64,000 nucleotides of DNA, taken from the IMG/VR virus record IMGVR_UViG_3300032562_000004, positions 1-64,000 of that record. One strand, given 5' to 3'. The translations under genes and the position numbers were made by a program. Positions within the stretch are counted from its first letter, which is position 1. Every line of letters starts with the position of its first letter. This document shows, piece after piece, positions 1-64,000 of the stretch. The notes below the pieces were generated by a model. The model saw only the letters and a list, made by a program, of their open reading frames with translations. It was not told the DNA's origin and did not search any database.

Positions 1-207
1 GCCTCCTTAGCCCACCTAATATGGTCATCGCACTGCCACTTAATCTTGTCATGGCTAAGCTCAACGTGCTCGTTGGCAATAGACTGTAGTACCTGTTTCA
101 ATGCTTCTATTTTAGCTTGTTGCTGGCGTAGCATTTCAATAGCTTGTTTAACTGCTGGTAAATACCCAACAGAAAGCATCTTTTCAAACTCCTTTAAATC
201 AGCTAGT

Positions 208-414
208 TCATTTGCGTTCATTTATGTCCCCACGTTCTAAAAAAATATTTATAGCGTTATTTGTTATTATTGATTCCTTTTCGTTACCGTCTAAGTCTAC
301 ATAAATAATATTTTTACCGTCAAACTTTATATGCCCTTCGTGGAGGATTAAATCGTATTGGTCTTGGGCTAAAAAGCTAAGCATAATTGGTTTCACTACG
401 TCATAAGTTGTCAT
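208..414 (-). CDS. hypothetical protein
   Basis: 68-aa ORF in the tightly packed minus-strand run. Confidence 0.6.
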   Translation of the reverse strand: MTTYDVVKPIMLSFLAQDQYDLILHEGHIKFDGKNIIYVDLDGNEKESIITNNAINIFLERGDINERK

Positions 415-806
415 TTCTCTTGTGCCTCTTTAATTTGCTCACTATGTTTACATTTGTTCCTATATGCAAATCCAATACAATTGCAAGTATATCTACCGCT
501 CTCCAAAGTAACCGTATAGGTCTTGCCTGAATCGCTTTTGACTGACCAATGAGGCGTATTCTCAAGGTTAGGCACATCAAGCACCACCGTTGCACCATAC
601 GAGTCCAATGCTTCATGTTTGACCTTGATAAACTTACGCCTACGGGTATCTATGGCCAATGGTTTTTTAAAGATAAAAATCTCACCGTTACTCTCTTTTG
701 CATAAGCTAAGGCATTCGATTTTCCATCAAAAAGATATACATTTTGAGGTACGGTGAATTCCACATCCGACCACTCGGTTACTTCTTTATATGCACTAAT
801 ACCCAT
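411..806 (-). CDS. SWIM zinc-finger domain protein
   Basis: YTCNCIGFAYRNKCKH fits the CxC...CxH SWIM pattern. Confidence 0.7.
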   Translation of the reverse strand: MGISAYKEVTEWSDVEFTVPQNVYLFDGKSNALAYAKESNGEIFIFKKPLAIDTRRRKFIKVKHEALDSYGATVVLDVPNLENTPHWSVKSDSGKTYTVTLESGRYTCNCIGFAYRNKCKHSEQIKEAQEK

Positions 807-882
807 TGATAATATCCGCCACTATTAAAATAATTAAACCAATAACAAAAGTTACACCAAAAGCAATCCAAAATTCACTCAT
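796..882 (-). CDS. 28-aa hydrophobic peptide
   Basis: MSEFWIAFGVTFVIGLIILIVADIINGY read by hand; first ORF after the promoter at 906-933. Confidence 0.45.
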   Translation of the reverse strand: MSEFWIAFGVTFVIGLIILIVADIINGY

Positions 883-905
883 TCATATTCTCCATTAATT
901 CTACC

Positions 906-933
906 ATTATACAGGTGTTGGTACCAATGTCAA
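906..933 (-). promoter_or_regulatory. sigma70-type early promoter
   Basis: TTGACA-N16-TATAAT on the minus strand. Confidence 0.7.
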
Positions 934-939
934 TGGTGC

Positions 940-957
940 TGTTGTTTTGGTACAACA
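940..957. promoter_or_regulatory. palindromic operator-like site, copy 1
   Basis: TGTTG-ttttggta-CAACA just upstream of the -35. Confidence 0.65.
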
Positions 958-1058
958 TTTCTATTCACACTTCCGTTGACAAAACCAGTCAAAATATACA
1001 CTTTTGTTGACATTCCGAGCAATTATAGGTGGTTATTAACACTTTTGTTGACACACAC

Positions 1059-1301
1059 TCATTTTGTCCAATCTCTGGTTGTAACCAATCCAATATCCCT
1101 GGCCTTTGGTGATTGCATTTGGTCAATCATTCCCATCATGAGGCGGATTGTATTTCTCTCTGCCATTGGAATATCCACACAATAAATGGCCTCTTCAATC
1201 GCCAATTGTGCAAAGTCAATCAAATCTTCTTTGGTATACATCATGTAATCATCCATTTTGGATTTTTCAAGCAACTTCTCTAAATTTTCGTAATCATTCA
1301 T
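1059..1301 (-). CDS. hypothetical protein
   Basis: 80-aa ORF. Confidence 0.65.
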   Translation of the reverse strand: MNDYENLEKLLEKSKMDDYMMYTKEDLIDFAQLAIEEAIYCVDIPMAERNTIRLMMGMIDQMQSPKARDIGLVTTRDWTK

Positions 1302-1390
1302 TTTAATCCCTCGTCATTATCCAATAAGTAAATATTGAACCAAATATGTAACCAATGGCATATGCCAAATAACACCAATATAATATAAAA

Positions 1391-1705
1391 TCACTCATCA
1401 TTAACCTTTACATTAATATTCATCAACTGCTTAATAGTGGGTGACCATGTATCACGCCAGTCCTCTAAAAATGCCACCTGTTGTTTCAATTCTTTTATTT
1501 CGGCTTGTTGCTGGCTAATGGTTAGGTTTAGAAAATCAATATCTACATCTCTCGATACAGCTTTTTGAATATCTACCAATTCCATTAAGTTAGTTATTTC
1601 AGCTTGTTGCTGGCGTAGCGTGGTGGCGGCTTGTTGCATGGTGTCATAATGCTTTTGTTCCATCCCAACGTTTTCTAATTCATCAGCTAGTTCATTTGCG
1701 TTCAT
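1391..1705 (-). CDS. hypothetical coiled-coil protein
   Basis: 104-aa ORF with a QQQAEI motif twice; ATGA-type overlap with the neighbour. Confidence 0.65.
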   Translation of the reverse strand: MNANELADELENVGMEQKHYDTMQQAATTLRQQQAEITNLMELVDIQKAVSRDVDIDFLNLTISQQQAEIKELKQQVAFLEDWRDTWSPTIKQLMNINVKVNDE

Positions 1706-1989
1706 GTTAATCTCCCCGATTCAAATCGTTCTTGCCATTGTTTACTACGATATTGCTCTTGCTCATATGCCACTTTTAATTGTGTAATTTGTAATTCATA
1801 TTGCTTCATATAACTCAATGCAATATCTAAATCAGTTTGCACTTTATCATGCTCATCCTGTAAACCACGCAACATTACTACTGCCTTCTTAACATGGTGA
1901 TACCGAAACCCATGAGTGTCCATGGCATCTGCCAATAACCGTGGAGTCCATTCTATTGCTTTTCCTTCACATTCACCAATAATTACCAT
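1702..1989 (-). CDS. hypothetical protein
   Basis: 95-aa ORF overlapping both neighbours. Confidence 0.65.
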   Translation of the reverse strand: MVIIGECEGKAIEWTPRLLADAMDTHGFRYHHVKKAVVMLRGLQDEHDKVQTDLDIALSYMKQYELQITQLKVAYEQEQYRSKQWQERFESGRLT

Positions 1990-2171
1990 TGTTCTACCTT
2001 TTCTAATGCTCTAATCAATTCAGATACCACTCGTTTATCAATATTAATAAACATTGTTTTATTCACTTGGTTGGGATACAATTGAATTCTCACCTTATCT
2101 CCCATATCAATTATGGAAGCGTATTGAAGGCCTTGTGATTCAATCGTGGTTGTTGGATAAATTGTGTTCAT
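1983..2171 (-). CDS. hypothetical protein
   Basis: 62-aa ORF, coupled. Confidence 0.6.
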   Translation of the reverse strand: MNTIYPTTTIESQGLQYASIIDMGDKVRIQLYPNQVNKTMFINIDKRVVSELIRALEKVEQW

Positions 2172-2362
2172 TTTCTATATTCCGTAACTGATTCAGCATC
2201 TATCCAAGTTTGATTTTCTTCGTACCAATACTGTAATATAGGACCAACCTTGTCCTCTAACTTTTCTTTAACCGCTCTCCAGCCTATTTGGTGCTCACGG
2301 CCATAAAAATCTATATCCTCTTGGGTCACATGATTCTGTCGTGTTACATATCTTACTTTCAT
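2168..2362 (-). CDS. hypothetical protein
   Basis: 64-aa ORF, 4-nt overlaps. Confidence 0.6.
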   Translation of the reverse strand: MKVRYVTRQNHVTQEDIDFYGREHQIGWRAVKEKLEDKVGPILQYWYEENQTWIDAESVTEYRK

Positions 2363-2568
2363 TCTTCAACTCCAAAATGTTTAAGCAATTCATCTTCAAT
2401 ATCACCGCATCCAATATTCAACGCTACCGCACCACATTCTCGCACAATCAACTCAGCGAACTTGGTTACACCGACATCACCTAAAACCCAACTTGGCCAA
2501 TCGTTTTGATTACCAGAACTGTACTGACCACCTGCATCTAACAGTAATTGTTTAATCTTCTCATTCAT
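2359..2568 (-). CDS. hypothetical phage protein (KFAELIVREC family)
   Basis: 69-aa ORF with the MNEKIKQL...KFAELIVREC motif common in phage early regions. Confidence 0.65.
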   Translation of the reverse strand: MNEKIKQLLLDAGGQYSSGNQNDWPSWVLGDVGVTKFAELIVRECGAVALNIGCGDIEDELLKHFGVEE

Positions 2569-2761
2569 AATATACTTTCAATTCATTACCTTGATAATCT
2601 TTAACTTTAATATGGCCTTTACCCATATACTTTATAAACTGTGTAATAAACCATCGTGGTACATAATCATTAAACTCCACACTAGGTGTTTTGGTTACAA
2701 TTACAGTATCACTAGAATTAAAGAACAGGTTGTTCATATCTTTGCACTCGCATATCTTCAT
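2561..2761 (-). CDS. hypothetical protein
   Basis: 66-aa ORF. Confidence 0.55.
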   Translation of the reverse strand: MKICECKDMNNLFFNSSDTVIVTKTPSVEFNDYVPRWFITQFIKYMGKGHIKVKDYQGNELKVYYE

Positions 2762-2975
2762 TCAAAATCAAATCAATTTCTTCTAATGTTTGTGTTACCA
2801 AAATATCATCAAACGATAAAGTTACTATGCGAGTAACCGGAATATCCGGCTCACAAGGTATTTGTAATATATCTTCATGGTAATACTGAATGTGATTGGA
2901 GTTAATGCGAATTGATTGTTGGTGATAACCCCCCGACATCAATTCACGAATCTGTTTTAATTTAATAATCATCAT
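2718..2975 (-). CDS. hypothetical protein (start uncertain)
   Basis: 85-aa ORF. Confidence 0.5.
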   Translation of the reverse strand: MMIIKLKQIRELMSGGYHQQSIRINSNHIQYYHEDILQIPCEPDIPVTRIVTLSFDDILVTQTLEEIDLILNEDMRVQRYEQPVL

Positions 2976-3339
2976 ATCCTTCCGCCCAAGTTATTTTTGG
3001 ATTTTCTCTTTCATACAATTCAACAATATCTTTGAATTTCCACATTGCATCAGTTTCAAAAGTATTCAACCAATTACTAAATCTACCCCAATCTTGGTCA
3101 GTCATTGGTGGTATACCAATCTCTGCACCATATGGTCCTAAATCATTACCATTGCAATCAATACGACCACACGAATACGATTGAGTAATCTCATTATACT
3201 CAAATGATTCACCAGCTTTTCTGCCAGTTAATTTAGAATCTTCTGTTAGTGTTCGTGTTACTCTTTTAGTTAATCCACGGTCAATATACCATTGCATATT
3301 GATAACACCCATCCAATTGGTAGAATATCTTACTGGCAT
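2962..3339 (-). CDS. hypothetical protein
   Basis: 125-aa ORF abutting the upstream stop. Confidence 0.7.
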   Translation of the reverse strand: MPVRYSTNWMGVINMQWYIDRGLTKRVTRTLTEDSKLTGRKAGESFEYNEITQSYSCGRIDCNGNDLGPYGAEIGIPPMTDQDWGRFSNWLNTFETDAMWKFKDIVELYERENPKITWAEGYDDY

Positions 3340-3561
3340 TTATTTACTTTCATCAATAGGTGGATAATCAAGGTAATTACCAAACTCACTACGATACAAA
3401 ACCGCATCGTCTAAAATTTGTATTTCCAAATCATGGTGCAATATATCATAATCAAGAAAAGTATAATCTTCACGATATACACGAAACACATGGCGGTCGC
3501 CAACACGAATAAGAATGCCCTTCATACCTTTGGCTGATTCGGTGCCTCGTAATCTATTCAT
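3340..3561 (-). CDS. hypothetical protein
   Basis: 73-aa ORF. Confidence 0.65.
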   Translation of the reverse strand: MNRLRGTESAKGMKGILIRVGDRHVFRVYREDYTFLDYDILHHDLEIQILDDAVLYRSEFGNYLDYPPIDESK

Positions 3562-3752
3562 TTTCTTGCTCTCATCATTGCATCTGCCATTTTATAACAA
3601 TGTTCTGCTGTGAAATCCGTATCATCAACTGGCTTTATATGAAAATTCATTGTTGTTAATGCTTTAGCGGCAAAGTAATCACGCAAGTCCATGCCTTCAC
3701 CACTTTGTTTACCATCAGAACTTATCCATTCTAAACTAGGAAATGCTTTCAT
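3558..3752 (-). CDS. hypothetical phage protein (GMxLRDYFAAKA family)
   Basis: GMDLRDYFAAKAL...YKMADAMMRAR motif. Confidence 0.7.
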   Translation of the reverse strand: MKAFPSLEWISSDGKQSGEGMDLRDYFAAKALTTMNFHIKPVDDTDFTAEHCYKMADAMMRARK

Positions 3753-3753
3753 T

Positions 3754-3951
3754 TTAACCCCCATAATAATCAATCAATATATCCAATGCAGCAATATACT
3801 TACCATATAATACCACATCTTCAGGATGAATCCAATACTTTGGATCTTTCTTTTTCTTCTTCAATTCTTCTTTATGATACTCTCTGGCATTTTGCATAGT
3901 GGCTAATGTAATACCATCAGCAACTTCATAACTAATTTCAAGCTTCTTCAT
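3754..3951 (-). CDS. hypothetical protein
   Basis: 65-aa ORF. Confidence 0.6.
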   Translation of the reverse strand: MKKLEISYEVADGITLATMQNAREYHKEELKKKKKDPKYWIHPEDVVLYGKYIAALDILIDYYGG

Positions 3952-4130
3952 TATTCAGCCTCTGCAAAATTACAATAAACTTCTTTATAAATTGTTTTGA
4001 TAGTATCATTAGGATAATTATCTCCACAATATTCTTTAACTTCTTCAACATCAAAGAATTGCACATGAATGGTTCTGCCGGATTCAAACTCGACCATATA
4101 AACACTTTCATAATCTGAATCGTAACTCAT
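3951..4130 (-). CDS. hypothetical protein (59 aa, below track cutoff)
   Basis: MSYDSDYESVYMVEFESGRTIHVQFF... read by hand; fills the gap exactly. Confidence 0.6.
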   Translation of the reverse strand: MSYDSDYESVYMVEFESGRTIHVQFFDVEEVKEYCGDNYPNDTIKTIYKEVYCNFAEAE

Positions 4131-4594
4131 GCTACTTCCTTTTCTTTACAGAATTCAGTAAACTCTTTTAAATTACCTTTGAAGATAATATCATGCGTAT
4201 CACCACTCATGCCAAACATATTGCAACCACAATTATACACTTCAATACGGAATACTTCACCACTCAATAAACCATTCTCACTAAAGATATGATATTCATA
4301 ATCTTGGCCGCAATCGGTAATATCAACAGGATGAATATAGAAACCACCAGGCGTTTGCTTAAAATGAGCAACCATCGATGCCGCTAAACAACCCATACCA
4401 TTATAAACTGCTTCATCAACTGTTTTGGTTGCAATCAAGCCATTCACTAAACGACCACCATTCAAAAACTCTGCCAACTCTGCACCATGGCCTTCAGGAT
4501 AGCCATCGAATTGCCGATACATATTCACAACTGGTTTTTGTATTTGACCGTATTTTTCATATACAAATGTAAGGGATCTTGTTCCCATAATCAA
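4127..4594 (-). CDS. hypothetical phage protein
   Basis: MGTRSLT...YRQFDGYPEGHG motif family. Confidence 0.75.
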   Translation of the reverse strand: MIMGTRSLTFVYEKYGQIQKPVVNMYRQFDGYPEGHGAELAEFLNGGRLVNGLIATKTVDEAVYNGMGCLAASMVAHFKQTPGGFYIHPVDITDCGQDYEYHIFSENGLLSGEVFRIEVYNCGCNMFGMSGDTHDIIFKGNLKEFTEFCKEKEVA

Positions 4595-4782
4595 TACCTC
4601 GCTAAATGTGTTTCAAATTTTTCTTCATACATCTCTACAATAGATTCATCATGCAGCTCACGCATATTATCTACCATCAATACTTTGGTTAATTCTACCA
4701 ATTCGGATTTTTTCATCTTCTTTACTACAAGCATATCTTCTGCAACTAATTCACTAATCAATCTGTCGATTTGTTTACTCAT
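4591..4782 (-). CDS. hypothetical protein
   Basis: 63-aa ORF. Confidence 0.6.
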   Translation of the reverse strand: MSKQIDRLISELVAEDMLVVKKMKKSELVELTKVLMVDNMRELHDESIVEMYEEKFETHLARY

Positions 4783-4900
4783 TTAATAATTTTATAACCT
4801 TTTAATAAAATTTGTTCAACATATAATTCCACAATCGGTTGTGAATCTTCAAAACCTTGTTGTAACGATTTCAATTCTTTAATCACAAAATCCCATGTGT

Positions 4901-5206
4901 TCATGCGCCACACCACCTTATATTTTTATAATCACCAGTTAATACATTACCACGCTTAAAGTTACGAGCAGGAGCATTCCAACTTGCCGACTTTAGAATA
5001 TCACCACGCTTAAACTTTTTATCATCTTTCAACATAATCCAAGAATGTGAACTTTTTTGGTTATCACTCATAATCACATGGACATACTTACGACCAACTT
5101 CATATGAAAACTCTTTATTAACATAACCATTAGAACCATAATCTTTTCGTAGATGGCCAACATACAACGCCAAACCAAATTCTAAATCTGCATTACCTAA
5201 TTTCAT
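4901..5206 (-). CDS. conserved T4-like phage hypothetical protein
   Basis: GRKY...GDILKSASWNAPARNFKRGNV motif seen in aquatic T4-like phages. Confidence 0.7.
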   Translation of the reverse strand: MKLGNADLEFGLALYVGHLRKDYGSNGYVNKEFSYEVGRKYVHVIMSDNQKSSHSWIMLKDDKKFKRGDILKSASWNAPARNFKRGNVLTGDYKNIRWCGA

Positions 5207-5214
5207 AAAAGCTC

Positions 5215-5532
5215 CTAAACATCGTAGCGGTGATGAACCACTAAAATATATTCAAATGGTAGTTCCTCGAAAGGAGCATCCTTATCATACAATGTGTTAA
5301 TATACACAGATACAGATTTACAAAAATAACTACCTGCCTCGGCTGTCGTATCTTGCCAGAAATACTCTCTTGCTAGATTATGTAAATCATTATGATTTAA
5401 ACCATCTGTATGATTATGGACATTGTAATAACTATCCCAGCCATCAATACCAAAGTTTAATGAACCAACCTCAGTTAATATAAAATCATCAAGGTTAATT
5501 GTTCCATTTTCCTTCATTGCACACATAATCAA
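5215..5532 (-). CDS. hypothetical protein
   Basis: 105-aa ORF. Confidence 0.6.
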   Translation of the reverse strand: MIMCAMKENGTINLDDFILTEVGSLNFGIDGWDSYYNVHNHTDGLNHNDLHNLAREYFWQDTTAEAGSYFCKSVSVYINTLYDKDAPFEELPFEYILVVHHRYDV

Positions 5533-5843
5533 TGACTCCTATTATTTGCCCATTGAACGCCACGCTGAAATGCTTCACGCTCAATTCTCAACTCATTGGT
5601 GGTACGAGCATCACGCATATACACATCAAATGCTTTAGCATTACGCTTACGGGTAGAACCTTTGAAACCTGGTTGAGGACGAGGACCTCTAAACATTACA
5701 AAATACTTGGTGAAATCAATAAACGGCAATACTTCAGCATAACGACCAAACGGCACACCTTTATAACTTGAACGAAAACCAATCGGTGTAACATAATCAG
5801 TCAAGGCATTTTGCATTGCTATTTCTTTTAAACGATATTCCAT
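5529..5843 (-). CDS. hypothetical protein
   Basis: GGAG RBS before MEYRLKE. Confidence 0.6.
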   Translation of the reverse strand: MEYRLKEIAMQNALTDYVTPIGFRSSYKGVPFGRYAEVLPFIDFTKYFVMFRGPRPQPGFKGSTRKRNAKAFDVYMRDARTTNELRIEREAFQRGVQWANNRSH

Positions 5844-5896
5844 ATTAACTCCAAAAAGATGTGGTCTTATATCCGACAGAATGCCACATTCAAACA

Positions 5897-6181
5897 TTAT
5901 ACTTTACTTAAATTTACCACTCTAAAATCAAATTCCATAAAACCTGTTTCATGTGGTACATACATTAAAGCACCAACACGATTAGTTTTCTTTGCTTTTG
6001 TTTCGTATTTTTTAAACTTATCTGATGTAACTTCAATTTTAAATGCTTTGTAACCACCTTCCATATTGTTGGCATCAATTACAATACCTTCAATAAATGC
6101 ATCATCACGACCTGCCATTGGTTTAAAATCATAGGCACGGATAATATCACCAACTTTTGCAACTCCAGTAAATTTCAACAT
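5897..6181 (-). CDS. hypothetical protein
   Basis: GAGGA RBS before MLKFTG; promoter at 6236-6264. Confidence 0.7.
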   Translation of the reverse strand: MLKFTGVAKVGDIIRAYDFKPMAGRDDAFIEGIVIDANNMEGGYKAFKIEVTSDKFKKYETKAKKTNRVGALMYVPHETGFMEFDFRVVNLSKV

Positions 6182-6235
6182 AAATCCTCTTTTTTGTGTT
6201 TTACTTTGAAAACTCTTTATAATCAATAATGTACC

Positions 6236-6298
6236 ATTATAAAGGATGCCTGAAAAAACCACAAGCATTCTTTATAAAAGTGTTGTACCGAAACAACA
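6236..6298 (-). promoter_or_regulatory. promoter plus palindrome copy 2
   Basis: TTGTGG-N17-TATAAT; TGTTG-taccgaaa-CAACA at 6281-6298. Confidence 0.6.
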
Positions 6299-6311
6299 CC
6301 ATTATATTTTA

Positions 6312-6503
6312 CTACCAACTGCGTACCGTAAAACATTCAATTTCCACAGATTCAGTTTCATCCAAATCTTCTGGTTTTATTTGACTTTCAGCATTACGAG
6401 CAAAAGCTACTGCCGCATCATTATTATCAAATACTGCCAGATTTGTCCAATCCCAACCAATCAATTCTTCAAAATGACCAGATTTTACCAAATATACTTC
6501 CAT
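6312..6503 (-). CDS. hypothetical acidic protein
   Basis: MEVYLV...AVFDNNDAAVAFA; resembles 7383..7565. Confidence 0.6.
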   Translation of the reverse strand: MEVYLVKSGHFEELIGWDWTNLAVFDNNDAAVAFARNAESQIKPEDLDETESVEIECFTVRSW

Positions 6504-6700
6504 TATGCTCTCCATGAAGCGTCATCAATTAATTGCTCTTCGATTTGGTCAAAGGCATCCAATGCATCAATAATACAAGAGTCGGCGCAGCTCATCTGAC
6601 TCTCAACATCTTCCAAACCATTTTCACAAGCATAATGATAAACATCAGATAATAATGCCTGTGCTGTTTTCAGCTTTTCAACCATTTCTTGATTAATCAT
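6503..6700 (-). CDS. hypothetical protein
   Basis: 65-aa acidic ORF. Confidence 0.6.
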   Translation of the reverse strand: MINQEMVEKLKTAQALLSDVYHYACENGLEDVESQMSCADSCIIDALDAFDQIEEQLIDDASWRA

Positions 6701-6920
6701 CGTTTTCTCCAAATACTGTTGAAATATCACGCTCTACCAATTCTGTTTCCAATTCTTCATCGGTATAAGCATTATAACCTTTAAAACCACCAGTTAGTAT
6801 TTCTGATAAAAAGAATTCATCATTATATTCACCTTTGGCGGTTAAAATAGTATTAATATCATCATTTACCAATGTTTCAATGGCATTATCCCGCCATTTA
6901 GGTCTAAAACTTGTTACCAT
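6693..6920 (-). CDS. hypothetical protein
   Basis: 75-aa acidic ORF. Confidence 0.6.
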   Translation of the reverse strand: MVTSFRPKWRDNAIETLVNDDINTILTAKGEYNDEFFLSEILTGGFKGYNAYTDEELETELVERDISTVFGENDD

Positions 6921-6921
6921 A

Positions 6922-7221
6922 TTATACCTCATCTATCATATTTAAATATTGTTCTAAATGGTCACGGACTCTATTATCTTCTGCTGAATAGAATACATAA
7001 TCACCCATTTCGTGCCGATATTCAGAATCAACATATTCAAAACCACCATAATACTGTAATGTGCGGTCATTACCTTTATAAACACCAATACAATCTGGCG
7101 TTACAAACAGTTTACCGCAACGATTATCGAGACCTAACTGCTTAGCATTAGCTTTACTCATATTAACCACATAATTCTCAGTTAATTCTGTTACCTCATC
7201 AATCAATTCAAATAAATCCAT
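6922..7221 (-). CDS. hypothetical protein
   Basis: 99-aa ORF. Confidence 0.65.
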   Translation of the reverse strand: MDLFELIDEVTELTENYVVNMSKANAKQLGLDNRCGKLFVTPDCIGVYKGNDRTLQYYGGFEYVDSEYRHEMGDYVFYSAEDNRVRDHLEQYLNMIDEV

Positions 7222-7382
7222 ACTATACCTCAATTCTATCTACTTTAGACTGCAAATCAGAAAACTCAGAAGCGTCCTGCTCATCATAATAAGGAGAATC
7301 CTCATCATAGATATTGTCCTGATAATCACATAATGCCAAATGGATTAACTCCAATTGGTTCTCATTTACTTCCAATATAATC

Positions 7383-7565
7383 TTACTCATAATCTAATTC
7401 CTCAATTTCAATAGTTTCAGGTGAATTATCTGCCTTTGCCTGCTCTTTTAATACTTTGGCAAACTCCCAAGCATTTTCAAAGTTATTAAATGCTTTAATT
7501 GCTTCGGTAGACCAATTATTAGTTTCTACCTCTAAATGAGATAATACTACAAATACTTTACTCAT
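7383..7565 (-). CDS. hypothetical protein
   Basis: 60-aa ORF. Confidence 0.6.
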   Translation of the reverse strand: MSKVFVVLSHLEVETNNWSTEAIKAFNNFENAWEFAKVLKEQAKADNSPETIEIEELDYE

Positions 7566-7723
7566 ACTAAATCCTCAATGTAAGGTTGTTCGATAATCTG
7601 ATAATCATAATCGGTAATATCTTCACCATTTTCAAGATTATCAGTAATTGCATTAAATACCCATTTATCTGCTCGAGTATCATCTTCTACCAGTAAATCC
7701 ATTGTTATTCTAACTAATTTCAT
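7562..7723 (-). CDS. hypothetical protein (53 aa)
   Basis: MKLVRITMDLLVEDD... read by hand; ATGA overlaps. Confidence 0.55.
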   Translation of the reverse strand: MKLVRITMDLLVEDDTRADKWVFNAITDNLENGEDITDYDYQIIEQPYIEDLV

Positions 7724-7884
7724 TTATCATTATCTTTCATTGCTTGTTGGATTGTCATAATCTGAATGGTATCTCTTAAAGCATCCGCAATACGCATCAA
7801 TTCATCATCATTATTACCAAACTCATGTAAAGCATTAACTAATACTTCCAATTGTTTATCATTTAAATCTAATACTAATTTCAT
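7720..7884 (-). CDS. hypothetical protein (54 aa)
   Basis: MKLVLDLNDKQLEVL... read by hand. Confidence 0.55.
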   Translation of the reverse strand: MKLVLDLNDKQLEVLVNALHEFGNNDDELMRIADALRDTIQIMTIQQAMKDNDK

Positions 7885-7902
7885 ATTATCTTTCTTTTTT
7901 AA

Positions 7903-8268
7903 TCATAATTGCTTCGTATTAAAAATATTCATTAACTTTTCATAATCATTAACATTCAATTGAAATGGTTTATCTTTACGACCACTACCACCACCAATTT
8001 GTTTAAAATGATTGTAACCGTTCACTATCGAATTATATTCTTTAATAAAATAAGGTTCCATTTCATTTAAACAATGATTTTTATCTTTGGATTGATAGAT
8101 AATATCAAAATCAAAATTCTCTATGCCACAATCTTTCATTGCTTGATTAACCAAACTCCATTTAATTGTATGTTCAAACATTCTACGCTCAAATGACCGA
8201 CCTGTATAACCGATGTAAACTTTATTATTGATTTTGTTTGTGATTTTGTATATTGAATATATACTCAT
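7903..8268 (-). CDS. GIY-YIG endonuclease (Seg-like, short)
   Basis: SIYKITNKINNKVYIGYT...R...E...GYN. Confidence 0.85.
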   Translation of the reverse strand: MSIYSIYKITNKINNKVYIGYTGRSFERRMFEHTIKWSLVNQAMKDCGIENFDFDIIYQSKDKNHCLNEMEPYFIKEYNSIVNGYNHFKQIGGGSGRKDKPFQLNVNDYEKLMNIFNTKQL

Positions 8269-8289
8269 GCTGGCATCCTTCCTGATGTT

Positions 8290-8333
8290 AGAGTAGGTGG
8301 GATCCCCCGATCCGTGACCTACACCTATTTATA
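8290..8333 (-). promoter_or_regulatory. late promoter TATAAATA plus conserved stem-loop upstream of GIY-YIG gene
   Basis: TATAAATA-GGT-GTAGGT-CAC-GGATC-gggg-GATCC-C-ACCTAC-TC; homologous to 48021-48067. Confidence 0.8.
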
Positions 8334-8395
8334 CCAAACGCTCACTAACAAACACAATCTTACTAATAACCACTCATAGAATGGTTACTATAAAA

Positions 8396-9148
8396 TCACG
8401 CTGCCAATTTTAATTCAATTGTTGGATACTTAACGAAACCACTTGTATCCTTCTTTGCTTTACCTTTAGCATATAATCCAACAATAACACCTTTTGGATC
8501 TAAAAAGCGTAAATCACTTTCATCGCCATTATATACTGGCAAACCAAGGTAAGTATCGGGCATTGGTAATGTTTTCTTAATACCAAATACTACAGCAATA
8601 TTATAACCTTGCTTAATCGCTTCACGCACATCATTATCATTACCATCAGCGGCCGAGAAGGTTAAACTATAATTACTAATATGATTAACTTTACGACCTA
8701 ATACTTTTGAATAATCATAGAAGGTAACAAAACCAAACGCCGCAAAGATATTAGAGTAAGTAACATTACCCATAGTAACTGGATATTTCTCCCATGAAAT
8801 ATCGCTAGTACCATTTAAACGAATAACTGGAACTAAACCTGCTTTGGCAGATTGCTTAATCGCCAAGTTAATATCTTTCACCAATAACTCCATAAACAGG
8901 TCACGATTATCAAAGAATAGATTAGTTTTACGAATCCGTGCTTTTTGAATAGTATTAGTATTCTCGCCTTTTTTAAACATACCGCCACGACCAGCAGTAT
9001 TCAAACACGCAGAAATGCAACCTGGTGTTGCTTTAGGACAGGTATTATGACCTGATAATGATGCTGGTGCTAAATGAAGAATATAGGTATTATAACCTTG
9101 CTTCATTCCCTTTAAAGTCTTGGGATTACCGACTGATAATAAATTCAT
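8396..9148 (-). CDS. GP88-like phage protein (Cys-rich, putative Fe-S)
   Basis: HLAPA...NTCPKATPGCISACLNTAGRG, IRLNGTSD, FYDYSK, GDESDLRFLD. Confidence 0.7.
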   Translation of the reverse strand: MNLLSVGNPKTLKGMKQGYNTYILHLAPASLSGHNTCPKATPGCISACLNTAGRGGMFKKGENTNTIQKARIRKTNLFFDNRDLFMELLVKDINLAIKQSAKAGLVPVIRLNGTSDISWEKYPVTMGNVTYSNIFAAFGFVTFYDYSKVLGRKVNHISNYSLTFSAADGNDNDVREAIKQGYNIAVVFGIKKTLPMPDTYLGLPVYNGDESDLRFLDPKGVIVGLYAKGKAKKDTSGFVKYPTIELKLAA

Positions 9149-9203
9149 AATATAAACTTTCTCAAAAATTACAATCGAGCGCAACTCTCTCACTTAAAAA
9201 ACC

Positions 9204-9297
9204 ATTATACAGGCATTAGAATGAACCACAATCAAATTGGCACATTCCAATACGGTTTCTCTGTCGAAAAACCAGTATGTGTTGTATCGGAACAACG
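9204..9297 (-). promoter_or_regulatory. promoter plus palindrome copy 3
   Basis: TTGTGG-N16-TATAAT; TGTTG-tatcggaa-CAACG at 9280-9297. Confidence 0.55.
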
Positions 9298-9545
9298 ACT
9301 TAATCTTTAATACATTCAACCAAGTAACCATTACCTTCCATTTTGGATAATAATGCTTTAATCGTTTTATCCATCATATTAGATAATGGATAATACTCCG
9401 TTCTAAATCCAACCTTACTGCAAACAAATGTATAACCTTTCATAATACCCTTTCTACTTTAATATTACCAGACATTACCTTAAACTGATTATCAATATCA
9501 CTAAAATGATAAGATAATAGTATAATCAAACAAACGATAATAACT

Positions 9546-9728
9546 TTATCCATTATCTAATGCCATTTCAATATCTAACCAGTTATTAAACTCCTCATTA
9601 TAGGCAATGGGATCCATTTCCTTCAATATATCAGAAGGAGAAAATGATATACCAGCAATAACTACATCACCATGCTGATTATCAAAATAATAGTTAAAAT
9701 CTTCAACCAAACGCTTCATACTGCTCAT
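9546..9728 (-). CDS. hypothetical phage protein
   Basis: PSDILKEMDPIAY motif. Confidence 0.65.
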   Translation of the reverse strand: MSSMKRLVEDFNYYFDNQHGDVVIAGISFSPSDILKEMDPIAYNEEFNNWLDIEMALDNG

Positions 9729-9828
9729 AATACTCCTTTAATCAATTTAGATAATGACCTCTTAACCTTATAAGAGAATCCAATAATGAAATACTTAACT
9801 AACTGAAAATTGCTCATATAATACCTTT

Positions 9829-10269
9829 TTATAATAAACCACTAATAATACTGCCTGCTGAATTATTCATAATGCTACGATATAATTCACCTTTAATTCT
9901 TTTTACCAATTCCGAACGATTATTCCATGACCTCATAAAGGATAATGGTGATGCATCATGATTATTACCATAATAAATCCATTCTCTACCATGATTATAG
10001 TTTACTTTATATTCTTTACCTTTTAAGTTAATTATAGTGGGATTAAATAAACTCTTAATATCTGCCTCCACTTTAGTAACCATTGGAATATATTCAGAAT
10101 GGATTATAGTATAATCTAATGGTGTAGATTGACTTAATCCCGCCATTCTATTATTCGGTGTCTTTTTAGTAATACCGATTTTAATCCAACCTGGCATACT
10201 CTTATTAAAAGCAATATAAAAATAACCATTATTCCTTTTAGATAATAGATTATGCTTTGAATTTCTCAT
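9829..10269 (-). CDS. T5orf172-type GIY-YIG domain protein
   Basis: GYFYIAFNKSMPGWIKIGITKKTPNNRM...E...GREW. Confidence 0.75.
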   Translation of the reverse strand: MRNSKHNLLSKRNNGYFYIAFNKSMPGWIKIGITKKTPNNRMAGLSQSTPLDYTIIHSEYIPMVTKVEADIKSLFNPTIINLKGKEYKVNYNHGREWIYYGNNHDASPLSFMRSWNNRSELVKRIKGELYRSIMNNSAGSIISGLL

Positions 10270-10414
10270 AATCAATGACCACAAGCAGATAGAAAACGGT
10301 TAATATCAAATAACCGATTATCATTTTTAAACTGAACCGCCATATCAGAACATAATTGAAATGGTGCTTTATTCTCAAATAATACTCTTGCCAACATAAT
10401 ATAATGCTTTTTAC

Positions 10415-10717
10415 TCATAATCTCTCCGTATCAAATAATTTACTTTTAATAACTCTATAATACTGACCATTCATCCATACCATTTTCTCATATGATAATG
10501 CACGGATAATAGTCCTTATTGACCTATTGTATATCTGAATAATACGAGAACCAGATATACCATAATCTTTACCTAAATCTTTATTAGTACCATTATCAAG
10601 AATATAGTGCAATACAATACTATAATCTCTCTCAGATAATACTTCCTGAGCTATATCTAATACCTCATGGCATAATACGATATTATCCAAATCGTTATCT
10701 TCCACTATATTGCTCAT
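10415..10717 (-). CDS. sigma70 region-4-like HTH protein
   Basis: LSERDYSIVL...TNKDLGKDYGISGSRIIQIYNRSIRTI resembles region 4.2. Confidence 0.7.
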   Translation of the reverse strand: MSNIVEDNDLDNIVLCHEVLDIAQEVLSERDYSIVLHYILDNGTNKDLGKDYGISGSRIIQIYNRSIRTIIRALSYEKMVWMNGQYYRVIKSKLFDTERL

Positions 10718-10991
10718 AATGATGCTCCGTATATTACTTTAAAATCTATTCTATATTACTTTTGGTTATATGTCGCTATAATGGTCGGGATATAGGTGCT
10801 CTTGAATGGTCTTAATTTCTATTTCTGATTATCCTAGAGAATCCTAGTTAATCCACAAAGATTTTCCGAGCATATTCACAATATCATAATACCATAATAA
10901 CTAATATAATCAATAACTTAATACTAATAACCACTATGCGTATCAGAATACCACAATGGTTATTATATTACTACTGATTATCTCTATACTA

Positions 10992-11219
10992 TTATGAAGC
11001 TAATCTAGCATTCAATTTAGCCAGTTTATCTTGAGCAGCTTTAATCTGCGCTTCGATTTTTGCCTTCTTTTCTGCTTCTTTATTAGCCTTAATGATTAAC
11101 TTGGTGGATTTACTCATTACTACATCCTGCTTAATGGATTCTCTTAACTCTTTTAATAGAGCACGCTTATCCTTAATAGAAACCATGGAGAGGTCGGTAG
11201 CACAAAATGATTTAAACAT
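10992..11219 (-). CDS. hypothetical basic protein
   Basis: 75-aa ORF with a Lys/Ala-rich tail. Confidence 0.7.
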   Translation of the reverse strand: MFKSFCATDLSMVSIKDKRALLKELRESIKQDVVMSKSTKLIIKANKEAEKKAKIEAQIKAAQDKLAKLNARLAS

Positions 11220-11268
11220 ATAATATTCCTTTTAATAATTGGTAAATGTAAATGGTACAGCTTGATAA

Positions 11269-11613
11269 TTAAGCAAATCTGCGATATAATCTAATACCAG
11301 CTTTTGCGCCTCTTACTGCTTTACTGGTTAATCGGTCGCTTTTAGTGGTAATAATACGACCACCATTATTGAGATAATCCAGAATATCGTGCTGGATGGC
11401 AATATCTTGGATAATACGCTTATTGGTTACTGGTTTATCATATTGCTTACCAGTAAAGGCCTTAGCGATATTATTAGCCACGATATACTCATTATCCATA
11501 ATGGCAGCTTTTTTGGCAGCAGCTTTTTCCTTACGCTTAATAGAGGATATATCCTGATTAACTCGGGATAATAACTGCTTTAATTCAATAATCGATAAAT
11601 TTTTAATATCCAT
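11269..11613 (-). CDS. hypothetical basic protein
   Basis: 114-aa ORF, first after the promoter at 11676-11703. Confidence 0.7.
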   Translation of the reverse strand: MDIKNLSIIELKQLLSRVNQDISSIKRKEKAAAKKAAIMDNEYIVANNIAKAFTGKQYDKPVTNKRIIQDIAIQHDILDYLNNGGRIITTKSDRLTSKAVRGAKAGIRLYRRFA

Positions 11614-11675
11614 ATAATCCTAATAATAATATAATCGATAAAAACACCAAAGCGGTGCGCAGAACCGATTTTATA

Positions 11676-11703
11676 AGTATACAGGAACCATGGAAAAGGT
11701 CAA
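11676..11703 (-). promoter_or_regulatory. sigma70-type promoter
   Basis: TTGACC-N16-TATACT. Confidence 0.6.
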
Positions 11704-11760
11704 GCGGTATTTTTGCGGATGGCAGGTAGGATGATGGTTTTTTGGTGCGTTGCCGGATGA

Positions 11761-11870
11761 GTGTTGTTTTGGAGCAACGACTGTGGCAGATTGGAGAGCA
11801 GCTTTGAGGCGCTCAGAGGTAAAAGTGTTGTTTTGGAGCAACGCCGGAGAGCAGTATGGAAAAAAGCTCA
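11761..11870. repeat. imperfect ~64-bp tandem repeat containing palindrome copies 4 and 5
   Basis: GTGTTGTTTTGGAGCAACG at 11761 and 11825, each followed by GGAGAGCAG and GCTCAG. Confidence 0.8.
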
Positions 11871-11918
11871 GGATAGGTCAAATCAATGATTCAGTAACTC
11901 CTTTTCCAGGAAATTTTT

Positions 11919-12122
11919 TCAGGATCCGACTTTTTTGGATTCTAAATTTTTTTCCTGTTCCCGGTTCTTAATCCAGACTAATGCATCATCCAGATTCATC
12001 CACGGAGAATACTCTTTGGTCTTTTCGTCAGTCCATTGGTATTCGTGTGATTCTCCGATCCACCAGTTATTCGCTGAGTGGTCCCATCGAGCAGAAGGGT
12101 TACTTTGTTTCTTTAATATCAC
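11919..12122 (-). CDS. hypothetical Trp-rich protein
   Basis: 67-aa ORF. Confidence 0.55.
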   Translation of the reverse strand: MILKKQSNPSARWDHSANNWWIGESHEYQWTDEKTKEYSPWMNLDDALVWIKNREQEKNLESKKVGS

Positions 12123-12297
12123 AGTTACACTCTAAGCGGCCTTGATTACAGTCACCATTACATCCTTTAGATGGTTTAGGAAACTGGCAAGGAGCATCAT
12201 AGTTACCAGTAAGGCATCGTTGGTCACAGGTAACTCTAATAGAAAACCACTTATCGATTAATCGTACCCACCAGGAATTAGGTCTACAGTTCTTCAT
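12100..12297 (-). CDS. hypothetical Cys-rich protein
   Basis: CNGDCNQGRLECNC motif. Confidence 0.6.
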   Translation of the reverse strand: MKNCRPNSWWVRLIDKWFSIRVTCDQRCLTGNYDAPCQFPKPSKGCNGDCNQGRLECNCDIKETK

Positions 12298-12722
12298 TAT
12301 TTTTTCCAGTTAAATCCTAATAGTTTGTATAATAGCTTACTGTACCATTTCGGTTCGTTCTCTAGTACTACGGAGATTCCACCAATGTTGAGTTGGCCAA
12401 CTGAATTTTGAGGATGAACAGAAAGTGTAGGAGAAATGTTTGTGGACCAGGTACCTAGAACTACTTTAAATTCGTGTATAGAACCTTGAATCGGCATAGA
12501 ATGTACTCCAGCGATTCCTTGAGCTCTATAGTGAAGGTGTGTCGGACCATAATCTAAATCTAATTCGGTTTGCTCAGTTAGTGGCCAGAACCAAACGATA
12601 TCGGCCTGATTGTTCCAATCTTTTCGTATTGCGTCTACCCATTTTTTACCCCAGCGTTCTTCCCAAGTCGGCTCAGAGGGTTTTTCGAATTGTATTCTAT
12701 CTTCTGTGGTGAACGTGGTCAT
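12297..12722 (-). CDS. hypothetical protein
   Basis: MTTFTTEDR start, 141 aa. Confidence 0.7.
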   Translation of the reverse strand: MTTFTTEDRIQFEKPSEPTWEERWGKKWVDAIRKDWNNQADIVWFWPLTEQTELDLDYGPTHLHYRAQGIAGVHSMPIQGSIHEFKVVLGTWSTNISPTLSVHPQNSVGQLNIGGISVVLENEPKWYSKLLYKLLGFNWKK

Positions 12723-12811
12723 TGTAATATTCCTGAAATATATTTCTTAACTATATAAGTATAAACACTAATACCATTAGTGCAACTCTAAAACTTCTCA
12801 AAAGGAAAATC

Positions 12812-12967
12812 ATGAACTTCTTAAAACAAATTTCGGACGCTTTGAAGTCCTTCTTTAATACTTATGGTCCTATGACTTTAGACGAGTATATCTCTCTAAA
12901 GCGTCCTCAGAATAATGCCGACTTGGATCGCATTGTTCGTGAGTTTAACGAACTTCGTTACTGGTAA
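12812..12967 (+). CDS. small plus-strand protein (51 aa)
   Basis: AAGGA RBS; MNFLKQISDALKSFFNTYGPMTLDEYISLKRPQNNADLDRIVREFNELRYW; late-like TATAAGTA at 12754-12761. Confidence 0.7.
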   Translation: MNFLKQISDALKSFFNTYGPMTLDEYISLKRPQNNADLDRIVREFNELRYW

Positions 12968-13023
12968 GCCCCGGAAGCGAAGCCCCGGAAGCGCTTGAAA
13001 AACTTCTTGTTCTTTGAGCGCTT
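12966..13023. terminator. 14-bp tandem repeat and hairpin between convergent genes
   Basis: AAGCCCCGGAAGCG twice, then AAGCGCTTGAAAAAC...GTTCTTTGAGCGCTT stem. Confidence 0.55.
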
Positions 13024-13243
13024 ATAATGATTGTTGTTCGGTTAGGCCACGCCACTCGATAATTTTAAGTTTCGTTCCGCCAATATCATCCTCTGGCCCA
13101 AAATATTCCCGCCATTCGGTGCCGTTCCAATATGCTTTATGTGGAAACGGCCACGACCTTACTTTGACCTCGTAGATACCTTCGTAAACTGGTTTGATTT
13201 CTTTACTGAACCAGTCGGTCGTTTCGTATTGAACTTCTGACAT
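13022..13243 (-). CDS. hypothetical protein
   Basis: MSEVQYETTDWF...PVYEGIYEV...WRGL. Confidence 0.7.
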   Translation of the reverse strand: MSEVQYETTDWFSKEIKPVYEGIYEVKVRSWPFPHKAYWNGTEWREYFGPEDDIGGTKLKIIEWRGLTEQQSL

Positions 13244-13244
13244 A

Positions 13245-13547
13245 TTACTCGCCTTCGAACACCAGAACCAAATCTTCTTCGTCAACAATCCAATATTCAA
13301 TATTCTCATATTTTACTTTCTTTGCTTTTTGCCAGTTAGGTAGAATCACCTGACCAACTTCAACAATCGTAACATCAGGACCAATTGCAACGATTTTACC
13401 ACGGGAAGCTTCTTCTCTATCAGCAGAAGCTAAAACAATACCACCTTTAGATACTGTATCTTTTTTAACTGCTTCAAGGATAATATTTGCTCTGATTGGT
13501 TTGATACCGATACCAGCTGGTGTTGCTTTAGATTTTTTGGTTGCCAT
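13245..13547 (-). CDS. groES: GroES-like co-chaperonin
   Basis: IKPIRANIIL...SKGGIVL...GKIVAIGP...VGQVIL. Confidence 0.85.
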   Translation of the reverse strand: MATKKSKATPAGIGIKPIRANIILEAVKKDTVSKGGIVLASADREEASRGKIVAIGPDVTIVEVGQVILPNWQKAKKVKYENIEYWIVDEEDLVLVFEGE

Positions 13548-13758
13548 AAATTTTCTTTCTACATTCTTCAATTACTTTGGTGGGAACATCGGGGTGCCAA
13601 CCACCGATTAACATATCACAATTATACTTGATAGGCGTTATCTTGGCAACGATTTTATGGTAATCATCATCAGAAACGAAACCATAGACCACAAAGAATG
13701 CCAGTATTGTGGCAAACATTTTGATTGTGGTTATAGTATCATACCTATCTTTAAACAT
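13528..13758 (-). CDS. hypothetical membrane-anchored protein
   Basis: N-terminal TM; YNCDMLIGGWHPDVP. Confidence 0.65.
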   Translation of the reverse strand: MFKDRYDTITTIKMFATILAFFVVYGFVSDDDYHKIVAKITPIKYNCDMLIGGWHPDVPTKVIEECRKKIYGNQKI

Positions 13759-14557
13759 TTATTTTAAGCATTTCTTCATAAGAATAATTTTGTATCATAT
13801 ACTTGGACGGTTTCTCTAGATAACAAGCTTCTAGGTCACCAGGTCGTCTTGGTAGAACATTCACTTTAAATTTCTTATTGTTTACTTTCTTGTAAATCTC
13901 AATAATTTCTTTGACTGTTCTGGTATCACCATAAGCAAGGTTTTCAATATCTCTGGAAGGTTCATCGATTGCTTTAATAATGGCAGAACAAATATCATTC
14001 ACATGGACATATTCACGAACACATGTTCCATCTTTGGTGTTGTAATCATCTCCATACAGATTAAATCCATCTTTACTGGCCTTCACTAGATTCAATAAAA
14101 TGCCTTCTGGATTGGTTGGAGGAAATCCGTCTGTACCAATTACATTATAGAATCGGAAGATAGTATAATCGTAAGCCTTCTCTTTTACAATATCTTCGGC
14201 AACACGTTTAGAGAATCCATAAGGAGAATCTGGATTAGATGCGGCGCCCGTAGAGGCAAAGATGAAATTGTGGTGTCTTACTTTTTCTAAAAGATTGATT
14301 GTACCACCAACATTCGTTTCATAATAATCGGTAGGATTTTTAACAGATTCACCAACACGAACCAAAGCAGCCAAATGAATTACGGTATGAAATTCCATAT
14401 CACAAGTAAACATATTACGGATATCTAAATTTTCCATACCTGTGCCGGCAATATCAAAACCGTACAAATCAATATCAGGTCTAGTTTCAAAAATCATTTG
14501 CCATAGATGGCGACCAATGTAACCTTTATGACCTGTAATCAATACTCTTTTTTTCAT
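13751..14557 (-). CDS. galE: NAD-dependent epimerase (UDP-glucose 4-epimerase-like)
   Basis: TGHKGYIG, HLAA, YGFSK, FRFYNV, GTCVREYVHV, RRPGD. Confidence 0.85.
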   Translation of the reverse strand: MKKRVLITGHKGYIGRHLWQMIFETRPDIDLYGFDIAGTGMENLDIRNMFTCDMEFHTVIHLAALVRVGESVKNPTDYYETNVGGTINLLEKVRHHNFIFASTGAASNPDSPYGFSKRVAEDIVKEKAYDYTIFRFYNVIGTDGFPPTNPEGILLNLVKASKDGFNLYGDDYNTKDGTCVREYVHVNDICSAIIKAIDEPSRDIENLAYGDTRTVKEIIEIYKKVNNKKFKVNVLPRRPGDLEACYLEKPSKYMIQNYSYEEMLKINV

Positions 14558-14724
14558 TTTGTTTTCTTTTTCTTACATTCACACCAAGATTCTTTTTTAC
14601 CACAAACATTGCAGTAACCTTTTAGAATTGGTCTATCACCAAAAATTGTATTCCACTTCTCTGCAAATTCTTCCTTTGGAATCACAAAAGGTCTTGGAGA
14701 ACTTCCTTTTCCACCGTCACTCAT
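14554..14724 (-). CDS. hypothetical protein (56 aa)
   Basis: MSDGGKGSSPRPF...CNVCGKKESWCEC read by hand; ATGA overlap. Confidence 0.65.
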   Translation of the reverse strand: MSDGGKGSSPRPFVIPKEEFAEKWNTIFGDRPILKGYCNVCGKKESWCECKKKKTK

Positions 14725-14835
14725 TATCTTCCTAACTGTTGTTTTAATTGGTCCATGATTTGTTTCACTTCATTTCTCATATAATTATTTTTTGGCAACC
14801 AAACATATATTCGATTTAATAATTGTAGTAATTGC

Positions 14836-15102
14836 TCAGGGTTCATTATTATCTTTTAAGAATTTAATTACTGGTAATTTGTTTGCTACCAACACATAAG
14901 CTTCTTTTAATGTTGGTGTAATAACTTTGCAATGAAATATACCATCTTTAATCATGATATCGAAAGGTGCTAATCCGACAAAGCTTTCATCAACAATACA
15001 ACGAATATGCCAAGATTTGGCAGTCTTGCATCTTTTAATTAAATCATCATAGATTTTTTTAGGATCAAAGGGATCAAATAAAGCAACTTCAGACATTTTC
15101 AT
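14836..15102 (-). CDS. hypothetical protein
   Basis: 88-aa ORF. Confidence 0.65.
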   Translation of the reverse strand: MKMSEVALFDPFDPKKIYDDLIKRCKTAKSWHIRCIVDESFVGLAPFDIMIKDGIFHCKVITPTLKEAYVLVANKLPVIKFLKDNNEP

Positions 15103-15292
15103 TCAATAAACTAGGACCATTATTACTTTCACTCAAGGTAAAACTTTCAGCAAGTTGTTCCGCTTTACTAAAGTCAGATACAACTTCTTTATTAATGATT
15201 CTACCTTTTAGGTAATAATTAACGGTATATGAAAAATCTTTTCTTTCGACAATAGCTTTTTTATCACCATTGGTAAACTTAGACAGTTCCAT
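15089..15292 (-). CDS. hypothetical protein
   Basis: MELSKF start; similar to the upstream neighbour. Confidence 0.65.
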   Translation of the reverse strand: MELSKFTNGDKKAIVERKDFSYTVNYYLKGRIINKEVVSDFSKAEQLAESFTLSESNNGPSLLNENV

Positions 15293-15494
15293 GAATTTCT
15301 CCCCATACAAATTGTTCAGCATAAGATTGTGCTTCGGATTCTTCTTTAAAGAATTTGGTTTCCATTAATACTAGACCATCATCGTCAGCACAATCAACTT
15401 CAAACATATCAAATATATTTCTCCAAATAATAGTGGCAGTTTTTCTACCACTATTACCTACAAAAGTAACGATTCGTTTTTCGCCATCCATCAT
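15279..15494 (-). CDS. hypothetical protein
   Basis: 71-aa ORF; ends AQSYAEQFV like its neighbour. Confidence 0.65.
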   Translation of the reverse strand: MMDGEKRIVTFVGNSGRKTATIIWRNIFDMFEVDCADDDGLVLMETKFFKEESEAQSYAEQFVWGEIHGTV

Positions 15495-17620
15495 GATATC
15501 ATTCCTACAAAACGATTTAATACAACACGGTTATTCAAACGATTACCTGCATATTTACTGAAAGCAGAAACCAAACCACGAGTAGTTGCATTTTCTTTAA
15601 CAGTAAATTCTACATCATCATCAGTATCTAGGCCTTCTGCACGGAGAAGATAATACTCATCGTAACCAGCAGATGTAACAACCATAGATTTGTTTTTACG
15701 AAATTCATATTTAATTTTATCGTGTAGGTTGTAAGAAAGATTAGGATAGAACCAATGTAATTCACGACCAAGTTCACGACCACTTAAAACATAAAAACCA
15801 ACAATGTTACATTCTGTACGAGCCTTCAACATTTTAATATATTGAGCAGTTAATTCACGACCATGTGGATTATCTACTTTAACTTCAGATTTAGTTTTAG
15901 GATCACGAATCACCATTTTCTTATGTTTACCATAAACATATTCACTACTTGTACCTGAAGTTTTATAACCATCAGCATTAGTATAATATACATCACGCAA
16001 AGTATGGCCATCACCATCGGTTAAGAATACAGTATTTACAATCTGTAATTTATATTGTTTCTGAAATTCAGGAACAATTTTCATGGCAGAAATAACTGTT
16101 TCATTTAATGGTGTACCACCCATTTGGAACCAATATGGTTTGAATGAACGATGGTGTGATAAGCTTACCAAAGCAGCACCAGCATAAGAAAATTCAGAAG
16201 CAGACATTTTGCTCGATAATAAATTCAACAATTTAAAATTGCGCAAAACAATATCGCCTTCTTTAAATTCACCAGAATAACAATCGTTATGTTCAGATGT
16301 AAAAGCATAAACATCATAAGGAATGTTTACCTTCTTACAGAACATTACTAAGTTAATTAACTGCTTGATTGTATTCTCTAAATGGTTGTGCATACTACCT
16401 GACCAGTCTAAGAACATTACAAGACCGTGAGATTTACCATTAGGCAATACGGTAATTTTCTTAAACAAATCTTCAGCAAACTGGTATGAATAGATTTTGC
16501 TCATATTCAATTCACCAGTTTTAGCAATAGATGCACGTTTCAATTGGTCGGCATTTTTACGCAACTCAAATTCTTTGGCCAAATAACCAACAACTTTCTT
16601 GGCATCATTACGGAGTTTTTGAAATCCTTCTTTATCCTGACCTGTAGGACGATAATATCTATCGTTTTCAAATTTAATTAATTCTGCACGATAATCATTC
16701 CACAATTTTTTATGTGTAACAATGGCTTTATTTAAATCAATATCAGGAATATTTCCATAATATAGAATATCACTAGAGGTATCAAATAATTTACTTTCAT
16801 TCTTACGATAGTTTTCATCGGTGAAAGATTTTATTTGATCTTTCGAATCGAATTCAGGATTATTACCACCAGCACGGGTTGCCTCGGCATTTATATCTTC
16901 CGTTTCTTCACCGTCATCAGAATCTTCTGTATCGGAATTAGATTCACGGGTTTCGGTCTCATCGTCCCATTCATCAGAATCATCATATCCTTCGGAATCA
17001 AAGCTTTCATAATCACCATCTTCATCTTCTTCAAACATTTCGGGATTATTCTTCTTGCGTTCTTCGGCTTCATGCTTCATGAAGTCCATTACTAAACGAG
17101 CAACTTCAATTACATCTTCATAAGTTTCGGTATTTTCGATACGATTGACCAAGTATTGCTCAGCATCATTAAATTTAATTCCTTGTGTTGCACCACCTTT
17201 AGTGTAAAGGTTAACACGGTCAATAAAATTCAATTCATTCAAATCAACGTCTTTAGTACCAAAGAAATCTTTTTCAATCAATTCTTTGTACGCACGAATA
17301 AACGAGGAACGAATTCCTGGATATTTGTTTTTGATTTTACGCTCAATACGAGAATCTTCCAATACGTTCATAATGGACATTGGAAGTTTTTCTTCATGTG
17401 CTTGAATCAAACCATCTAGAGGAGTATAAAGTGCATGGCCGACCTCATGACCCATAAACAAGTCATAGAGATAGCCAGAGATATTTTTATCTAAAATGGG
17501 TACAGTTAATACACGTTGTTTAACATCAAAAGATGCAGTTTGCACATTTCTTTGCTCAATAGTGAGATTTTCTGTTGCCATTAACTTGGCAAGTAACGAT
17601 TTTGACTGAATGAGTTCCAT
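15491..17620 (-). CDS. metallopeptidase-VWA protein (CobT-like, T4-like phages)
   Basis: HEVGH zincin motif, acidic linker, MIDAS DWSGS, GGTPL, FLTDGD. Confidence 0.85.
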   Translation of the reverse strand: MELIQSKSLLAKLMATENLTIEQRNVQTASFDVKQRVLTVPILDKNISGYLYDLFMGHEVGHALYTPLDGLIQAHEEKLPMSIMNVLEDSRIERKIKNKYPGIRSSFIRAYKELIEKDFFGTKDVDLNELNFIDRVNLYTKGGATQGIKFNDAEQYLVNRIENTETYEDVIEVARLVMDFMKHEAEERKKNNPEMFEEDEDGDYESFDSEGYDDSDEWDDETETRESNSDTEDSDDGEETEDINAEATRAGGNNPEFDSKDQIKSFTDENYRKNESKLFDTSSDILYYGNIPDIDLNKAIVTHKKLWNDYRAELIKFENDRYYRPTGQDKEGFQKLRNDAKKVVGYLAKEFELRKNADQLKRASIAKTGELNMSKIYSYQFAEDLFKKITVLPNGKSHGLVMFLDWSGSMHNHLENTIKQLINLVMFCKKVNIPYDVYAFTSEHNDCYSGEFKEGDIVLRNFKLLNLLSSKMSASEFSYAGAALVSLSHHRSFKPYWFQMGGTPLNETVISAMKIVPEFQKQYKLQIVNTVFLTDGDGHTLRDVYYTNADGYKTSGTSSEYVYGKHKKMVIRDPKTKSEVKVDNPHGRELTAQYIKMLKARTECNIVGFYVLSGRELGRELHWFYPNLSYNLHDKIKYEFRKNKSMVVTSAGYDEYYLLRAEGLDTDDDVEFTVKENATTRGLVSAFSKYAGNRLNNRVVLNRFVGMIS

Positions 17621-17642
17621 GAATTCTCCGATTTAAAAGACC

Positions 17643-17705
17643 ATTATACTCTAATTATCGCTTACCGTCAAATGTTTTCTGAAAATGCGTTGTTTTTTAG
17701 CAACA
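17643..17705 (-). promoter_or_regulatory. promoter plus palindrome copy 6
   Basis: TTGACG-N17-TATAAT; CGTTG-ttttttag-CAACA at 17688-17705. Confidence 0.7.
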
Positions 17706-17708
17706 CCA

Positions 17709-17873
17709 TCAATCTTGATAAATTACCTTGCGTTTTTGGTAGTCGGAAAGGTCTTTTTCCATGCCGGATAACGTTGCCCATTTTCGGATTACGATATCCA
17801 ACTTTTTCCAATAAGGAATTTCTTCATCATCCGCTTTTGCATCGAGCCAAATGTAGTGTCCGTTGTTACTCAT
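17709..17873 (-). CDS. hypothetical protein
   Basis: MSNNGH start, 54 aa. Confidence 0.55.
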   Translation of the reverse strand: MSNNGHYIWLDAKADDEEIPYWKKLDIVIRKWATLSGMEKDLSDYQKRKVIYQD

Positions 17874-18054
17874 GTTTATTTCCTTCGTTTTTTTCAAAAA
17901 AATTCTGCTCAATTGCAGATGCCAAGCGATCCGCAAGCTTTGGATCGAACTTTACTAAAAAATACGCAACATCTTCTGTTGGTACATGACGCAAATTGAA
18001 CATAATTTCATCAATTCCACGCAAAATTTGCGATTCTTCTTGCTGTCTTAGCAT
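17866..18054 (-). CDS. hypothetical protein
   Basis: 62-aa ORF with GAGGA RBS. Confidence 0.65.
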   Translation of the reverse strand: MLRQQEESQILRGIDEIMFNLRHVPTEDVAYFLVKFDPKLADRLASAIEQNFFEKNEGNKHE

Positions 18055-18061
18055 AATTTCC

Positions 18062-18220
18062 TCATTGTAAAGTGTCGGTTTGCACAGAAGTCACTACACT
18101 GCCTCTTTCCTTCGCAATTCCGACTGATTTTAACCATTCAATCTCAATTTGTAACTCTTCCTCTGTCAAGGTTTCCAAATATTCTTCATATTCGGCCCAA
18201 TCTTCTGCTGAAATGCTCAT
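18062..18220 (-). CDS. hypothetical acidic protein (52 aa)
   Basis: MSISAEDWAEYEEYLETL... read by hand. Confidence 0.6.
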   Translation of the reverse strand: MSISAEDWAEYEEYLETLTEEELQIEIEWLKSVGIAKERGSVVTSVQTDTLQ

Positions 18221-18558
18221 CTTCTCATACTCGATATGTCTTTGGCTTCATTATCTGTGAATACCGGCACAGCATTTGATTTATGCATGGTACCGATGCC
18301 TTTAATTTTGTCTCCTGTGTAGGAATTTTGCAATCTTTTTGTGCAAGGAATAAATCCTGTGTCTAAAGATTTAAAGTCAGGGGTTTCCCTGTGGAAAGGT
18401 ACCATCTTTTTCAGAGGTAGTTTAGTTTTAATGACGGGAGAATGTGAATATCTTTTTGAAGATATTTTATTGATAGCCTCTAACCATTGATGCTTTTGCT
18501 CTTGTTGAGCTTTAGTTAGTTTTTTTGGCTTTGATTTGGGAATATAACCGTATATCAT
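18217..18558 (-). CDS. conserved T4-like hypothetical protein
   Basis: YTGDKIKGIGTMHKSNAVPVF...AKDISSMRR motif. Confidence 0.8.
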   Translation of the reverse strand: MIYGYIPKSKPKKLTKAQQEQKHQWLEAINKISSKRYSHSPVIKTKLPLKKMVPFHRETPDFKSLDTGFIPCTKRLQNSYTGDKIKGIGTMHKSNAVPVFTDNEAKDISSMRR

Positions 18559-18586
18559 ATAATCAATTTCTCCATGTGAAGAAACA

Positions 18587-18640
18587 ATTATATAACAGGA
18601 GGTGCTGGATGTCAAGCGCTGGTGTTGTATGGAAGCAACA
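18587..18640 (-). promoter_or_regulatory. promoter plus palindrome copy 7
   Basis: TTGACA-N17-TATAAT; TGTTG-tatggaag-CAACA at 18623-18640. Confidence 0.75.
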
Positions 18641-18684
18641 ATACCTTTATTTCAAAAGCGGACATACCTACTTATAAGAAAAAA

Positions 18685-18864
18685 TTAGAAATTTCTATTT
18701 TCTTCTGGTAAACTTGTATCTTCTAATTCACTTAATAATTCTTCAACAGTTCTATTTTTGAGTTTTTTGATTTCTGCATGCTCATTTTTGCTTCTTTTTG
18801 GTACATAAGCATAATCATCATTATACTCTTTATTCTTGCGGAATTTTGCCACAAATTTTGTCAC
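18685..18864 (-). CDS. hypothetical protein (59 aa, GTG start)
   Basis: GGAG RBS; MTKFVAKFRKNKEYNDDY... Confidence 0.6.
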   Translation of the reverse strand: MTKFVAKFRKNKEYNDDYAYVPKRSKNEHAEIKKLKNRTVEELLSELEDTSLPEENRNF

Positions 18865-18873
18865 TTATTTCTC

Positions 18874-19245
18874 CTATTTCATCGTTTCAAAAGTTATGCC
18901 TCTAATTTTAGTTTCGGGCATGTTGTGCATATCCATATTCGACACATAAGTGATGTCGGCATTTGGATAACAAATTTGTACAAGTTTGAGTAATTGGCAG
19001 ACTGTGCCATCTGAATCATTAAACGAAAATATTTCATCAACACAATTGATATTTTTTAATATTTCACGGCGAGTGTCATAATTTTGAACAAATCCACCTT
19101 GTGACCACATCATATACCAATCAGAATGAACACCGACAACTAACCAATCACCTTTTGACTTACATTTCATTAAGTATCTTAATTCTTCAATCGTAAGTGG
19201 ATCAAAAGTGCCGGATGTTATTATTATTCTATCTTTTTGTGGCAT
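18874..19245 (-). CDS. cytidylyltransferase-fold protein (HldE C-terminal/TagD-like) with degenerate HxGH
   Basis: SGTFDPLTIEE...GDWLVVGVHSD...R.EIL..INCVDE. Confidence 0.75.
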   Translation of the reverse strand: MPQKDRIIITSGTFDPLTIEELRYLMKCKSKGDWLVVGVHSDWYMMWSQGGFVQNYDTRREILKNINCVDEIFSFNDSDGTVCQLLKLVQICYPNADITYVSNMDMHNMPETKIRGITFETMK

Positions 19246-19670
19246 TACGGTAATAGATTTGGAAAAGCCTCTTTTACGAATTTATAGTTTAAACCTTTTA
19301 CACCTTGGTCTTTTTGGAAAATACCAATCAATACTTCTGCATCACGGGGTTCCAAAGATTCCAAAATTTGTAACAATAATTGATTTCTTTTCTCTGGTGT
19401 CAAACTTTCTGCTGTAGCATCACCTTTTTTGAAAAGATATAATTTACGCAATTGTGCAGCTAAAGAATTTGAAGTAATACCAGGTAAAATATCATCAGGT
19501 ATTTTGTAATTATCTGGCATTCCAGTAACTAACCATTGGCAATTTGGATGAAATGTTAATTGCAACACATCGACCAAAGTTTGAGAAAGATTCTTCTCTA
19601 TTACTGCCATTTTTTCTTTTTTATCTTTAGCTTCTTCAAATTCATCAAATACTTCAAATATATTCTTCAT
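19245..19670 (-). CDS. conserved T4-like hypothetical protein
   Basis: KRNQLLLQILESLEPRDAEVL motif; usual neighbour of rnh. Confidence 0.75.
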   Translation of the reverse strand: MKNIFEVFDEFEEAKDKKEKMAVIEKNLSQTLVDVLQLTFHPNCQWLVTGMPDNYKIPDDILPGITSNSLAAQLRKLYLFKKGDATAESLTPEKRNQLLLQILESLEPRDAEVLIGIFQKDQGVKGLNYKFVKEAFPNLLP

Positions 19671-20512
19671 TAAAATTCCTCGATTATTTCCATTAAGTTT
19701 TTCAGTTTATGTTCAATAAAATAATTCAACAACTTATTCCGTTTTGCTGGAACTGTTTCATCATAAGTATTTATAATCTTTTCTTTTATTTCTTGTGGAA
19801 TGAAAGACAAGTCAATTAACGTTTGATTTCTACCAAAATTTACAGTTTCATCGTATGAGAAATTTTTAACATCTTCATTCAGATATTTTTCTAATGTTTT
19901 TTGTGTAATTGGTTTTTGTCTTAAATCACGGACAAAACAATCTGATGGTGAAAACATATTTGGTATGCCATCACCTTTATCACCACGAATAATTTTTTCT
20001 TTAAGTTCTAATACCGGATTTTCTGATTTTACAAACTTCTTTTGTGAAGGATTATATTGCTTCACATTTGGATAGTTTTGCAACTGTAGGAAGTCACCAT
20101 CACTCGATAGGATCAAAATCTTTTCGTGTGCTGAGTGCCGTGGTACTAGTGTGCCAATGATGTCATCCGCTTCGGCGCCCTCAACGTCAATTACTTTATA
20201 TGGGAAGTTTTCTTTGAGTTCGGCTTTGAATTTTGCAAGCATGTCAAAAATTAAATGCCAATCTAAGTTAGATTTGTCACGGTTCTTTTTACGATTTGCT
20301 TTGTAAAATGGGAAATACTCTTTACGCCAGTATTTACGATTATCACAACACAATACCACTTCACCATATTCATTTTTAAAATTCTTAATATGGTTACGAA
20401 TGATATTCAAAATCATGTGACGAATTAGACTTTCATCTAATGCACCTTTATGGTTTGAAATTTGTGCCATAAGTCCGGCAAGTAATACTTGATTTAAATC
20501 AACGAGAATCAT
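19670..20512 (-). CDS. rnh: RNase H / 5'-3' exonuclease (T4 Rnh)
   Basis: ILVDLNQ, YKANRKK, EADDIIG, SSDGDFLQL, GDKGDGIPN. Confidence 0.93.
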   Translation of the reverse strand: MILVDLNQVLLAGLMAQISNHKGALDESLIRHMILNIIRNHIKNFKNEYGEVVLCCDNRKYWRKEYFPFYKANRKKNRDKSNLDWHLIFDMLAKFKAELKENFPYKVIDVEGAEADDIIGTLVPRHSAHEKILILSSDGDFLQLQNYPNVKQYNPSQKKFVKSENPVLELKEKIIRGDKGDGIPNMFSPSDCFVRDLRQKPITQKTLEKYLNEDVKNFSYDETVNFGRNQTLIDLSFIPQEIKEKIINTYDETVPAKRNKLLNYFIEHKLKNLMEIIEEF

Positions 20513-20549
20513 AATAAACTTTCAATAGTTTCCAATAGGTACTATTGTA

Positions 20550-20894
20550 TCACAGTTCTTTCAGTTTGTCAAATGTTTTTTGGATAAAAGTGGTAGAAGT
20601 GGTAGTTTTGCGAGCCATGACACCATACCAATTTTGTGGTATTAATCCAGAAATATATTCTAAAGGTTCTACAAAAACGGCATCAAAGCGGTCAACATCA
20701 TATATGCCATCATGTGTATTATCTTCTTTGAATAATATAACATGATATGTATTACCCATTGTAGAATTGTTTAGGCTTTCACCTGGATTTTTGTATAAAG
20801 CTGATTCAATATGTATTTCGTCTTTTTTATCGCCAGGTAGAAAAAAGATTGCGTCATGTGTCTCATTCTTGAGGTGTTTGAGAAATTCTAACAT
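20550..20894 (-). CDS. hypothetical protein
   Basis: 114-aa ORF. Confidence 0.7.
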   Translation of the reverse strand: MLEFLKHLKNETHDAIFFLPGDKKDEIHIESALYKNPGESLNNSTMGNTYHVILFKEDNTHDGIYDVDRFDAVFVEPLEYISGLIPQNWYGVMARKTTTSTTFIQKTFDKLKEL

Positions 20895-21303
20895 TATAGT
20901 CCTTGATATGTGATTTGCGTACTCTTACCATTATCCATGTGTTATAGTAATCTTCTGATTCCATAACTCCACGGACAAATTGCTCTTTTGCTTCGAGATA
21001 ACCACATTCGCCTTTACTTCGGCATAGATGTAATATTTCACGGGAAAAGTTTTCATGGCCTAATTGTAACACATCTCGCTTCAACATGTCACTGCTTCCA
21101 TAGTAAGTTTGCCAATCACTTGGAACTTTAATCTTTTTCTTTTTACCTTTGACTTGTTTGGTTTTGGCAGAATAAAAGAATTTCTTGCCTATGTATTTTT
21201 TACCATTCGTCAGATTAGTTATCTGATACACGAACCCGTAATTATCACCAATCAAATCTTCAGTAAAATCTTTACCATTATACTGCCAATCTATTCGTCC
21301 CAT
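20863..21303 (-). CDS. denA: GIY-YIG endonuclease II-like (DenA)
   Basis: YGFVYQITNLTNGKKYIGKK...YYGSS...REIL...YYN. Confidence 0.8.
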   Translation of the reverse strand: MGRIDWQYNGKDFTEDLIGDNYGFVYQITNLTNGKKYIGKKFFYSAKTKQVKGKKKKIKVPSDWQTYYGSSDMLKRDVLQLGHENFSREILHLCRSKGECGYLEAKEQFVRGVMESEDYYNTWIMVRVRKSHIKDYNVRISQTPQE

Positions 21304-21479
21304 TCCTCATTGTCCAAATCGTCATCATCCTCTATATAGTCCTCGGATAATTCTTCGATTTGTTCACCACAGAATGGGCAATGTTCAGGTAATTCTTGAG
21401 AAACCATTTCTTCCATAAATGCTATGCTATAAGTCGATTCACAACTTAAGCATTCTCCAGATAATTGTTTTTGAGTCAT
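21291..21479 (-). CDS. small zinc-ribbon protein
   Basis: CLSC...CPFCG with an acidic tail. Confidence 0.7.
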   Translation of the reverse strand: MTQKQLSGECLSCESTYSIAFMEEMVSQELPEHCPFCGEQIEELSEDYIEDDDDLDNEEWDE

Positions 21480-21488
21480 TAAAAATCC

Positions 21489-22475
21489 TTAATGTGCCCA
21501 AACATCACTCCAATCTCCAGACAAAGCACCTTTTGCATAGTCGGTTGCTCTATTCTCAAAGAAGTTTGTGTGAGTTGGTGCGTTAATCATTTCCTCTACC
21601 CAAGGTAAAGGATTTCTTTTCACTTTAAACAGACCTTTGAGTCCTAAAGAAATCAAACGGCGGTCGGCAATATAACGAATATACTTCTTAACATCTTCAG
21701 CAGATAAATCTTCCATGGCGCCCATCTTAAATGCCAAATCAATAAATTTATCTTCAAGTTCTACCATGCGTTCAGCAATAGTATATAACTTACCTTTCAA
21801 TTCATCGTTCCAAATTTCACGATTTTCTTCTATATATGTTCTAAACAGTTTAACCATGTTTTCTGTATGTTGAGTTTCATCAACAATAGACCAAGTTACA
21901 ATCTGTCCCATGCCTTTCATTTTGCCATGTCGTGGAAAATTAAGTAACATAATAAAAGAGCTAAACAACTGCATACCTTCGGTAAATGCCGAGAATACAG
22001 CAATGTGAGTTGCAGTGTTCTCTTTAGTAGTATTCTTTGCAGAGATGTCCATAACATAGTCGTGTTTCTCTTTCATTTCAGCATAAGCCATAAATTCGTT
22101 ATAAGTTGTATCTGGAAGACCGAGAGTTTCAATCAAATGTGAATAAGCAGCAATGTGTAAGGCTTCACGAGCAGCAAATCCTAATAACATCATGCGTATT
22201 TCGGGTTGTGGGAAATAAGGTAGATAATTATTAACATAACCACCAGCAACGTCAATATCTCCTTGGGTGAAGAATCTAAAAATGTGGGTGAGAAATTGCT
22301 TTTCTTCTTTGGTGAGTTTTTTCTTCCAATCTTTAACATCTTCCAACATTGGAACTTCGGTATGTAACCAATGAGATTGCTCATGCTTAAGCCATGCATC
22401 ATAAGCCCAAGCATAATTAAAAGGTTTAAAATATGTACGCTCATCGGTGAGCCTCGTTTCTGTTTTTTTAATCAT
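21489..22475 (-). CDS. nrdB: ribonucleotide reductase class Ia beta subunit
   Basis: FFTQGD, REALH, EGMQLFSSF, DETQH iron ligands; NFFE tail. Confidence 0.96.
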   Translation of the reverse strand: MIKKTETRLTDERTYFKPFNYAWAYDAWLKHEQSHWLHTEVPMLEDVKDWKKKLTKEEKQFLTHIFRFFTQGDIDVAGGYVNNYLPYFPQPEIRMMLLGFAAREALHIAAYSHLIETLGLPDTTYNEFMAYAEMKEKHDYVMDISAKNTTKENTATHIAVFSAFTEGMQLFSSFIMLLNFPRHGKMKGMGQIVTWSIVDETQHTENMVKLFRTYIEENREIWNDELKGKLYTIAERMVELEDKFIDLAFKMGAMEDLSAEDVKKYIRYIADRRLISLGLKGLFKVKRNPLPWVEEMINAPTHTNFFENRATDYAKGALSGDWSDVWAH

Positions 22476-22483
22476 TATTCTCT

Positions 22484-22807
22484 CTATACATTAAATGAGG
22501 AACCACAACCGCAGGTACCTTTGACTTCAGGATTTGTTATAACAAATTGTGAATTAAATTTTTCTTCTTTATAATCTAAAGTAGCTTCCATTAAGTATTG
22601 TGCCGACATTGAATCGACAAACACTTTAACATCATCCTTCATAATCACAAAATCATCTTCTTCTTGATTTTCATCGAAACTAAATTCATATTGGAATCCC
22701 GAACATCCGCCACCCTTTACGGACATCCTCAATGCCATATTAGGATTCTTTTCTTCCACAATCAAATCTTTTATTTTATTAAATGCATTATCGGTTACTT
22801 TAACCAT
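22484..22807 (-). CDS. erpA: A-type Fe-S carrier protein (ErpA/IscA)
   Basis: GGGCSGFQY and CGCGSSF motifs. Confidence 0.92.
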   Translation of the reverse strand: MVKVTDNAFNKIKDLIVEEKNPNMALRMSVKGGGCSGFQYEFSFDENQEEDDFVIMKDDVKVFVDSMSAQYLMEATLDYKEEKFNSQFVITNPEVKGTCGCGSSFNV

Positions 22808-22808
22808 T

Positions 22809-23195
22809 TTATACCTTACATGAACATTTAAGTTCGTAATCTTTTATTGCAGCTTTAATAGCATCTTCCGCAAGGATCGAACAATGAATCTTAACCGGCG
22901 GGAGTGCGAGTTCCTCTGCAATTTCAGCATTCTTAATTGATCCAGCTTGTTCCAGCGTTTTACCCTTGACCCACTCCGTGACGAGTGAACTTGAAGCAAT
23001 CGCCGACCCACAACCATATGTTTTAAATTTAGCATCTACAATTATTCCGTCTTCCACTTTAATTTGTAGTTTCATTACATCACCACACGCTGGTGCACCA
23101 ACCATTCCCGTTCCAACAGAATCGTCATTTGAATCCATTTTGCCTACGTTTCTAGGATTCTCATAGTGGTCAATTACTTTATCTGAATATGCCAT
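22809..23195 (-). CDS. iscU: Fe-S cluster scaffold protein IscU
   Basis: MAYSDKVIDHYENPRNVG, GAPACGD, KTYGCGSAIASSS, LPPVKIHCS. Confidence 0.96.
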   Translation of the reverse strand: MAYSDKVIDHYENPRNVGKMDSNDDSVGTGMVGAPACGDVMKLQIKVEDGIIVDAKFKTYGCGSAIASSSLVTEWVKGKTLEQAGSIKNAEIAEELALPPVKIHCSILAEDAIKAAIKDYELKCSCKV

Positions 23196-24986
23196 TTAAC
23201 CCTCACAAGCAATACAATCGTTACCTTGAGCAATCTGAGTCATATCTAGCTCTTTGATAACTTCTCTTTCTATCTTTTTGGCAACCTTATCAGCTTTACC
23301 AATTTTTTCTGAACGGCAATAATATAAAGTTTTCAATCCTTTTTTCCATGCCATAAAATGAATAGCGTGAATATATTTAATATGCGCATCGGGTCTAAAG
23401 AATAGATTTAATGATTGCGCTTGGTCAATATACGCTTGACGATCTGCAGCAAGGTCGATAACCCACCTTTGGTCAATTTCCATTGAGGTTTTGAAAATAT
23501 CACGTTCTGCTTCAGAGAGTATATCAAGATGCTGGCAGGAACCATCATTAGCAATAATAGAACTCCAAGCATCAGCGTAAGCTTGTTCATCTGTTATTTT
23601 CTCCTTTAAAATTTTATCTAACCATTTATTTTTATTTAAGTGAGAACCCGAAAGAGTATCCTGCCGATAAGCGTTGGCACGATAAGGTTCAATAGAAGGA
23701 GAAGTATTCCCCATGATAATGGAAGAAGAAGCATTGGGAGCAATAGCCATAAGGTGACTAAACCTACGACCAGTACCAGTTGCATCAGGAGCTTCACCTC
23801 TTTCGGAACCAAGTTGAATATTTGCTTCATCTAGTCCTCGTCTGATTGATTTAAAAATTCTGTTATTTGCAACTTTCGCCATAACACCCTCAAAAGCAAT
23901 TCCGTTGCGTTGTAAGTAAGCATGAAAACCAAGAGCACCAATACCAATGCTTCGTTCACGCTGAGCGGAGTACTTTGCTCTTGCAATAGCGTCAGGAGCA
24001 TTTTCAATAAAGTATTGGAGTACATTATCAAGCATTTCTGCTACATCTTTAAGAAACTGTTTATTATTTTTCCACTCATCATAAGTTTCTAGATTTAAAC
24101 TTGATAAACAACATACTGCTGTTCTTTCTTCGTTTGTAGGTAAAATAATTTCAGAACACAAATTTGATTGATGTACTTTTAGACCTTTATCTTTTAACCA
24201 TTTTGGTAATTGGCGATTGCTCGTATCAATATAATGAATGTATGGTTCACCTGTATGCATACGCAATTCTAAAATTTGTTGCCATAGGTGTCTTGCTGAT
24301 ACCATTTCACGAATTTCGCCTGAATGTGGGTCTTTTAGTTCCCAATCATCTTTAGCTTCAGGATCCAACATGCAATTTTCAATGAGTTGCATGAAGTCAT
24401 CCGTAATATTGATACCATGGTGTAGATTCAGGCAACGCACATTTGGATCGCCTGTTGGTTTTCTCATCTCAAGGAAGGGAATAATATCAGGATGAGATAT
24501 ATCAAGATAAGCAGCGTAACTGCCCCTACGGGTACGACCTTGACGATAAGCCAAGCTAGAGGCATCATAGATTTTGAGATGCGGCATAACGCCAGTCGAT
24601 TTATCGTCTGCCGAACGAATACCAAAGCCAATGCCAACACCGCCACCAAGCATACTAAGCCAATTAGTTTCTGAAAGATTATCAACTAGACCCTCCGCAG
24701 TATCTTCAATATAATTAAGGAAACATGATATAGGCATGCCACGCTTAGAACGGCCAAAACTGAGAATGGGAGTAGAATAAGATAACCAATGTTTACTGCT
24801 GTACTCATATAGTCTTTGTGCATGTTCTAAATTACTTCCAAATGATTTTGATACAAAGGCAAATCTGTGTTGTGGCGATGTTTCATCTTCTTTCATGTAC
24901 GATTCTTGTAATCGTTTTATTCCTAGTTCGTCAAAAAGTTTATCTCGTTGTAAATCAATAGTTAATCCTAGATATTGCATATTCAC
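23196..24986 (-). CDS. nrdA: ribonucleotide reductase class Ia alpha subunit (no ATP cone)
   Basis: PISC, SNLCSE, VCCLSS, APNASSS, DQAQS, LYY, C-terminal CIAC. Confidence 0.95.
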   Translation of the reverse strand: MNMQYLGLTIDLQRDKLFDELGIKRLQESYMKEDETSPQHRFAFVSKSFGSNLEHAQRLYEYSSKHWLSYSTPILSFGRSKRGMPISCFLNYIEDTAEGLVDNLSETNWLSMLGGGVGIGFGIRSADDKSTGVMPHLKIYDASSLAYRQGRTRRGSYAAYLDISHPDIIPFLEMRKPTGDPNVRCLNLHHGINITDDFMQLIENCMLDPEAKDDWELKDPHSGEIREMVSARHLWQQILELRMHTGEPYIHYIDTSNRQLPKWLKDKGLKVHQSNLCSEIILPTNEERTAVCCLSSLNLETYDEWKNNKQFLKDVAEMLDNVLQYFIENAPDAIARAKYSAQRERSIGIGALGFHAYLQRNGIAFEGVMAKVANNRIFKSIRRGLDEANIQLGSERGEAPDATGTGRRFSHLMAIAPNASSSIIMGNTSPSIEPYRANAYRQDTLSGSHLNKNKWLDKILKEKITDEQAYADAWSSIIANDGSCQHLDILSEAERDIFKTSMEIDQRWVIDLAADRQAYIDQAQSLNLFFRPDAHIKYIHAIHFMAWKKGLKTLYYCRSEKIGKADKVAKKIEREVIKELDMTQIAQGNDCIACEG

Positions 24987-25028
24987 CTTGTTATTGTTAT
25001 TGTTATTTAAAAAATATAATATTAAATG

Positions 25029-26039
25029 CTAAACTTTTTTCCAGTTCACAAACTCCATTTTTGCTCTTAAATTTACAGCTGTATGTTTATCTATAATGTC
25101 TTGAATTTCGTCAGGTGAGAACCCATTCAATATCATATCATTAACATCTTTTTCTTCAATAAATTCTGGCCAAATAACCACATTAAAATGATTGTCTATC
25201 GCATGTTCCATCTTCTTAACAATTTCTTTGTTACGAGGCTCATTGTCGAACACCAACACCACCTTGGACTTGTCCAATACATCGGTGATTGATTCCAAAT
25301 TAGAGTCTGCTGTTGCTACTGCATTCTCAATGAACATGGAATCAATTGGACCTTCAAACACATATACTAATTTATCCTCGTCTATCCGGTCAAGCCCAAA
25401 AACTTTTTTATTATCTTCGTGTGTTTTTATCGTAATGTAACGGAGCGAGGATTCACCCAAAGCCCGTGCTTGAACGGCAACAAGGTTCTTTTGTTTATCA
25501 TAGAATGGTATAACGAGCCGTTTATCGTCCTTATGAAGTCCTTCTTTTTCAATCCCCAAATCTTCAACGAACTTCCTGAAATCTTCCGCATAGTATAATT
25601 GCGATGAAAAGGCCTCAGGAATCCGTCTCTGCTGAACATAGACCTTAGCAAAATGCGCTTCTGGTAAAGAGTCGATTGTTGGAAGTTCAAGGGATTTCTT
25701 GAAGGTCGGCTTCTCCGTTTTAAATTCTTCAAACTCCGGTTTCGGGTAGTTGCCATTGTCAGTTCCATTCTTATATCGTTCAAGTTGGTATTCCTGTACG
25801 AGATTGGGATCAACTTGTTTTAGGAAATTATAGAAAGTTGTGGATATGCCACAATTATGGCACATATAAAAGTAGTCATTCTTTTTACGAAAGATATAAC
25901 CACGAGATTTTACTTTATTCTTTTGGGAATCACCACAGATTGGACACCTGAAGTTATAGAGATCATCCTTCTTCTTGGCAAATCTCTGTAACTTTGGTGC
26001 CACTTGTAACAGGAAAGACCTGTCGATAAAAACGCTCAT
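25029..26039 (-). CDS. gp61: DNA primase (T4 gp61)
   Basis: RCPICGDS...CHNCG zinc finger; FEGPIDSMF; DNEPRN TOPRIM. Confidence 0.95.
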   Translation of the reverse strand: MSVFIDRSFLLQVAPKLQRFAKKKDDLYNFRCPICGDSQKNKVKSRGYIFRKKNDYFYMCHNCGISTTFYNFLKQVDPNLVQEYQLERYKNGTDNGNYPKPEFEEFKTEKPTFKKSLELPTIDSLPEAHFAKVYVQQRRIPEAFSSQLYYAEDFRKFVEDLGIEKEGLHKDDKRLVIPFYDKQKNLVAVQARALGESSLRYITIKTHEDNKKVFGLDRIDEDKLVYVFEGPIDSMFIENAVATADSNLESITDVLDKSKVVLVFDNEPRNKEIVKKMEHAIDNHFNVVIWPEFIEEKDVNDMILNGFSPDEIQDIIDKHTAVNLRAKMEFVNWKKV

Positions 26040-26066
26040 AATATATTATTTCAAAAATGGTACTAA

Positions 26067-26483
26067 TTAATGTAATGTGTGTAGTATTGTATCAACATTT
26101 GCGTGTGAAATCAACCACGAAAGAACAAGAATACCACCGGCAATCATCCACTTCCATTGAAGTAATTTGTCTAGTTGGTCTTTTTCTTCTTTATTGTGTT
26201 TCAACATACATTCACGGAGACCTCTAATCTCATTCATAATACGTAATTCGGTATCTGAAACTTTTTCTAAAACAGTATCGATTCGTTCATGTATTTCGGA
26301 GATATCCTTATCCGTATCTTTTCTTCTTTGTTCCATATCGGTATACACTTTGGCTATGTGACGGTCGTGTTGGTCGACCAACTTTTCAATCACAATATCC
26401 ATTTTATTACATAACGCAGATAAAGTCAATACTTGTGTCTTTAAAACACCAATGTCGACCTTGATTTCTGTTTCGTCTGACAT
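26067..26483 (-). CDS. coiled-coil protein with C-terminal TM
   Basis: heptads then WKWMIAGGILVLSWLI. Confidence 0.75.
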   Translation of the reverse strand: MSDETEIKVDIGVLKTQVLTLSALCNKMDIVIEKLVDQHDRHIAKVYTDMEQRRKDTDKDISEIHERIDTVLEKVSDTELRIMNEIRGLRECMLKHNKEEKDQLDKLLQWKWMIAGGILVLSWLISHANVDTILHTLH

Positions 26484-26484
26484 T

Positions 26485-26658
26485 TTACTTCTTCTTTACT
26501 GGAATGGCAACAGCATCAGCGATTGCTTGATGAATCTTAACATTCTTACATACAGAAACAGTTTTACCTTTTACCACTTTATCGTGGCAAATCTTTTTAG
26601 TTTCAGCATGAGCAACTAATGATAAAGTGGCTAATATAATGAATAGTGATTTTTTCAT
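26485..26658 (-). CDS. small secreted protein (57 aa)
   Basis: MKKSLFIILATLSLVAHAETKKICH...VCKNV read by hand. Confidence 0.65.
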   Translation of the reverse strand: MKKSLFIILATLSLVAHAETKKICHDKVVKGKTVSVCKNVKIHQAIADAVAIPVKKK

Positions 26659-26660
26659 TT

Positions 26661-27149
26661 TTATCTTTCTGGCATTGACATAGAAGGACCTAGTGGTTTT
26701 AACGTAGGTGATGGGGTTGTGGTAACAGTTTCAGATACAGTTGTTGTAGTTGATTGTGGCATTGGTGCTCTAGACATTGTATTTCCACCCAATGGCATAT
26801 TATTCATTGGCATTGGAGAACCACCCATCATAGGTGTATGTAATCCACCGGCCTCAGCACCATTTAATTTCTCTTGTGTTCTACCATAAGCAGCAATACC
26901 AAGAACAGCACCCATGGCAAGGTGAAATAATCCGGCACCTTGAAGTGTTAAAGGTTGCCATTGACTAGTTACTTGGCCATGGTTAAGTGCCTGAAGTAAA
27001 CTCCAAAGGACAGGTGCTAATAAGAAGTCGAACATACAAATACTCATGTACATCCAACCCATCATTGGACGCCACTTGGAGTTCATCCAATCTTCTTTTT
27101 TCTTCTCGCTGTCTGAGAGTTGTTTGTATTCTTTTTGTGTATCTGGCAT
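26661..27149 (-). CDS. holin (GTA-type 3TM family)
   Basis: WMNSKWRPMMGWMY...FDF...GAVLGIAAYGRTQEK; adjacent to endolysin. Confidence 0.75.
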   Translation of the reverse strand: MPDTQKEYKQLSDSEKKKEDWMNSKWRPMMGWMYMSICMFDFLLAPVLWSLLQALNHGQVTSQWQPLTLQGAGLFHLAMGAVLGIAAYGRTQEKLNGAEAGGLHTPMMGGSPMPMNNMPLGGNTMSRAPMPQSTTTTVSETVTTTPSPTLKPLGPSMSMPER

Positions 27150-27757
27150 TAGGCACCTAAAACTTGGCAAGCATGTTGATAATGTGCTCTGCGTTCTGGC
27201 TCACCTAAAGAACCTCCATTGATAATGTGTGAAATTTGGTCAATATCACCATTGTCAGCGTGGGCATTTAAATTGGCATTTTCCCAAAAATAACAAGCAG
27301 ATTGTACGGCACCATCAAAAGTTGCCATATAAGCAGGAACATCTTCAACGTTCATCTGTAAAGAATCAGCAAACGCTTGATAATTATCTTTACCGGTCAA
27401 TTGAATTAATCCACGACCACAATATCTCCAACCATCACCACTTTCCTCATCACCGTTACCCATACGTCCAGCATAAGCACGATTGGCGATTGCTTCTGGA
27501 TTATGTTGATATTGTTCGGCAATTTCCATTGTTTGGAAGTGTGATGGCCAAGTTCTATGTAGAGATTCTGCTTTGTAATTTAGATTCTCTTGAATTGCAG
27601 TGAAATTAGCAGACTCAACGCAACATTCACCCATGAAGGCAGCAACACGTAAAGGTGTGGTGATGTCATATTGTGGCAATATTTTATTTAATGCCTCAAC
27701 CCATTGTTCAGCATATGGGTTATTAGGTACAATTGCGTGAAATTCTTCTAAAGTCAT
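27149..27757 (-). CDS. endolysin, glycoside hydrolase family 19
   Basis: ES..F..IQENLNY; YCGRGLIQLTGKDNY; SACYFW; INGG. Confidence 0.92.
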   Translation of the reverse strand: MTLEEFHAIVPNNPYAEQWVEALNKILPQYDITTPLRVAAFMGECCVESANFTAIQENLNYKAESLHRTWPSHFQTMEIAEQYQHNPEAIANRAYAGRMGNGDEESGDGWRYCGRGLIQLTGKDNYQAFADSLQMNVEDVPAYMATFDGAVQSACYFWENANLNAHADNGDIDQISHIINGGSLGEPERRAHYQHACQVLGA

Positions 27758-27766
27758 TTTAAATCC

Positions 27767-28111
27767 TTACGATGGTTTGGCCAAAGATACTGGCGTTGCT
27801 TCTGGTGTTACTACAATCTGACTAGACTGTGTAACTGCTAAATCTGCATGTTTCTTTGCTTCGTCTGTTAAATCGGCAACATCTTTTGCTGCTTTTGCGG
27901 CCGCAGCGATTGCTGCATCACTTGCTTTTTGTGATAATTCTGCTGCTTGATGAATTGCTAAGGCTAATTCTGCTTTTAGTGTATCAACTTTTGCATTTGC
28001 TTTGGCTGCTTCGGCTTTTGCTGCAGTAAACACTTGATGTAAATCACCTTCAATAATACCTTCAATTTTTTCAACGGTTTCTTCTACCGTAAACAATTTC
28101 AAAATACTCAT
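27767..28111 (-). CDS. Ala-rich hypothetical protein
   Basis: 114-aa ORF with GGAG RBS. Confidence 0.7.
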   Translation of the reverse strand: MSILKLFTVEETVEKIEGIIEGDLHQVFTAAKAEAAKANAKVDTLKAELALAIHQAAELSQKASDAAIAAAAKAAKDVADLTDEAKKHADLAVTQSSQIVVTPEATPVSLAKPS

Positions 28112-28121
28112 TTCAATCTCC

Positions 28122-28331
28122 TTAATATATTGCACTCACAATTTGAATAACACCCATTAATACTTCTCTTGCTTCTTGATCCATCTGGTATTCATCGGCA
28201 TTAGCATCGATTTGACCAGCAATATTTAAATCTTCGACCAATTCTTTAAAGTCAGCAGCCGAAAGGTTACCAGCATTATATTGGTTTTGATACTCTTGTG
28301 CCTGCATGGCAAGGTCTCTAATTATACTCAT
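28122..28331 (-). CDS. hypothetical acidic protein
   Basis: 69-aa ORF, coupled. Confidence 0.7.
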   Translation of the reverse strand: MSIIRDLAMQAQEYQNQYNAGNLSAADFKELVEDLNIAGQIDANADEYQMDQEAREVLMGVIQIVSAIY

Positions 28332-28699
28332 CTTGGTTTACTCCCAGTCACTTGTTGAATTCGTTCTGCCGACTTCGCTATTATATTTAGTTTTGCGGTA
28401 CAATAGAAAGCCGCAGGATTCTCTTTTTTGTGCAATTCATCTACCAATGTAAACAGTTCACCAGTTAATTTAATCTCAGCATCATTATTTGGTAAATATT
28501 GACTGTAATTCTTCAACTGATAAGCACTCCAATACATTCTTTCAATATTTTCAGCACTATTTAAAGGATTACTACAATTTGTAGTTAAAGCAATGGTTCT
28601 AACCTGAGTTACCAAATAGTATTCGTTGGCATCGTAAGGTCCAATCATTAAAGAACAACCAGATAATAAAATCATACAACTTAATATTAATTTTTTCAT
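28328..28699 (-). CDS. lipoprotein
   Basis: MKKLILSCMILLSGC lipobox. Confidence 0.75.
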   Translation of the reverse strand: MKKLILSCMILLSGCSLMIGPYDANEYYLVTQVRTIALTTNCSNPLNSAENIERMYWSAYQLKNYSQYLPNNDAEIKLTGELFTLVDELHKKENPAAFYCTAKLNIIAKSAERIQQVTGSKPR

Positions 28700-29001
28700 G
28701 GATTCAAGTCTTTCTGTTGTTTAACCCAATTCTGTAATGCTTTCAATTGGTCTGCTGTCAAATGATATGTGCCGTAATTCTCTGCAATTACTTTTTCCGC
28801 ATCAGATAATTGTACGTTATCTTCCGGTAGTACTTGTAACTCCGGTGGTGGTTCCATTAACTGGTCCGGTGGAGTTGGGAACGGTATTCGTAGCGGCGTA
28901 GTTGTGCAAGCGGATAAAAGAAAGAGGAAGCTTACACAAGCTATCGTCTTTAGTTGTAATATATTTAATAATCGTTTCATTCTTGGCTTTCGTTGCCTCA
29001 T
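28696..29001 (-). CDS. o-spanin (Rz1-like lipoprotein), overlapping the i-spanin
   Basis: FLLSAC lipobox then Pro-rich PFPTPPDQLMEPPP; start uncertain. Confidence 0.75.
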   Translation of the reverse strand: MRQRKPRMKRLLNILQLKTIACVSFLFLLSACTTTPLRIPFPTPPDQLMEPPPELQVLPEDNVQLSDAEKVIAENYGTYHLTADQLKALQNWVKQQKDLNP

Positions 29002-29296
29002 GGCTTTTTATATAATCATCGAGCACTTGCTTTGTAATATTCTTTTGATCGGTTACTACTTGGTTGATCTTCGTTTCTTCATTAACCAAAACATCTCGTC
29101 TTCCATCTATATAGAATCCCGAAGCAAACAAGAAAACACCAATTAGTTCAACAACAATCACCACAAAATATCGGTATACTATGGGTATTAATCCTTGAAC
29201 AAATTGAACCAGAATAAAAAGGGCAACACCGAAACCGATAATTGCCCAAGGTACCCAACTAGGAATCAAACCTAATAACCAATTTATTGAGAACAT
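28817..29296 (-). CDS. i-spanin (Rz-like)
   Basis: N-terminal TMs, coiled coil, C(x)LP(x)SFIRLHN motif. Confidence 0.75.
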   Translation of the reverse strand: MFSINWLLGLIPSWVPWAIIGFGVALFILVQFVQGLIPIVYRYFVVIVVELIGVFLFASGFYIDGRRDVLVNEETKINQVVTDQKNITKQVLDDYIKSHEATKAKNETIIKYITTKDDSLCKLPLSFIRLHNYAATNTVPNSTGPVNGTTTGVTSTTGR

Positions 29297-29297
29297 T

Positions 29298-29597
29298 TTA
29301 AATATTTGGAGGCTTTCTATGACTCATACCCATCATCACAGGATTGTGTGCCTTCTTCCTCTTTCTTAAATCAACACCAGGTTCACCACCTTTGCCACCA
29401 GAACCAGCGATTGCACCACCGCCAACCACATTAGTTGGACCCGCAGACATTGCGCCACCACCCATACCATCTTCTTTTACACAAGAATCTTTTGAATATT
29501 CTTTTGTGCCAACGGCAGTATATCCAGTCCTGCAGGCTTTCTTTAAATCGCCTGTGGGTTTCTTAACTGCTTCTGAAAATTGTTTAAATGTTTTCAT
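29298..29597 (-). CDS. small internal head protein
   Basis: MKTFKQFSEA resembles the T4 capsid-targeting sequence; Gly-rich. Confidence 0.65.
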   Translation of the reverse strand: MKTFKQFSEAVKKPTGDLKKACRTGYTAVGTKEYSKDSCVKEDGMGGGAMSAGPTNVVGGGAIAGSGGKGGEPGVDLRKRKKAHNPVMMGMSHRKPPNI

Positions 29598-29980
29598 ATT
29601 TGTCTCAATATCTCTGCGATATTCATATCTACGGGAATATCATCCGTAATTAGTGTTTTACCTCTGATACCTTTAACTATTTTTGGTAGTATATTTAAAT
29701 ACAACAAAAATGTTTTTAATATATCATAATCTCTCTCGTCAATTCTATAGAATAAAATTCTTGCCGTTACTTCGGGACCAAAAACATTATTCAATAGAAT
29801 GATATGATTTAATATCAATCGTTCTTTTACTACTTTAGTAACCTTGTATCTGCGAAATAGACGCTTCAGATATTTGGTTCTTTTAATATCGCCTTCAAAT
29901 TCCGACATTACGCAATGTGGTGAAGTGTATGACTTCATTGCATATATCATAAAATTATCTTCATTCAACTCATCAAACAT
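29594..29980 (-). CDS. conserved T4-like hypothetical protein
   Basis: MFDELNEDNF...EFEGDIKR..Y...RLILNHII motif. Confidence 0.85.
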   Translation of the reverse strand: MFDELNEDNFMIYAMKSYTSPHCVMSEFEGDIKRTKYLKRLFRRYKVTKVVKERLILNHIILLNNVFGPEVTARILFYRIDERDYDILKTFLLYLNILPKIVKGIRGKTLITDDIPVDMNIAEILRQI

Positions 29981-30004
29981 TATTATTATTCTTTTTACAT
30001 GATG

Positions 30005-30036
30005 AAAAAACGGAGACAGCCTAGGCCATCTCCGTT
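30005..30036 (-). terminator. rho-independent terminator
   Basis: AACGGAGA/TCTCCGTT stem followed by a T-tract on the minus strand. Confidence 0.75.
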
Positions 30037-30045
30037 AATTAAGCA

Positions 30046-30675
30046 TTAAATACCAGCGAAATATGTGCCAGAGTTACTTGTGTTACCGGACAATGTGTTA
30101 GCTGCAGTTGGATTAGCAAGAGCAACCAAAACTTCATTTTGAACACGACCAGCACGACCGCCAGTAAATGTTCTTGTACGAACCCAACCGGCATGTGGAA
30201 CAGAACCTATATTAAACTGGTTTGTACCATTGGCTACACCAGCATATACTGCATTGGCCAAACGAGTTGGAGTCACCAATACTGTATCATTGTTATATGT
30301 GGTATCATAAGTTTTGTTTGTATTGTAGGTGATAGCGGTATCGAATGTAGCAACTGCACCAGCGGGTGTAGTATTAAAGGAACCATTTGTCAATACAACG
30401 TTGTTACCACTAACAGAAGCAACTTGTGTGTTAGAAGCAAAGAATCCTGGATATCCGTTACCTGCTGTTCCAGTAACAAAATACACATATTGTCCTGCTG
30501 TAATACCTACGTTGGCAGCACTATTTGGTCCACCATCATAAACTGTTAAAGTAATAACGGTATTACCAATAGCAGTGGTATTGGCAGTAGTTGCGGTTAC
30601 GGTTTGTCTTACTTCACGCTCACGATCCCATTTAGGTTTCTGATTGTGATTATCTGTATTTCCCCATGTTGGCAT
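30046..30675 (-). CDS. virion structural protein
   Basis: MPTWGNTD...HAGWV...GGRAGRVQNEVLVAL; T/N/G-rich; late promoter GATAAATA at 30710-30717. Confidence 0.75.
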   Translation of the reverse strand: MPTWGNTDNHNQKPKWDREREVRQTVTATTANTTAIGNTVITLTVYDGGPNSAANVGITAGQYVYFVTGTAGNGYPGFFASNTQVASVSGNNVVLTNGSFNTTPAGAVATFDTAITYNTNKTYDTTYNNDTVLVTPTRLANAVYAGVANGTNQFNIGSVPHAGWVRTRTFTGGRAGRVQNEVLVALANPTAANTLSGNTSNSGTYFAGI

Positions 30676-30717
30676 TATTTTCTCCTTGATGAGCCTTTGG
30701 TTATAGTACTATTTATC

Positions 30718-32145
30718 TTATTTGTTTTCTACTTTTTTGTTGACCGTACCATCATCTTTTTTGTTGCCATTCAAATCTGGTCTTGATTTCATTTGTGGAT
30801 CAATCTCCACGGTATCACGCTTCTCACCAGTCATAGTAGTTCCACCAGACATTACTGCTCTGGCTTTTGGTTCACCATCAGGTAAAGCATTTGGATCTTC
30901 TTTACTTAGTTTTGGATTTTTTCCATTAGGTTTACCAGGAGATGTTTGATTCTTATCATCCTTTTCGTGGTCATACATTTCTTCTTTGACTGGTTTACAT
31001 ACAGATTTTATTGTCTTTAATGTTTTTGACATACCACGTTTTCTTGGTAGAATATCATGGGTATCATCTGTATTATTGGCACCATCAAAACAAGACTGTG
31101 TGGCTGCCTGTGGGTCACCAAAGTTATCTTCGGATACCGGTTTCATACCGACTTTACGTTGCAAGTAACCTTTGAGTCCTTTAACACGCTTCTTAGCAAT
31201 TTCATCAGATTTCTTATGTAGGTCGGCAAAACCCTTGGACATATGTTTACCATGTTCAGCAGCATCACGGTTTGCCTGAGCATTTTTAAGACTGGCTGTA
31301 GATTTATCTTTATAAGAAGCTAGTGTAGATTTTGAGATTTCATCAATCTGTTCAACTTCTTCTTTGGCTAATTGTTTCTTTTTTAACTCAATTTGACCCA
31401 TATGTTGAATTGGTTTTTTCTGTTTTGGCATACGTTTAGACCAATCGTATTTTGCAGCTTTCTTGGCCAATTCATTTTCTTCTTTGTTCAAATGTTTCTG
31501 TAAACGGTCAATAGCGGAAGTCATGCCTTCACCAGTCTTAGATTGTTTCTTTTGAATCTCATCATGTTTCTTGGCACGTTCTGCTGCATCTTGACGGAAC
31601 TTATCTAAAGCAATAGGTTTCTTAACCTCTTCAGGAAAGATTTCTCGGTTTTTGGCTTTGTCGTGAGCAATTTTACTCTGTCTAACATGAGTTGGTGTAG
31701 TACCAGGCATTGGAGTTTTACTCAATGTTTTACTAACAGTTTGTTCTGGTTTTGCATCTTCTTGTATATGATGCTGTTTCCAAATCAAAAATTGCTTAGA
31801 TTTGGAATGAGAAATCTTAACATCTTTAGTAGCAAACTTAGGATTGATGCCATGTGCTGACAGATAACGATCCAAAAGAGCATCTTCACTTACATATTCA
31901 ACTTCCTCAAACTTGTGATCCATGCGCCATTTCTTGAATGTGTTGGATTTAGCATGAGAAATTTTTGTAGCTTTAGATACAAAGTTAGGATTGATACCTT
32001 TGGCTTTTAAATATTGAGATAAAGAACCATCTTCAGCAACTTGATTTGTGGCTGAATACTGACCTAACTGGCCAGGGTTTACATAATTTGTGCCTCTGGC
32101 CGGTTCAGGATTCTGTTTAACTACATCCTTTAATTTCTTTGCCAT
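30718..32145 (-). CDS. internal head polyprotein-like protein
   Basis: Lys-rich; repeated (I/V)xE sites; internal 49-aa duplication. Confidence 0.7.
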   Translation of the reverse strand: MAKKLKDVVKQNPEPARGTNYVNPGQLGQYSATNQVAEDGSLSQYLKAKGINPNFVSKATKISHAKSNTFKKWRMDHKFEEVEYVSEDALLDRYLSAHGINPKFATKDVKISHSKSKQFLIWKQHHIQEDAKPEQTVSKTLSKTPMPGTTPTHVRQSKIAHDKAKNREIFPEEVKKPIALDKFRQDAAERAKKHDEIQKKQSKTGEGMTSAIDRLQKHLNKEENELAKKAAKYDWSKRMPKQKKPIQHMGQIELKKKQLAKEEVEQIDEISKSTLASYKDKSTASLKNAQANRDAAEHGKHMSKGFADLHKKSDEIAKKRVKGLKGYLQRKVGMKPVSEDNFGDPQAATQSCFDGANNTDDTHDILPRKRGMSKTLKTIKSVCKPVKEEMYDHEKDDKNQTSPGKPNGKNPKLSKEDPNALPDGEPKARAVMSGGTTMTGEKRDTVEIDPQMKSRPDLNGNKKDDGTVNKKVENK

Positions 32146-32154
32146 ATTATTCTC

Positions 32155-33537
32155 TTAGTTAGAAATTTTGCCCATCATGGTTTCATTCTTCAACTTTTTG
32201 AAAGCGGAACGAGCCAAATCTTTAGCACGGGACATTGGTGTATGTTTAGCACCAGATTTGTCTGTTACAGTAGCAGGAGATTTCTTCCATGGTGTTTCTT
32301 TATGCCATGAACGCTCGTCAGCTTCTTCATTCTTTTTACCATAATAAGCACCTAAAGCCATTTTCTTACGTTCAGCTTTAGATTTACCAGCAAACTTAGG
32401 ATTTTTAGAATGTATGAAATCATGAATCCAATCACCAGCATCAGCATCTTTAGAAAGAACTTCGTTAATCATTGCATCAAGTTCAACATCAGTTGCTGAT
32501 TCCATTTTAAGATTTGGAAGATTAACATGGGGTTCTTTTGCTTTGATAGACTTACGAGCAGTAGTTTCTTCAGCATCTTTTACGGCAGGAGCTTTCATCT
32601 CACCATCAGTTTTCAACTGTAATTTATAAGATTTAAATTCATTTGCATTTCCACCTTTTACACGACCACGAATCATATCTGTGGTAACTTCATTTGGTTG
32701 TGCTGCTGGTGTAGTAACTTCTGATTCAGATAATTCAACTCCTTCTTTTAATGTGGACAAATGTTTATCCAAACTAGAAAAATTACTTGTGCTATCACCA
32801 TGAGCCTTAGATGATTTTGAACCTGCAGGATAGTGGTGCCATTCACCATAACGGTTAATAGAAACTTCACCTTTGGTTGGATGTTTCATTCCTGCACCAT
32901 AAGTGGTTCTTTTAAATTCCATACCATGATTTTTAGCAATAGTATCAAGGTTATCTTCATTCAATTCGACTTCTTCATTGCGTGCTTTAGCAAGATTCTC
33001 TGGATGTGAAATTGTATCTTTCTTAGGACCTTTAACATCAGTCATGGTCAAAGGTTTTTCACCTTTTGCTTTACGGAGAAAAGCAGGAACATCGGACTTA
33101 CGAACTTCTTCACCCATGTTATTGTCGGTGAAAGTCTCTTGTGGACCACTACCCTTGTTTTCTTTAATCTTTGCTTTTGCTTTTTCTTTCCACTTATGTG
33201 CCAAAGTCATTTCTTCTGCATGGTGCATACTTTTCTCATGACCTTTTACTTCTTTTTTAGCAATATTCTTTGCTTCAGGTTCAGTAACACATGAACCATC
33301 TTCTTCCTTCATTTCTTTAGCTTTAGGACCTTTGAGTTTATCCACATCATGTGATGTTTGGTCTTTATGTGCCTTAGCAGAATTACCATAACGGTGACCA
33401 AGTACCTTTGTACCTGTAGGAGTAGCAATCTTGGTAGATTTCTTTTCAGGTTCTAACAATAATTTTTTATCTTCTTCAGCAATAACACTATTAACAGCAT
33501 CAATCATGGATTGGGTAATTTTACTTTTTGTGAACAT
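32155..33537 (-). CDS. internal head polyprotein-like protein
   Basis: K/E-rich; EEVELNE, EGVELSE; FIHSKNPKFAGKSK motif. Confidence 0.7.
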   Translation of the reverse strand: MFTKSKITQSMIDAVNSVIAEEDKKLLLEPEKKSTKIATPTGTKVLGHRYGNSAKAHKDQTSHDVDKLKGPKAKEMKEEDGSCVTEPEAKNIAKKEVKGHEKSMHHAEEMTLAHKWKEKAKAKIKENKGSGPQETFTDNNMGEEVRKSDVPAFLRKAKGEKPLTMTDVKGPKKDTISHPENLAKARNEEVELNEDNLDTIAKNHGMEFKRTTYGAGMKHPTKGEVSINRYGEWHHYPAGSKSSKAHGDSTSNFSSLDKHLSTLKEGVELSESEVTTPAAQPNEVTTDMIRGRVKGGNANEFKSYKLQLKTDGEMKAPAVKDAEETTARKSIKAKEPHVNLPNLKMESATDVELDAMINEVLSKDADAGDWIHDFIHSKNPKFAGKSKAERKKMALGAYYGKKNEEADERSWHKETPWKKSPATVTDKSGAKHTPMSRAKDLARSAFKKLKNETMMGKISN

Positions 33538-33549
33538 TTTTAGTCTCCG

Positions 33550-35442
33550 TTATTTGTTCTTTTTCTTCTTTTTAACTATTTCAATACCAATATTTCTGTT
33601 GGGGTCTTTATAGGTATCCATGCCCTCTTTGTTGTCGGCACCACCTAGTGTACCACCTAGACCGGATTCAACATCATTTTGAAAGCCGTTATATTCTTTA
33701 ATGGTCTTTCTAAATTTCTTAAATTCTTTCTTTGGAGCAGTATAAGCACTATCTCCTAATGGATTTGGTGTGATACCTGCCGGCATTGCTGTGCTAGCAG
33801 GATTTGCGTTACTATATTCTTCACCTTCACTATATGTCTGATTGCCTAATCCAGCACCGCCAGTTAAACCACTACCGTTTGTTCTTGTATTCCAAGTATT
33901 GCCTAGGCCGTCAGGACGACCAAGAGCTGATTCTTTACCAGACTTGTCGATACCACGTTTCTTTAGTTTGATTTTGTCTTTGTCTTGCTGGAAGTTGCTT
34001 TCTTTGGCTTTGTTGTAGACTTTCGTGATTGGCTGGCTTTCTTCGTAGGCTGCGTGCCACGCACCGCCGGAGTGGCCTTTGTTGAAGTTGTCTTTTCTGG
34101 CGCCCGTGTTGCCTTTAACTTGGTCTTGTCCAGGGGGAACAATGGATCCTTGGTTGTCGGGTTTGATGTCGGCTGGACCTTTTGCTCTTGGACTGGAGTA
34201 ATTGGTTTTAACTTTAAGAAATCGATTATTCGTTTTAACATTATTTTCTTCCTCAATTTTAAATTTACGATTCAGCCAATCTTCAGCCGTTTCGTTTACG
34301 GTATTTGAATCAAGAAAAACTTTAGTGTTTTCATATACTTCATGAATATCATATTCTTTAGTACGGATATCACCCGTATTATCGAAAACAATAAAATTTT
34401 TAAATGATTCGGTGAAATATTTAGTATTTCTCTGTGATTTAGACCATTTGTCCTGTCTGACGGATTCTACCATCATTCTGGACAACAGAGAATTACGCTC
34501 TTTACTTACTTCATCGGTGGTATTCACAAAAATCATCATAGTATCATATCCAAGACTTTCCAATTCTTCTTTGATATGTGAAATTCTATCTTTATCATCA
34601 GCTGGACCATTAATAATCAATGGACCACGGTTACGAATAGCTTCTCTACGGAAATCATTGGTTTTTTCAGATAGTTTTTGTTTATCACCCAAATACTCTT
34701 GTGCTTGAATAAAGTTTAATTCTACAATCTTGGATTCAGCAATAGCTTCACGAATAATAATATCTTTACCTGAACCTGGACCACCAGTTACAAAGATTGC
34801 TTTGAATTGCCCGTGGTTATATGATTCGTGTAATCCCATACCTTTGCGAGTATCATTCATCAACTCTTTAGCGTGTGTATCGGATACATGAGCAGGAACA
34901 CCTTTACGAAACTCATCAAAGTTTTTATTCTTTGCGTGTTCTCTCATCTTGGTGCCAGATACACCTTCGGATCCCTCAGCATCAGGATCACGGTGGCCAG
35001 CGGAATGTACTGTTATCTTTTTAAAATGATAAGGTACTTTACCTTCTTTATTGGGTTTACCGTTATATTTGTTTAATGAATCTTTAAATTCTTTGACACG
35101 GTCCAAACCAACAACAACATGAAGGTGAGTTACACCTTGTTTATGTAACTTTTCAGCGTGACTAAAAATGGAAGGATGTTCTTTTGAAGATTTCTCGATA
35201 TTAGTATCCGGAGAATACCGCTTCAGAGCTTTAACCTTCTGTGCGCCGGATAAAGGATTCTTCTTAGCATCTTGTGTATGAGATACAATAACATGATGTG
35301 AACCACCAACATCCTTAGCAATTTCTTTAACCTTATCGATTACTTTTAAATGTCCTGTGGTTGGAGGATTCATCCGACCATAAGTCATCACGGCATGTTT
35401 ACCTGTATCTTTTTCTTCAGATAATTCTAAGAATGATTTCAT
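33550..35442 (-). CDS. HxGH nucleotidyltransferase fused to P-loop kinase domain
   Basis: TYGRMNPPTTGH; VVGLDRV; SGTKMR; AIFVTGGPGSGKD; MKSFLELSEE N-terminus. Confidence 0.8.
   Translation of the reverse strand: MKSFLELSEEKDTGKHAVMTYGRMNPPTTGHLKVIDKVKEIAKDVGGSHHVIVSHTQDAKKNPLSGAQKVKALKRYSPDTNIEKSSKEHPSIFSHAEKLHKQGVTHLHVVVGLDRVKEFKDSLNKYNGKPNKEGKVPYHFKKITVHSAGHRDPDAEGSEGVSGTKMREHAKNKNFDEFRKGVPAHVSDTHAKELMNDTRKGMGLHESYNHGQFKAIFVTGGPGSGKDIIIREAIAESKIVELNFIQAQEYLGDKQKLSEKTNDFRREAIRNRGPLIINGPADDKDRISHIKEELESLGYDTMMIFVNTTDEVSKERNSLLSRMMVESVRQDKWSKSQRNTKYFTESFKNFIVFDNTGDIRTKEYDIHEVYENTKVFLDSNTVNETAEDWLNRKFKIEEENNVKTNNRFLKVKTNYSSPRAKGPADIKPDNQGSIVPPGQDQVKGNTGARKDNFNKGHSGGAWHAAYEESQPITKVYNKAKESNFQQDKDKIKLKKRGIDKSGKESALGRPDGLGNTWNTRTNGSGLTGGAGLGNQTYSEGEEYSNANPASTAMPAGITPNPLGDSAYTAPKKEFKKFRKTIKEYNGFQNDVESGLGGTLGGADNKEGMDTYKDPNRNIGIEIVKKKKKNK
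33963..34241 (-). CDS. putative overprinted basic protein in an alternative frame
   Basis: GAGGA RBS 8 nt before ATG; MLKRIIDFLKLKP...TKKASQSRKSTTKPKK; locally GC-rich. Confidence 0.45.
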   Translation of the reverse strand: MLKRIIDFLKLKPITPVQEQKVQPTSNPTTKDPLFPLDKTKLKATRAPEKTTSTKATPAVRGTQPTKKASQSRKSTTKPKKATSSKTKTKSN

Positions 35443-36563
35443 GCAGGTTTATGTTCCATATGTTCTGATTTATCGGTATAATGTATATCTTTATGATCTT
35501 CACTTGGAAGTGTTACCGTTCCTTTGGGAGATTTATTTGCCGGACGGCCACCAGCAGAAATTGATATTCTAGCAACCGCCATTTTCTTTTTTGTTACTTT
35601 ATGGTGTCCATGTATAGTAACAGAATTTCCTTTAGCTGTAGGATCCACATGTAAATTTTCAAAATGATGTAAATATTCAGCAACATGGCCATGAGCATCA
35701 TATGTGTGATGGCCACGTTCCTGGCCTGCTTTAGAATGACTTTTTGGATAAGTTATTTGTCTAGAAACGATATGTTTCAAATGTGTTTCTGGAGATACAG
35801 CATCCGATACGGTTTTGTGTAATTCATTATGTGATTTTTGTGAAAGACCATGTCTTATATCATGAGCAATACTAGTATTCATTTCAAAAGAAGATTTTTT
35901 AATATTGGATGCTTTTTCTTGATCTTCTTTATTTGAAGAATCTCTTAATGCTTTATATTTGTCATGTGAATCTTCATGCAAATTTGTCTTTATTGTTTCT
36001 CCGTGTTTTTCTGTGTGGTGACTCAAACTTTTACCACTCATTTTACTTAACGAATCTAAACCCAAGTTTGAATAATTTACACTACCACTACCCGTTTTAA
36101 CAGAAATTGCTACTTTATTTTCATTTCTATTTTTTCTTTTATGTGATTTGCTTGTTGTAACAATTAAATCAGCTTTTGAATTTTTATCAGCTACACCGGT
36201 CTCACTTTGATGGTCTGATGGTTGTGAGGTCCATACAGTTTTTTTAACTTTACCGTGGCCATGTTTCTCTAAATGAGATTCTATATTTTTAGCGGCTCTG
36301 GCAGCATTTTTTTGAGAAGTTTTGTGTCCTTCAGCCTTCTCATAATTTTCTCCATGAGCTTTCTTTGAAAGCTTATCATGTGTTTGTTCTGGAGTTTTAC
36401 CTTCAGCACGATAACTCTCCATATGTTTTCCACCATTAAGATGTTGGCCAACTTGTAATTCTCTTAATTTTCCTACTGTGTCGGCACCTTCACCCGTGGA
36501 AGCTTCTAATAATAATTCTTCTTCTAGATATTCTTCATTTAGCCAAGTTTTAAATCTTTTCAT
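35439..36563 (-). CDS. His-rich PD-(D/E)xK-like protein
   Basis: KADLIV...AISVK motif; MKRFKTWLNEE N-terminus. Confidence 0.65.
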   Translation of the reverse strand: MKRFKTWLNEEYLEEELLLEASTGEGADTVGKLRELQVGQHLNGGKHMESYRAEGKTPEQTHDKLSKKAHGENYEKAEGHKTSQKNAARAAKNIESHLEKHGHGKVKKTVWTSQPSDHQSETGVADKNSKADLIVTTSKSHKRKNRNENKVAISVKTGSGSVNYSNLGLDSLSKMSGKSLSHHTEKHGETIKTNLHEDSHDKYKALRDSSNKEDQEKASNIKKSSFEMNTSIAHDIRHGLSQKSHNELHKTVSDAVSPETHLKHIVSRQITYPKSHSKAGQERGHHTYDAHGHVAEYLHHFENLHVDPTAKGNSVTIHGHHKVTKKKMAVARISISAGGRPANKSPKGTVTLPSEDHKDIHYTDKSEHMEHKPA

Positions 36564-37765
36564 TTTCTTACCTTTAACAAATTTTGTTTAGCAAATTCAG
36601 CACGATTAACCAATTTAGTAGGTTCTTCTTTACCACCTTCTGGTTTATGGTTTACCACAAAACCTTCAGGTTTGGATTTCTTACCATCAATGTGATGTTG
36701 ATAGTGTCCTTCGTGTGTTTCTAAAGACTTCACCAAAGTATTTTTGGCTTGGTGTAAATGATGGTGCATTGAGAATAGGTTACCATAGTGTTCTTTGTGT
36801 TTTTCAACATGAGCAATTTGGTGTTTACCTTCGTTACGTTTTTCTTCTTTACTTTTATCTGTTTTGACCTTGGCAGCCATCTTTTCATGTTCACCGTGTA
36901 AATGTTCTTTAAAACCTTTAACACTTGGAACTTCATCGTGTCTTACTGTCTTGTTTATGTATGTGGCAAGGTGGCCATGTTCTCCACTATGTTTTGGATG
37001 AACGGCATTATACATCTTATGACCATGAGTATCATGAATATCTTTAGCGGCATTCATGTGTTTATGGAACTCTTTTTCACGTTCAGCAGTATGTTTTACC
37101 TTGCTGGTATCGTGTTCAGCGCCATGAATATGGACATCTGGATGTTCTTTGAATTTACTTACATCAACATGGGGTGAAGCGTGTTTCATTTCATGGTCGT
37201 ATTCGTGGTGTACTACCACACCAACTTTAGACTTTTTAATCTTTTCTGCTTCTTTACCTTTGGCAGTATAGGTAATAGTGTTTGGAGTAAAAGAAACATC
37301 ACCTTTAGCCTCAACGATATAACTTTCGTGTAGGTGTTTGGTATCAGCATGGTGCATTAAGTCACCTTGAAATACGCCATGTTTAGGTGTTACTTTAGGT
37401 AGATGTTTGAGTGCGTGTTTAAGTGTGTGTGCTAGACCTGGAGCGTGGCCATGATTTCTATCGATGTCCGCTTCAGTATGATTGATTTTTGGATTCTTAT
37501 TGAAGGCAGATTTGGTTGCCACAAAGAATTTACCATTCTTAGGATGATGACCAAAAACAATCGATGGTGAACCGTCATATTTCATGGTCAGATTTGTATT
37601 TTTATGACCACCAGTCATATGTGCATGAGCTTTCATCAAAGCTGCATGAGCATGTTCAAAACCTTCGTGACCATGCATCAACGGTCTATCTTCAGCATGA
37701 TGAATATGTTTCAACTCCGAACTCTGTTCGGCCTCTTCTTTTAAGAATGATTTAAATGATAACAT
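36560..37765 (-). CDS. His-rich ligase-like nucleotidyltransferase (KxDG)
   Basis: TMKYDGSPSIVFG, FFVATKSAFNK, QGDLM, PEGFV, KLVNRAEF; MLSFKSFLKEE N-terminus. Confidence 0.75.
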   Translation of the reverse strand: MLSFKSFLKEEAEQSSELKHIHHAEDRPLMHGHEGFEHAHAALMKAHAHMTGGHKNTNLTMKYDGSPSIVFGHHPKNGKFFVATKSAFNKNPKINHTEADIDRNHGHAPGLAHTLKHALKHLPKVTPKHGVFQGDLMHHADTKHLHESYIVEAKGDVSFTPNTITYTAKGKEAEKIKKSKVGVVVHHEYDHEMKHASPHVDVSKFKEHPDVHIHGAEHDTSKVKHTAEREKEFHKHMNAAKDIHDTHGHKMYNAVHPKHSGEHGHLATYINKTVRHDEVPSVKGFKEHLHGEHEKMAAKVKTDKSKEEKRNEGKHQIAHVEKHKEHYGNLFSMHHHLHQAKNTLVKSLETHEGHYQHHIDGKKSKPEGFVVNHKPEGGKEEPTKLVNRAEFAKQNLLKVRK

Positions 37766-37810
37766 GAATTTCTTTCTAGACTTGCAACACACTTTGGTTG
37801 CCGGACACCT

Positions 37811-37818
37811 TATTTATA
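37811..37818 (-). promoter_or_regulatory. T4-type late promoter
   Basis: exact TATAAATA 46 nt upstream of the ATG; GCAAC-N8-GTTGC hairpin in the leader. Confidence 0.8.
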
Positions 37819-37888
37819 CAACTTTTAAGTTAATATGGTGAAACTGTGGAAAGATTGGCTTAGATACATAGTGCCAAAATTGTTGGAT

Positions 37889-38608
37889 TTAAAACTTGGT
37901 TCCTTCAAAATCCATCCAATAAGTGGCCATTTTACCTTTACCTTCAAGTAAGTAAAAAGGTAGAGTATGGATTAAACCCCGACTGGAGTTATAGTATATC
38001 AGGTCTTTAGGTCCACGGTCAAGCGAAAATGCAAAATGTGTTGTTCCTGTATCACCCCCGATAAAGATTTCGGCAGTCTGGATATGGTTGATATTTTCCA
38101 TGAAGCCAAAACTATATTTGAAATGTATTGGAATCAATTCTTCATGGCCAAATGGATATTTACCAACACAGATAAGTTTTTCGTAATCATCATATTCTGG
38201 CGCACTATACTTATTACAAATGGTTTCAAGTAATTTTGGTGGCCAATTTCTGTAGGTATTATAAGGCGCATCAAACAATGGAAAAATAACAATCTTCTTT
38301 TCCATTTCTAATTTGTTTGGAACTGTTACTAAATCTCCAGAGATATCTCTAAAGTCCCAAACATTCACTCTACGCCATGGCAGAGTTTCTTGTCCTTCGA
38401 AATCAGAAAAGTAATTAGTTACCAATAAAAGAAATGTATAAAATTCCTGTACATATTTCTCAGAACTTATTGCTTCCGGCTTTAAATGAAATCGAATCTG
38501 TGGATTATTATTAGTTTTTCTAATATGTTCCAATACATTACAGACACCAAGTAAATCACCATTGCGTAATGGTCCACCAAAAGTACCAGGTTCAATATTA
38601 ATAATCAA
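37889..38608 (-). CDS. glycosyltransferase, GT9-like
   Basis: IFIGGDTGTTHFA resembles the GT9 xxIGxDSGxxHLA motif. Confidence 0.6.
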   Translation of the reverse strand: MIINIEPGTFGGPLRNGDLLGVCNVLEHIRKTNNNPQIRFHLKPEAISSEKYVQEFYTFLLLVTNYFSDFEGQETLPWRRVNVWDFRDISGDLVTVPNKLEMEKKIVIFPLFDAPYNTYRNWPPKLLETICNKYSAPEYDDYEKLICVGKYPFGHEELIPIHFKYSFGFMENINHIQTAEIFIGGDTGTTHFAFSLDRGPKDLIYYNSSRGLIHTLPFYLLEGKGKMATYWMDFEGTKF

Positions 38609-39348
38609 AGTAGTGCCTCCAAATCTTTAGCGTGAACTAGTTTTGCTTTACGGTTCAAATAGAAATGTTTTTCAAATACTTTATTGATATCCTTACCATC
38701 GTCCCAAGATACATTATCACCTACACGGAACTCAGGTTTCCAATCTTCTGCTTTCCATACACAATAAAGTGGAACATTACAGAGGTCTGCCAACATACCG
38801 ACACCAGTAAAATTGGTGATAAATGGTTTCTTTAGATTCTTAATGATGTAAGCATTGGTCAACATATCATTATCAAAATTAATAAACTCACAATCTTTTA
38901 AATAAGATAATACATGAGTTTCTCTACGATTATCAATCTCACCAACCGCCCATCTATCACCAACATAATAGGCATCTTTAATTTCAATATCCATCTCTGG
39001 TGTTAATACAACAAATTTATCATTTACTTCAAACATCAAATCATATTTGTCCCTTAACCAATTCTCATATCGACAGGTTTCAATCGGTCTATCAGGATCA
39101 CCTTTAGTTTCACGGCTTGGCCACGAACTTAATTGAATCATATCGCCATAAGGAATGATATCATCATCAAATTCAACATCAGAAAACAAATCTTGGTACA
39201 TTAAGAATTCTTTAATGCCTTTAAATTTCTTCGTTGAACCTTTGAGTATCAAAGAATATTTACCATATGATTTAGTAAGACCTGACAACACAGGCATTGT
39301 GTTTAAAAAATCACCAAGGTTAGCAGTTCCAGTTACATAAATTTTCAT
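38605..39348 (-). CDS. glycosyltransferase-like (GT9-type N-terminus)
   Basis: NLGDFLNTMPVL motif. Confidence 0.5.
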   Translation of the reverse strand: MKIYVTGTANLGDFLNTMPVLSGLTKSYGKYSLILKGSTKKFKGIKEFLMYQDLFSDVEFDDDIIPYGDMIQLSSWPSRETKGDPDRPIETCRYENWLRDKYDLMFEVNDKFVVLTPEMDIEIKDAYYVGDRWAVGEIDNRRETHVLSYLKDCEFINFDNDMLTNAYIIKNLKKPFITNFTGVGMLADLCNVPLYCVWKAEDWKPEFRVGDNVSWDDGKDINKVFEKHFYLNRKAKLVHAKDLEALL

Positions 39349-40139
39349 TTACTAAATTCCTTAAAAGCAACAAACCAGTCCTGTTCGGAAACTGGATGTA
39401 ATTCAAACAATTCGGGTTTCAACAAATAGGACATTAACAATAAAGTTTGGTCATCATCAACCAATCCATTCTTGACCAATTCATCCATACTATGAGCAAC
39501 CAACTTCTGTAATGTTGGCCAATTCTCTTTGCTAGCAACAATCATTGGTCCTGTAATATGTACATCGTTGTTGGCAATAACATCTTGAATGATAGTGCCT
39601 TCTTGCCAATCTTTAATATTGAATAAATGAATTTTATCTTTATCAAATGGATAACTCCAAACTTGAACATCATTTAAGGTTACTTCATCACGACAATAAC
39701 CAAAATCGAGCCACGCAATTAAATCATTATTAATTGTGTTTCGTCTAATAGCCTCAACAACAAAACTAGATTTTAGTGCGTTTACGATAACATAATCAGC
39801 ATTCCAATATTCTGGATTGCGTACTTGCATGGGATTTATTTTTGCTTGATATTCTGGATCCTGTTGAACTTTGGAAACCATTTCACGGAAAACACTAAAA
39901 GATTCTTTAAAGTCCATCGTGATAATATCTGTTGGTCTATCTTCTCTTAACTCTTTAATTTTATCGACCATATCGGCTGATGTAAATATGGTCATTTCAT
40001 TTTCGAGTTTGGCCATGTGACCAAATCTTTGCAAATAAGTTTCTGTTGTTCGTTGTAGATAGTGTGGAAGATTTTTATCTGGTGTCCATTCACCACGACC
40101 AATATCAAAGAAGGCCGTTACGATGCTAATTTCACTCAT
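39345..40139 (-). CDS. HtrL/YibB (WlaTC)-family glycosyltransferase-like protein
   Basis: SIVTAFFDIGRGEW, K..FV..AI, AWLDFG, VDDDQ. Confidence 0.75.
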   Translation of the reverse strand: MSEISIVTAFFDIGRGEWTPDKNLPHYLQRTTETYLQRFGHMAKLENEMTIFTSADMVDKIKELREDRPTDIITMDFKESFSVFREMVSKVQQDPEYQAKINPMQVRNPEYWNADYVIVNALKSSFVVEAIRRNTINNDLIAWLDFGYCRDEVTLNDVQVWSYPFDKDKIHLFNIKDWQEGTIIQDVIANNDVHITGPMIVASKENWPTLQKLVAHSMDELVKNGLVDDDQTLLLMSYLLKPELFELHPVSEQDWFVAFKEFSK

Positions 40140-40864
40140 ACCCAATAATACCTTTTATAATTATTAACAATTTCAATGTGGATTGGCTGACTCATAACAA
40201 AATCATCATAATCATATCCATCATTCTTATGGTGGTGTGTATCCGTCAAATAAGGATTAACACTATAATCTTTTCCACACAACATATAATAAACTACCAT
40301 ATAACAATCCATGAATCCTAATGGCTGATAGTGAATCTGAAACCAATCATGATTCTTTTTAAACCATTCGGTTACTTTATCATAGTTCTCTAAGAATGTT
40401 GATACTTTAAATATTGAACCTCCACCACAACCATATTGATTTGTGATTGGTTTCTTTCCAGAGAAATCTGTTATACTACCTATGATATCATCAGGAATTA
40501 TATTACCAATTTTGATATCATGTCCTGCCATTTCCCAAGTAGAATCAACTGTGATTGGTTTTTTAATCCAAACATCGTCTTCCATCATCATTATATGTGA
40601 TGTTGGTGCTTGTTGGCAAGCAGCTCTAAATCTATCCAACCATTGTAATGTTTTGTCGGCATCATAACTTGGATAACCTAATTTAGAAACTGAACGAATG
40701 TAATCACAGTTATATTTTTCAGCAATATCAGATAAATCATCTGCTGCATCCGACAATAACATATAATAGGAATCAGGATGGTGTTTACGGACTTGTTCTA
40801 CAACTTTTTCAGTAGAAACTTTTTTGCCTGCTGAGGCAAGATGGCAAAAAGAAATATCAGGCAT
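40136..40864 (-). CDS. putative glycosyltransferase (GT-A)
   Basis: IMMMEDDVW DxD-like motif; GCGGGSIF. Confidence 0.6.
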   Translation of the reverse strand: MPDISFCHLASAGKKVSTEKVVEQVRKHHPDSYYMLLSDAADDLSDIAEKYNCDYIRSVSKLGYPSYDADKTLQWLDRFRAACQQAPTSHIMMMEDDVWIKKPITVDSTWEMAGHDIKIGNIIPDDIIGSITDFSGKKPITNQYGCGGGSIFKVSTFLENYDKVTEWFKKNHDWFQIHYQPLGFMDCYMVVYYMLCGKDYSVNPYLTDTHHHKNDGYDYDDFVMSQPIHIEIVNNYKRYYWV

Positions 40865-41423
40865 ATTTTACCCAAAAGATAATACTATCGGTCATATTTG
40901 AAGGTTCTCTGAGGTCAACAACACCACAAACCATATTAGGTGGAACTAAAGTTCTATAATCTTCTGTCCATTCCATTTGACCAATATCTTCAATAATAAA
41001 CATACCACCACGGTTTAACTTTGGTAAATATAAACTAAGTGATTGTAAATGACTTTTTTTGGTGTGAGGACCATCATCAATGATAATATCAAAATTAGGC
41101 AAAGAATCGGCAAACTCTTTTTTATATCCGTCAGCGTAAATTATTTTAACTCGTGGATAAGGTTCACAATTTGTTTTTGCACCAAAATCATATGGGTCTA
41201 CACCATAGAGGTCAGCATTAGGAAAGTAATGATGCCAAAGTGCCATACTTCCGCCACGATGAATTCCTAATTCTAATAAACGAATATTTTTATCTTGATA
41301 TGGCAAAAGAGCTTCATCATAGAAACCACTACAATATTTGTGGTTAAATTCTTTATCTGTACCAAATTCATAATGTGTATCATTACGAATATTATACTTA
41401 ATCATAATATCAACTAAACTCAT
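40857..41423 (-). CDS. class I SAM-dependent methyltransferase
   Basis: LLELGIHRGGS; YGVD; DIIIDDGPH; GGMFIIED. Confidence 0.85.
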   Translation of the reverse strand: MSLVDIMIKYNIRNDTHYEFGTDKEFNHKYCSGFYDEALLPYQDKNIRLLELGIHRGGSMALWHHYFPNADLYGVDPYDFGAKTNCEPYPRVKIIYADGYKKEFADSLPNFDIIIDDGPHTKKSHLQSLSLYLPKLNRGGMFIIEDIGQMEWTEDYRTLVPPNMVCGVVDLREPSNMTDSIIFWVKYA

Positions 41424-42436
41424 TACATTAACCTATCTTTCCATGTTTTAGGTGTTTTATCTGATACAATTTCCAATGGATATGTATAGTCGAAAGGTTT
41501 AGGTCCTTTCTTCTTAACATACGCCACGGTTTCTTGAATGGCTTTTCTTAAATCTGTTTTAGTTTCATAATTTAATAATTTACGAGCTTTATCTGCTGAA
41601 CAAGAAGCGTGTTTAACTTCTCTTGGTCGGTCTGGCATATGAATTGGTGGCCATGTGTTATCTTTTCTCATATCACACTCTTTATTCACCAAAGCAGCCA
41701 ACTCAGCAATAGTAATTGTACCTTCATCAGGTCCAATGTTAATAATCTCACTCTTAATTTTTGGATCTAATGCCATTTTTTCTAAACAATTAATACAGTC
41801 ACTAACATAAGAAAAACAACGAGTTTGTTTACCATCGCCATAAATGATTGCAGGTTTACTTTGCAAATTACGATTAATCATAATACTCATAACATTACGG
41901 AACGGATCATCATAACGCTGACGAGGACCAACAATATTATGTGGCACAGCAATATTCCATTCCATACCATGAGTTTCACAAAGAGCTTTTAATACTTCTT
42001 CACCAGCAACTTTAGCTATGCCATACGGATCTACAGGTCTAGGAGTCATTTTTTCATGGAATGGTGCCTTTTGGTCACCATATCGTGCCATAGATGTGCA
42101 ATAAACAAATCTTTTTACTTTATTTTGGATTGCTGCAGAAATAGTAGATACACTTGCTTCAAAAATATTTCGTGTAATGAAACTAGGAGAGAATACAGAC
42201 AGTCCTTCATGTGCCGTTGCGGCAGTATGAATAACGATATCACAACCTTCCATAGCATAGGTCATCTTTTCATTATCACAACAATCAATGATAAAAAGTT
42301 TTGCTTTTTTTGGAACATTATCACGATAACCACCAATCAAGTTATCATTACCAATAACTTCATGTCCAAGTTCAATCATTCTATCAGCAAGATGGCTACC
42401 TAGAAATCCTGCTAGTCCAGTAATAAAAATTTTCAT
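41423..42436 (-). CDS. NAD-dependent epimerase/dehydratase
   Basis: TGLAGFLG; TSMARYG; YGIAK; HNIVGP. Confidence 0.9.
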   Translation of the reverse strand: MKIFITGLAGFLGSHLADRMIELGHEVIGNDNLIGGYRDNVPKKAKLFIIDCCDNEKMTYAMEGCDIVIHTAATAHEGLSVFSPSFITRNIFEASVSTISAAIQNKVKRFVYCTSMARYGDQKAPFHEKMTPRPVDPYGIAKVAGEEVLKALCETHGMEWNIAVPHNIVGPRQRYDDPFRNVMSIMINRNLQSKPAIIYGDGKQTRCFSYVSDCINCLEKMALDPKIKSEIINIGPDEGTITIAELAALVNKECDMRKDNTWPPIHMPDRPREVKHASCSADKARKLLNYETKTDLRKAIQETVAYVKKKGPKPFDYTYPLEIVSDKTPKTWKDRLM

Positions 42437-42963
42437 TATACTCTCTTAATCAAAGTCATTCCATTGCAATTTGTTCTTCGTTCAACTAATTGCCATTGTG
42501 GATTAGTATCCAAGAATTCTTGAATCGCTTTCCATACACCTCCTTCACCACCTTGGCCACGTGCACCAAATAATTCTGTATCATGGAATAATATATATTT
42601 GCTCACCTTATCAGCATGTAAATCTAATTCACCTTTTACTTGTTCATATGAATGATAACTATCCACAAGCATAATATCTGTTGGTGCAATTTCAGTTTCT
42701 AATGTAGAACAAACATGAAGTGTAACATTTCTACCAGCGGCTCTCGCTTCGTTAAAGAATTGAGTAGTAACCTCATAAGGTGAAATTTCGTAACTATGAA
42801 GTTCTACATCTTGCCTTAAAAATCCTCTGGTACTTTGTGCATATCCAACACCAAGTTCAGTCGCATGTTTACACTCAGAAGTTAGTTCTGAAATCCATGG
42901 TAAATGCTCGTGCATATCGGTTGGTCTGGCACAAGCATCTAAGTATTCTTGTTCAAAGTTCAT
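42436..42963 (-). CDS. SAM-dependent methyltransferase
   Basis: TELGV; DIMLVDSYH; YILFHDT. Confidence 0.75.
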   Translation of the reverse strand: MNFEQEYLDACARPTDMHEHLPWISELTSECKHATELGVGYAQSTRGFLRQDVELHSYEISPYEVTTQFFNEARAAGRNVTLHVCSTLETEIAPTDIMLVDSYHSYEQVKGELDLHADKVSKYILFHDTELFGARGQGGEGGVWKAIQEFLDTNPQWQLVERRTNCNGMTLIKRV

Positions 42964-42964
42964 T

Positions 42965-43801
42965 TTATGTACTGTATATAAATAATTGTGATTCATCTTC
43001 TTGTCCATATTTTTCTTGGACAAACTTCTTTAAAACTGGTACCCTATCGTATTGGTGTACAATTGGAAAAACTTTATCGGTATAATCTTTTAAAATACCA
43101 TCTTCAAAAAATGGTTCAACGATAAGTAGATTTGGCCTAAACTGTTCAATCTTGGATGGATCCATGATTGTTCCTAACTCAGCAGCCCATTGTGTTGTTT
43201 TAGTTACAACATCTTTAAACGGTTGTGTGTTGATTAGAACATTGAATACTGCTTGGTCTACGATAGGAATTGGTCGGTTGATTCCGTTTGTGAAAATATG
43301 AAACACCATATCTTTTACATATTCTGATTTACCACCAAAGGTTCCTACATTAAAGATTTCATTGTTTTTAAATTTATCATACACATATGGACCATAAGCT
43401 TGATATAAATTCTCATTACCCCAAGGTTCGTCTTTATATTTCAAACCTTCAGATGCAATAACCAATTTACGGTCAACTAAGAATTTAAATGGATCTGTTT
43501 GAAAATAAACATCTTTAACATCAGTAGTAACAACATATTGATAATCAAACCAATGATTTTCTAGATATTCATAGATTGATAAAAATCGTAACACATGGAT
43601 CGGTATGTTTTGTACTTGTAACATGGGAACAACAACTACTCCTTGTTCTACCAACCAATCTAGTGTTTCATCTGAAGCGTTACCATAAACCAAAACAACA
43701 TCATTATCACCAGCAACTTCTTTTGCTGAGATAACCCAAGGTTTTAATTGGTTAATGTTATAGTTTGTGAACCCGCCGATGATGAGATTTTTTTGCGCCA
43801 T
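42965..43801 (-). CDS. putative glycosyltransferase
   Basis: VVTTDVKDVYFQTDPF; FNVGT; DQAVFN; IVHQYDR. Confidence 0.7.
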   Translation of the reverse strand: MAQKNLIIGGFTNYNINQLKPWVISAKEVAGDNDVVLVYGNASDETLDWLVEQGVVVVPMLQVQNIPIHVLRFLSIYEYLENHWFDYQYVVTTDVKDVYFQTDPFKFLVDRKLVIASEGLKYKDEPWGNENLYQAYGPYVYDKFKNNEIFNVGTFGGKSEYVKDMVFHIFTNGINRPIPIVDQAVFNVLINTQPFKDVVTKTTQWAAELGTIMDPSKIEQFRPNLLIVEPFFEDGILKDYTDKVFPIVHQYDRVPVLKKFVQEKYGQEDESQLFIYST

Positions 43802-44505
43802 GGGAATTCTCCATTATATTTTTGATTCATTACATTATTTCCATTGATAAAGAAATCGGCAGTAACCGAACCTTTACCGCCATCAACACGATAGTTTACG
43901 GTATACTCACCTGTACAATCGAATTTCTTAAAGTGCTGAGCAACGACACTCAGGAACACTCTATCTTGTCCCCAACCACCATGCCAACAACTTGCTATTT
44001 TAACAGCAATCTCTGTCTTGAGGCAATATGAATTGGTATCCACATGGTTCACTCCATGGTAAGTTTGCCATTTACCTAAAGATTCACAATCATCATGGCA
44101 AACAAATGTACCATCCTTATTGTATACGTCACGCAAAGAATAACACCAATCAAGATTCTTTTCTTTGATTGTGTTGATACAAGTTTCAACGTGATTTGGT
44201 TTTAACCAATTATCTTGGTCGAGATATAATACATATTCTGTATTAATTAAATGAGTGAAAGCGGCATAGACACGGTGTCCGTAGAATCCATTGGCGCCCA
44301 CATTGGTTGGTAAACTACATAGAGTAATGTTCTTGTATTTCGGATGCTTTTCAAATTGTTTAATATGGTTCTTGATAGCGTAAACAAATTCAGGACCATC
44401 ACAAACAATATAACATTTAGTTTCGTATGTTTGGTCTAATACCGATTTAATAGCTTCATGTACTGGTGCAGCGACAGTAGTTGGTATAATCACAGTTGCG
44501 GACAT
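43744..44505 (-). CDS. glycosyltransferase family 2
   Basis: TVIIPT; IVCDG; LYLDQDNW; VDTNSY; DRVF. Confidence 0.85.
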   Translation of the reverse strand: MSATVIIPTTVAAPVHEAIKSVLDQTYETKCYIVCDGPEFVYAIKNHIKQFEKHPKYKNITLCSLPTNVGANGFYGHRVYAAFTHLINTEYVLYLDQDNWLKPNHVETCINTIKEKNLDWCYSLRDVYNKDGTFVCHDDCESLGKWQTYHGVNHVDTNSYCLKTEIAVKIASCWHGGWGQDRVFLSVVAQHFKKFDCTGEYTVNYRVDGGKGSVTADFFINGNNVMNQKYNGEFPWRKKISSSAGSQTITLTN

Positions 44506-44507
44506 AA

Positions 44508-44786
44508 TTAATCTCTAGTCAGTTTTAAAATCTTTTCTATTTGTGCTTCGATGGCAGGTTTACGGTTAGGCCAATATATGTATTCTTTATCTCCAGTTGA
44601 ATGGAGTTTAGTTAAGAATGGAACAATCATCTTTTCTAATTCTTGTAATCGTGTCTTATAATCATCCGCTGTTGCAGCAGTTTTATTAATTACTGAATTA
44701 TATTCTTCTTCAGAAACAGCAGAGAAACCAAAATCATTATCAGTTTCATATTGCTTAGCTAGTTTATCAAAATCAATTAATGCCAT
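44508..44786 (-). CDS. conserved hypothetical protein
   Basis: DFGFSAVSEEE...YIYWPNR motif. Confidence 0.75.
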   Translation of the reverse strand: MALIDFDKLAKQYETDNDFGFSAVSEEEYNSVINKTAATADDYKTRLQELEKMIVPFLTKLHSTGDKEYIYWPNRKPAIEAQIEKILKLTRD

Positions 44787-44794
44787 ATTCTATC

Positions 44795-45499
44795 CTATTT
44801 TGAATTTGCTCTTGATGAAAGAGCTTTTAAATAATCCTTATCATCCAAATCACTATCAGACTTTTTTAACGAATTTGGAATTGCTTGTATAGCGGTTGTA
44901 AATCTATAATTATAAATTGGAATACTTCCACCTCGTTTGATTCGAATTCTCAATTTCAATTTTAAATTGAATTCTGGTAATCCTAATTTTGCAGGATCTT
45001 TACCCATGTAATAAAATCCACTTTTACCAATTTGAATATAATAAGTATCTTTACTATTGTAATACTTAGATACCGCATTACTTGGTATATCTATAAACTC
45101 ATCTTTAAAAGTTTCATAATCATATTCAACATCTTGTTTTTTGTATAGTTTATATGGTACTGTATATTTTCTTGGTGCACCTTTTGGGCCCCATTTCTTA
45201 TTTACTATTTTCACAACACCAATAGATTCTAAAAATTGCCTCATCTGTTCCGCAGCAACTGTTTTTGCTCCACCTAAACTCCATAAACCACTATCAACAT
45301 TATAATCTAAACTGCCTTGGCCAAAATCAACTTTAGTATCTAATTTAATTTCTATCTTATAATCTCGGCCTTGATATCGAATTTTGGCATCAGGTGCATT
45401 AGAATCTGCACCAGCAGCAACAAATCCTGGAGTTAAAAGTTTTGCCTTTTTTAGATTGGCGTTTACTTTAGATTCGTAAACAAAGCCTTTGTTAGACAT
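44795..45499 (-). CDS. PD-(D/E)xK-like nuclease-fold protein
   Basis: APDAKIRYQGRDYKIEIK; late promoter GATAAATA at 45522-45529. Confidence 0.6.
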   Translation of the reverse strand: MSNKGFVYESKVNANLKKAKLLTPGFVAAGADSNAPDAKIRYQGRDYKIEIKLDTKVDFGQGSLDYNVDSGLWSLGGAKTVAAEQMRQFLESIGVVKIVNKKWGPKGAPRKYTVPYKLYKKQDVEYDYETFKDEFIDIPSNAVSKYYNSKDTYYIQIGKSGFYYMGKDPAKLGLPEFNLKLKLRIRIKRGGSIPIYNYRFTTAIQAIPNSLKKSDSDLDDKDYLKALSSRANSK

Positions 45500-45524
45500 A
45501 ATATATCCATTTAAAAGGAACTAT

Positions 45525-46634
45525 TTATCTGATGATTTGAATGTCTTTGCCTGAAGTCCAGATTTCTAATTCATTTCTCAATCGACCATCCAACTTGAGT
45601 GATTCATAACGATTGGTTGCTTTTTGCTTCCACCATGAAATGATGTTACTCAATTCATGTTTCTCATAGTTTTCACCAGGTAAAAGTTCATCAGTCTTAC
45701 AGTTCATGTAATCCACAGCATTCTTAAATCCATAATCTGAAGTATAATATCTTTTCTTTTCGGTCAACTTTTTAGCGTTCTCAATCGTTAAAGAGAATGC
45801 CTCTCCTTCCGCAGTACCTTTTAAAGCAGCTTTAGTAAGAGCAATAATCTTTGTAAAAGTTCTTAGTTTTCTACTGGTGGTCGATGTATCACCTGCCAAT
45901 AAATCTCCAGTAATATTTTCCACATAGTTTTTCAAATCGTGATATCGTTGACCGTGCATCATTGGTACAATATCAGATTCGGTCAGACCACGAAAACGAA
46001 TGTAAGGTTTCATACCATCATATTGTGATACTGTCTTGGTACTACCATACAAACTGGTAGTTTCAAATAGGCATAAATTCATACCATATTTTTTATTACA
46101 GATTTCTCTTACTTCATGACTGGTACAGATGGCAGATAGAAGTTTACCACCTAGATAATTATAACCAAAAGGTTGAGCTGGTACAATTACGAATCCCATT
46201 ACAGTAGAAGCATTGAATCTTTTTGCAGTATCTTCCTGTTGAATCCAGACCTGTCCTAAGAGTTCATTACGAGGTTTCATATAGATGACTGGTGAACCTA
46301 ACCGAATGAAACCTAGAACCTTTCCTGACTTCTTTTCCATAACCGCCAACTGAATATTTTTACCAACTGGTGATTTATTAATATGAGAACTGGTAATGGC
46401 AAGTAATGTTTCCCAAGTGGTACCATCAATCTCACAAACATCAATTTCCATATCATTTGGGTGCATAGAGAAATCAGAGAACAAATCGTCCTCTGGTGGA
46501 AACAATGAAGAAGGTAAATTTTCAAGGTTCTTTAATTTCTCATCACGCATGTATTCTTCGGTACTTCCAATATTACTGAAATAATCATCGAATACTTTAG
46601 AGCAATGTAAGGCTTGTTCTCTAGTTAGAATCAT
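45525..46634 (-). CDS. DUF4338 / DruA-like protein
   Basis: GFIRLGSP..PRN; GFVIVPAQPFGYNYLGGKLL; FETTSLYG..SQYD. Confidence 0.65.
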   Translation of the reverse strand: MILTREQALHCSKVFDDYFSNIGSTEEYMRDEKLKNLENLPSSLFPPEDDLFSDFSMHPNDMEIDVCEIDGTTWETLLAITSSHINKSPVGKNIQLAVMEKKSGKVLGFIRLGSPVIYMKPRNELLGQVWIQQEDTAKRFNASTVMGFVIVPAQPFGYNYLGGKLLSAICTSHEVREICNKKYGMNLCLFETTSLYGSTKTVSQYDGMKPYIRFRGLTESDIVPMMHGQRYHDLKNYVENITGDLLAGDTSTTSRKLRTFTKIIALTKAALKGTAEGEAFSLTIENAKKLTEKKRYYTSDYGFKNAVDYMNCKTDELLPGENYEKHELSNIISWWKQKATNRYESLKLDGRLRNELEIWTSGKDIQIIR

Positions 46635-48010
46635 ACTTTAAAGCCTTCAAATTTCTTATGTTGAATTTTGTTTTGTGAACCAATCGCTGGTTGTCCTGAA
46701 TCAGCCAAGCCGACTTGTGCTGATTGTTCAATATCATATAATCTCATTTTGGATCGGTCAACACCAATTGTAAATCGTTTGTAATATGTTGGGTCATTAT
46801 ATCGATTCTTTAATTGTTTTACCATAATTTGACCAAGTTCTTCTAAATCTTCACTTGTGATTAAAGCAAACATCAAGTCTGCTGTGGCGGGAAGTCCGAA
46901 CGATTCACTCGTATCTTCAAGTCCTGGATCACTCGATGTAAATCCGGATCTTGTAGTCTGTGTCGCAGATACAATAGGAACATTATACTCAACAGCCAGA
47001 CCCCTAAGCTCCTCTGCAATAGACTTAACGTATGTGTAGGAATTAATATTCGCACCAGCCTTAATACGAGAGCTACAACAGATGTTAAGATAATCAACAA
47101 AGATAATATCAGGTACAAAAGACCTTTTGAGATTAAGTTCATTTAATAATGTCCTAAAGTGAGTAGTAGACGCTGAAGCAGTTGGATATTCTTTGATGAT
47201 GAGTTTACCAGTTACTTTTTCTTTAACTTTGGCAACCTTCTTATCATACATATCTTTTGGTAAGTCCATCAAATCATCAAGTGTAACATTCAATAAGTTT
47301 GCATCTATTCTTTCTGCAATTTTTTCTTCAGCCATTTCCATAGTGATGTACAAAGCATTTTTGCCTTGGACCATAGCTGCCGCTGCAACATGGCACATGA
47401 ACAAAGATTTGCCAACACCTGTACCAGCAAGAGCAATATTGAGAGTTTTAGTTGGAAGACCACCTTTTGTAATCTTGTTGAAGTATTCGAGGTCAAAAGG
47501 AATTCGCTCCTCTTTTCTATGATAGAAATCATAGCGAGCATCAGAGTTTTCAAGATAATCATGTCCTACGGTTGTATCGAATGAAACGGCCAAGGCGGCC
47601 GATAATATAGAGGGAATCGCACCTTTGTCGTGACCTTTGTCCTTACCATCGAGAATTGAAATAGCCCGTAATACGCCATTGTAAATCGCTTTCTCCTGGC
47701 AAAACTTTTCGGTCTTATCAACAAGCCATTGAATCTCGGTTTCTGATGTACGATTAGATTTAATTTCTTCGAGATATGATTCGCATCCCTTAACTTCATC
47801 ATCTGTAATAGTGGTCTTTTCTTTGACGGCAATACTAAGTGCTTCAACCGTTGGTGGAGTATTGTAAGTCTCCGTGAATGATGTAATTTCATCGAATAAT
47901 GTCCTCTCCGTTCTGTCGGAGAAATAGTCAGATTTTAAAAATGGTAATACTTTTCTTAAATAGTCCTCGTTATAGACTAGGTTTTTTAATATGGCTTGCT
48001 CTAATTTCAT
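46631..48010 (-). CDS. gp41: replicative helicase (T4 gp41)
   Basis: LAGTGVGKS; ITMEMAE; VDYLNI; SATQTTR; SESFGLPATAD; KNRY. Confidence 0.96.
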   Translation of the reverse strand: MKLEQAILKNLVYNEDYLRKVLPFLKSDYFSDRTERTLFDEITSFTETYNTPPTVEALSIAVKEKTTITDDEVKGCESYLEEIKSNRTSETEIQWLVDKTEKFCQEKAIYNGVLRAISILDGKDKGHDKGAIPSILSAALAVSFDTTVGHDYLENSDARYDFYHRKEERIPFDLEYFNKITKGGLPTKTLNIALAGTGVGKSLFMCHVAAAAMVQGKNALYITMEMAEEKIAERIDANLLNVTLDDLMDLPKDMYDKKVAKVKEKVTGKLIIKEYPTASASTTHFRTLLNELNLKRSFVPDIIFVDYLNICCSSRIKAGANINSYTYVKSIAEELRGLAVEYNVPIVSATQTTRSGFTSSDPGLEDTSESFGLPATADLMFALITSEDLEELGQIMVKQLKNRYNDPTYYKRFTIGVDRSKMRLYDIEQSAQVGLADSGQPAIGSQNKIQHKKFEGFKV

Positions 48011-48020
48011 ATCTTTCCAT

Positions 48021-48067
48021 TATAAATAAAGGTGTAGGTCACGGTACTGGAATACCCACCTACTCTA
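48021..48067 (+). promoter_or_regulatory. late promoter plus conserved stem-loop upstream of GIY-YIG gene
   Basis: TATAAATA-AAGGT-GTAGGT-CAC-GGTA-ctggaa-TACC-C-ACCTAC-TCT. Confidence 0.8.
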
Positions 48068-48099
48068 TGTCATAACAGTTTAACATAAGGACACAGCTC

Positions 48100-48747
48100 A
48101 TGTCAAGTATATATTCAATCTATAAAGCCACAAATACCATTAATGGTAAAGTTTATATTGGCTTTGATTCCAAATGGCCAAAAAGGCAAATAGTCCATAA
48201 ATCCAACCATAAAAAGGTTAATTATAAATTCTATAATGCCATTCGCAAATATGGTTGGGATAATTTTGAATGGACACTAATATATCAGTCAAAAGACCGA
48301 GAACATACCTTAAAAATAATGGAACCACATTTTATTCAAGAATATGATACTTTTGTTAATGGATACAATTCAACTCTTGGAGGTGAAGGTGTTTTTGGTT
48401 TGACCAGAAAACAGTCTGATGAAGAAAAGAAACAACGAAGCATTATAATGAAAGGTAATCAATTAGGTAAAGCACTTAAAGGTAAATTGCTTAGTGAAGA
48501 AAGAAAACAATTGTTAAGAAAACCTAGAATTAATCCTGTTTCACCTTTAACTGAAGAACACAAACAAAATATATCAAAATCTAAAATTGGAAAACCAAAA
48601 CAAAAAATTAAATGTCCTCATTGTAGTAAAATGGGTGGCTTACCACAAATGAAACAATGGCACTTTGATAATTGTAAACTTATCCTTCAATCTTGTAGGA
48701 CACATCATGACATTCCGGACAAACTACTGTTCGTTTTGGGGGAATAG
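48100..48747 (+). mobile_element. free-standing GIY-YIG homing endonuclease, antisense to the replication operon
   Basis: SIYKATNTINGKVYIG; GYNSTLGGEG; NUMOD3-like repeats; C-terminal CPHC...WHFDNCK. Confidence 0.88.
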
Positions 48748-48892
48748 AAGCGAGAACCATGTTAGGATTTTGATAATAAAGTTCTACTTTACATTTATTA
48801 CATAAAACTCCAGCCATTACTTTGCCTGTTCCGAAACCATAAGTGTCAGGCCGAAAAATGGATTCATTATATTCAGTTAATGTTTTCATCAA
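48680..48892 (-). CDS. small zinc-finger protein
   Basis: CNKC...CPEC. Confidence 0.65.
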   Translation of the reverse strand: MMKTLTEYNESIFRPDTYGFGTGKVMAGVLCNKCKVELYYQNPNMVLASIPPKRTVVCPECHDVSYKIEG

Positions 48893-49169
48893 TTATTTCC
48901 TGCTCAATGTTAGATGACATAAGCTCAACGAGCAAGTCACCAATGTAATTTTTAAATTTATCATCTTTTTCCATCTTCTTTGGCTTCATGACTGGTGATT
49001 CTATCACATCATAAGCAAAAAGTAAATACATCAAACCATCTTTTTCTTCAAACTTAACTTTACCATATTTGAAGATAGTGTCCTTATAAGGACCATCTAA
49101 TAGTTTGATATGTACCGCAGTGCCATCATCTTTTGGATAAATGAAACAGTAATCAATACCTTCAATCAT
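48873..49169 (-). CDS. conserved T4-like protein (positional gp40 equivalent)
   Basis: between uvsX and gp41; YKYGKV motif; FKNYIGDLLV. Confidence 0.7.
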   Translation of the reverse strand: MIEGIDYCFIYPKDDGTAVHIKLLDGPYKDTIFKYGKVKFEEKDGLMYLLFAYDVIESPVMKPKKMEKDDKFKNYIGDLLVELMSSNIEQEIIDENIN

Positions 49170-50238
49170 CTTCTACTCCGTTAGTAGTCTCCACTTCAAA
49201 CACTTCTTCAAAATCTTCTTGCATAATACTACCTGAAGCAATTTGATAAGTATTTTGTACATATTCTTGAAAAGACTTTTGTTTTAGAATTGGTAACCAG
49301 AAATCGGAAGTATCGGTTTCTTTAATGCGATATTTCTTATCTTCTATAACGCCGTCTGAATCCACCTTAGAGTACCAACCGTTGGATGGTTTAACAACAT
49401 GGCCTGAATCAATCGCAATATCAAGTAAGCCAGACCACTTGCTAATGCCACCATCGTGACGAACTGTAACAGGAATTTTAGACTTTTCTCTAACATATCT
49501 ACTCTTTTCTACATTGATAATGAAGTTGTAACCGACAACCTCAGTACCTTCTTTTTCTTGTTGGCGGCCAATAACAAAAATGTTATCAGCTGAATAATAT
49601 GAACCTGTACCACCACCAACGATTGCTTTAGGGAACATTCCAATTTCCATGTAAGTGTGATTAACTACAATCATTGGAATATCTTTGATTGAAAGATGAG
49701 GTGTAACCATTCTGAATAATGATTTAACAGATTTAGCTCTGGTCATATCAGCAACAGTTTTACCATCTAAGGCATCATTGACTTCTTTGATAGAGGCCAA
49801 GTTACCAATTGAATCAACAACAATAATTAACCTATCACCACGTTCAACAACACTTAATTGTTGCATAATATCGGATTTTAATTGCTCAATATCAGTAAGA
49901 GGGGTGTGAAGAACACGATTAGTATCAATACCAAAGGAATCAAAATAGGATTGCGGCGTTCCAAACTCCGAATCATAGAATAGTAAGGCTGCATCAGGAT
50001 ATTTGTCCAAGTAAGATTTTGCCATCAACAAAGAGAAGGCAGTTTTAAAATGTTTAGAAGGACCTGCCCACATAGTAAGACCGGGAGTTAAACCACCATC
50101 CAAACGACCAGAAAGTGCCACATTGATAATTGGCACCGATGTTGGAATCATATCTTTATCTGTAAAGAATTTTGATTTGGATAGAATAGCTGAATCTTTA
50201 ATACTACTGTTCTTTTTAATTTTATCAAGAATACTCAT
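49162..50238 (-). CDS. uvsX: RecA-like recombinase UvsX
   Basis: AGPSKHFKT; FYDSEFG; VDSIGNL; MTRAK; NHTY; GGTGSYYSAD. Confidence 0.96.
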   Translation of the reverse strand: MSILDKIKKNSSIKDSAILSKSKFFTDKDMIPTSVPIINVALSGRLDGGLTPGLTMWAGPSKHFKTAFSLLMAKSYLDKYPDAALLFYDSEFGTPQSYFDSFGIDTNRVLHTPLTDIEQLKSDIMQQLSVVERGDRLIIVVDSIGNLASIKEVNDALDGKTVADMTRAKSVKSLFRMVTPHLSIKDIPMIVVNHTYMEIGMFPKAIVGGGTGSYYSADNIFVIGRQQEKEGTEVVGYNFIINVEKSRYVREKSKIPVTVRHDGGISKWSGLLDIAIDSGHVVKPSNGWYSKVDSDGVIEDKKYRIKETDTSDFWLPILKQKSFQEYVQNTYQIASGSIMQEDFEEVFEVETTNGVEDD

Positions 50239-51156
50239 TTATTTTCCTTTTTCACGAAACGAATATGGTGCCTCATAATCATACTTAGGCTCTAATGTTT
50301 TAGTTTTAATTCCTGCTGAAATAGGTGGCATAGTTTCACCCGAAACAGGGTCAATAATAATAGAATCTGCTGTTTTAAACTCGGTGATGTTTTCTTTTTC
50401 AACTTCAACCTTATCAGTAAATACTGGAATATCACTAGATTTTACTCCAACAATTTCATCTTTTTTAATAATCAAATCACCTGGCTGTCCAGTTTCAGGT
50501 TTTAAATTCATGGATATATTTGCTGATATCAATAATAACACAGCTAAAGGGTCAAATACAACCATAATTATCATTATTACCAATCTAACCGCTTTATCAA
50601 TACCATCTTCTGTATTACCATAAATCAATTGTGCCACATATTTTATCGGTCCAACATCGGCAGATAATTTAATATCTTCTTTCATTAATGGTAATTTTTT
50701 CTTGCTAATTTCGGTAAGGTCTTTTTGCGTATCTTGAATTTGCTTATCTAACTTACCACTTGCTGTAGATGGATCTTTGGCACGAGCCAACAAATAATCT
50801 AATCGTTCTTTGGTAATCTTTTCTTGCTGATTTATTGTTTTTAATTCAACAGTATTGGCACCAGAGTTAAGTGTGGAATCGATATGTGCTTTAGATAGAA
50901 AACCAAAAATGCCCATCGAGGTGATGAGCATGAGTAATACCACAGCAGCGGTCAAATATGATTTTATTAAAATTGGTGCTATCTTCCAATTACGATATAA
51001 CCAAGATGCTGTTACCAGTTTACTAACTTCTAATACTGAACCCATAAACACAACTGGCCAAAAAGCACCAACGAAAATGGCAGCTAATCCAATAATTGAA
51101 TAATAGGCTGCAATACCGGACAATGATATTGCGGTTAGAAATGTAATGTAAATCAT
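50239..51156 (-). CDS. conserved membrane protein
   Basis: several N-terminal TMs, coiled coil, VFDPLAV TM. Confidence 0.8.
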   Translation of the reverse strand: MIYITFLTAISLSGIAAYYSIIGLAAIFVGAFWPVVFMGSVLEVSKLVTASWLYRNWKIAPILIKSYLTAAVVLLMLITSMGIFGFLSKAHIDSTLNSGANTVELKTINQQEKITKERLDYLLARAKDPSTASGKLDKQIQDTQKDLTEISKKKLPLMKEDIKLSADVGPIKYVAQLIYGNTEDGIDKAVRLVIMIIMVVFDPLAVLLLISANISMNLKPETGQPGDLIIKKDEIVGVKSSDIPVFTDKVEVEKENITEFKTADSIIIDPVSGETMPPISAGIKTKTLEPKYDYEAPYSFREKGK

Positions 51157-51159
51157 GAG

Positions 51160-51299
51160 AAGAAGTCCTAAATTTTATAAATAGTATATATAATGTTCAT
51201 AAAAAGGTAAAAGTAATGTATTGTGGAATATTAGCTATGAAAACCAACATTACACGATGGCACAATACCAATTGTAAATTAGCTAAAGAAGTCCTCTAG
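51160..51299 (+). pseudogene. miniature remnant of a homing-endonuclease cassette at the gp43 3' end
   Basis: TATAAATA at 51176; frame encodes KVKVMYCG...RWHNTNCK; flanked by direct repeat AAGAAGTCCT (51160, 51286). Confidence 0.7.
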
Positions 51300-53816
51300 T
51301 GTGCTAGTTTTTTCGGTTGTCCATTTCATACATTCCAGAATTACTTTGATTGGTTCCAAGAATGCCTTTTCAAATTGTACATCATAATCAATAAATTTTT
51401 CAAGTCCAAACTCTTTTGGCAATCTACCTGGGAAAGAGATAACAGTATCTTTAAATGGATTTGGCATTTTTAGATAACTATATTTCAACTTTTCACCTTC
51501 TTGAATCAATGGATACTTCTTAGTAAGGTTCATCTGTTTTAAATAATGATTATATAGAATGGCACCTTTAACGTGCATTGGTGTTCCTAATTTATATAAT
51601 TGTAATGAATCTGCATACTTACTTAGTCCATTACATCCACGAGGTGAGGAGATTTCTTCCACAGGCAAATTCATAAAATCTTCTTTAGCTTTCTTGATAA
51701 AATTATGAATATCATTTTCAGTACCATTCATCATGATAGTGATTGCTTCTTTCATCTTCTCACGAATTGCAGCAGGTGTGGAAGATTTAATCATCTCTAG
51801 ACCCATCACTTTCATCTGTGGTTCATTATACTGAACGCCTTCATTATTATATACATTTAGAATATAACGCTTCTTGGCAGTCCAGATACCTTTATCAGAA
51901 AGACCTTCACGTTTCATTTGCATCTTTTGGTCGTATGCGTGAACATAATCGGCCAACTCTTTATAAGAAGCATCAATGTAAGGTTCAATCTTATCTTTAC
52001 AGATTTTATCCATCAAAGAGATTACTTTTTGTTTGTCTGAAGTATCTTTAATAAATTTATTAACCAATTCTCCCATTCGCAGGTAAATTGAATCAGTATC
52101 AGAAGCAATAACATAATCAACATCTTTGGTCTCCAGTATTTTGTTCATCCATTGGTTAATCTTGCCTTCAATCCAACGAATACTTAATTGCCCAGCAGTA
52201 GTGACCCCAAGTGCCATCCTAAGGTCATAGAACCTAAAATACTGAGAACCCAAAGCACCATAAGCACTATTGAGAGATACTTTTTTGGCGAGTTGTATGT
52301 TGTTGTATTTGGCAATTCGTTTTTCGATTTCATATTTTTTTGATTCTTCTTGTTCATGTTCATATTCCTGTTTTGCTTTCAACATCAACTTCTTAAACTT
52401 ACTTCTATCAGTATACATTTCTTCCATCACCTTAGGTAAGAAACCTTGATGGTCGGTACGAAAGAATTGACCGTTGGGAGTTATTGTTGCACCTTTGAGT
52501 TTAGATGTGTCTACCGATTTGCTCAATAGTTTATCAACAGAAACACCATTAGAAAGAATCTCACGCATTTCATCTGTATAGTTTTCTGGTTCAATCAATG
52601 TTTCAGGACTTATATTGAATTGCATCATAAGGTGAGGGTAAAGTGAATTTAGGTCAAAGCTGGCGACATAATGGTGCATACCCACTTGAACCTCTTTAAC
52701 ATATGCACCTTCAAACATACCATCTTTTTCTTTGATGATACGAGGCGGAACAATGATACCTTTTTCAAATAAATAAGAATTGGTCAAAGAATCCCACATA
52801 CGAGTTTGAGCAAAAATATCTTCAAAGTTTGTTTTGGTATCATATGCCAAGGTTACTCCTAATTCAAGTAACTTTAACTTATCTTCCAGTTTAATAATCA
52901 ACTCAACGTCTTTGATGTTATACTCAATAAACTTCTGATAGTTCAAACGATACAATGAGTGTAGATTATCATATTCATCATACGAAATCTTGCCTTCACC
53001 GAGTTCAACTTGAGCAATGGCATCCAAACGATAGGACTCTTGTGACTTACCGCCAGGAGCATACCATTTGTATAGTTCGATATAATCAAGTGATTCGACA
53101 CCCATAATATTATAGGCAATCATAGGTCGACCATTGATAACAGTCTTACGTTCACCAATATAATTCCATGGTGATAACTTCTTGGTCAAATCTTCACCAA
53201 GAATTTTACGGAAACGATTGATAATATAAGGTTCATCAAAGAACTTGGTGTTCCAACCAGTTAGAATGTCTGGTGTCTTTTCTGTCCACAAAGACAAAAA
53301 CTGTTTACATAAAGAATATTCATCTTTACATTTTACATATATTTCAGAACCTTGCTTTTCATAATCACCACAACCAAACACATAGATTGGTCCATTTAGA
53401 TATTTGATAGCAATGGCAGTAATTGGTTCATTTGCTTGATATGGATCAGGGAATCCATTCTCGGAACCAACCTCGATATCGACTACACCGATTAGGACTT
53501 TATCAAAATCATAATCAACCATACCTTTGTGTTGGTCGGCAATAAAAGCATATTCAAAACGAGTTTGACCATAGATTTTAGGTCCACCAGATACATCTTC
53601 AAACTGTTTGATGTATTCTTTGGCGGACCTCATATCTGTAAAGATTTTCTGGTCTAGATAATTACCTTCGAGTGAGGTAAAGTTGGTGACTCTCTTTGAT
53701 GGTATAAAAAGTGAAGGAGAGTATTCCACTCTCTGTTTCACTCTCTTACCATTTAGAATACCTCGGTAAAGTATGTTATTACCAAAAGACTGAACATTTG
53801 TATAAAAATTACTCAA
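51279..53816 (-). CDS. gp43: DNA polymerase family B (T4 gp43)
   Basis: DIE exonuclease motif; SFDLNSLYPH; KVSLNSAYG; SDTDS; KKRY; probable TTG start. Confidence 0.97.
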   Translation of the reverse strand: MSNFYTNVQSFGNNILYRGILNGKRVKQRVEYSPSLFIPSKRVTNFTSLEGNYLDQKIFTDMRSAKEYIKQFEDVSGGPKIYGQTRFEYAFIADQHKGMVDYDFDKVLIGVVDIEVGSENGFPDPYQANEPITAIAIKYLNGPIYVFGCGDYEKQGSEIYVKCKDEYSLCKQFLSLWTEKTPDILTGWNTKFFDEPYIINRFRKILGEDLTKKLSPWNYIGERKTVINGRPMIAYNIMGVESLDYIELYKWYAPGGKSQESYRLDAIAQVELGEGKISYDEYDNLHSLYRLNYQKFIEYNIKDVELIIKLEDKLKLLELGVTLAYDTKTNFEDIFAQTRMWDSLTNSYLFEKGIIVPPRIIKEKDGMFEGAYVKEVQVGMHHYVASFDLNSLYPHLMMQFNISPETLIEPENYTDEMREILSNGVSVDKLLSKSVDTSKLKGATITPNGQFFRTDHQGFLPKVMEEMYTDRSKFKKLMLKAKQEYEHEQEESKKYEIEKRIAKYNNIQLAKKVSLNSAYGALGSQYFRFYDLRMALGVTTAGQLSIRWIEGKINQWMNKILETKDVDYVIASDTDSIYLRMGELVNKFIKDTSDKQKVISLMDKICKDKIEPYIDASYKELADYVHAYDQKMQMKREGLSDKGIWTAKKRYILNVYNNEGVQYNEPQMKVMGLEMIKSSTPAAIREKMKEAITIMMNGTENDIHNFIKKAKEDFMNLPVEEISSPRGCNGLSKYADSLQLYKLGTPMHVKGAILYNHYLKQMNLTKKYPLIQEGEKLKYSYLKMPNPFKDTVISFPGRLPKEFGLEKFIDYDVQFEKAFLEPIKVILECMKWTTEKTSTLEDFFS

Positions 53817-53817
53817 T

Positions 53818-54129
53818 TTAACCTGTAATGATTTTTGGGGTTGGAGGAACAATCAAACCAGCACCAAAGAGTTGCTCATAGTGTTTGGTGAACTCTTCCG
53901 CTGGTGTATAGGAGTATACTACATTCCGCTTAGAAATTACAAGCGTGGCACCAGAAACTTGTTCGGCATGAATAGGAAATGGTGAAAAACCAACGTTTGG
54001 TTGACCATCTTTACCACGAATTACTGTGATACCTACTGTATTTAGGAGTACAAATTCAGTTTCCGATTCAGATTCGATTTCGGCAACTACATCTTCTCCA
54101 GTAATTAATTTAAGACCTTTGATATTCAT
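53818..54129 (-). CDS. conserved T4-like hypothetical protein (Sm-like)
   Basis: LKLITGEDVVAEI motif; GGAG RBS. Confidence 0.75.
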   Translation of the reverse strand: MNIKGLKLITGEDVVAEIESESETEFVLLNTVGITVIRGKDGQPNVGFSPFPIHAEQVSGATLVISKRNVVYSYTPAEEFTKHYEQLFGAGLIVPPTPKIITG

Positions 54130-54141
54130 ATTCTCTCCTTG

Positions 54142-54212
54142 GATAAATAACTTAGTATTGATACTTATACTAATGATTAATTGATTATATAACAATAACC
54201 AATTAAAGTCAA
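54142..54212. promoter_or_regulatory. overlapping opposed promoters: plus-strand late-like GATAAATA and minus-strand sigma70
   Basis: GATAAATA at 54142-54149 (+); TTGACT-N17-TATAAT at 54184-54212 (-). Confidence 0.55.
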
Positions 54213-54219
54213 TAGTAAA

Positions 54220-54498
54220 ATGGATTTTTTTAAGATAGTTGCCGAATTAGGATTCCCTATGGCTGCCGCTTTTGCAGCTGGGTATTTCGTATTCCTAACT
54301 CTTAAATTCATTCTGGCTGGTGTTACTGGCCAAGTCAAAAGTCTGAGCGGTATTATTACCGCCTTGGACAATCGTGTTAAAACAATGAACCATGATGTTA
54401 TCAGAATTGATACCCTAATGTCGAGCGCTATGGGTGTTAAACCTGATGTTGACCGTATTGCTCGTGCTGATGGTAAAAACGATGCTCGGAGAGATTAA
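54220..54498 (+). CDS. small single-TM protein (paralog A)
   Basis: ELGFPMAAAFAAGYFV...LDNRVKTMNHDVIRID. Confidence 0.8.
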   Translation: MDFFKIVAELGFPMAAAFAAGYFVFLTLKFILAGVTGQVKSLSGIITALDNRVKTMNHDVIRIDTLMSSAMGVKPDVDRIARADGKNDARRD

Positions 54499-54782
54499 TG
54501 GATTTAGTTGAATTAGTAAACAAATATGGTTTTCCAATTGTTGCAGCTGGCGGCATGGGTTATTTTATATATTATGTTTGGACTTGGGTAACCAAAGAAA
54601 TTAAGCCAGTTTTGAGTGAAGCAAGTACAGTATTAATTGCTTTGATTGACCGTGTTAGAATGTTAGATAATGATTTGATTAGATTGAATCAGAAAATTAA
54701 CATTGTATTAATGATGCGAGAAATTAAAGAAGATGAAAAGACTAAAAAGACTAATACTGATACTGCTAACACTTACCGTTAA
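54498..54782 (+). CDS. small single-TM protein (paralog B)
   Basis: KYGFPIVAAGGMGYFI...LIDRVRMLDNDLIRLN. Confidence 0.8.
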   Translation: MDLVELVNKYGFPIVAAGGMGYFIYYVWTWVTKEIKPVLSEASTVLIALIDRVRMLDNDLIRLNQKINIVLMMREIKEDEKTKKTNTDTANTYR

Positions 54783-55197
54783 TTCAGCATATTCTGCACC
54801 ACTTAACGATTTTACATTCAAATCTCCATCATTCAATGGTAATGGTTATGGCACTTATGTTCTAACCATTCAAAATGAGGAGTATACACGAGCTCAAGCA
54901 ATTCAGCAAGCCCTATTGGCGGCACAACAACAGGCAAAGACTGATGCAGCCAACACACCACTTAATCAATTTCTGGTTAATTTAGAATCTCGTATTTACG
55001 CACAAATTTCACAAAATCTTGCTACAGCAATGTTTGGTTCAGGTTCTTCCACACAAGGTACAATGAACTTCCAAGGCAACACAATCAGTTATGTTAATCA
55101 AGGAAGTAACATTCAATTAACTGTTACCGATAATCTTGGTAACCAAACAGTCATTAATGTACCAATTGGGCAATTTAATATTACAGGACAACCATGA
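54733..55197 (+). CDS. csgF: curli assembly protein CsgF-like
   Basis: signal peptide then FTFKSPSFNG; NQFLVNLESRIYAQISQNL. Confidence 0.75.
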   Translation: MKRLKRLILILLTLTVNSAYSAPLNDFTFKSPSFNGNGYGTYVLTIQNEEYTRAQAIQQALLAAQQQAKTDAANTPLNQFLVNLESRIYAQISQNLATAMFGSGSSTQGTMNFQGNTISYVNQGSNIQLTVTDNLGNQTVINVPIGQFNITGQP

Positions 55198-56063
55198 AAA
55201 AAGTATTGTTAATTGTTTTGGTTGCAATGTTGTCTGGTTGTGCTATGTTACAAAAAAGTGGACAATTAACGGGAATTGAACATGAACCAAAAGTAGCGGA
55301 AAACAAACTTCAAAAAGAGTTTGATAGAGTTCCACCACCTAAAGGTGCTCATATTACTGTTGCCGTGTATTCATTTCAAGATAAAACCGGCCAACGTAAA
55401 GCAGTATCAACATATGCTAGTTTTAGTACCGCAGTTACGCAAGGCGCTGAACCATTTTTAATTAAAGCATTACAAGATGTTGGTAGTGGTACATGGTTTG
55501 ATGTTGTTGAACGTGTTAATGTGGAAAATTTAATTAAAGAAAGAACCATCATTAAGCAAATGCGTGATGCTTATGAAGGTCCTAAAGCACAACAATTAGC
55601 ACCATTACAGTTCGCTGGTATCATCATGGAAGGTGGTATCATTGGTTATGATTCTAGTACTGAATCTGGTGGACTTGCATATCGTTGGTTAGGCATTGGA
55701 CCACAGACACAATATAGTAAAGATATAGTTACAATCAGTTTACGAGCAGTTAGTGTGAGCTCAGGTAAGGTATTGGCAACGGTAACTGTTACAAAAACAG
55801 TTTACTCAACTGCCGATAGTTTTGCTATGTTAAAGTTCTTTAATGACGGAACTCAGGCCTTTGAGGCTGAATCAGGTTTAACAATCAATGAACCTGGAAC
55901 ATTAGCGGTGAAAGCAACCGTGGAAGCCGCAGTAGTTGAATTAATTAAAGAGGGACAAAGACGAGGTATTTGGGAATTTAGATATCCAATGCCTGAGGAC
56001 AAACCTTGGTGGAAATTTGGAAATGTTCAAACAACACAAAAGGAAGAAAAAAATGAAAAGTAA
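55194..56063 (+). CDS. csgG: curli secretion channel CsgG-like lipoprotein
   Basis: LSGC lipobox; VAVYSFQDKTGQRK; TAVTQGA; VVER...LIKERTII; EGGIIGYD. Confidence 0.92.
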   Translation: MKKVLLIVLVAMLSGCAMLQKSGQLTGIEHEPKVAENKLQKEFDRVPPPKGAHITVAVYSFQDKTGQRKAVSTYASFSTAVTQGAEPFLIKALQDVGSGTWFDVVERVNVENLIKERTIIKQMRDAYEGPKAQQLAPLQFAGIIMEGGIIGYDSSTESGGLAYRWLGIGPQTQYSKDIVTISLRAVSVSSGKVLATVTVTKTVYSTADSFAMLKFFNDGTQAFEAESGLTINEPGTLAVKATVEAAVVELIKEGQRRGIWEFRYPMPEDKPWWKFGNVQTTQKEEKNEK

Positions 56064-56883
56064 ATTAACAAGCTTTGTTATGGGTTTGTTGGTTGCGTTC
56101 AACGTAGCAGCTGCAGACAATAGTATCTATATTGACCAATCCGGAAATAGTTCTACGGTTAGCATTACACAAGATGGTGCAGGTAATATAGTTCAAGGTA
56201 TTCAAGGCACCGGAACAAGTAGCACAACACCAGCAACAATCTATGGTGATAGTAATCAAGTTACTATCAACCAAGTGGGCACAGGAGATACTGTTAGTTT
56301 TGGTATCAAAACATCTGTGGCTAATGGTGTGAGTGGTGGAAACAATTTTAGTTATTCGATTAATGGTAACAACTCTAACGCTGTTATCGATTCAAATAAC
56401 GATGGTCAAGGAGTATCAGCAAGTAATACTGTTACAGTCAATCAAACCGGCAACAATTCCAATGCTAATATTAATGTGTTGGGTTCACAAAATACTGTTA
56501 CCGCTACAACAACAGGTGGTGCTAGCAATAGTGTGGTTTCAACCATAGATGGAAATAGCAACTCACAAACTATTAATGTGTCTGGTGGTGGTTCTAACTC
56601 TATTACTGTTGAACAAGGTATTGGGGGTTCAGCTCTAACCGGTAATGCAACAACGCAAAATAATAGTAATGGTTCTGTAAATTTAACTGTTGTTGGTGCA
56701 AGTAATACTGTGGCAATTGGTCAAACCAGTTCAGGTTCTTATCAAAATACCACAGTTGTTTCTTTAACTGGTTCTAGTGATAATGTAAACATATTACAAA
56801 ATGCATCTGCAGGTAACACTACTGTAAACTTGCAATCTGTTGGTAGTAGTAATACATTTACCATACACAGCAACGCACACTAA
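56053..56883 (+). CDS. curlin-like repeat protein
   Basis: signal peptide; N/S/T/G/Q-rich; repeated I-x-Q-x-G-x-x-N units. Confidence 0.75.
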   Translation: MKSKLTSFVMGLLVAFNVAAADNSIYIDQSGNSSTVSITQDGAGNIVQGIQGTGTSSTTPATIYGDSNQVTINQVGTGDTVSFGIKTSVANGVSGGNNFSYSINGNNSNAVIDSNNDGQGVSASNTVTVNQTGNNSNANINVLGSQNTVTATTTGGASNSVVSTIDGNSNSQTINVSGGGSNSITVEQGIGGSALTGNATTQNNSNGSVNLTVVGASNTVAIGQTSSGSYQNTTVVSLTGSSDNVNILQNASAGNTTVNLQSVGSSNTFTIHSNAH

Positions 56884-58001
56884 TGAAACATGTTTTATTA
56901 TGTGTTCTATTGATATCGTTTAATTGTTATGCTGGAATTGGGACAGTCACCGAACAGGTGAATGCTCCCGGTTCTATTGTTCGTTCTAACAAATCAATGC
57001 CAGCTGCCAAAGGTACTGGTGTTGAAATGAACGATACCGTCAATACAACCAAAGGTAAAGTTGAAATAACTTTTGCCGATGATACTAAAGTTGAGGTTAA
57101 CGAAAACTCAAAATTGGTTATTGACGATTTCGTTTATGATGCTAAATCTTCTAAGAATAGTAAATTGGCCATGAAGTTTGCTTCAGGTACAGTTCGTTAT
57201 GCCTCTGGTGCAATCGCACATAACAATCCCAATGCAGTAGCACTCAATACACCATCAACAACTATTGCTGTTCGTGGTACCGATTTCACAGCAACCGTGG
57301 ATGAAGGAGGTGCTTCTACTGTTATTCTTTTACCTTCTTGTCCAAAAGTATGGGTTGATATTGAAAGAGATTGTAAAACAGGAGTAATTGATGTTATTAA
57401 TGATGCTGGTATGGTAACACTCAACAAACCATTTCAAGGCACTAAAGTTGAAAGTCGTAATGTGGCACCAATGAAACCTGTTGTTCTTTCTTTGACTGCT
57501 GATACAATTAACAATCTTCTTATTGTTGCTCCACCAAAAGAATTAAATAAAGATAAACTTGAAAATAAAAGTACTATAGTTATTAATTCTGCCAACATGT
57601 TAGCAGTTAATTTTTTAAAACAAGATTTTTTAAAGAATGAATTGGCAGACCAAACTCCTTATGGTGATAATCCATTAACCAAACCATTACTTGAACAATA
57701 CTTCTTGGCCAACATTTTTGATATTTTAGCGCAGCAGTTACAAGAGGAACAAATGGGTTTATTGGCCAATTTATTAACCCCACAAAATACGTTGTTACCG
57801 GATTATAAAAAAGAAACTGGTGTAGTAACTTCTATTGGCGTATCTACTGTTGGTTTATGTCGTAATGACGGAAGTAATATGCAATGTGTTACTGTACCAA
57901 AGTCAGAAAATGCCACTATATATCAACAACAAGGTTCGGTTGATATTCGTAACAGAGTAAATAGTGGCGGTAACACAATCATAACATTAAAGCAAAATTA
58001 A
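56883..58001 (+). CDS. FecR-domain secreted/periplasmic protein
   Basis: signal peptide; DTVNT...ITFADDTKVEVNENSKLVIDDF; TPSTTIAVRGTDF. Confidence 0.85.
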   Translation: MKHVLLCVLLISFNCYAGIGTVTEQVNAPGSIVRSNKSMPAAKGTGVEMNDTVNTTKGKVEITFADDTKVEVNENSKLVIDDFVYDAKSSKNSKLAMKFASGTVRYASGAIAHNNPNAVALNTPSTTIAVRGTDFTATVDEGGASTVILLPSCPKVWVDIERDCKTGVIDVINDAGMVTLNKPFQGTKVESRNVAPMKPVVLSLTADTINNLLIVAPPKELNKDKLENKSTIVINSANMLAVNFLKQDFLKNELADQTPYGDNPLTKPLLEQYFLANIFDILAQQLQEEQMGLLANLLTPQNTLLPDYKKETGVVTSIGVSTVGLCRNDGSNMQCVTVPKSENATIYQQQGSVDIRNRVNSGGNTIITLKQN

Positions 58002-58588
58002 TGAAATTTTTAATTATCCTTTTTTTAATATCAGGCCTTGGACAATGTTCATACATCAAAGCCGCAGATAATACCATTGCAATAGACCAAGTTGGTAGTA
58101 ATAATCAATACACAATTTCACAAGATTATACAGGAAATTCTGTTGATATTTCGATTGGAAAATCATCAGCAAGCGATAATAATGTTATCGGAATTACACA
58201 AGGTGGATTTGGTCAACAAACATCAAGTATTAAAATACCTGGTGGCATTAATAATACCGTTTCAATTACTCAAAACGGAGTAGGTAATATGGTTGCAACA
58301 GTAGATAATATGAATGGTTCTGCAAACAATATTACTATTAATCAGGGTGGGGCAAGTAACAATACAATGAACATTATTGGTGGTACAGGAACAACAAACA
58401 ATGCAAATACGATTAATACAACTCAATTCGGAAATGCAGGTGCAGATAAATCCTTCACACTAAATATGAATGGTACAAATGGTGCCAATGTTACAGTACA
58501 ACAAACGAATCCAACTCAATCAAATACCGGTTCAATGAGTATTCAATGTTACACCAATTGTGGTAGTTATAGTTACATAAGAAACTAA
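58001..58588 (+). CDS. second curlin-like repeat protein
   Basis: IDQVGSNN, ITQGGFG, ITQNGVGN, INQGGASNN repeats. Confidence 0.7.
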   Translation: MKFLIILFLISGLGQCSYIKAADNTIAIDQVGSNNQYTISQDYTGNSVDISIGKSSASDNNVIGITQGGFGQQTSSIKIPGGINNTVSITQNGVGNMVATVDNMNGSANNITINQGGASNNTMNIIGGTGTTNNANTINTTQFGNAGADKSFTLNMNGTNGANVTVQQTNPTQSNTGSMSIQCYTNCGSYSYIRN

Positions 58589-58589
58589 T

Positions 58590-60602
58590 ATGAAAATACT
58601 GAAGAAATTATTACTCTCTCCATGGACAGCAATATTAACACTCATATTATTGGTATGTATTCGTGTATCAGATCCTTCATTTGTTGAGTCGGTAAGACTT
58701 CGTTATTTTGATACTGTTATATCTTCAAAATCTATTACCACATCACAAATAAGTGTTGTGAATATTGATGATTTTACAATAGAAAAAAAAGGTCAATTTC
58801 CTTTTCCTAGAGGACAATATGCAAAAATTATTCAAGATTTGTATCAACGTAATGCTGGTCTTGTTGTGTTTAATGTTTTCATGCCTGATAGCGATAGGTT
58901 TTTTCAGGATAGTATATTGGCTAACACACTCAGGAAATATCCAGTAGTTTTACCACAAATTGGTTCTACCGATAAACCCAATAAAATAATTCCTTTTAGA
59001 CCAGGTGTTTCAGTAATCGGAGAAGGCAGTGCAGGCGTTATATATAATTCTATCCAACCTAATGTGAAAGAATTAAATGAGACGGCTGCTGGCATTGGCA
59101 TTGTTAATACTCTCCCCGAAATTGATGGCGTCACCAGACGAGTGCCTATGGTGGTACAATCCGGTAACGGCTTGCTTTACCCTGCAATCTCTCTTGAATC
59201 CCTTCGAGTTGCCTCTGGAGACCCAAGTTTTCAAATCAAACTCGGAGAAACAGGAATACAAGCCCTCAGAATTCCTAAATTTGGAAAAATCACAACCGAC
59301 CCAATTGGAAGGATATGGGTCGATTGGTCCAGTAAACCCACAGAATATTCCTTCTCCAACTTACCAAAGGATTTTGGAGGTTCCATCGTCATCGTTGGAC
59401 TCACAGCAAAAGGCCTCAACAATCCGGTTGCAACTTCAGTCGGTGCCGTCTATCCTCATTACCTACAAGCAGCAGTTCTAGACACCTTAATCTCAGGTAC
59501 AAACATCTCCAGACCAGACTGGTCAGACGGAGCAGAGTTATTATACACAATTGCACTTTGTATAATAGCAATTTTCTTTACAAGGTATACACATGGTTAC
59601 ATCGCAATCATCATTATGGGAATTGCATCCTATGTACTTGGCCATGAATCATTCAATCGATATAATTACTTACTTGATGTTACTTTCCCACTTCTCACCA
59701 TTACTCTTGTTTTCGCACATGGCTACGTTATCAAATTCCTGTCGGAATTAAAACAAAAACTCCAAATTAAAAAACAATTTGGAACATATTTAAGTCCCGC
59801 TTTAGTAGAAAAACTCCAAAAAAATCCAGAATTGTTGGTTCTTGGTGGAGAATCCAGAGAACTTTCTATTATGTTTACTGATGTTCGTGGTTTCACAACA
59901 ATTTCAGAACATTATGGTAAAGATGTGCAAGGTTTAACTAAGATTATGAATCGTTATATGACTGCAATGACCGCAAAGATTATTGAAAATAACGGCACTC
60001 TGGATAAGTACATTGGAGATGCTCAGATGGCATTTTGGAACGCACCTCTAGATGAACCTAATCATGCTAAGATGGCTGTGAAAACTGCAATACAAATGAT
60101 GGAGAATTTAGATGAATTCAATAATGAAATTACTAAAGAGGGCATCCCAGCTTTTGGCATGGGTCTTGGCATTAATACTGGTACCGTTGTTGTTGGCAAT
60201 ATGGGTAGTAGCCAGCGTTTCGATTATACTTGTCTTGGAGATTCTGTTAATCTTGCATCCCGGCTTGAAGGTCAAAGTAAACCGTATGGTGTCAGAATGG
60301 TCCTCGGACCTGATACAGCTCTTCAAGTAAAAGATGAATATCCTGTTATTGAGTTAGATTGTATTGCTGTTAAAGGTAAAAAAGAAGGTGTGAAAATATT
60401 TACACTAGGCAAATCTAACTGGAAACATGAAGATTACCTTGATGCTTATTACACAGGTGATTGGGATAAAGCGATAGGTCATTGTAAGACCTTGATTGAA
60501 GAAGGTGGAGAGTTAAAACAATACTACGAAAATATGTTGGAAAGACTACAAGAAGGAGTTCCATCCGATTGGGATGGAACCTATAGAGCAACTTCTAAGT
60601 AA
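58590..60602 (+). CDS. CHASE2-domain class III adenylate cyclase
   Basis: IDD..I...GQFPFPR; DGVTRRVP; GAVYPH; TMs; MFTDVRGFT; DKYIGD; GDSVNLASRLEG. Confidence 0.93.
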   Translation: MKILKKLLLSPWTAILTLILLVCIRVSDPSFVESVRLRYFDTVISSKSITTSQISVVNIDDFTIEKKGQFPFPRGQYAKIIQDLYQRNAGLVVFNVFMPDSDRFFQDSILANTLRKYPVVLPQIGSTDKPNKIIPFRPGVSVIGEGSAGVIYNSIQPNVKELNETAAGIGIVNTLPEIDGVTRRVPMVVQSGNGLLYPAISLESLRVASGDPSFQIKLGETGIQALRIPKFGKITTDPIGRIWVDWSSKPTEYSFSNLPKDFGGSIVIVGLTAKGLNNPVATSVGAVYPHYLQAAVLDTLISGTNISRPDWSDGAELLYTIALCIIAIFFTRYTHGYIAIIIMGIASYVLGHESFNRYNYLLDVTFPLLTITLVFAHGYVIKFLSELKQKLQIKKQFGTYLSPALVEKLQKNPELLVLGGESRELSIMFTDVRGFTTISEHYGKDVQGLTKIMNRYMTAMTAKIIENNGTLDKYIGDAQMAFWNAPLDEPNHAKMAVKTAIQMMENLDEFNNEITKEGIPAFGMGLGINTGTVVVGNMGSSQRFDYTCLGDSVNLASRLEGQSKPYGVRMVLGPDTALQVKDEYPVIELDCIAVKGKKEGVKIFTLGKSNWKHEDYLDAYYTGDWDKAIGHCKTLIEEGGELKQYYENMLERLQEGVPSDWDGTYRATSK

Positions 60603-60803
60603 TTAAGCGTAAGTATCAGCTTCTACGGCACCAGCAGAATGAATTATTTCACCATCAAGGTCATAAACCTTAACAGTATGTGAATTTAAACTGTTGGCAA
60701 AACCAATAGCATCTAATGAAGATGTAAAGATATTTTCTAGTGTTAATAGTTCGCCATTATACCAATGTTGGCTAACTACTTTGTGGTGGTGATGCTTGCT
60801 CAT
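60603..60803 (-). CDS. hypothetical protein
   Basis: 66-aa ORF with GGAG RBS. Confidence 0.65.
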   Translation of the reverse strand: MSKHHHHKVVSQHWYNGELLTLENIFTSSLDAIGFANSLNSHTVKVYDLDGEIIHSAGAVEADTYA

Positions 60804-60811
60804 TTTTTCTC

Positions 60812-61831
60812 CTAAAGAAAGTATTTTGTCCAGATTTTTCTGGTATTATTTGTATATTTTTTCAAATTTCGTTGATTCAAAAAAACACTTAATCTAGGGT
60901 ATTTATAAGCCCTCAAAAGTGCCTCACAAATATCTTCACTATCTGTACAATCCGCATTGATAAATGAGGTTGACCATGGAATTTCAGTACTTCCAATCAA
61001 AGGAACACCTTGAGAAGTTAGGTCAGCACCCACAATGTTAAAAGTTTCTGAGAAATTACATTGCATACCAATGTCCATTTGAGAACACAACTGTAAAAAT
61101 TCTTCTCTAGGAGTCCATTGATGATTGATTAATGTATGGCCTCTTCCATAGATTTGCTGAAATAATCCTTTGAGATTATTGATATTGGCATTACCATTCA
61201 TTTCAATACGACCAGCATTTACATGGAATCGTAATTTCTTTCCAACTCTTTCAGCAAATTCAATAGCAGCAAATGCTTGCACTAAATGATTTTTTAATGG
61301 ACGAATTGCACCAAAACAAGATACATCAACCCATTCTTTATCTTTGTTGAATTGTTTTGTTTTGTATTCTTGTGGATAAAAATTAGGTAAATAAATTACT
61401 TTATCTGTACCCAAATAGAGTTGAATTTCTCTCAACATTCTAGGTGCATTACAAGCAATCTTAACATTCTTAAATGTTCTATAATCGCCTAGCCAATCCA
61501 TGGCCATTCCTTCTCCTGCCATAAAAGGCATTTCAGAATGTAAACGAACAATCCATTGAACACTTGGATGTAACTTTTGAAGAATGGAGAATTTAGTAGG
61601 AACAACCCATAGTGCCTCAATGATTACATGAGTGGGTTTGTGTTTAGATACAAGTCTATCGATACAATTGTTATCAACAGCAACTTCAAGAACAGAATTA
61701 AATCCTGCTTCAACCAACATATCATTCATAAATTTGGCAGAGTTATATAAACCTGTACTCAAACCAATGTGTGAATGTACTTTAGCGTTGTAATCTTCTC
61801 TGCGTTTTAGTATGAATAATATTTTGGACAT
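60812..61831 (-). CDS. GT-B (GT4-like) glycosyltransferase
   Basis: FGAIRPLKN; SETFNIVGAD; GVPLI; late-like CATAAATA upstream (~61866-61873). Confidence 0.65.
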   Translation of the reverse strand: MSKILFILKRREDYNAKVHSHIGLSTGLYNSAKFMNDMLVEAGFNSVLEVAVDNNCIDRLVSKHKPTHVIIEALWVVPTKFSILQKLHPSVQWIVRLHSEMPFMAGEGMAMDWLGDYRTFKNVKIACNAPRMLREIQLYLGTDKVIYLPNFYPQEYKTKQFNKDKEWVDVSCFGAIRPLKNHLVQAFAAIEFAERVGKKLRFHVNAGRIEMNGNANINNLKGLFQQIYGRGHTLINHQWTPREEFLQLCSQMDIGMQCNFSETFNIVGADLTSQGVPLIGSTEIPWSTSFINADCTDSEDICEALLRAYKYPRLSVFLNQRNLKKYTNNTRKIWTKYFL

Positions 61832-61895
61832 AACGAACCATTATAAGTTTTTTGGATTAAAATTTTATTTATGCCATCATATTATTTCGGTTTTG

Positions 61896-62018
61896 TTACC
61901 GACCACGACCTGCTTTACGCATTACAGTATTTTTGGGAACAAATTTTTGAGTTTGTTTTGGTGCTGGCTTTTGTGTTTGTGGCTTAATTGGTGTTGCAGG
62001 CTTTTTAGTTTCACTCAT
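61896..62018 (-). CDS. small basic protein (40 aa)
   Basis: GGAG RBS; MSETKKPATPIKPQTQKPAPK...RKAGRGR. Confidence 0.55.
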   Translation of the reverse strand: MSETKKPATPIKPQTQKPAPKQTQKFVPKNTVMRKAGRGR

Positions 62019-62031
62019 AATATCTCCTTGT

Positions 62032-62105
62032 TGGTTGCGGATCCTGGAGTTGCACCAAGAACTAAAGATTATGAGTCTTTTGTGATTCTATTTCACCAAT
62101 CCGCT
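62032..62105 (-). tRNA. tRNA with CAT anticodon, initiator-like acceptor stem
   Basis: cloverleaf; AAAGA-CTCATAA-TCTTT; 1:72 mismatch; ends CCGCAACCA. Confidence 0.8.
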
Positions 62106-62161
62106 GTTATATTTTACTAAATGGATTATGAAGTTAATCATAATACTATAAAGGACTTTAA

Positions 62162-62524
62162 ATGTTAAATTGTGTCATATGTTCAAATAAACTTAAAGGT
62201 AAACAAACAAAATTTTGTAGTTTGCCTTGTAAAAATACTTCTACAAACTTGAAAAATCAATCCTATACAAACCAAAGAGAAAGAGGATTAGATGTTAAAA
62301 CCAAATTAATTAAATTAAAAGGATCTTGTTGTTCAGTATGTGGTTACAATAAAAATTATGCTGGTCTTTGTTTCCATCACCTAAAAGATAAAAATTTTCA
62401 AATAGATATGAGAAGATGTTCCAATACAAAATGGGAAATTTTGGTCGAAGAAGTTGAAAAGTGTATGCTACTTTGTCACAACTGCCACATGGAAATTCAC
62501 TATCCTGTATATTCCATTATATAG
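62162..62524 (+). mobile_element. HNH homing endonuclease, antisense within the tRNA cluster
   Basis: CSVCGY...LCFHHL...CMLLCHNCHMEIH; N-terminal CxxC zinc finger. Confidence 0.85.
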
Positions 62525-62527
62525 ACA

Positions 62528-62722
62528 TTATTGAGAATACTGTTTCGTGTTTAAGATAATTCAACCGACCCTTTACAGGATTATTTCGGTATTATAGGTC
62601 TCTCCTGTGTTCGTCTTGCTGCGTCAGCATACAGCGTTCTCAGATACCTGAGGATTACTACCAGGATGATGTCCTTCCCTAACAGTTGGGATTGCTTACT
62701 CTTTTGCCCACATTCTCAATAA
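62528..62722 (-). ncRNA. ~195-nt structured ncRNA of unassigned family
   Basis: 11-bp closing stem TTATTGAGAAT/ATTCTCAATAA, five internal hairpins and a possible pseudoknot; starts immediately after the tRNA-Gly CCA. Confidence 0.7.
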
Positions 62723-62796
62723 TGGAGCGGGATATTGGAATTGAACCAATGACGAAAGGTTGGAAACCTTTAGTTTTACCACTAAACTAATCCCGC
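62723..62796 (-). tRNA. tRNA-Gly (TCC)
   Basis: canonical cloverleaf; AAAGG-TTTCCAA-CCTTT; encoded CCA. Confidence 0.92.
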
Positions 62797-62802
62797 AAAA
62801 AC

Positions 62803-62869
62803 TGGAGCGGTGGTCTGCTTTGCTCAGATAATCTAAGAGGGTATCTCAAATCGTGCTATCACACACCGC
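62803..62869 (-). ncRNA. tRNA-like RNA with Gly-type acceptor and non-canonical loops
   Basis: GCGGTG/CACCGC-T-CCA; T-loop AGCAAAG; short D arm; 67 nt. Confidence 0.6.
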
Positions 62870-62926
62870 ATATTCAATACTATAACATTACTTATACACA
62901 AAGTCAATAACTTTATGTGGTAAATT

Positions 62927-63011
62927 TGGTGCATCAGGAAAGATTCGAACTTTCGTAGCCAGAGGCGATTGATTTACAGTCAATTGGTTTTAACCACTCA
63001 CCCACCGATGC
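62927..63011 (-). tRNA. tRNA-Tyr (GTA)
   Basis: ATTGA-CTGTAAA-TCAAT; long variable arm; CCA. Confidence 0.92.
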
Positions 63012-63016
63012 ATTTT

Positions 63017-63092
63017 TGGCTCCCCGAGCTGGGCTCGAACCAGCGACCTACGGATTAACAGTCCGGCGCTCTACCAACTGAGCTATCAGGGA
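63017..63092 (-). tRNA. tRNA-Asn (GTT)
   Basis: canonical 76-nt cloverleaf; CCA. Confidence 0.95.
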
Positions 63093-63150
63093 ATAAAACA
63101 TTTATTATACTACACAAAAGAATTCCTGTCTAGTAACTTTTTGGTATACT

Positions 63151-63225
63151 TGGCATCCCGGTACGGATTCGAACCGCATCTTTTGGTTTTGGAGACCAAT
63201 GTGCTACCGTTAACACTACCGAGAA
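63151..63225 (-). tRNA. tRNA-Trp (CCA)
   Basis: TTGGT-CTCCAAA-ACCAA; G73; apparent U1:U72 mismatch; CCA end. Confidence 0.88.
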
Positions 63226-63228
63226 CTC

Positions 63229-63260
63229 GAAAAAAAACCCTAGAGATTAGTCTAGGGTTT
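63229..63260 (-). terminator. rho-independent terminator after hss
   Basis: AAACCCTAGA/TCTAGGGTTT stem with a T-tract. Confidence 0.7.
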
Positions 63261-63286
63261 TATTATAACAGACTTAATTTATTTTA

Positions 63287-64000
63287 TCAAGTCCAAACCC
63301 TAAAGTTTTCAAATTTACATGGATTATTTTTACTTAATTCACGGTAAAATAATGAATTGGTATCTTGTGATGGTGTCCAATTAGACATTACCGACACCAA
63401 AGGTTCCCAATACATATCACCAATTGCCAAAATTTCTTCAAATGGTAACATTTCAGGTTCAATATATCCTTCTCTTGGGTGATTAATCATCCAAACAATA
63501 GCACCTAACATGGAGCCTGCAACTTGTATTGATGTAGCATTTTCACCTTCAACAAGTTTACGAGCACCATGAATATCTAATTGTGATCCGTGCCAAAAGC
63601 AGAATCCATCACCAATCAATAGCACACCTAACTCATCCATACCCGAAACAATTTCATCTTTTAAAATACGATGGTCTCTTTGTAAGTCTAATTCGTTACC
63701 ACGCATCTCATGTAAAGAAGCAAGAGCTGCATCACATGGTTGATAAACATAATAAACGGATGGTCTAAATGATTTGTCTTTTGTTTCAAAATATTGGCTT
63801 AGTGTAACAGACTCAGAGTGCTGAATACAATAACCATTATATTGTCCACCATCAGGTACCCATGAACGCATTAGTGTTGTACAACCAGGTTGCATTAAGT
63901 ATGCTACATTACCCTGTGAACGACCACCTTCTGGATGTTTATCTTCGTGTGTACCCCAACCCATCTCTGTAGGTGCACGACCTTCTGCCCAAAAACCTTC
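63287..64000 (-). CDS. hss: homospermidine synthase, 3' part (5' end outside window)
   Basis: YCIQHSESVTL; RPSVYYVYQPCD; DELGVLL; NATSIQVAG; GYIEPE. Confidence 0.85.
   Translation of the reverse strand, partial: EGFWAEGRAPTEMGWGTHEDKHPEGGRSQGNVAYLMQPGCTTLMRSWVPDGGQYNGYCIQHSESVTLSQYFETKDKSFRPSVYYVYQPCDAALASLHEMRGNELDLQRDHRILKDEIVSGMDELGVLLIGDGFCFWHGSQLDIHGARKLVEGENATSIQVAGSMLGAIVWMINHPREGYIEPEMLPFEEILAIGDMYWEPLVSVMSNWTPSQDTNSLFYRELSKNNPCKFENFRVWT

Follow-up and report, generated by a model that had tools for sequence, protein, structure and literature searches.

Adjacent late genes of a T4-like lake phage encode enzyme-like proteins with candidate T4-type capsid-targeting N-termini

The capsid-targeting sequence of bacteriophage T4 is MKTYQEFIAE (bioRxiv 10.1101/2021.01.19.427310), and mutagenesis of the T4 internal protein IPIII has assigned residues 4 and 7 to capsid targeting and residues 8 and 10 to processing (PMC9026906). 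In phage S-CREM2, the product of gene 154 was found by mass spectrometry in CsCl-purified virions (three peptides); the authors propose an NMNAT role for it and caution that late proteins made in large amounts could be carried along when virions are purified (PMC10665884). The 64,000-nt window analysed here belongs to the 236-kb genome of a T4-like lake phage in which the T4 head and late genes gp55, gp20, gp21, gp22 and gp23 are found. Three neighbouring genes, p1, p2 and p3, encode proteins with N-termini of the form M-x-x-F-x-x-[F/W/L]-[L/S]-x-E and lie downstream of a T4-type late promoter box. All p genes and the sites described with them are on the minus strand of the window.

The exact late promoter that an earlier note had placed ahead of p1 is present as TATAAATA (37811..37818), 46 nt upstream of the p1 ATG. 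The octamer occurs at chance level in the AT-rich window (8 found versus 9.9 expected), and its position is kept: in 89 of 148 related loci it begins, counted from its first base, 51–55 nt before the p1 ATG, while almost none of the 148 has it ahead of p2–p8. The gene for the gp55 late sigma factor is encoded in the same genome. The mechanical ORF list starts p1 at an upstream GTG (37792), but nearly all homologues begin at the ATG. The three-gene late operon proposed earlier stands insofar as p1–p3 are adjacent behind this promoter; the transcription unit, however, probably comprises six genes, p1–p6, with a terminator-like hairpin (30009..30036; 12 pairs, then a run of T) as its likely 3' end. 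Contigs from a lake RNA library span the p1/p2 and p2/p3 junctions, and co-transcription across these junctions is possible, contaminating DNA being another possible source of the contigs.

The N-termini listed in that note, MLSFKSFLKEE for p1, MKRFKTWLNEE for p2 and those of p3 and the more distal p8, are all present. Residues 1–10 of p1 (MLSFKSFLKE, 37736..37765, with predicted cleavage after Glu10), p2 (MKRFKTWLNE, 36534..36563) and p3 (MKSFLELSEE, 35413..35442, kept in separate-ORF homologues) are candidate capsid-targeting sequences. In the 236-kb genome the peptide pattern is matched by 19 of 2781 ATG-started ORFs, mostly spurious short or internal ones; the real genes among them are the adjacent p1, p2 and p3 and one ORF at 27767–28111. 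Across related loci the pattern is far above chance, with 189 matching ORFs on the operon strand versus none on the opposite strand in a first set, and 318 versus 6 once the set was enlarged to every locus fetched. Conservation among 85 unique N-termini of p1 homologues, defined by homology, is highest at positions 4 (F), 10 (E), 8 (L) and 7 (F/Y). The p1-family peptide is in the T4 register and alike at the four key positions, and the T4 signal fits the pattern M-x-x-F-x-x-[F/Y/W]-[L/I]-x-E.

At the fixed residues of this peptide, Leu is encoded by each of its six codons and Ser by codons of both families, and the retention of these residues through such synonymous turnover points to selection at the protein level. 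In the AF2 models, residues 1–16 of p1 and 1–22 of p2 have pLDDT values below 50, and the linker behind the p1-family peptide differs in length among homologues; the peptide is predicted to be disordered and to lie outside the fold. In many relatives p1 and p3 are fused as a DUF6267–nucleotidyltransferase protein. Split p1 and p3 homologues carry one peptide each, whereas none occurs at the p1/p3 junction of the 11 fused proteins checked, and this pattern indicates a restriction to true N-termini. About ten unrelated protein clusters in relatives bear the peptide. One of these is an Alt-like ADP-ribosyltransferase (PF03496, E 4e-12), and another is a Pnkp-like HAD phosphatase that matches phrog_415 (E 6e-11) and has a DMDEV motif. 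Among cultured phages, Melnitz has the peptide at the start of the homologous genes and DLP_6 at the start of its DUF6267 gene. It is not present in the homologues of cyanophage P-HM2, so the enzymes can function in its absence.

p1 (401 aa, 36560..37765) is a very basic, His-rich DUF6267 protein (Pfam E 2e-92) with the features of an RNA-ligase-like covalent nucleotidyltransferase. Its AF2 model (pLDDT 90) contains a helical insert at about residues 227–348. The top 50 structural matches are all ligases, led by Naegleria RNA ligase (Z 9.0). The ligase-like KxDG motif that had been noticed earlier is KYDG at residues 62–65, and K62, D64, G65, E367, G368 and K384 are invariant in the family. 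The model indicates an RNA-ligase-like fold.

p3 (630 aa, 33550..35442) combines its candidate targeting peptide with a TxGH/SGTxxR nucleotidyltransferase domain, a P-loop kinase domain and a basic Gly/Asn/Lys-rich tail, an architecture found in viruses only. Its Pfam matches are CTP_transf_like and Zeta_toxin, and its PHROG match is a cytidyltransferase (E 6e-61). The nucleotidyltransferase domain (about residues 17–205, 34828..35394) contains the motifs GRMNPPTTGH and SGTKMR, is matched by TIGR00125, and is recognized by PF01467 in all 26 family members; R23, P26, P27, G30, H31, S162 and R167 are invariant. Both domains of p3 had been anticipated, the first as an HxGH enzyme, but residues 28–31 read TTGH; homologues have HKGH, TIGH or TVGH. 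The kinase domain (about residues 212–400, 34243..34809) carries the Walker A motif GGPGSGKD at residues 220–227. It matches Zeta_toxin in 25 of 26 family members and AAA_33 in 8 of 26, assignments that hold at the clan level only, near or under the cut-offs, and the sole match of its sequence profile in the PDB is a weak one to an adenylate-kinase P-loop. These matches do not allow the domain to be placed among the polynucleotide kinases. The Walker A lysine precedes an invariant Asp, which is an unusual arrangement.

Between them lies p2 (374 aa, 35439..36563), for which a PD-(D/E)xK-like identity had been suggested. The AF2 model (pLDDT 90.6) matches HinP1I with a Z-score of 10.0 over 212 of 247 residues, followed by HhaI (5.8) and MutH (4.2), indicating a HinP1I-type PD-(D/E)xK fold and, by extension, a putative nuclease. 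Structure prediction, the check proposed for these assignments, has thus returned the expected folds for p1 and p2, with the p1 lysine K62 and the p2 residues D132 and K156 invariant; S154 and E35 of p2 are nearly so. The peptide is present in 40 of 97 p2-family representatives, taken at 50% identity or less, and others begin directly at the core domain. In relatives the slot between p1 and p3 either has no gene or is taken by different tagged ones, such as that for the Pnkp-type HAD phosphatase; p2 is an optional tenant of a hypervariable slot and not a core member. This variability resembles that of the T-even IP loci (PMC3012670). A packaged DNA nuclease would need a mechanism of self-protection, and none was found: no 4-mer palindrome is missing from the genome, and no ThyA-family base-modification gene was found in it.

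The remaining genes of the unit encode p4 (460 aa, 32155..33537; basic, Lys/Glu-rich, pI 9.2, 15.7% Lys), p5 (475 aa, 30718..32145; basic, Lys-rich, pI 9.6, 16.6% Lys) and p6 (209 aa, 30046..30675; Thr/Asn/Gly-rich). Neither p4 nor p5 has a family match in Pfam, PHROG or NCBIfam. The N-terminus of p4 is longer than the p1–p3 peptide, ends VIAE|E and is kept in relatives, so that p4 is possibly a further internal protein. p6 is syntenic with a cyanophage 'virion structural protein' and weakly similar to P-HM2 gene 169, with which it shares one identical 8-mer; a DUF7207 gene follows directly downstream, in the same order as in P-HM2 and S-CREM2. Outside the unit, p8 (99 aa, 29298..29597) is a small, basic, Gly-rich protein of pI 9.9, and its start, MKTFKQFSEA, is close to the T4 targeting sequence. 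Together, p1–p5 and p8 have pI values of 9.2–9.9 and 12.5–16.6% Lys, versus 7.5% genome-wide.

We consider it probable that p1–p3 are ejection proteins housed within the capsid, as p4, p5 and p8 probably are too, and that the core pair p1 and p3 most likely serves the repair of RNA or other nucleic-acid ends. For this phage we infer packaging, cleavage and injection as well as every enzyme activity. The proteins could instead be late enzymes that stay in the cytoplasm, with the peptide acting as a docking helix for split proteins or as a signal for regulated proteolysis or localization. Association tags could be selected once a fused enzyme splits, and the P-HM2 homologues do without the peptide. 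The peptide nevertheless matches the T4 capsid-targeting signal position for position, always ends in [L/I]-x-E, the site of gp21-type proteases, and heads proteins other than p1 and p3, among them the Alt-like ADP-ribosyltransferase several kilobases away and small basic proteins. All tagged proteins here are strongly basic, as are the T4 internal proteins, and the genome encodes the full T4 prohead core machinery. A virion link comes from S-CREM2 gp154, a homologue of p3 (E 3e-24) whose sequence begins MKNFSSFLTEA and whose gene has TATAAATA upstream; the three peptides detected in virions carry the co-purification caveat described above. We regard a purely cytoplasmic role as unlikely. The earlier reading of late enzyme-like genes with T4-type targeting N-termini draws its support from the T4 register, the unrelated tagged cargo, the tag-free fusion junctions, the presence of gp21, gp22 and gp55, and this tagged virion-associated homologue.

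The packaged and injected core pair could also serve to restore NAD+ or nucleotide pools, with p3 as a NadR-like NMN adenylyltransferase and ribosylnicotinamide/nucleotide kinase, and so counter NAD-depleting defences. The N-domain motifs G-R-x-x-P-x-[H/T]-x-G-H and S-x-T-x-x-R are typical of NMNAT-type enzymes, the GGPGSGK P-loop is as in nucleotide-monophosphate kinases, a PHROG match to nicotinamide-nucleotide adenylyltransferase exists at a weak E of 0.0035, one homologue from a cyanophage carries the annotation nicotinate-nucleotide adenylyltransferase, and the S-CREM2 authors likewise propose an NMNAT role. The family models do not bear out the NadR analogy drawn in the earlier note: p3 matches the generic TIGR00125 and no NMNAT, NadD or NadR model in NCBIfam, and none of the 26 family members has the NadR-type kinase domain AAA_28. 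Nor would such a role explain the obligate, often fused RNA-ligase-like partner or why relatives have a Pnkp-type phosphatase in the slot, and we find it improbable. More remote still is a role for p3 in making an activated NDP- or CMP-sugar for host or phage glycosylation in the adjoining sugar-modification cluster (37889–46634), whose methyltransferase, NDP-sugar epimerase and glycosyltransferase genes lie directly upstream of the module. Sugar-activating fusions of a kinase with an HxGH nucleotidyltransferase do exist, RfaE being one. The late promoter, however, separates the module from the cluster, the p3 kinase is a P-loop kinase without a sugar-kinase fold, and its conserved partner is ligase-like. 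HTVC008M, P-HM2, Melnitz and S-CREM2 have the module without a neighbouring sugar cluster, so the adjacency is peculiar to this phage, and we think a sugar-activating role very improbable.

RNA end repair by injected proteins is the favoured role for the core pair, NadR-like NAD salvage being unsupported. This reading gives the TxGH nucleotidyltransferase of p3 no explained role, and a 3'-phosphatase is not present in this phage. The genes would be transcribed late from the gp55-type TATAAATA promoter, and the ten-residue peptide would bind the prohead scaffolding core. Cleavage after Glu10 by the gp21-type prohead protease would then leave the mature basic protein free within the head, to exit alongside the DNA when the next cell is infected. 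The RNA-ligase-like adenylyltransferase p1 and the nucleotidyltransferase/P-loop kinase p3 would act as a coupled pair, healing and sealing broken RNA or nucleic-acid ends on entry, ahead of phage gene expression, and could counter host anticodon nucleases or other RNA nucleases. That a series of unrelated enzymes shares one T4-style tag suggests that the virus injects ready-made enzymes together with its DNA.

Three adjacent late genes on the minus strand of this T4-like lake phage, p1 (36560–37765, 401 aa), p2 (35439–36563, 374 aa) and p3 (33550–35442, 630 aa), encode proteins that open with a ten-residue candidate capsid-targeting sequence (the peptide, or tag) of the form M-x-x-F-x-x-[F/Y/W]-[L/I]-x-E. 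The N-termini read MLSFKSFLKEE, MKRFKTWLNEE and MKSFLELSEE, respectively. Residue 4 is Phe in all three; residue 7 is of the F/Y/W type in p1 and p2 and Leu in p3. Positions 8–10, where the [L/I]-x-E motif of the prohead protease gp21 falls, are L-K-E in p1, L-N-E in p2 and S-E-E in p3, most homologues of which have L/V/I-x-E. The pattern matches 19 of the 2781 ATG-started ORFs in the genome, and the real genes among them are p1, p2, p3 and one ORF at 27767–28111. In loci from public viral contigs, 318 pattern-matching ORFs lie on the operon strand and six on the other. The earlier note's observation of tagged N-termini on adjacent late genes is confirmed: the pattern stands far above chance, the resemblance among the p1–p3 N-termini is more than chance, and the late promoter box TATAAATA lies at 37811–37818, upstream of p1. 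Apart from p1–p3, no real gene in the genome but the ORF at 27767–28111 fits the pattern; this ORF encodes 114 residues starting MSILKLFTVEE, adjoins the lysis genes, has a good ribosome-binding site upstream and matches no family.

The 235.8-kb record, of which the window is the first 64 kb, encodes the late sigma factor gp55 (phrog_234, E 4e-62), a major head protein (phrog_138), the gp22 scaffold (phrog_237), the gp21 prohead protease (phrog_207; PF03420, 111 bits) and a portal (phrog_213); gp41 helicase, primase, NrdAB and lysis genes are also found in the window. A nucleotide search against phage records gave no match, and the nearest isolates share 25–45% protein identity with the phage. 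The segment 33550–37900 is near-completely present (sampled-word share 0.70–1.00) in at least 19 metagenome runs of lake or other fresh water, drawn from several studies, and a related strain was detected in a lake metatranscriptome, indicating that the lineage is abundant and recurrent. Between the gp41 helicase gene and p1 lies an 8.7-kb cluster (37889–46634) of about a dozen minus-strand genes, including a methyltransferase, an NDP-sugar epimerase, a glycosyltransferase and several ORFs without a family; HTVC008M and P-HM2 have no such sugar cluster at the corresponding place.

As a bare count, TATAAATA occurs in the window at chance level (8 found, 9.9 expected), so the count was dropped as evidence and only positional conservation is considered. 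In 89 of 148 related loci the octamer begins 51–55 nt ahead of the p1 start codon, while almost none of the genes downstream of p1 has it in front. Downstream of p3, also on the minus strand, lie p4 (32155–33537), p5 (30718–32145) and p6 (30046–30675), followed by a strong terminator-like hairpin (30009–30036). Given the conserved promoter position, its near-absence further downstream and the hairpin after p6, the transcription unit is likely p1–p6; the late promoter of the earlier note stands, and the operon of three genes is likely a longer one that runs to the hairpin. Lake RNA-library contigs 90–98% identical to the window cover 34670–36809 and span the p1/p2 and p2/p3 junctions, which lends weak support to co-transcription of p1, p2 and p3, since DNA carry-over is possible. 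For p1, an upstream GTG start (37792) was dropped in favour of the ATG at 37765, based on homologue N-termini. Between the promoter and this ATG, the 5' leader can form a small hairpin (37784–37801; GCAAC, 8-nt loop, GTTGC), whose loop contains the upstream GTG chosen as the start by the mechanical ORF list.

To avoid circularity, p1 homologues were selected by homology alone, with the peptide ignored, yielding 85 unique N-termini. After Met1, their most conserved positions are Phe4 (3.4 bits), Glu10 (3.3 bits), Leu8 (3.15 bits) and Phe/Tyr7 (3.1 bits). The peptide is kept down to ~37% protein identity and is followed by a linker of variable length and composition, then by the conserved core. 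Codon usage varies at these fixed residues, with all six Leu codons at position 8, both Phe codons at position 7 and both Ser codon families at positions 3 and 6, so selection acts on the peptide at the protein level. Five observations fit a modular address label. The peptide lies outside the fold, with pLDDT below 50 at residues 1–16 of p1 and 1–22 of p2 in the AlphaFold models. It occurs only at true N-termini: in eleven relatives where p1 is fused to the nucleotidyltransferase the junction is a short linker that lacks it, and where the two are split into separate genes each product has its own. It is carried by about 10 unrelated protein clusters in related phages, by most occupants of the polymorphic slot between p1 and p3, and by 40 of 97 representatives of the p2 family (≤50% identity), in which other members begin directly at the core domain.

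Two other conserved N-termini were seen in these loci. Homologues of p4 share a longer one, MF[AT]KSK[IV][ST]QSMIDAV..[IL].E, which in p4 ends with VIAE (residues 18–21) before a further Glu; gene 069 of phage DLP_6 starts similarly, and this type may be a second kind of propeptide. A third, M-x-S-[IL]-Q-x-x-I-[WY]-L-[ED]-R-A-G-L, replaces the peptide in a 466-aa slot family (L021, L023, L025) and in some p2-family members (P0164, P0165).

The capsid-targeting sequence has been studied in depth in T4, where it is known chiefly for marking small anti-restriction proteins; reported work on it and on the internal proteins of T4 and other T-even phages (IPI, IPII and IPIII) includes that of Mullaney and Black in 1996 and Repoila and colleagues in 1994. 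T4 internal proteins are basic, as are the tagged proteins here (pI 9.2–9.9; Lys 12.5–16.6% versus 7.5% genome-wide), and late expression, predicted here from the promoter, would be common to both. The T4 signal, MKTYQEFIAE (bioRxiv 10.1101/2021.01.19.427310), fits the peptide pattern in register, including the Glu at the predicted gp21 cleavage site. Mutagenesis of T4 IPIII assigned residues 4 and 7 to targeting and residues 8 and 10 to processing (reviewed in PMC9026906), and the four positions most conserved in p1 homologues are exactly these. The shared register, the four critical positions and the presence of gp21, gp22 and gp55 in the genome support the proposal that late enzyme genes here carry T4-type targeting peptides. 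The two systems differ in cargo, which in T4 is small, non-enzymatic and anti-restriction and here would consist of large enzymes of 374–630 aa with ligase and restriction-nuclease folds and a nucleotidyltransferase–kinase, and in lineage, the present phage being part of an uncultured, distant clade from lakes.

Related tagged genes occur in cultured phages. Methylophilales phage Melnitz carries the peptide on four consecutive genes, including its DUF6267 (p1-family) and nucleotidyltransferase genes, and Stenotrophomonas phage DLP_6 carries it on its DUF6267 gene. The homologues in Prochlorococcus phage P-HM2 lack the peptide, and HTVC008M has a degenerate form only. In cyanophage S-CREM2, gp154 is homologous to the nucleotidyltransferase part of p3 (31% identity, E 3e-24); it starts MKNFSSFLTEA, continues into a linker and lies directly behind TATAAATA. 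With 286 residues it has neither the kinase domain nor the tail of p3, and it is encoded elsewhere in its genome, after gp55. Mass spectrometry of CsCl-purified virions detected this virion-associated cytidylyltransferase, although, as the authors caution, co-purification is possible (PMC10665884). That paper mentions no peptide and draws no link between gp154 and capsid targeting, and our literature search found no paper linking capsid targeting to these protein families. We consider it probable that the tagged proteins are synthesized late, would be directed by the peptide to the prohead core, would be cleaved after Glu10 by the gp21-type protease and would be co-injected with the DNA.

The p1 protein belongs to Pfam family DUF6267 (E 2e-92), its sole Pfam match; neither NCBIfam nor searches of the PDB by sequence and by profile gave any match, so that no described ligase sequence family (Rnl1–5, DNA ligase models) covers it. 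In its AlphaFold model (pLDDT 90.2), the top 50 structural matches are all ligases, with 173–208 aligned residues and Z-scores of 9.0 for Naegleria RNA ligase, 8.3 for the Trl1 ligase domain, 8.3 for T4 Rnl2 and 7.8 for T4 Rnl1. The model thus has an adenylyltransferase-domain fold of the ATP-dependent RNA/DNA ligase (covalent nucleotidyltransferase) superfamily, in which a helical insert at residues ~227–348 splits the domain. Lys62, Asp64 and Gly65 of the motif I signature KxDG, whose Lys is the nucleotidylated residue in this superfamily, do not vary across 45 sequences with identities as low as 37%. Glu367-Gly368 (P-E-G-F-V) and Lys384 (K-L-V-x-R) are invariant too and by sequence pattern resemble ligase motifs IV and V; Gln133-Gly-Asp135 may be a variant of motif III. 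The p1 protein is also rich in His (14.7%, and 9.6% in p2, versus 2.1% genome-wide). The median His content of p1 homologues is 13% in the lake clade and ~1% in the marine P-HM2, HTVC008M and Melnitz proteins, so that this richness is clade-specific and independent of the targeting peptide.

No sequence family matches p2. Its AlphaFold model (pLDDT 90.6) best matches the restriction enzyme HinP1I (Z 10.0 and 8.6; 212 of 247 residues), well ahead of HhaI (Z 5.8) and MutH (Z 4.2), pointing to a HinP1I-type PD-(D/E)xK fold along the whole chain. Structure prediction, which the earlier note suggested, and comparison of the models bear out the p1 ligase and p2 HinP1I folds; Foldseek E-values for p1 are weak by themselves (0.02 or higher). 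The catalytic arrangement of HinP1I is D ... Q-x-K. Asp132 and Lys156 of p2 are invariant and Ser154 nearly so, and by sequence they may form a similar Asp ... x-x-Lys arrangement (D132 ... S154-x-K156); Ser is atypical at the middle catalytic position. Unlike the type IIP enzymes HinP1I and MspI, to which it has no detectable sequence similarity, p2 has no methyltransferase partner adjoining it, and its family occurs in phage contexts, often tagged. The untagged members also lie on phage-like contigs, one with a PF05050 methyltransferase gene two genes away that is not evidently a DNA-modification partner.

Packaging of CTS-tagged staphylococcal nuclease and EcoRI in T4 (PMC9026906) makes an injected p2 nuclease plausible in principle. 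Palindrome counts and a genome search for a ThyA/dCMP-hydroxymethylase family gene, which could mark base hypermodification, revealed no self-protection against such a nuclease. Across the whole genome the 4-mer palindromes CGCG, ACGT, GATC and TGCA reach 0.45–0.57 of the count expected under a Markov model, and among 6-mer palindromes GGATCC is depleted most strongly; with several 4-mers depleted and none absent, palindrome avoidance was discarded as a clue to the p2 recognition site. A p2-family profile gave nothing significant against the genes that precede DUF6267 in Melnitz, HTVC008M and P-HM2, aligning only the N-terminal peptide and short catalytic-motif-like stretches (E 0.05–0.4). Among these, the HTVC008M and P-HM2 genes (L002:4806–5864 and L003:4496–5986) align with the p2 catalytic stretches K-I-S-L-K-S-G and P-A-D-I-W (E 0.3–0.4, non-significant). 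Several uncharacterised proteins from cyanophages are further matches to the p2 model in BFVD, and partnership between a p2-like nuclease and the module may be more widespread.

The place held by p2 is variable. The slot between p1 and p3 is empty in ~27 loci and elsewhere contains at least six different genes, so p2, which the earlier note had counted as a full member, is indeed tagged within the module and is better described as an accessory. In four loci (L044, L045, L046, L050) the slot holds a tagged 208-aa HAD phosphatase with DMDEV and DD motifs that matches phrog_415, 'polynucleotide kinase' (E 6e-11). Another relative encodes a tagged 234-aa ADP-ribosyltransferase (L056:819–1523; PF03496, E 4e-12) with STS and E-x-E motifs, which by description recalls T4 Alt, the head-carried, gp21-processed ADP-ribosyltransferase that is injected and acts before phage gene expression; no Alt-like ADP-ribosyltransferase was found in the genome of the present phage. 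The polymorphism of the slot mirrors that of the T-even internal-protein loci, whose members have only the targeting sequence in common (PMC3012670).

The p3 protein joins a TxGH/SGTxxR nucleotidyltransferase domain to a P-loop kinase of the Zeta/AAA_33 clan, with the motif GGPGSGKD, and has a basic tail of low complexity; this nucleotidyltransferase–kinase architecture has been seen in viruses only. Pfam matches across 26 family members are CTP_transf_like, Zeta_toxin, AAA_19 and AAA_33. Gly30-His31 (PPTTGH) and Ser162...Arg167 (SGTKMR) are invariant; these motifs are superfamily-wide and not specific to NMNAT. The kinase clan includes polynucleotide kinases, with no specific match, and GKD stands in the Walker A motif. 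Searches of the PDB by sequence and by profile with p1, p2 and p3 returned chance or P-loop matches only, and the fold assignments therefore rest on the AlphaFold models. The domains originally proposed hold: a ligase fold for p1 and a PD-(D/E)xK fold for p2, by structure search of the models, and a nucleotidyltransferase joined to a P-loop kinase for p3. A single PHROG profile (family 455) spans DUF6267 and the nucleotidyltransferase, which together with the gene fusions and the conserved synteny shows that p1 and p3 are a functional pair.

What this pair does is much less certain than how it is delivered. As a tentative proposal that may well prove wrong, we favour a pair that heals and seals nucleic-acid ends, RNA being the likeliest substrate. 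The conserved partner of the nucleotidyltransferase–kinase is an RNA-ligase-fold protein, the kinase clan contains polynucleotide kinases, and a Pnkp-type phosphatase sits exactly between p1 and p3 in some relatives. An RNA-ligase-fold adenylyltransferase, a P-loop kinase and, in those relatives, a Pnkp-like HAD phosphatase parallel T4 Pnkp with Rnl1 and fungal Trl1, and the fusion of ligase and kinase modules recalls Trl1. Against these likenesses, p1 matches no Rnl sequence family, its adenylyltransferase domain is split by the ~120-residue insert, and between ligase and kinase stands a TxGH nucleotidyltransferase for which known repair systems offer no equivalent. In T4, moreover, the enzymes are early and cytoplasmic, not virion cargo. 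Within the window we found no 3'-phosphatase or cyclic phosphodiesterase.

The earlier note had offered NAD restoration as the other role for an injected module, by analogy with NadR, a bifunctional NMN adenylyltransferase and ribosylnicotinamide kinase, and p3 does share its domain order, with an (H/T)xGH nucleotidyltransferase ahead of a P-loop kinase. Family models do not support the analogy beyond this order. The NadR kinase domain AAA_28 is absent by Pfam from 26 p3-family members, no NMNAT or NadR model in NCBIfam matches p3 (the generic TIGR00125 does), and the PHROG match to NMNAT is weak (E 0.0035). Unlike NadR, p3 has no HTH domain and carries a long basic tail and the N-terminal targeting peptide. 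NadR-like NAD salvage would also leave the ligase partner unexplained, and is a weaker explanation than end healing and sealing. The position of the module next to the sugar cluster raises a role in serving those genes, which is unlikely, as four other phages have the module without such a cluster.

Delivery by a capsid-targeting sequence is the known element here; the new elements are enzymes as cargo, their spread among the abundant T4-like phages of aquatic habitats, and the variable cargo slot. Taken jointly, the data allow a broader reading, to which we give appreciably less than an even chance: the targeting sequence would be a general, exchangeable enzyme label in aquatic T4-like phages and the hypervariable slot an arms-race locus; the core of DUF6267 ligase, TxGH nucleotidyltransferase and P-loop kinase would be an undescribed injected machine for nucleic-acid repair or modification in the first seconds of infection; and p2 would be the first natural phage head-delivered endonuclease of the restriction type. 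If the capsid-targeting interpretation itself is correct, use of the T4 label would extend well beyond the T-even group to T4-like phages that are abundant in lakes and the sea, where it would load large enzymes into the head: ligase-like proteins, nucleotidyltransferase–kinases, restriction-like nucleases, phosphatases and ADP-ribosyltransferases. It would account for the unexplained 'cytidylyltransferases' and kinases in cyanophage virion proteomes, and would allow the injected proteins of uncultured T4-like phages to be predicted by a simple sequence rule. The idea is directly testable in the cultured carriers Melnitz, S-CREM2 and DLP_6. It would also give DUF6267 and a widespread virus-only nucleotidyltransferase–kinase family a context and a first functional hypothesis, and mark a variable locus that likely holds counter-defence functions.

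What the first reader, a model, noticed from the sequence alone, without database searches (positions are those of the whole stretch)
35439..37765. Extreme histidine enrichment in two putative internal virion proteins
Seen: manual count gives about 59 His in 401 aa (~15%) and about 36 in 374 aa (~10%), dispersed rather than in tracts; neighbouring non-virion genes look normal. Inference: His replaces other surface residues as a pH-switchable charge for DNA co-packaging and release, or for metal buffering inside the capsid.
Basis: partly seen in the sequence, partly recalled or inferred. Interest (0 to 1): 0.6.

Follow-up and report, generated by a model that had tools for sequence, protein, structure and literature searches.

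The report
Histidine-loaded capsid-targeted phage enzymes
Two adjacent late genes of a 236-kb T4-like lake phage encode a ligase-like enzyme and a restriction-nuclease-like enzyme that carry a T4-type capsid-targeting leader and contain 15% and 10% histidine, ten times more than their relatives in cultured phages; why is still open.

Summary
Gene A (36560-37765, minus strand) has 59 His in 401 aa. Gene B (35439-36563, minus strand) has 36 in 374 aa. The genome average is 2.05%, and A and B rank first and second of 296 ORFs.

A is Pfam DUF6267. It has KxDG, EGFV and KLVxR motifs and folds most like RNA/DNA ligases. B folds like the restriction enzymes MspI and HinP1I. Both begin with the pattern of the T4 capsid targeting sequence (aromatic at positions 4 and 7, Leu at 8, Glu at 10). 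Both lie behind a TATAAATA late promoter, and the genome encodes a gp21-type prohead protease. "Internal virion proteins" is therefore plausible, though these are full-size enzymes rather than small DNA-coating proteins.

The enrichment is lineage-specific. Orthologs in six sequenced isolate phages have 1.0-1.5% His. An abundant lake clade has 10-15%, and the wider family spans 1.5-15.4%.

The enrichment also covers the cytidylyltransferase domain of the next gene (8.6%) but stops at its kinase domain (1.1%). Across the family, His trades off mainly against hydrophobic residues, not Lys, and shows no tracts or local clusters.

My best guess is a bulk pH- or metal-titratable switch of charge and fold. 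This is untested, and the His-poor kinase domain argues against a generic capsid-charge role.

The parts
37811..37818 (-). T4-type late promoter consensus TATAAATA, 46 nt upstream of the ATG of gene A, in the only sizeable intergenic gap of this block
   Evidence: The same octamer lies within 130 nt upstream of the A homolog in 67 of 84 related metagenomic loci. The motif is not enriched in the window as a whole (8 found against 9.9 expected), so the evidence is its position and its conservation.
36560..37765 (-). Gene A: 401-aa DUF6267 protein, ligase-like covalent nucleotidyltransferase, 59 His (14.7%), 0 Cys, pI 9.3
   Evidence: Pfam PF19782 at 311 bits, E 1.9e-92, and phrog_455. Nearly invariant K62-x-D64-G65, Q133-G-D135, P161-N-x-x-x-Y166, E367-G-x-V370, K384-x-x-x-R388. 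AlphaFold model pLDDT 92.3. Best structural matches are RNA ligases (5cot Z 8.7, 9r3w 8.3, 1s68 8.1, T4 Rnl1 7.3), then ATP-dependent DNA ligases.
37736..37765 (-). N-terminal 10 residues of A (MLSFKSFLKE): capsid-targeting-sequence-like leader
   Evidence: The T4 CTS is MKTYQEFIAE (PMC8442874). Residues 4 and 7 direct targeting; 8 and 10 direct processing (PMC9026906). A has F4, F7, L8, E10. M1, F4, L8 and E10 are invariant in close relatives. 110 of 120 close homologs and 66 of 116 diverse family representatives carry the motif. Model confidence is low for residues 1-20.
35439..36563 (-). Gene B: 374-aa MspI/HinP1I-like PD-(D/E)xK fold protein, 36 His (9.6%), 0 Cys, pI 9.3; its start overlaps the stop of A by 4 bases
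   Evidence: No Pfam, PHROG, NCBIfam or PADLOC family, and no match in 50,697 isolate phage records. 51 metagenomic homologs. Model pLDDT 88.7. VIA-align: MspI 1sa3 Z 9.3 and HinP1I 1ynm Z 8.5, next row 5.6; Foldseek HinP1I prob 0.96. Invariant D126, D132, S154, K156, N163, N166, H187.
36534..36563 (-). N-terminal 10 residues of B (MKRFKTWLNE): capsid-targeting-sequence-like leader
   Evidence: F4, W7, L8, E10. 39 of 51 B homologs carry the motif, some as close to T4 as MKTFSTFILE. A and B are the only 2 of 296 ORFs in the genome that match the strict pattern.
34813..35442 (-). Cytidylyltransferase-like (HxGH nucleotidyltransferase) domain, residues 1-210 of the 630-aa protein; 18 His (8.6%); near-CTS start MKSFLELSEE
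   Evidence: PF01467 E 8.8e-7, phrog_3041 E 6e-61, TIGR00125. His by region. This domain is fused to DUF6267 in at least 35 family representatives, in either order.
33550..34812 (-). Rest of the 630-aa protein: P-loop kinase/ATPase-like domain (residues 211-400, 1.1% His) and Gly/Asn/Lys-rich tail (401-630, 0.9% His)
   Evidence: Zeta_toxin-like match E 3.7e-4, below Pfam's cut-off, and phrog_2071 ATPase. His by region.
30046..33537 (-). Three further genes of the same transcription unit (460 aa, 475 aa, 209 aa). The first two are very hydrophilic, Lys-rich (16%) and basic (pI 9.2-9.6), with 3.4-4.1% His and no known family
   Evidence: They have the 3rd and 4th lowest hydrophobic content of the 174 ORFs of at least 150 aa; B is lowest and A is 6th.
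30009..30036 (-). Intrinsic-terminator-like hairpin (12-bp stem, 6 GC pairs, T run) that closes the unit

Best explanation
The two genes open a late operon (37818 to 30009, minus strand) of a T4-like lake phage.

What the proteins are. Gene A is a ligase-like nucleotidyltransferase (DUF6267). Gene B is an MspI/HinP1I-like nuclease. The next gene starts with a cytidylyltransferase-like domain. The three domains form one functional module, because in other phages they occur fused in a single polypeptide.

Where they go. A and B carry a T4-type capsid targeting sequence. They are most likely built into the prohead core, clipped after Glu10 by the gp21-type protease, and delivered with the DNA as ready-made nucleic-acid-processing enzymes.

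What the histidine does. In this lineage the module's domains have been loaded with histidine: about 55 extra in A, spread over the whole fold, gained largely at the expense of hydrophobic residues, with the Lys-based charge untouched. I infer that this is a selected bulk property. Neutral imidazoles let the enzymes fold and work at cytoplasmic pH. Protonation (A goes from +10 at pH 8 to +59 at pH 5.5) or metal loading would turn them into loosened polycations. That state would keep a nuclease and a ligase inert beside the packed genome and ease their passage through the tail.

Shown: the composition, the families and folds, the fusions, the leader motif, the promoter and the phylogenetic pattern. 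Inferred: encapsidation, enzymatic activity, and the whole switch mechanism.
For: Composition.

Identity.

One module:
- DUF6267-cytidylyltransferase fusions in at least 35 representatives.
- B-DUF6267-cytidylyltransferase triple fusions P0291 and P0286.
- The same synteny (gp43-UvsX-gp41 ... DUF6267-cytidylyltransferase) in P-HM2, S-PM2, HTVC008M, Melnitz and C48C1.

Packaging:
- Leader motif matches the T4 CTS at its four functional positions.
- The motif is conserved in two unrelated families.
- Late promoter is conserved upstream.
- A gp21 homolog is present.
- The whole operon is basic and extremely hydrophilic.
- The T4 literature reports that CTS-tagged foreign proteins, including nucleases, are packaged, ejected and refold.

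Selection on a bulk property:
- 30 or more His are invariant within the clade at 72-87% identity.
- About 20 His positions are shared with relatives at 35-55% identity, and the rest vary.
- His content differs greatly between sister lineages, for example 15.4% against 6.0%.
- His in DUF6267 correlates with His in the fused partner, rho 0.81.
- There are no local His clusters and no helix-face bias.
- His trades against LIVFMWY, rho -0.79, p 1e-31; Lys is not replaced.

Titration range.
Against: - No proteomic evidence shows either protein in virions.
- The kinase domain and tail of the 630-aa protein, and the middle of fusion P0175, are His-poor although they share a polypeptide with His-rich domains. 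A capsid-environment effect should reach them too.
- The leader motif is no more common in His-rich than in His-poor family members: 7.2% against 6.3% mean His, p 0.10.
- Leader-bearing orthologs of Melnitz and C48C1 have 1.2-1.5% His.
- In the freshwater cyanophage S-CRM01 the DUF6267 ortholog and the neighbouring proteins with CTS-like starts are His-poor. Neither fresh water nor packaging is sufficient.
- B is missing from 51 of 67 related loci that had room for it.
- The structural Z-scores (8-9) lie in the range where only the fold, not the function, is supported.
Confidence: 0.4

Rival explanations
1. Metal sponge or metal-dependent assembly. The dispersed imidazoles bind Zn, Ni, Co, Cu or Mn. 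This could supply or buffer metal for three metal-dependent phosphoryl/nucleotidyl transferases, bridge the three domains into a complex, or keep redox-active metals off the packed DNA.
For: - His is the main ligand of these metals.
- The enrichment is shared by exactly the three domains that occur fused.
- Several deeply conserved His flank catalytic motifs: GHHP after motif I, GDLMH at motif III, and the family-invariant H186.
- The clade lives in lakes, and one His-rich relative comes from a different sample type, both settings where trace metals differ from the open ocean (the metal argument itself is from general knowledge).
Against: - There are no His tracts, no excess of HxH or HxxxH, no His-His clustering along the sequence and no helix-face stripes.
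- There is not one Cys in 775 residues.
- The P-loop kinase domain, also metal-dependent, is His-poor.
- Loss of hydrophobic residues is not predicted by this idea.
Confidence: 0.25
2. The proteins are not packaged. They are cytoplasmic late enzymes (end healing and sealing, or DNA/RNA modification). The N-terminal motif serves something else, and the His serve substrate binding, pH-independent nucleic-acid contacts or condensate formation at the replication or packaging site.
For: - The operon lies next to the replication genes.
- The DUF6267 orthologs of the cyanophages P-HM2, S-PM2 and S-CRM01 lack the leader and are annotated only as hypothetical, whereas a nearby gene is called a virion structural protein.
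- Leader and His content are not correlated.
- His enrichment is specific to domains, not whole polypeptides.
Against: - The motif matches the four functionally mapped positions of the T4 CTS. It stands at the extreme N-terminus of two unrelated families and nowhere else among 296 ORFs.
- The late promoter is conserved.
- The extreme hydrophilicity and basic pI of the whole operon resemble ejection proteins.
Confidence: 0.25
3. The enrichment has no function of its own. It reflects mutational or compositional drift in fast-evolving accessory genes, or an annotation or frame artefact.
For: His content is evolutionarily labile between sister lineages. The block as a whole is compositionally odd: AT skew of -0.19 to -0.22 on the + strand and Lys-rich proteins.
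Against: - The frames are long, conserved and match a Pfam family at 311 bits.
- The models are confident.
- More than 30 His are invariant across 21 sequences at 72-87% identity.
- Codon usage is normal and there are no repeats.
- The rest of the genome, the kinase domain in the same gene included, is unaffected.
- The trait recurs in distant lineages with normal neighbours.
Confidence: 0.05

Closest known systems
T4 internal proteins IPI, IPII, IPIII and other CTS-targeted head proteins
   Same: An N-terminal 10-residue leader with aromatic residues at 4 and 7, an aliphatic residue at 8 and Glu at 10. A gp21-type protease in the genome, late expression, basic pI, and a very variable cargo behind a conserved leader.
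   Different: T4's IPs are described as nonessential, highly basic proteins that are cleaved once. Here the cargoes are 42-46 kDa folded enzymes with 10-15% His on top of 13-14% Lys. Presence in the virion is not shown.
ATP-dependent RNA and DNA ligases (covalent nucleotidyltransferase superfamily: Naegleria Rnl, Trl1 ligase domain, T4 Rnl1/Rnl2, archaeal and viral DNA ligases)
   Same: KxDG lysine motif, EGxV and KxxxR motifs in the same order, and an adenylyltransferase-domain fold as the top structural matches.
   Different: No sequence-level match to any solved ligase. Z is only 7-9. There is a helical insert of about 120 residues (227-348), no OB or other recognisable C-terminal domain, and a conserved HxxHxED motif at the N-terminus. 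Substrate and nucleotide are unknown.
Type II restriction endonucleases MspI and HinP1I (monomeric PD-(D/E)xK enzymes)
   Same: Best and clearly separated structural matches (Z 9.3 and 8.5 against 5.6 for the next row). An invariant Asp followed about 20 residues later by an invariant S-x-K in a strand.
   Different: 11-12% identity. B is about 120 residues longer, with a helical insert (about 169-256). It carries a capsid-targeting-like leader and sits in a phage late operon with no methyltransferase partner identified. The superposition of catalytic residues was not inspected.
Healing-and-sealing repair systems (T4 Pnkp + Rnl1; bacterial Pnkp/Hen1; fungal Trl1)
   Same: A ligase-like domain combined with a P-loop kinase-like domain and a further nucleotide-handling domain, as neighbours or fusions. 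Trl1 and the Pnkp ligase domain are among the structural matches.
   Different: No phosphoesterase or methyltransferase domain was found. The partner here is a cytidylyltransferase-like HxGH domain and, in some phages, a nuclease. Nothing shows RNA rather than DNA as the substrate.
Histidine-rich metal-binding proteins (Hpn, His-rich tails of HypB/SlyD/UreE) and histidine pH switches of viral fusion proteins and toxins
   Same: Very high His content and a titratable charge in the physiological pH range. The comparison itself rests on general knowledge.
   Different: No His tracts or His-Cys motifs. The His are spread through two confidently folded enzymes. Known pH switches use a few His, not 15% of all residues.

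Membership tests
Pfam DUF6267 (PF19782) | Score above the curated gathering threshold over the full-length profile | tested here: met
   311 bits against a cut-off of 27; profile positions 2-373 of 376.
Covalent nucleotidyltransferases (ligases / capping enzymes) | Motif I KxDG with the nucleotidyl-accepting lysine, followed in order by motifs III, IIIa, IV and V | tested here: met
   K62-Y-D-G, G134-D135, P161-N...Y166, E367-G-F-V, K384-L-V-N-R388. All are invariant or at least 90% conserved in 63 diverse sequences. Assigning these to the classical motifs is my reading.
Covalent nucleotidyltransferases (ligases / capping enzymes) | Adenylyltransferase-domain fold | tested here: inconclusive
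   Top VIA-align rows are RNA ligases, Z 8.7-7.3 over 180-209 residues, and many DNA ligases follow. Z lies in the range the tool calls middling, and Foldseek E-values are 0.08 or worse.
Covalent nucleotidyltransferases (ligases / capping enzymes) | Formation of a covalent enzyme-NMP intermediate and strand joining | not testable with these tools
   Needs an adenylylation and nick-sealing assay.
T4-type CTS-targeted internal head proteins | N-terminal leader with the residues needed for targeting (4, 7) and for processing (8, 10) | tested here: met
   A has F4, F7, L8, E10. B has F4, W7, L8, E10. T4 has Y4, F7, I8, E10. The motif is conserved in both families.
T4-type CTS-targeted internal head proteins | Prohead protease of the gp21 family in the same genome, and late transcription | tested here: met
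   PF03420 match of 111 bits at genome 88230-88688. TATAAATA lies 46 nt upstream and is conserved in 67 of 84 relatives.
T4-type CTS-targeted internal head proteins | Physical presence of the processed protein in mature heads and ejection into the host | not testable with these tools
   No isolate and no virion proteome are available. RNA-library contigs of relatives cover 34670-36809, but this does not prove transcription.
MspI/HinP1I-like PD-(D/E)xK endonucleases | Restriction-endonuclease-like core fold | tested here: met
   1sa3 Z 9.3 (194 residues aligned) and 1ynm Z 8.5 (208 aligned), with the next row at 5.6. Foldseek gives HinP1I prob 0.96, TM 0.43-0.45 by target.
MspI/HinP1I-like PD-(D/E)xK endonucleases | Catalytic Asp ... 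(Asn/Gln/Ser)-x-Lys triad in the right strands | tested here: inconclusive
   D132 and S154-x-K156 are invariant in 33 sequences down to 30% identity. Residue-level superposition on the solved enzymes could not be inspected; the catalytic residues of MspI and HinP1I are recalled from memory.
His-rich metal-storage proteins (Hpn-like) | His tracts or repeated HxH / His-Cys motifs in a short, largely unstructured protein | tested here: not met
   The longest run is HHH, occurring once. Pair counts are at shuffle level. There is no Cys, and the models are confidently folded.

The most novel reading that the evidence does not exclude
A large, abundant lineage of uncultured T4-like phages of lakes and other non-marine waters carries an on-board nucleic-acid processing kit (ligase-like, nuclease-like, nucleotidyltransferase) inside the capsid. 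Histidine has replaced much of the hydrophobic core in these enzymes, so that they are conditionally folded. They would be stored as loosened, inactive polycations next to the genome, threaded through the tail, and snapped into active form by the neutral cytoplasm. This would be a proteome-scale 'histidine latch' not described for any virion protein.
Probability: 0.2. Interest if true: 0.85.

Novelty: new variant of a known kind. Interest (0 to 1): 0.65.

Why it matters
**Composition.** Folded enzymes with 10-15% histidine at conserved positions, maintained across a large clade, are very unusual. They offer a natural experiment on how far His can stand in for hydrophobic and polar residues.

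**Function of a conserved family.** DUF6267 and its cytidylyltransferase partner sit in the same place next to the replication genes in every T4-like cyanophage, pelagiphage and methylophage examined here, yet they have no assigned function. This work gives the family three things:
- a testable biochemical identity (ligase-like, with a lysine nucleotidyl acceptor);
- a frequent nuclease partner;
- in many members, a T4-type capsid address tag.

**Wider consequences if packaging is confirmed.** T4-like phages of aquatic bacteria would then be delivering whole enzymes, not just small anti-restriction proteins. That bears on how damaged or nicked virion DNA is rescued and on early host takeover. 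It would also supply a ready-made leader for protein delivery by non-coli T4-like phages.

Tried and rejected
- **Near-identical DNA in isolate phages:** none found.
- **B against isolate phages by tblastn:** none found.
- **Profiles of A and B against all PDB sequences:** nothing useful.
- **B profile against the DruA-like protein at 45525-46634 and against the HTVC008M gene upstream of DUF6267:** no relationship (prob below 1%).
- **Pfam scan of all 33 B homologs:** only one stray DUF7108_C hit.
- **NCBIfam and PADLOC:** nothing for A or B.
- **Complex prediction for A with B:** no verdict, score 0.00. This is not evidence either way.
- **Literature:** no paper mentions DUF6267 or 'cytitidyltransferase' with cyanophage. 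A search for histidine-rich phage proteins returned nothing relevant.
- **Simple habitat rule (fresh water gives His-rich):** rejected as a general rule, because freshwater cyanophage S-CRM01 is His-poor. Habitat labels for the family representatives could not be obtained from contig names.
- **His next to Lys/Arg or Asp/Glu as engineered switch pairs:** no enrichment. His mildly avoids K/R in A, z = -3.
- **His stripes on helix faces:** none.
- **Mutational, codon or repeat artefact:** rejected.
- **Photosynthesis gene psbA as a host clue:** absent.
- **Solvent exposure of His in the models:** A proxy from His-poor orthologs was used instead.

Full report
**1.

- The region carries two overlapping minus-strand ORFs. 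A is 36560-37765 from the ATG (an upstream GTG at 37792 would add 9 residues). B is 35439-36563.
Neither has any Cys.
- The other ORFs of the window average 2.2% His (binomial P 5e-30 and 4e-13).
- The window is the first 64 kb of a single 235.8-kb virus record. Among its 296 ORFs (mean 2.05% His) A and B are the two richest.
- The His are dispersed. There is no excess of HH, HxH or HxxxH, no His-His clustering within +-4, and no bias to one helix face.
- The DNA has no tandem repeats. His codon choice equals the genome's, and the phage has 31 tRNA genes including one tRNA-His.
Residues 211-400 and 401-630 of the same protein have 1.1% and 0.9%.

**2. The setting**

- The window carries T4-type replication genes: DNA polymerase 51279-53852, UvsX 49162-50238, gp41 helicase 46631-48010, primase 25029-26039 and ribonucleotide reductase.
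- The order gp43-UvsX-gp41 ... DUF6267-cytidylyltransferase is the same in the sequenced phages P-HM2, S-PM2, HTVC008M, Melnitz and C48C1, four of which are classified as Kyanoviridae. S-CRM01, also Kyanoviridae, shows gp41 ... DUF6267-cytidyltransferase.
- No isolate is close: the best protein identity for A is 33%, and B has no match at all.
- Public runs that hold the stretch are lake-water and freshwater metagenomes.
- One of the IMG samples contributing relatives is from ice-covered Quebec lakes.
- The genome has no psbA, so a heterotrophic host is likely.

**3. What the proteins are**

*Gene A*
- A is a full-length member of Pfam DUF6267 (311 bits) and of phrog_455. No paper in the library mentions this family.
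- Alignments with close and distant relatives show nearly invariant K62-x-D-G, G134-D135, P161-N...Y166, E367-G-x-V and K384-x-x-x-R388. I read these as motifs I, III, IIIa, IV and V of covalent nucleotidyltransferases.
- The AlphaFold model is confident (pLDDT 92.3).
- Its best structural matches are RNA ligases: Naegleria Rnl Z 8.7, Trl1 8.3, T4 Rnl2 8.1, T4 Rnl1 7.3. ATP-dependent DNA ligases follow.
- The scores support the fold, not a substrate.

*Gene B*
- B has no family in Pfam, PHROGs, NCBIfam or PADLOC.
- Its model (pLDDT 88.7) matches MspI (Z 9.3) and HinP1I (Z 8.5), well above the next row at 5.6.
- D132 and S154-x-K156 are invariant in 33 homologs down to 30% identity.

*The next gene*
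- It combines a cytidylyltransferase-like HxGH domain, a P-loop kinase/ATPase-like domain and a low-complexity tail.

*One module*
- Among the representatives, DUF6267 is fused to the cytidylyltransferase domain in at least 35 cases, in either order.
- P0291 and P0286 are B-like + DUF6267 + cytidylyltransferase in one chain.
- Elsewhere a GIY-YIG-like gene follows DUF6267.
- B is an accessory member. It occurs in 16 of 86 related loci, and 51 loci had room for it but lack it.

**4. Are they virion proteins?**

- The T4 capsid targeting sequence is MKTYQEFIAE (PMC8442874). Mutational work maps targeting to residues 4 and 7 and processing to residues 8 and 10 (PMC9026906).
- A starts MLSFKSFLKE and B starts MKRFKTWLNE: aromatic at 4, aromatic at 7, Leu at 8, Glu at 10.
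- In the whole genome only these two ORFs fit the strict pattern. The 630-aa protein has a near fit, MKSFLELSEE.
- The motif is invariant among close A relatives. It is present in 110 of 120 of them, in 66 of 116 diverse DUF6267 representatives (some read MLRFKQFIAE or MKTFVEFITE), and in 39 of 51 B homologs.
- The leaders are the low-confidence parts of both models.
- The genome encodes a gp21-family prohead protease.
- The only intergenic gap before A holds TATAAATA, the T4 late-promoter consensus (from established T4 knowledge), 46 nt before the ATG. The octamer lies within 130 nt upstream of A in 67 of 84 relatives.
- A strong terminator at 30036-30009 closes a six-gene unit.
- The first five proteins of the unit are basic (pI 9.2-9.6). 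Among the 174 ORFs of at least 150 aa, B, p475, p460 and A rank 1st, 3rd, 4th and 6th lowest in hydrophobic content, and the 630-aa protein ranks 9th.
- Contigs of relatives from lake RNA libraries cover 34670-36809 and cross both gene junctions. DNA carry-over cannot be excluded.
- I conclude that encapsidation is likely (about 0.6-0.65) but unproven.
- The cyanophage orthologs (P-HM2, S-PM2, S-CRM01) lack the leader.

**5. How the histidine is distributed in evolution**

- Orthologs in six sequenced isolate phages have 1.0-1.5% His.
- The 120 nearest metagenomic proteins (71-86% identity) have 10.3-15.1%, and 80 IMG/VR loci carry close relatives of A (69-98% identity).
- I used the one exhaustive representative search on A. 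The family is of unknown function, and the claim needed a broad sample. It returned 1,816 clusters at E <= 1e-3.
- Among the best 150, His in the DUF6267 domain runs continuously from 1.5% to 15.4%. This list is biased toward His-rich sequences because the query is His-rich.
- I built a tree with all His masked. It puts every isolate in one His-poor clade and the window in a 77-row clade (support 98) that is mostly 4-15% His.
- Sister pairs on that tree can differ greatly: 15.4 against 6.0, 14.5 against 6.4, 7.8 against 1.6. Well-supported branches force at least 13 changes of the 'rich' label. The trait is thus clustered but quantitatively labile.
- Within the window's clade more than 30 His are invariant.
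- About 20 positions are His in most divergent His-rich members (for example 38, 47, 73, 74, 121, 208, 212, 236, 259, 334, 336). The rest differ between lineages.
- In distant lineages DUF6267 alone is His-rich and its neighbours are normal.
- B homologs have 5.8-12.3% His over the whole range of identities.

**6. What the histidine replaces**

- Position by position, A's His fall on sites that are polar in His-poor orthologs in 60% of cases (non-His residues: 61%), hydrophobic in 19% (against 31%), and mixed or aromatic in 21% (against 9%).
- Lys is the residue least often replaced.
- Over 140 DUF6267 domains, each added His is balanced mainly by loss of L, I, F, Y, V and W (summed slope -0.83), with smaller losses of D, R and N. 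K and A rise.
- His and LIVFMWY are anticorrelated (rho -0.79, p 1e-31). A has 22.9% LIVFMWY against 31-33% in the isolates, and B has 19.8%.
- In fusion proteins, His in DUF6267 tracks His in the partner (rho 0.81).
- Within P0175 and the window's 630-aa protein, only the cytidylyltransferase domain shares the enrichment, not the kinase or linker parts.
- The calculated charge of A rises from +10 at pH 8 to +59 at pH 5.5, and that of B from +10 to +41. The isolate orthologs change by about 7-9 units over that range.

**7. Interpretation**

The pattern is conserved yet tunable. It is spread through the fold and shows no metal-site-like sequence clusters. It spares Lys, is paid for by hydrophobic residues, and is shared by the domains that work together. 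This pattern points to selection on a bulk, titratable property of these particular enzymes.

- *Preferred reading.* Conditional charge and fold. The imidazoles are neutral and pack at cytoplasmic pH. Protonation or metal loading gives a loosened polycation. That state would suit storage of a nuclease and a ligase beside 236 kb of packed DNA and their transit through the tail. The T4 literature reports refolding of packaged GFP after ejection. Low ionic strength outside a freshwater virion should lower the pH inside the DNA-filled capsid (my physical argument, not computed here), which could explain why the His-poor orthologs seen here come mostly from marine phages.
- *Points against.* The kinase domain is His-poor. 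The leader-bearing orthologs of Melnitz and C48C1 are His-poor. Freshwater S-CRM01 is His-poor. The leader and His content are not correlated.
- *Alternatives that remain open.* Metal binding, or a cytoplasmic role unrelated to packaging.

**8. Verdict**

The proteins are identified as a ligase-like enzyme and an MspI-like nuclease of a conserved three-domain module. Their status as capsid-targeted proteins is supported by four independent sequence features but not proven. The function of the histidine is unresolved. I rate this a new variant of a known kind (T4-type CTS cargo) with an unusual and widespread compositional adaptation. Interest: 0.65.

Noticed in passing
window 45525-46634 (-): The 369-aa protein directly after the gp41 helicase matches the Druantia defence protein DruA (PADLOC DruA E 4.6e-9; PF14236 on its orthologs; phrog_19197). 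A defence-system domain in a phage replication module is odd.
   Followed up: partly
window 37889-44505 (-): About ten genes lie between the replication genes and the His-rich operon: HtrL_YibB, and on relatives Glycos_transf_2 and Methyltransf_24. The block resembles the variable, cell-wall-related island described for pelagimyophages (PMC7029224). The isolates have no such block at this place.
   Followed up: partly
window 30718-33537 (-): Two proteins of 460 and 475 aa in the same late operon have 16% Lys, pI 9.2-9.6 and GRAVY about -1.1, with no hit in Pfam, PHROGs or NCBIfam. They are candidate further internal or ejection proteins.
   Followed up: no
window 29298-29597 (-): A 99-aa ORF begins MKTFKQFSEA, very close to the T4 capsid targeting sequence but with Ser at 8 and Glu at 9. 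It lies just beyond the operon's terminator.
   Followed up: no
window 62032-63224 (-) and genome 162960-173672: Five tRNA genes lie at the end of the window. The 236-kb genome has 31 in all, including tRNA-His(GTG) and an Ile(TAT)-like tRNA.
   Followed up: partly
L100 (ERZ18242344 NODE_540, 73.9 kb): The contig encoding the His-poor DUF6267 relative P0305 has 6-18 in-frame TAG codons per gene and translates to the recorded protein only with TAG=Gln. It is a stop-codon-recoded T4-like phage.
   Followed up: no
L098 2509-4974 (-) (S-CRM01 gene 130c): In freshwater cyanophage S-CRM01, an 821-aa protein annotated serine/threonine kinase, a 151-aa protein and the cytidyltransferase all start with CTS-like leaders (MISFDQFLSE, MNFSEFLEAIE, MKLFNQFFKE). 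The leader may therefore tag a whole set of enzymes in these phages.
   Followed up: partly
A residues 20-26 (window 37688-37708): A motif H-x-x-H-x-E-D directly after the leader is nearly invariant across the whole DUF6267 family, including His-poor members (HLEHLED in the isolates). Its role is unknown. With H186, these are the only family-wide His.
   Followed up: partly
P0202 residues 379-789; P0216 and P0266 C-terminal parts: Some DUF6267 fusion proteins carry C-terminal regions of 270-410 aa with 12-14% His; P0202's region has no Pfam match.
   Followed up: no

What the first reader, a model, noticed from the sequence alone, without database searches (positions are those of the whole stretch)
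51160..51299. ~120-bp miniature homing-endonuclease cassette that duplicated and recoded the end of gp43
Seen: gp43 ends GAC TTC TTT AGC TAA (DFFS*). About 125 nt further along the minus strand, a second copy GAC TTC TTC TCA TGA (DFFS*) overlaps the ATG of the next gene, giving a 10-bp direct repeat AAGAAGTCCT at 51160 and 51286. Between them, on the plus strand, lie an exact TATAAATA (51176) and a frame encoding KVKVMYCGILAMKTNITRWHNTNCK. This aligns without gaps to the last domain of the 48100 nuclease (KIKCPHCSKMGGLPQMKQWHFDNCK). Inference: an internally deleted HEG insertion that supplied a synonymously recoded gene end. It may still express a 27-aa peptide (ATG 51216, AAGGT RBS) or an antisense RNA to gp43.
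Basis: partly seen in the sequence, partly recalled or inferred. Interest (0 to 1): 0.75.

Follow-up and report, generated by a model that had tools for sequence, protein, structure and literature searches.

The report
Deleted homing endonuclease remnant after gp43
The 122-base spacer after the phage DNA polymerase gene is the leftover of a selfish endonuclease gene that lost 489 bases in one deletion; it is a clear but ordinary case, because intact, empty and decayed versions of the same site all occur in related phages.

Summary

- **Empty site:** in 40 of 72 related loci the gp43 stop overlaps the ATG of the next gene (ATGA).
- **Intact allele:** four metagenomic contigs, 97-99% identical to the window in the flanks, carry a 190-aa endonuclease gene at this site. 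It lies antisense to gp43 and has a GIY-YIG-like fold, a NUMOD3 motif and a zinc finger.
- **Window allele:** it equals the intact allele minus 489 nt (163 codons, in frame) between two ATTGTG repeats. All retained bases are identical. A second assembly from another sample carries the same mini allele.
- **Orthologues:** endonucleases 91%, 74% and 63% identical occupy the same junction in diverged phages. Each has a new gp43 last codon plus TAA, and a vestigial old gp43 end in front of the downstream gene.
- **Mobility:** the four intact alleles show 0/573 differences while their flanks differ by about 3-4%.

Expression of the 27-aa peptide or of an antisense RNA is untested.

Verdict: a dead homing-endonuclease remnant, a new member of a known kind, of moderate interest.

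The parts
51279..53852 (-). gp43 family B DNA polymerase (857 aa), ending LEDFFS*
   Evidence: Pfam DNA_pol_B 3e-27; phrog_262 E=0. The end was read.
51273..51295 (-). Repeat copy 1. It holds the present gp43 end (AGGACTTCTT TAGC TAA) followed by TTTACA. On the plus strand it encodes the endonuclease tail C-K-L-A-K-E-V.
   Evidence: 23-nt direct repeat, 18/23 matches. The endonuclease's last seven codons are the antisense of gp43's LEDFFS*.
51157..51278 (.). 122-nt spacer between gp43 and the 305-aa gene: the mini cassette
   Evidence: The spacer is absent from 40 of 72 related loci (ATGA overlap). It is 611 nt in L001 and L002. It is single copy in the 235,812-nt genome.
51216..51299 (+). 27-codon remnant ORF (MYC + GILAMKTNITRWHNTNCKLAKEVL). 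It corresponds to residues 1-3 and 167-190 of the 190-aa endonuclease.
   Evidence: The nuclease domain, the NUMOD3 motif and one of the four zinc ligands are lost.
51220..51225 (+). ATTGTG, the deletion junction. This 6-nt microhomology is present twice, 489 nt apart, in the full-length allele.
   Evidence: The two alignments of L001 to the window meet at 51220-51232.
51176..51183 (+). TATAAATA, a T4-type late-promoter-like octamer 33 nt upstream of the remnant ATG
   Evidence: The same octamer lies upstream of every endonuclease gene examined: L171, L175, L177, L185, L186, L165 and window 48021.
51204..51208 (+). AAGGT, a Shine-Dalgarno-like sequence 7 nt before the ATG at 51216
   Evidence: Read directly from the sequence. 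It is identical in the full-length allele.
51147..51169 (-). Repeat copy 2. It holds the vestigial old gp43 end (AGGACTTCTTCTCA TGA), which now serves as the AGGA ribosome-binding site (51166-51169), spacer and ATG of the 305-aa gene.
   Evidence: Its 17 nt AGGACTTCTTCTCATGA are identical in L171, although the flanking genes there are only 67-85% identical in protein.
50239..51156 (-). 305-aa predicted membrane protein gene. Its function is unknown; it is conserved between gp43 and uvsX in this phage group.
   Evidence: No Pfam or PHROG match. 81 related stretches were found in IMG/VR and the best 80 were kept as loci.
48100..48747 (+). A second, intact GIY-YIG homing endonuclease gene. Its C-terminal zinc-finger region is homologous to the remnant. 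It belongs to a separate insertion.
   Evidence: phrog_314 7e-29. BLASTP 2e-9 against the full-length allele. It is absent from L003 and L161.

Best explanation
The spacer is the dead remnant of a free-standing homing endonuclease gene.

**Ancestral state (shown).** The gp43 stop overlapped the start of the next gene as ATGA.

**Insertion (shown).** A GIY-YIG-type endonuclease cassette sits at that junction, antisense to gp43, with its own TATAAATA promoter. It split the overlap. gp43 now ends with a new last codon and a TAA that abuts the endonuclease's Cys-Lys codons. The endonuclease reading frame runs on through the antisense of LEDFF. The old gp43 end survives as 13-17 nt that keep the AGGA ribosome-binding site and the ATG of the downstream gene.

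**Spread (inferred from identity patterns).** The cassette moved recently between co-occurring phage genomes by homing.

**Deletion in the window's lineage (shown).** One 489-nt in-frame deletion between two ATTGTG repeats removed residues 4-166. That is the whole nuclease domain, the NUMOD3 motif and one of the four zinc ligands.

**Consequence (inferred).** The 27-codon remnant can no longer cut or bind DNA. Its two ends persist for two reasons: the deletion is very recent, and the ends now carry gp43's stop codon and the downstream gene's translation signals.
For: - **Empty sites:** 40 of 72 related loci have the ATGA overlap.
- **Full-length allele:** it is present in L001, L002, L161 and L162. 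Flanks are 97-99% identical to the window, and the 79 + 101 retained bases checked around the junction are identical in L001, L002 and L161.
- **Deletion size:** 611 - 122 = 489 nt = 163 codons, and 190 - 163 = 27 aa. It is bounded by ATTGTG on both sides.
- **Endonuclease identity of the 190-aa protein:**
  - phrog_314 "homing endonuclease" 1e-16 and phrog_10820 3e-24.
  - Pfam NUMOD3 28.5 bits, above the 20.4 cut-off.
  - The family profile hits the I-TevI DNA-binding domain 1i3j at 3.9e-4.
  - In the AlphaFold model (pLDDT 82.6), residues 1-97 align to the I-TevI catalytic domain with Z 6.8 over 86 residues. The next matches are also mostly GIY-YIG domains.
  - Invariant E73 and N90 lie near the positions I recall for I-TevI's E75 and N90.
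- **Same site in diverged phages:** orthologues of 91%, 74% and 63% identity occupy it, each with a new gp43 end and a vestigial old end.
- **Mobility:** four full-length alleles show 0/573 differences while adjacent 200-nt windows differ by 2-23 nt. Cassette DNA is about 93% identical between L001 and L171, against roughly 76-80% in the flanks. The endonuclease is 91.5% identical in protein, against 81% for gp43 and 85% for uvsX.
- **Not an artefact:** the mini allele is also in L163, from a different sample and a 201,964-nt contig, 100% identical over 3181 nt.
Against: - No enzyme activity, transcript or peptide has been measured for either allele.
- The deletion is in frame and keeps promoter, ribosome-binding site, start and stop. 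This has a one-in-three chance by accident, but it is also what a selected mini-gene would look like.
- Pfam's GIY-YIG model does not hit the 190-aa protein, and no invariant Arg is evident. The nuclease class therefore rests on fold and partial motifs.
- Which repeat copy is native and which was brought by the cassette cannot be resolved.
- The two mini-allele assemblies have similar accession numbers, so they may come from one project and one phage population.
Confidence: 0.88

Rival explanations
1. The mini cassette has been domesticated. Its retained late-type promoter would drive an antisense RNA across the 3' end of gp43, or the 27-aa peptide would act as a regulator or immunity factor. 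The vestigial target copy next to the promoter could then act as an operator, as described for I-TevI.
For: - Promoter-like TATAAATA, AAGGT, ATG and stop are all intact and the deletion is in frame.
- No terminator-like site was found on the plus strand in 50800-51700.
- I-TevI represses its own late promoter through an operator that resembles its homing site (PMC2988022).
- An independent nuclease-less allele that keeps the DNA-binding half exists at the same site (L186).
Against: - The peptide keeps only 24 residues of the DNA-binding region and three of four zinc ligands.
- The retained bases are identical to the full-length allele, so there has been no time for selection to act.
- The mini allele was seen in only one phage population.
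- Neither strand of the region folds better than shuffled sequence, with z-scores of -1.3 and +0.7, and there is no significant Rfam match; the only hit is far below its family threshold.
Confidence: 0.07
2. The short allele is an assembly artefact: a collapse between the two ATTGTG repeats of a genome that really carries the full-length gene.
For: Both alleles occur in related metagenomes. A 6-nt repeat bounds the missing segment.
Against: - A 6-nt repeat is far too short to mislead an assembler.
- Two assemblies from different samples, contigs of 235,812 and 201,964 nt, give the same junction.
Confidence: 0.03
3. The short form is ancestral and the 489 nt were later inserted into a pre-existing small ORF. 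Otherwise the repeat and the peptide similarity are chance in an ordinary spacer.
For: Short direct repeats and TATAAATA are individually common in this window.
Against: - The full-length protein is homologous along its whole length to more than 100 database proteins, and its fold spans the deletion boundaries.
- Three orthologues in diverged phages are full length at the same site.
- Most relatives have no spacer at all.
Confidence: 0.02

Closest known systems
Free-standing GIY-YIG homing endonuclease genes of T4-type phages (seg genes; "intronless homing"), reviewed in PMC2988022
   Same: - A stand-alone endonuclease gene sits between conserved phage genes and is present or absent among close relatives.
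- It has a late-type promoter and overlaps neighbouring reading frames.
- It has a modular build: a nuclease domain followed by a NUMOD3 and zinc-finger DNA-binding region.
- Identity patterns indicate lateral spread.
   Different: - The host is an uncultivated phage of about 236 kb related to cyanophage-type T4-like phages.
- The gene lies antisense and convergent with gp43.
- The nuclease domain is a divergent GIY-YIG variant that Pfam's model does not detect.
- The window holds only a 27-codon remnant.
- Cleavage has not been shown.
I-TevI (T4 td intron endonuclease; PDB 1mk0 and 1ln0 catalytic domain, 1i3j DNA-binding domain)
   Same: It is the best structural match to residues 1-97 of the full-length allele (Z 6.8). 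The family profile matches its DNA-binding domain at 3.9e-4. Both proteins combine a nuclease domain, a linker and a zinc finger.
   Different: I-TevI is intron-encoded, shares only 15-18% identity in the aligned part, and has a different target gene. The autorepressor-operator logic of I-TevI is only a speculative parallel here.
Mobile endonuclease ORFs (mORFs) of fungal mitochondria that bring a replacement C-terminus for the host gene (Allomyces atp6; Glomus atp6, atp9, cox2, nad3), PMC3630166
   Same: The endonuclease gene is inserted at the 3' end of a host gene. The host gene is completed by sequence next to the insert, while the native end survives downstream as an unused vestige.
   Different: - The scale differs: here it is 10-17 nt with one changed codon plus the stop, against 50-300 nt there.
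- The endonuclease is antisense, not fused in frame.
- The displaced end has a second use, as ribosome-binding site and start of the next gene.
- Foreign origin of the new end cannot be tested on so few bases.
The homing endonuclease life cycle (invasion, fixation, degeneration, loss), as proposed for yeast VDE and omega; cited from my own knowledge
   Same: Empty, intact and internally deleted states all occur at one site. So do a nuclease-less allele (L186) and a possible post-loss footprint: L006 and L007 have no insert, yet gp43 ends with the same AGC TAA.
   Different: The states are inferred from metagenomic contigs. There is no phylogenetic dating and no activity assay.

Membership tests
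Free-standing homing endonuclease gene (phage seg/mob type) | Encodes a site-specific nuclease domain | tested here: not met
   The window allele lacks residues 4-166, including the whole nuclease domain. The window element is therefore a remnant, not a functional member. The full-length allele in L001 does have the domain.
Free-standing homing endonuclease gene (phage seg/mob type) | Present or absent at one fixed site among related genomes, outside any intron or intein | tested here: met
   - 40 of 72 related loci are empty sites.
- Four contigs carry the near-identical full-length allele.
- Three orthologues occupy the same junction.
- No intron- or intein-like context was seen.
Free-standing homing endonuclease gene (phage seg/mob type) | Lateral mobility: the element is younger than its flanks | tested here: met
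   Four haplotypes show 0/573 differences in the gene while flanking 200-nt windows differ by 2-23 nt. Cassette DNA is about 93% identical between L001 and L171, against roughly 76-80% in the flanks.
Free-standing homing endonuclease gene (phage seg/mob type) | Cleaves the insert-less allele near the insertion site | not testable with these tools
   This needs purified protein and junction substrates.
GIY-YIG nuclease superfamily (full-length allele) | GIY and YIG strands, with catalytic Arg, Glu and Asn | tested here: inconclusive
   - The family has VYLT.Y.G and FYIGS, and invariant Y5, Y18, E73 and N90.
- No invariant Arg is present.
- Pfam PF01541 gives no hit at E <= 1.
GIY-YIG nuclease superfamily (full-length allele) | GIY-YIG fold | tested here: met
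   The top Foldseek and VIA matches are mostly GIY-YIG domains: I-TevI Z 6.8 over 86 of 97 residues, PD-T4-3 Z 5.4, and UvrC Z 4.7. The Z values are moderate, so the support is fair rather than strong.
NUMOD3 / zinc-finger DNA-binding module | NUMOD3 motif and a CxxC...HxxxC zinc finger | tested here: not met
   The full-length allele has NUMOD3 at 28.5 bits, above the 20.4 cut-off, and the motif CAHC...H..NC. The window remnant has no NUMOD3 and keeps only three of the four zinc ligands.
Mitochondrial mORF-type gene-end replacement | The host gene is completed by sequence next to the insert, and the native end is left downstream | tested here: met
   Copy 1 (51273-51295) ends gp43. Copy 2 (51147-51169) is the displaced old end. 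The same layout occurs in L171, L175 and L177.
Mitochondrial mORF-type gene-end replacement | The inserted end is of foreign origin | not testable with these tools
   Only one codon and the stop differ, which is too short for a phylogeny.
MITE or insertion sequence with target-site duplication | Terminal inverted repeats and multiple genomic copies | tested here: not met
   No inverted repeats lie at the ends of the spacer. The spacer is single copy in the 235,812-nt genome.

The most novel reading that the evidence does not exclude
Nuclease-less derivatives of this endonuclease may be kept because they do something useful. The candidates are the 27-codon remnant with its late-type promoter here and the DNA-binding-only allele in L186. 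Possible roles are a late antisense RNA against the gp43 3' end, a promoter or operator unit built from the displaced target copy, or protection of the junction against attack by related endonucleases.
Probability: 0.06. Interest if true: 0.6.

Novelty: new member of a known kind. Interest (0 to 1): 0.35.

Why it matters
This is one small site in an uncultivated freshwater T4-like phage group. It shows, at base resolution, how a selfish endonuclease gene can enter an overlapping stop/start junction without harming either gene. It also shows how the gene spreads and how it dies.

Several states are available as natural sequences:
- empty sites;
- the intact gene;
- an internally deleted remnant (the window);
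- a nuclease-less allele (L186);
- an allele with a swapped nuclease domain (L185);
- a possible footprint left after loss (L006, L007).

These sequences give a ready set of substrates and enzymes for testing target recognition by this endonuclease family. The site is also a practical warning for annotation: a spacer of about 120 nt with a tiny ORF next to a core gene may be a decayed mobile element.

None of this changes current understanding of homing endonucleases.

Tried and rejected
- **GenBank phages:** a DNA search found only distant cyanophage polymerase matches at 64-67% identity and no information on the spacer.
- **Deletion junction in IMG/VR:** an exact search found nothing. The predicted empty allele of the window's own lineage was also not found.
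- **Footprint end AGCTAATG:** of seven IMG/VR hits only two (L179, L184, the contigs of L006 and L007) are gp43 ends. The other five are chance matches.
- **Protein families:** Pfam and PHROGs on the 27-aa peptide gave nothing. phmmer of the 190-aa protein against PDB sequences gave nothing. Only the family profile reached I-TevI.
- **RNA:** the only Rfam match is far below its family threshold, and neither strand of the spacer folds better than shuffled sequence.
- **Signals:** no terminator was found in the spacer, and sigma-70-like promoter hits are not above chance (8 against 5.4).
- **Transposon or MITE reading:** rejected, because there are no terminal inverted repeats and the spacer is single copy.
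- **Repeat statistics:** rejected as evidence on their own, because such repeats are common in the window.

Full report
**1. Setting**

The window is bases 1-64000 of a 235,812-nt viral metagenome contig. Around the finding lies a T4-type replication module on the minus strand:
- gp43 DNA polymerase, 51279..53852;
- a 305-aa predicted membrane protein of unknown function, 50239..51156;
- UvsX, 49162..50238;
- a 98-aa ORF;
- the gp41 helicase, 46631..48010.

A GIY-YIG homing endonuclease gene lies on the plus strand at 48100..48747. The nearest named phages are cyanomyophages, at only 64-67% DNA identity in gp43. Closer relatives exist only as metagenomic contigs.

**2. The observation**

- gp43 ends LEDFFS* (…GAC TTC TTT AGC TAA).
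- 126 nt further along the minus strand, GAC TTC TTC TCA TGA overlaps the ATG of the 305-aa gene.
- The shared decamer extends to an imperfect 23-nt direct repeat with 18/23 matches, at 51147-51169 and 51273-51295.
- TATAAATA, AAGGT and a 27-codon ORF (51216..51299) lie on the plus strand between the two copies.

None of this is statistically remarkable by itself. Comparable short repeats occur at about 20-90 places in the window, and TATAAATA is no more frequent than in shuffled sequence. The case rests on the comparison with relatives.

**3. Empty sites**

A scan of IMG/VR with the 305-aa protein gave 80 loci, of which 72 also hold the end of gp43.
- In 40 of these the gp43 stop and the downstream ATG overlap as ATGA. 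Typical sequences read GAG GAC TTC TTC TCA TGA (EDFFS*) or variants ending T, G or A.
- This is exactly the sequence of repeat copy 2 in the window.
- The AGGA of the GAG GAC codons sits 9 nt before the ATG, so it probably serves as the ribosome-binding site of the downstream gene. That role is an inference.

**4. The full-length allele**

Four contigs (L001, L002, L161, L162) match the window at 97-99% on both sides but have 611 nt between the two genes instead of 122. The extra DNA completes a 190-aa ORF on the strand opposite to gp43.
- It begins with the window's MYC and ends with the window's GILAMKTNITRWHNTNCKLAKEVL*.
- The difference is 489 nt, which is 163 codons. It is bounded in the long allele by two copies of ATTGTG, of which the window keeps one at 51220-51225.
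- The 79 and 101 bases checked on either side of the junction are identical between the window and L001, L002 and L161. The deletion is therefore very recent, and it has the signature of slippage or microhomology-mediated joining.
- The short allele is also found in a 201,964-nt contig from another sample (L163, 100% identical over 3181 nt). An assembly artefact is therefore unlikely.

**5. What the 190-aa protein is**

- It matches PHROG families annotated as homing endonucleases. These include phrog_314, which the 48100 protein also matches.
- It has a Pfam NUMOD3 motif above threshold.
- Its last 66 residues align to the 48100 protein at E = 2e-9, including the CxHC…WHxxNCK zinc-finger motif.
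- A profile of 29 family members hits the DNA-binding domain of I-TevI.
- An AlphaFold model (pLDDT 82.6, and above 90 over residues 1-90) places residues 1-97 on the I-TevI catalytic domain with Z 6.8. The next matches are also mostly GIY-YIG domains.
- Invariant E73 and N90 lie near the positions I recall for I-TevI's catalytic Glu and Asn.

Two points count against a firm class assignment: Pfam's GIY-YIG model does not hit, and no invariant Arg is seen. I therefore call it a divergent GIY-YIG-type homing endonuclease with fair confidence.

The deletion in the window removes the nuclease domain, the NUMOD3 motif and one of the four zinc ligands. Its first six positions (KVKVMY) are leader sequence and start codons and are not homologous.

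**6. The same site in other phages**

A protein search found many relatives. Those of 91%, 74% and 63% identity were traced to their contigs. Each lies between the 305-aa gene homologue and gp43, antisense, with its 3' end overlapping gp43 and with TATAAATA upstream. In each case:
- gp43 ends with TAA directly abutting the endonuclease's Asn-Cys-Lys codons (…TAA TTT ACA ATT);
- a copy of the old gp43 end precedes the downstream ATG: AGGACTTCTTCTCATGA in L171, AGGACTTCTTTACATGA in L175, and a decayed AAGGTTTCTTCGCATGA in L177.

The new last residue of gp43 is S in the window, absent in L171, N in L175 and V in L177. The "synonymous" recoding in the window is therefore incidental. The constant feature is that the conserved LEDFF tail of gp43 and the translation signals of the downstream gene are both preserved. 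From my own knowledge, the C-terminal tail of T4-family polymerases is the clamp-binding motif.

The endonuclease's last seven codons (L-x-K-E/K-V-L-stop) are simply the antisense reading of gp43's LEDFFx-stop. Which repeat copy is native and which arrived with the cassette cannot be decided. In the comparison of L001 with L171, the tract of high identity starts exactly at the downstream ATG and includes copy 2.

**7. Evidence for mobility**

- The four full-length alleles differ at 0 of 573 positions. The adjacent 200-nt windows of the same contigs differ by 2-23 positions, about 3-4%.
- Between L001 and L171 the cassette is about 93% identical in DNA, against roughly 76-80% for the flanks.
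- The endonuclease is 91.5% identical in protein, against 81% for gp43, 85% for UvsX and 67% for the 305-aa protein.

Both patterns fit recent lateral spread by homing. Activity itself is untested.

**8. Other states of the site**

- L186 has a 127-aa ORF that keeps the NUMOD3 and zinc-finger half but has no nuclease domain.
- L185 has the same C-terminal half joined to a classical GIY-YIG N-terminus. This suggests that the C-terminal half carries the site specificity.
- L006 and L007 have no insert, yet gp43 ends TTT AGC TAA TG in a background otherwise like L004. The Ser and stop codons are the same as in the window. A deletion between the two repeat copies of an occupied allele would give exactly this junction, so it may be a footprint of loss. 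That is an inference.
- Four loci carry a 2OG-Fe(II) oxygenase gene at the same junction instead.

**9. Mechanism and rivals**

The best explanation is a homing endonuclease cassette that entered the stop/start overlap, spread, and in this lineage was inactivated by one microhomology deletion. Its ends remain because the event is recent and because they now hold gp43's stop and the downstream gene's ribosome-binding site.

A domesticated role cannot be excluded, because all expression signals are intact. The candidates are a late antisense RNA, a peptide, or an operator like that of I-TevI (PMC2988022). Several results argue against such a role:
- the peptide keeps too little of the DNA-binding region;
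- no structure or RNA family is detected;
- there has been no time for selection to act.

A transposon or MITE reading fails, because there are no terminal inverted repeats and the spacer is single copy.

**10. Comparison with what is known, and verdict**

The element works like the free-standing seg-type endonuclease genes of T4 (PMC2988022). In the way it completes the host gene and strands the native end, it is a miniature parallel of the mitochondrial mobile ORFs that bring a replacement C-terminus (PMC3630166).

The window holds a dead remnant of a new member of a known kind. It is a tidy, well-documented example of the endonuclease life cycle rather than a new mechanism.

Noticed in passing
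window 47963-48883: The GIY-YIG endonuclease gene at 48100-48747 (+), together with a 70-aa ORF at 48680-48892 (-), forms a 921-nt insert. It is replaced by about 42 nt in L003 and L161, where the 98-aa gene's stop overlaps the gp41 start. This is a second endonuclease insertion into a stop/start overlap, again with TATAAATA (48021) next to the downstream gene's start.
   Followed up: partly
window 48021-48099; L165 1386-1470 (own genome, about 151.9 kb); L185 about 200-271: The 5' leaders of three endonuclease genes with different nuclease domains are clearly homologous (TATAAATA…GGTGTAGGTCACG…CCTACTCTATG…ACACAGCTCATG). A shared leader module therefore seems to travel with these genes. Its role is unknown; it may be a regulatory hairpin.
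   Followed up: no
L185 272-760: At the same gp43-end site there is an endonuclease with a classical GIY-YIG N-terminus (MDIYYVYAYL…YYIGKG) joined to the same C-terminal DNA-binding tail as the 190-aa protein. This looks like a swap of the nuclease domain.
   Followed up: partly
L186 983-1366: At the same site there is a 127-aa ORF with the NUMOD3 and zinc-finger tail but no nuclease domain. It is an independent degenerate, or DNA-binding-only, allele. An extra 93-aa gene lies between it and the 305-aa gene homologue.
   Followed up: partly
L084 1785-5116; L171 3057-5594: A related endonuclease, 46% identical, sits inside gp43 and splits it into genes of 492 and 367 aa. In L171-L174 gp43 is also in pieces of 430, 177, 57 and 452 aa.
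   Followed up: no
L006 and L007, around position 4001: There is no insert, but gp43 ends TTT AGC TAA TG, with the same AGC TAA as the window, in a background otherwise identical to L004. It may be a footprint of cassette loss or a resistant junction.
   Followed up: partly
L017, L019, L020, L022 (for example L019 3367-3999): A 2OG-Fe(II) oxygenase gene of about 206-210 aa (PF13759, 1e-21) is inserted at the same gp43/305-aa junction. It is in sense orientation and its start overlaps the gp43 stop as ATGA.
   Followed up: partly
own genome 152034-152672 (L165 1471-2109): This is an intact 212-aa paralogue of the deleted endonuclease, 54% identical over the nuclease domain. It is also antisense to its neighbours, has TATAAATA upstream, and overlaps a convergent gene by 37 nt at its 3' end.
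   Followed up: partly
window 54497-54500, compared with L162 5358-5653: L162 carries about 294 nt that the window lacks at this point. This is another insertion/deletion polymorphism in the same phage population.
   Followed up: no
window 52080-52280 approx.: A 200-nt patch of gp43, lying 800-1000 nt from the endonuclease stop, has 23 differences between L001 and each of the window, L002, L161 and L162, against 2-7 in neighbouring patches. It looks like a recombination mosaic.
   Followed up: no
window 45525-46634 (-): The 369-aa protein next to gp41 matches the Pfam DruA family (Druantia defence protein) at 1.2e-9 and phrog_19197 at 2e-128.
   Followed up: no
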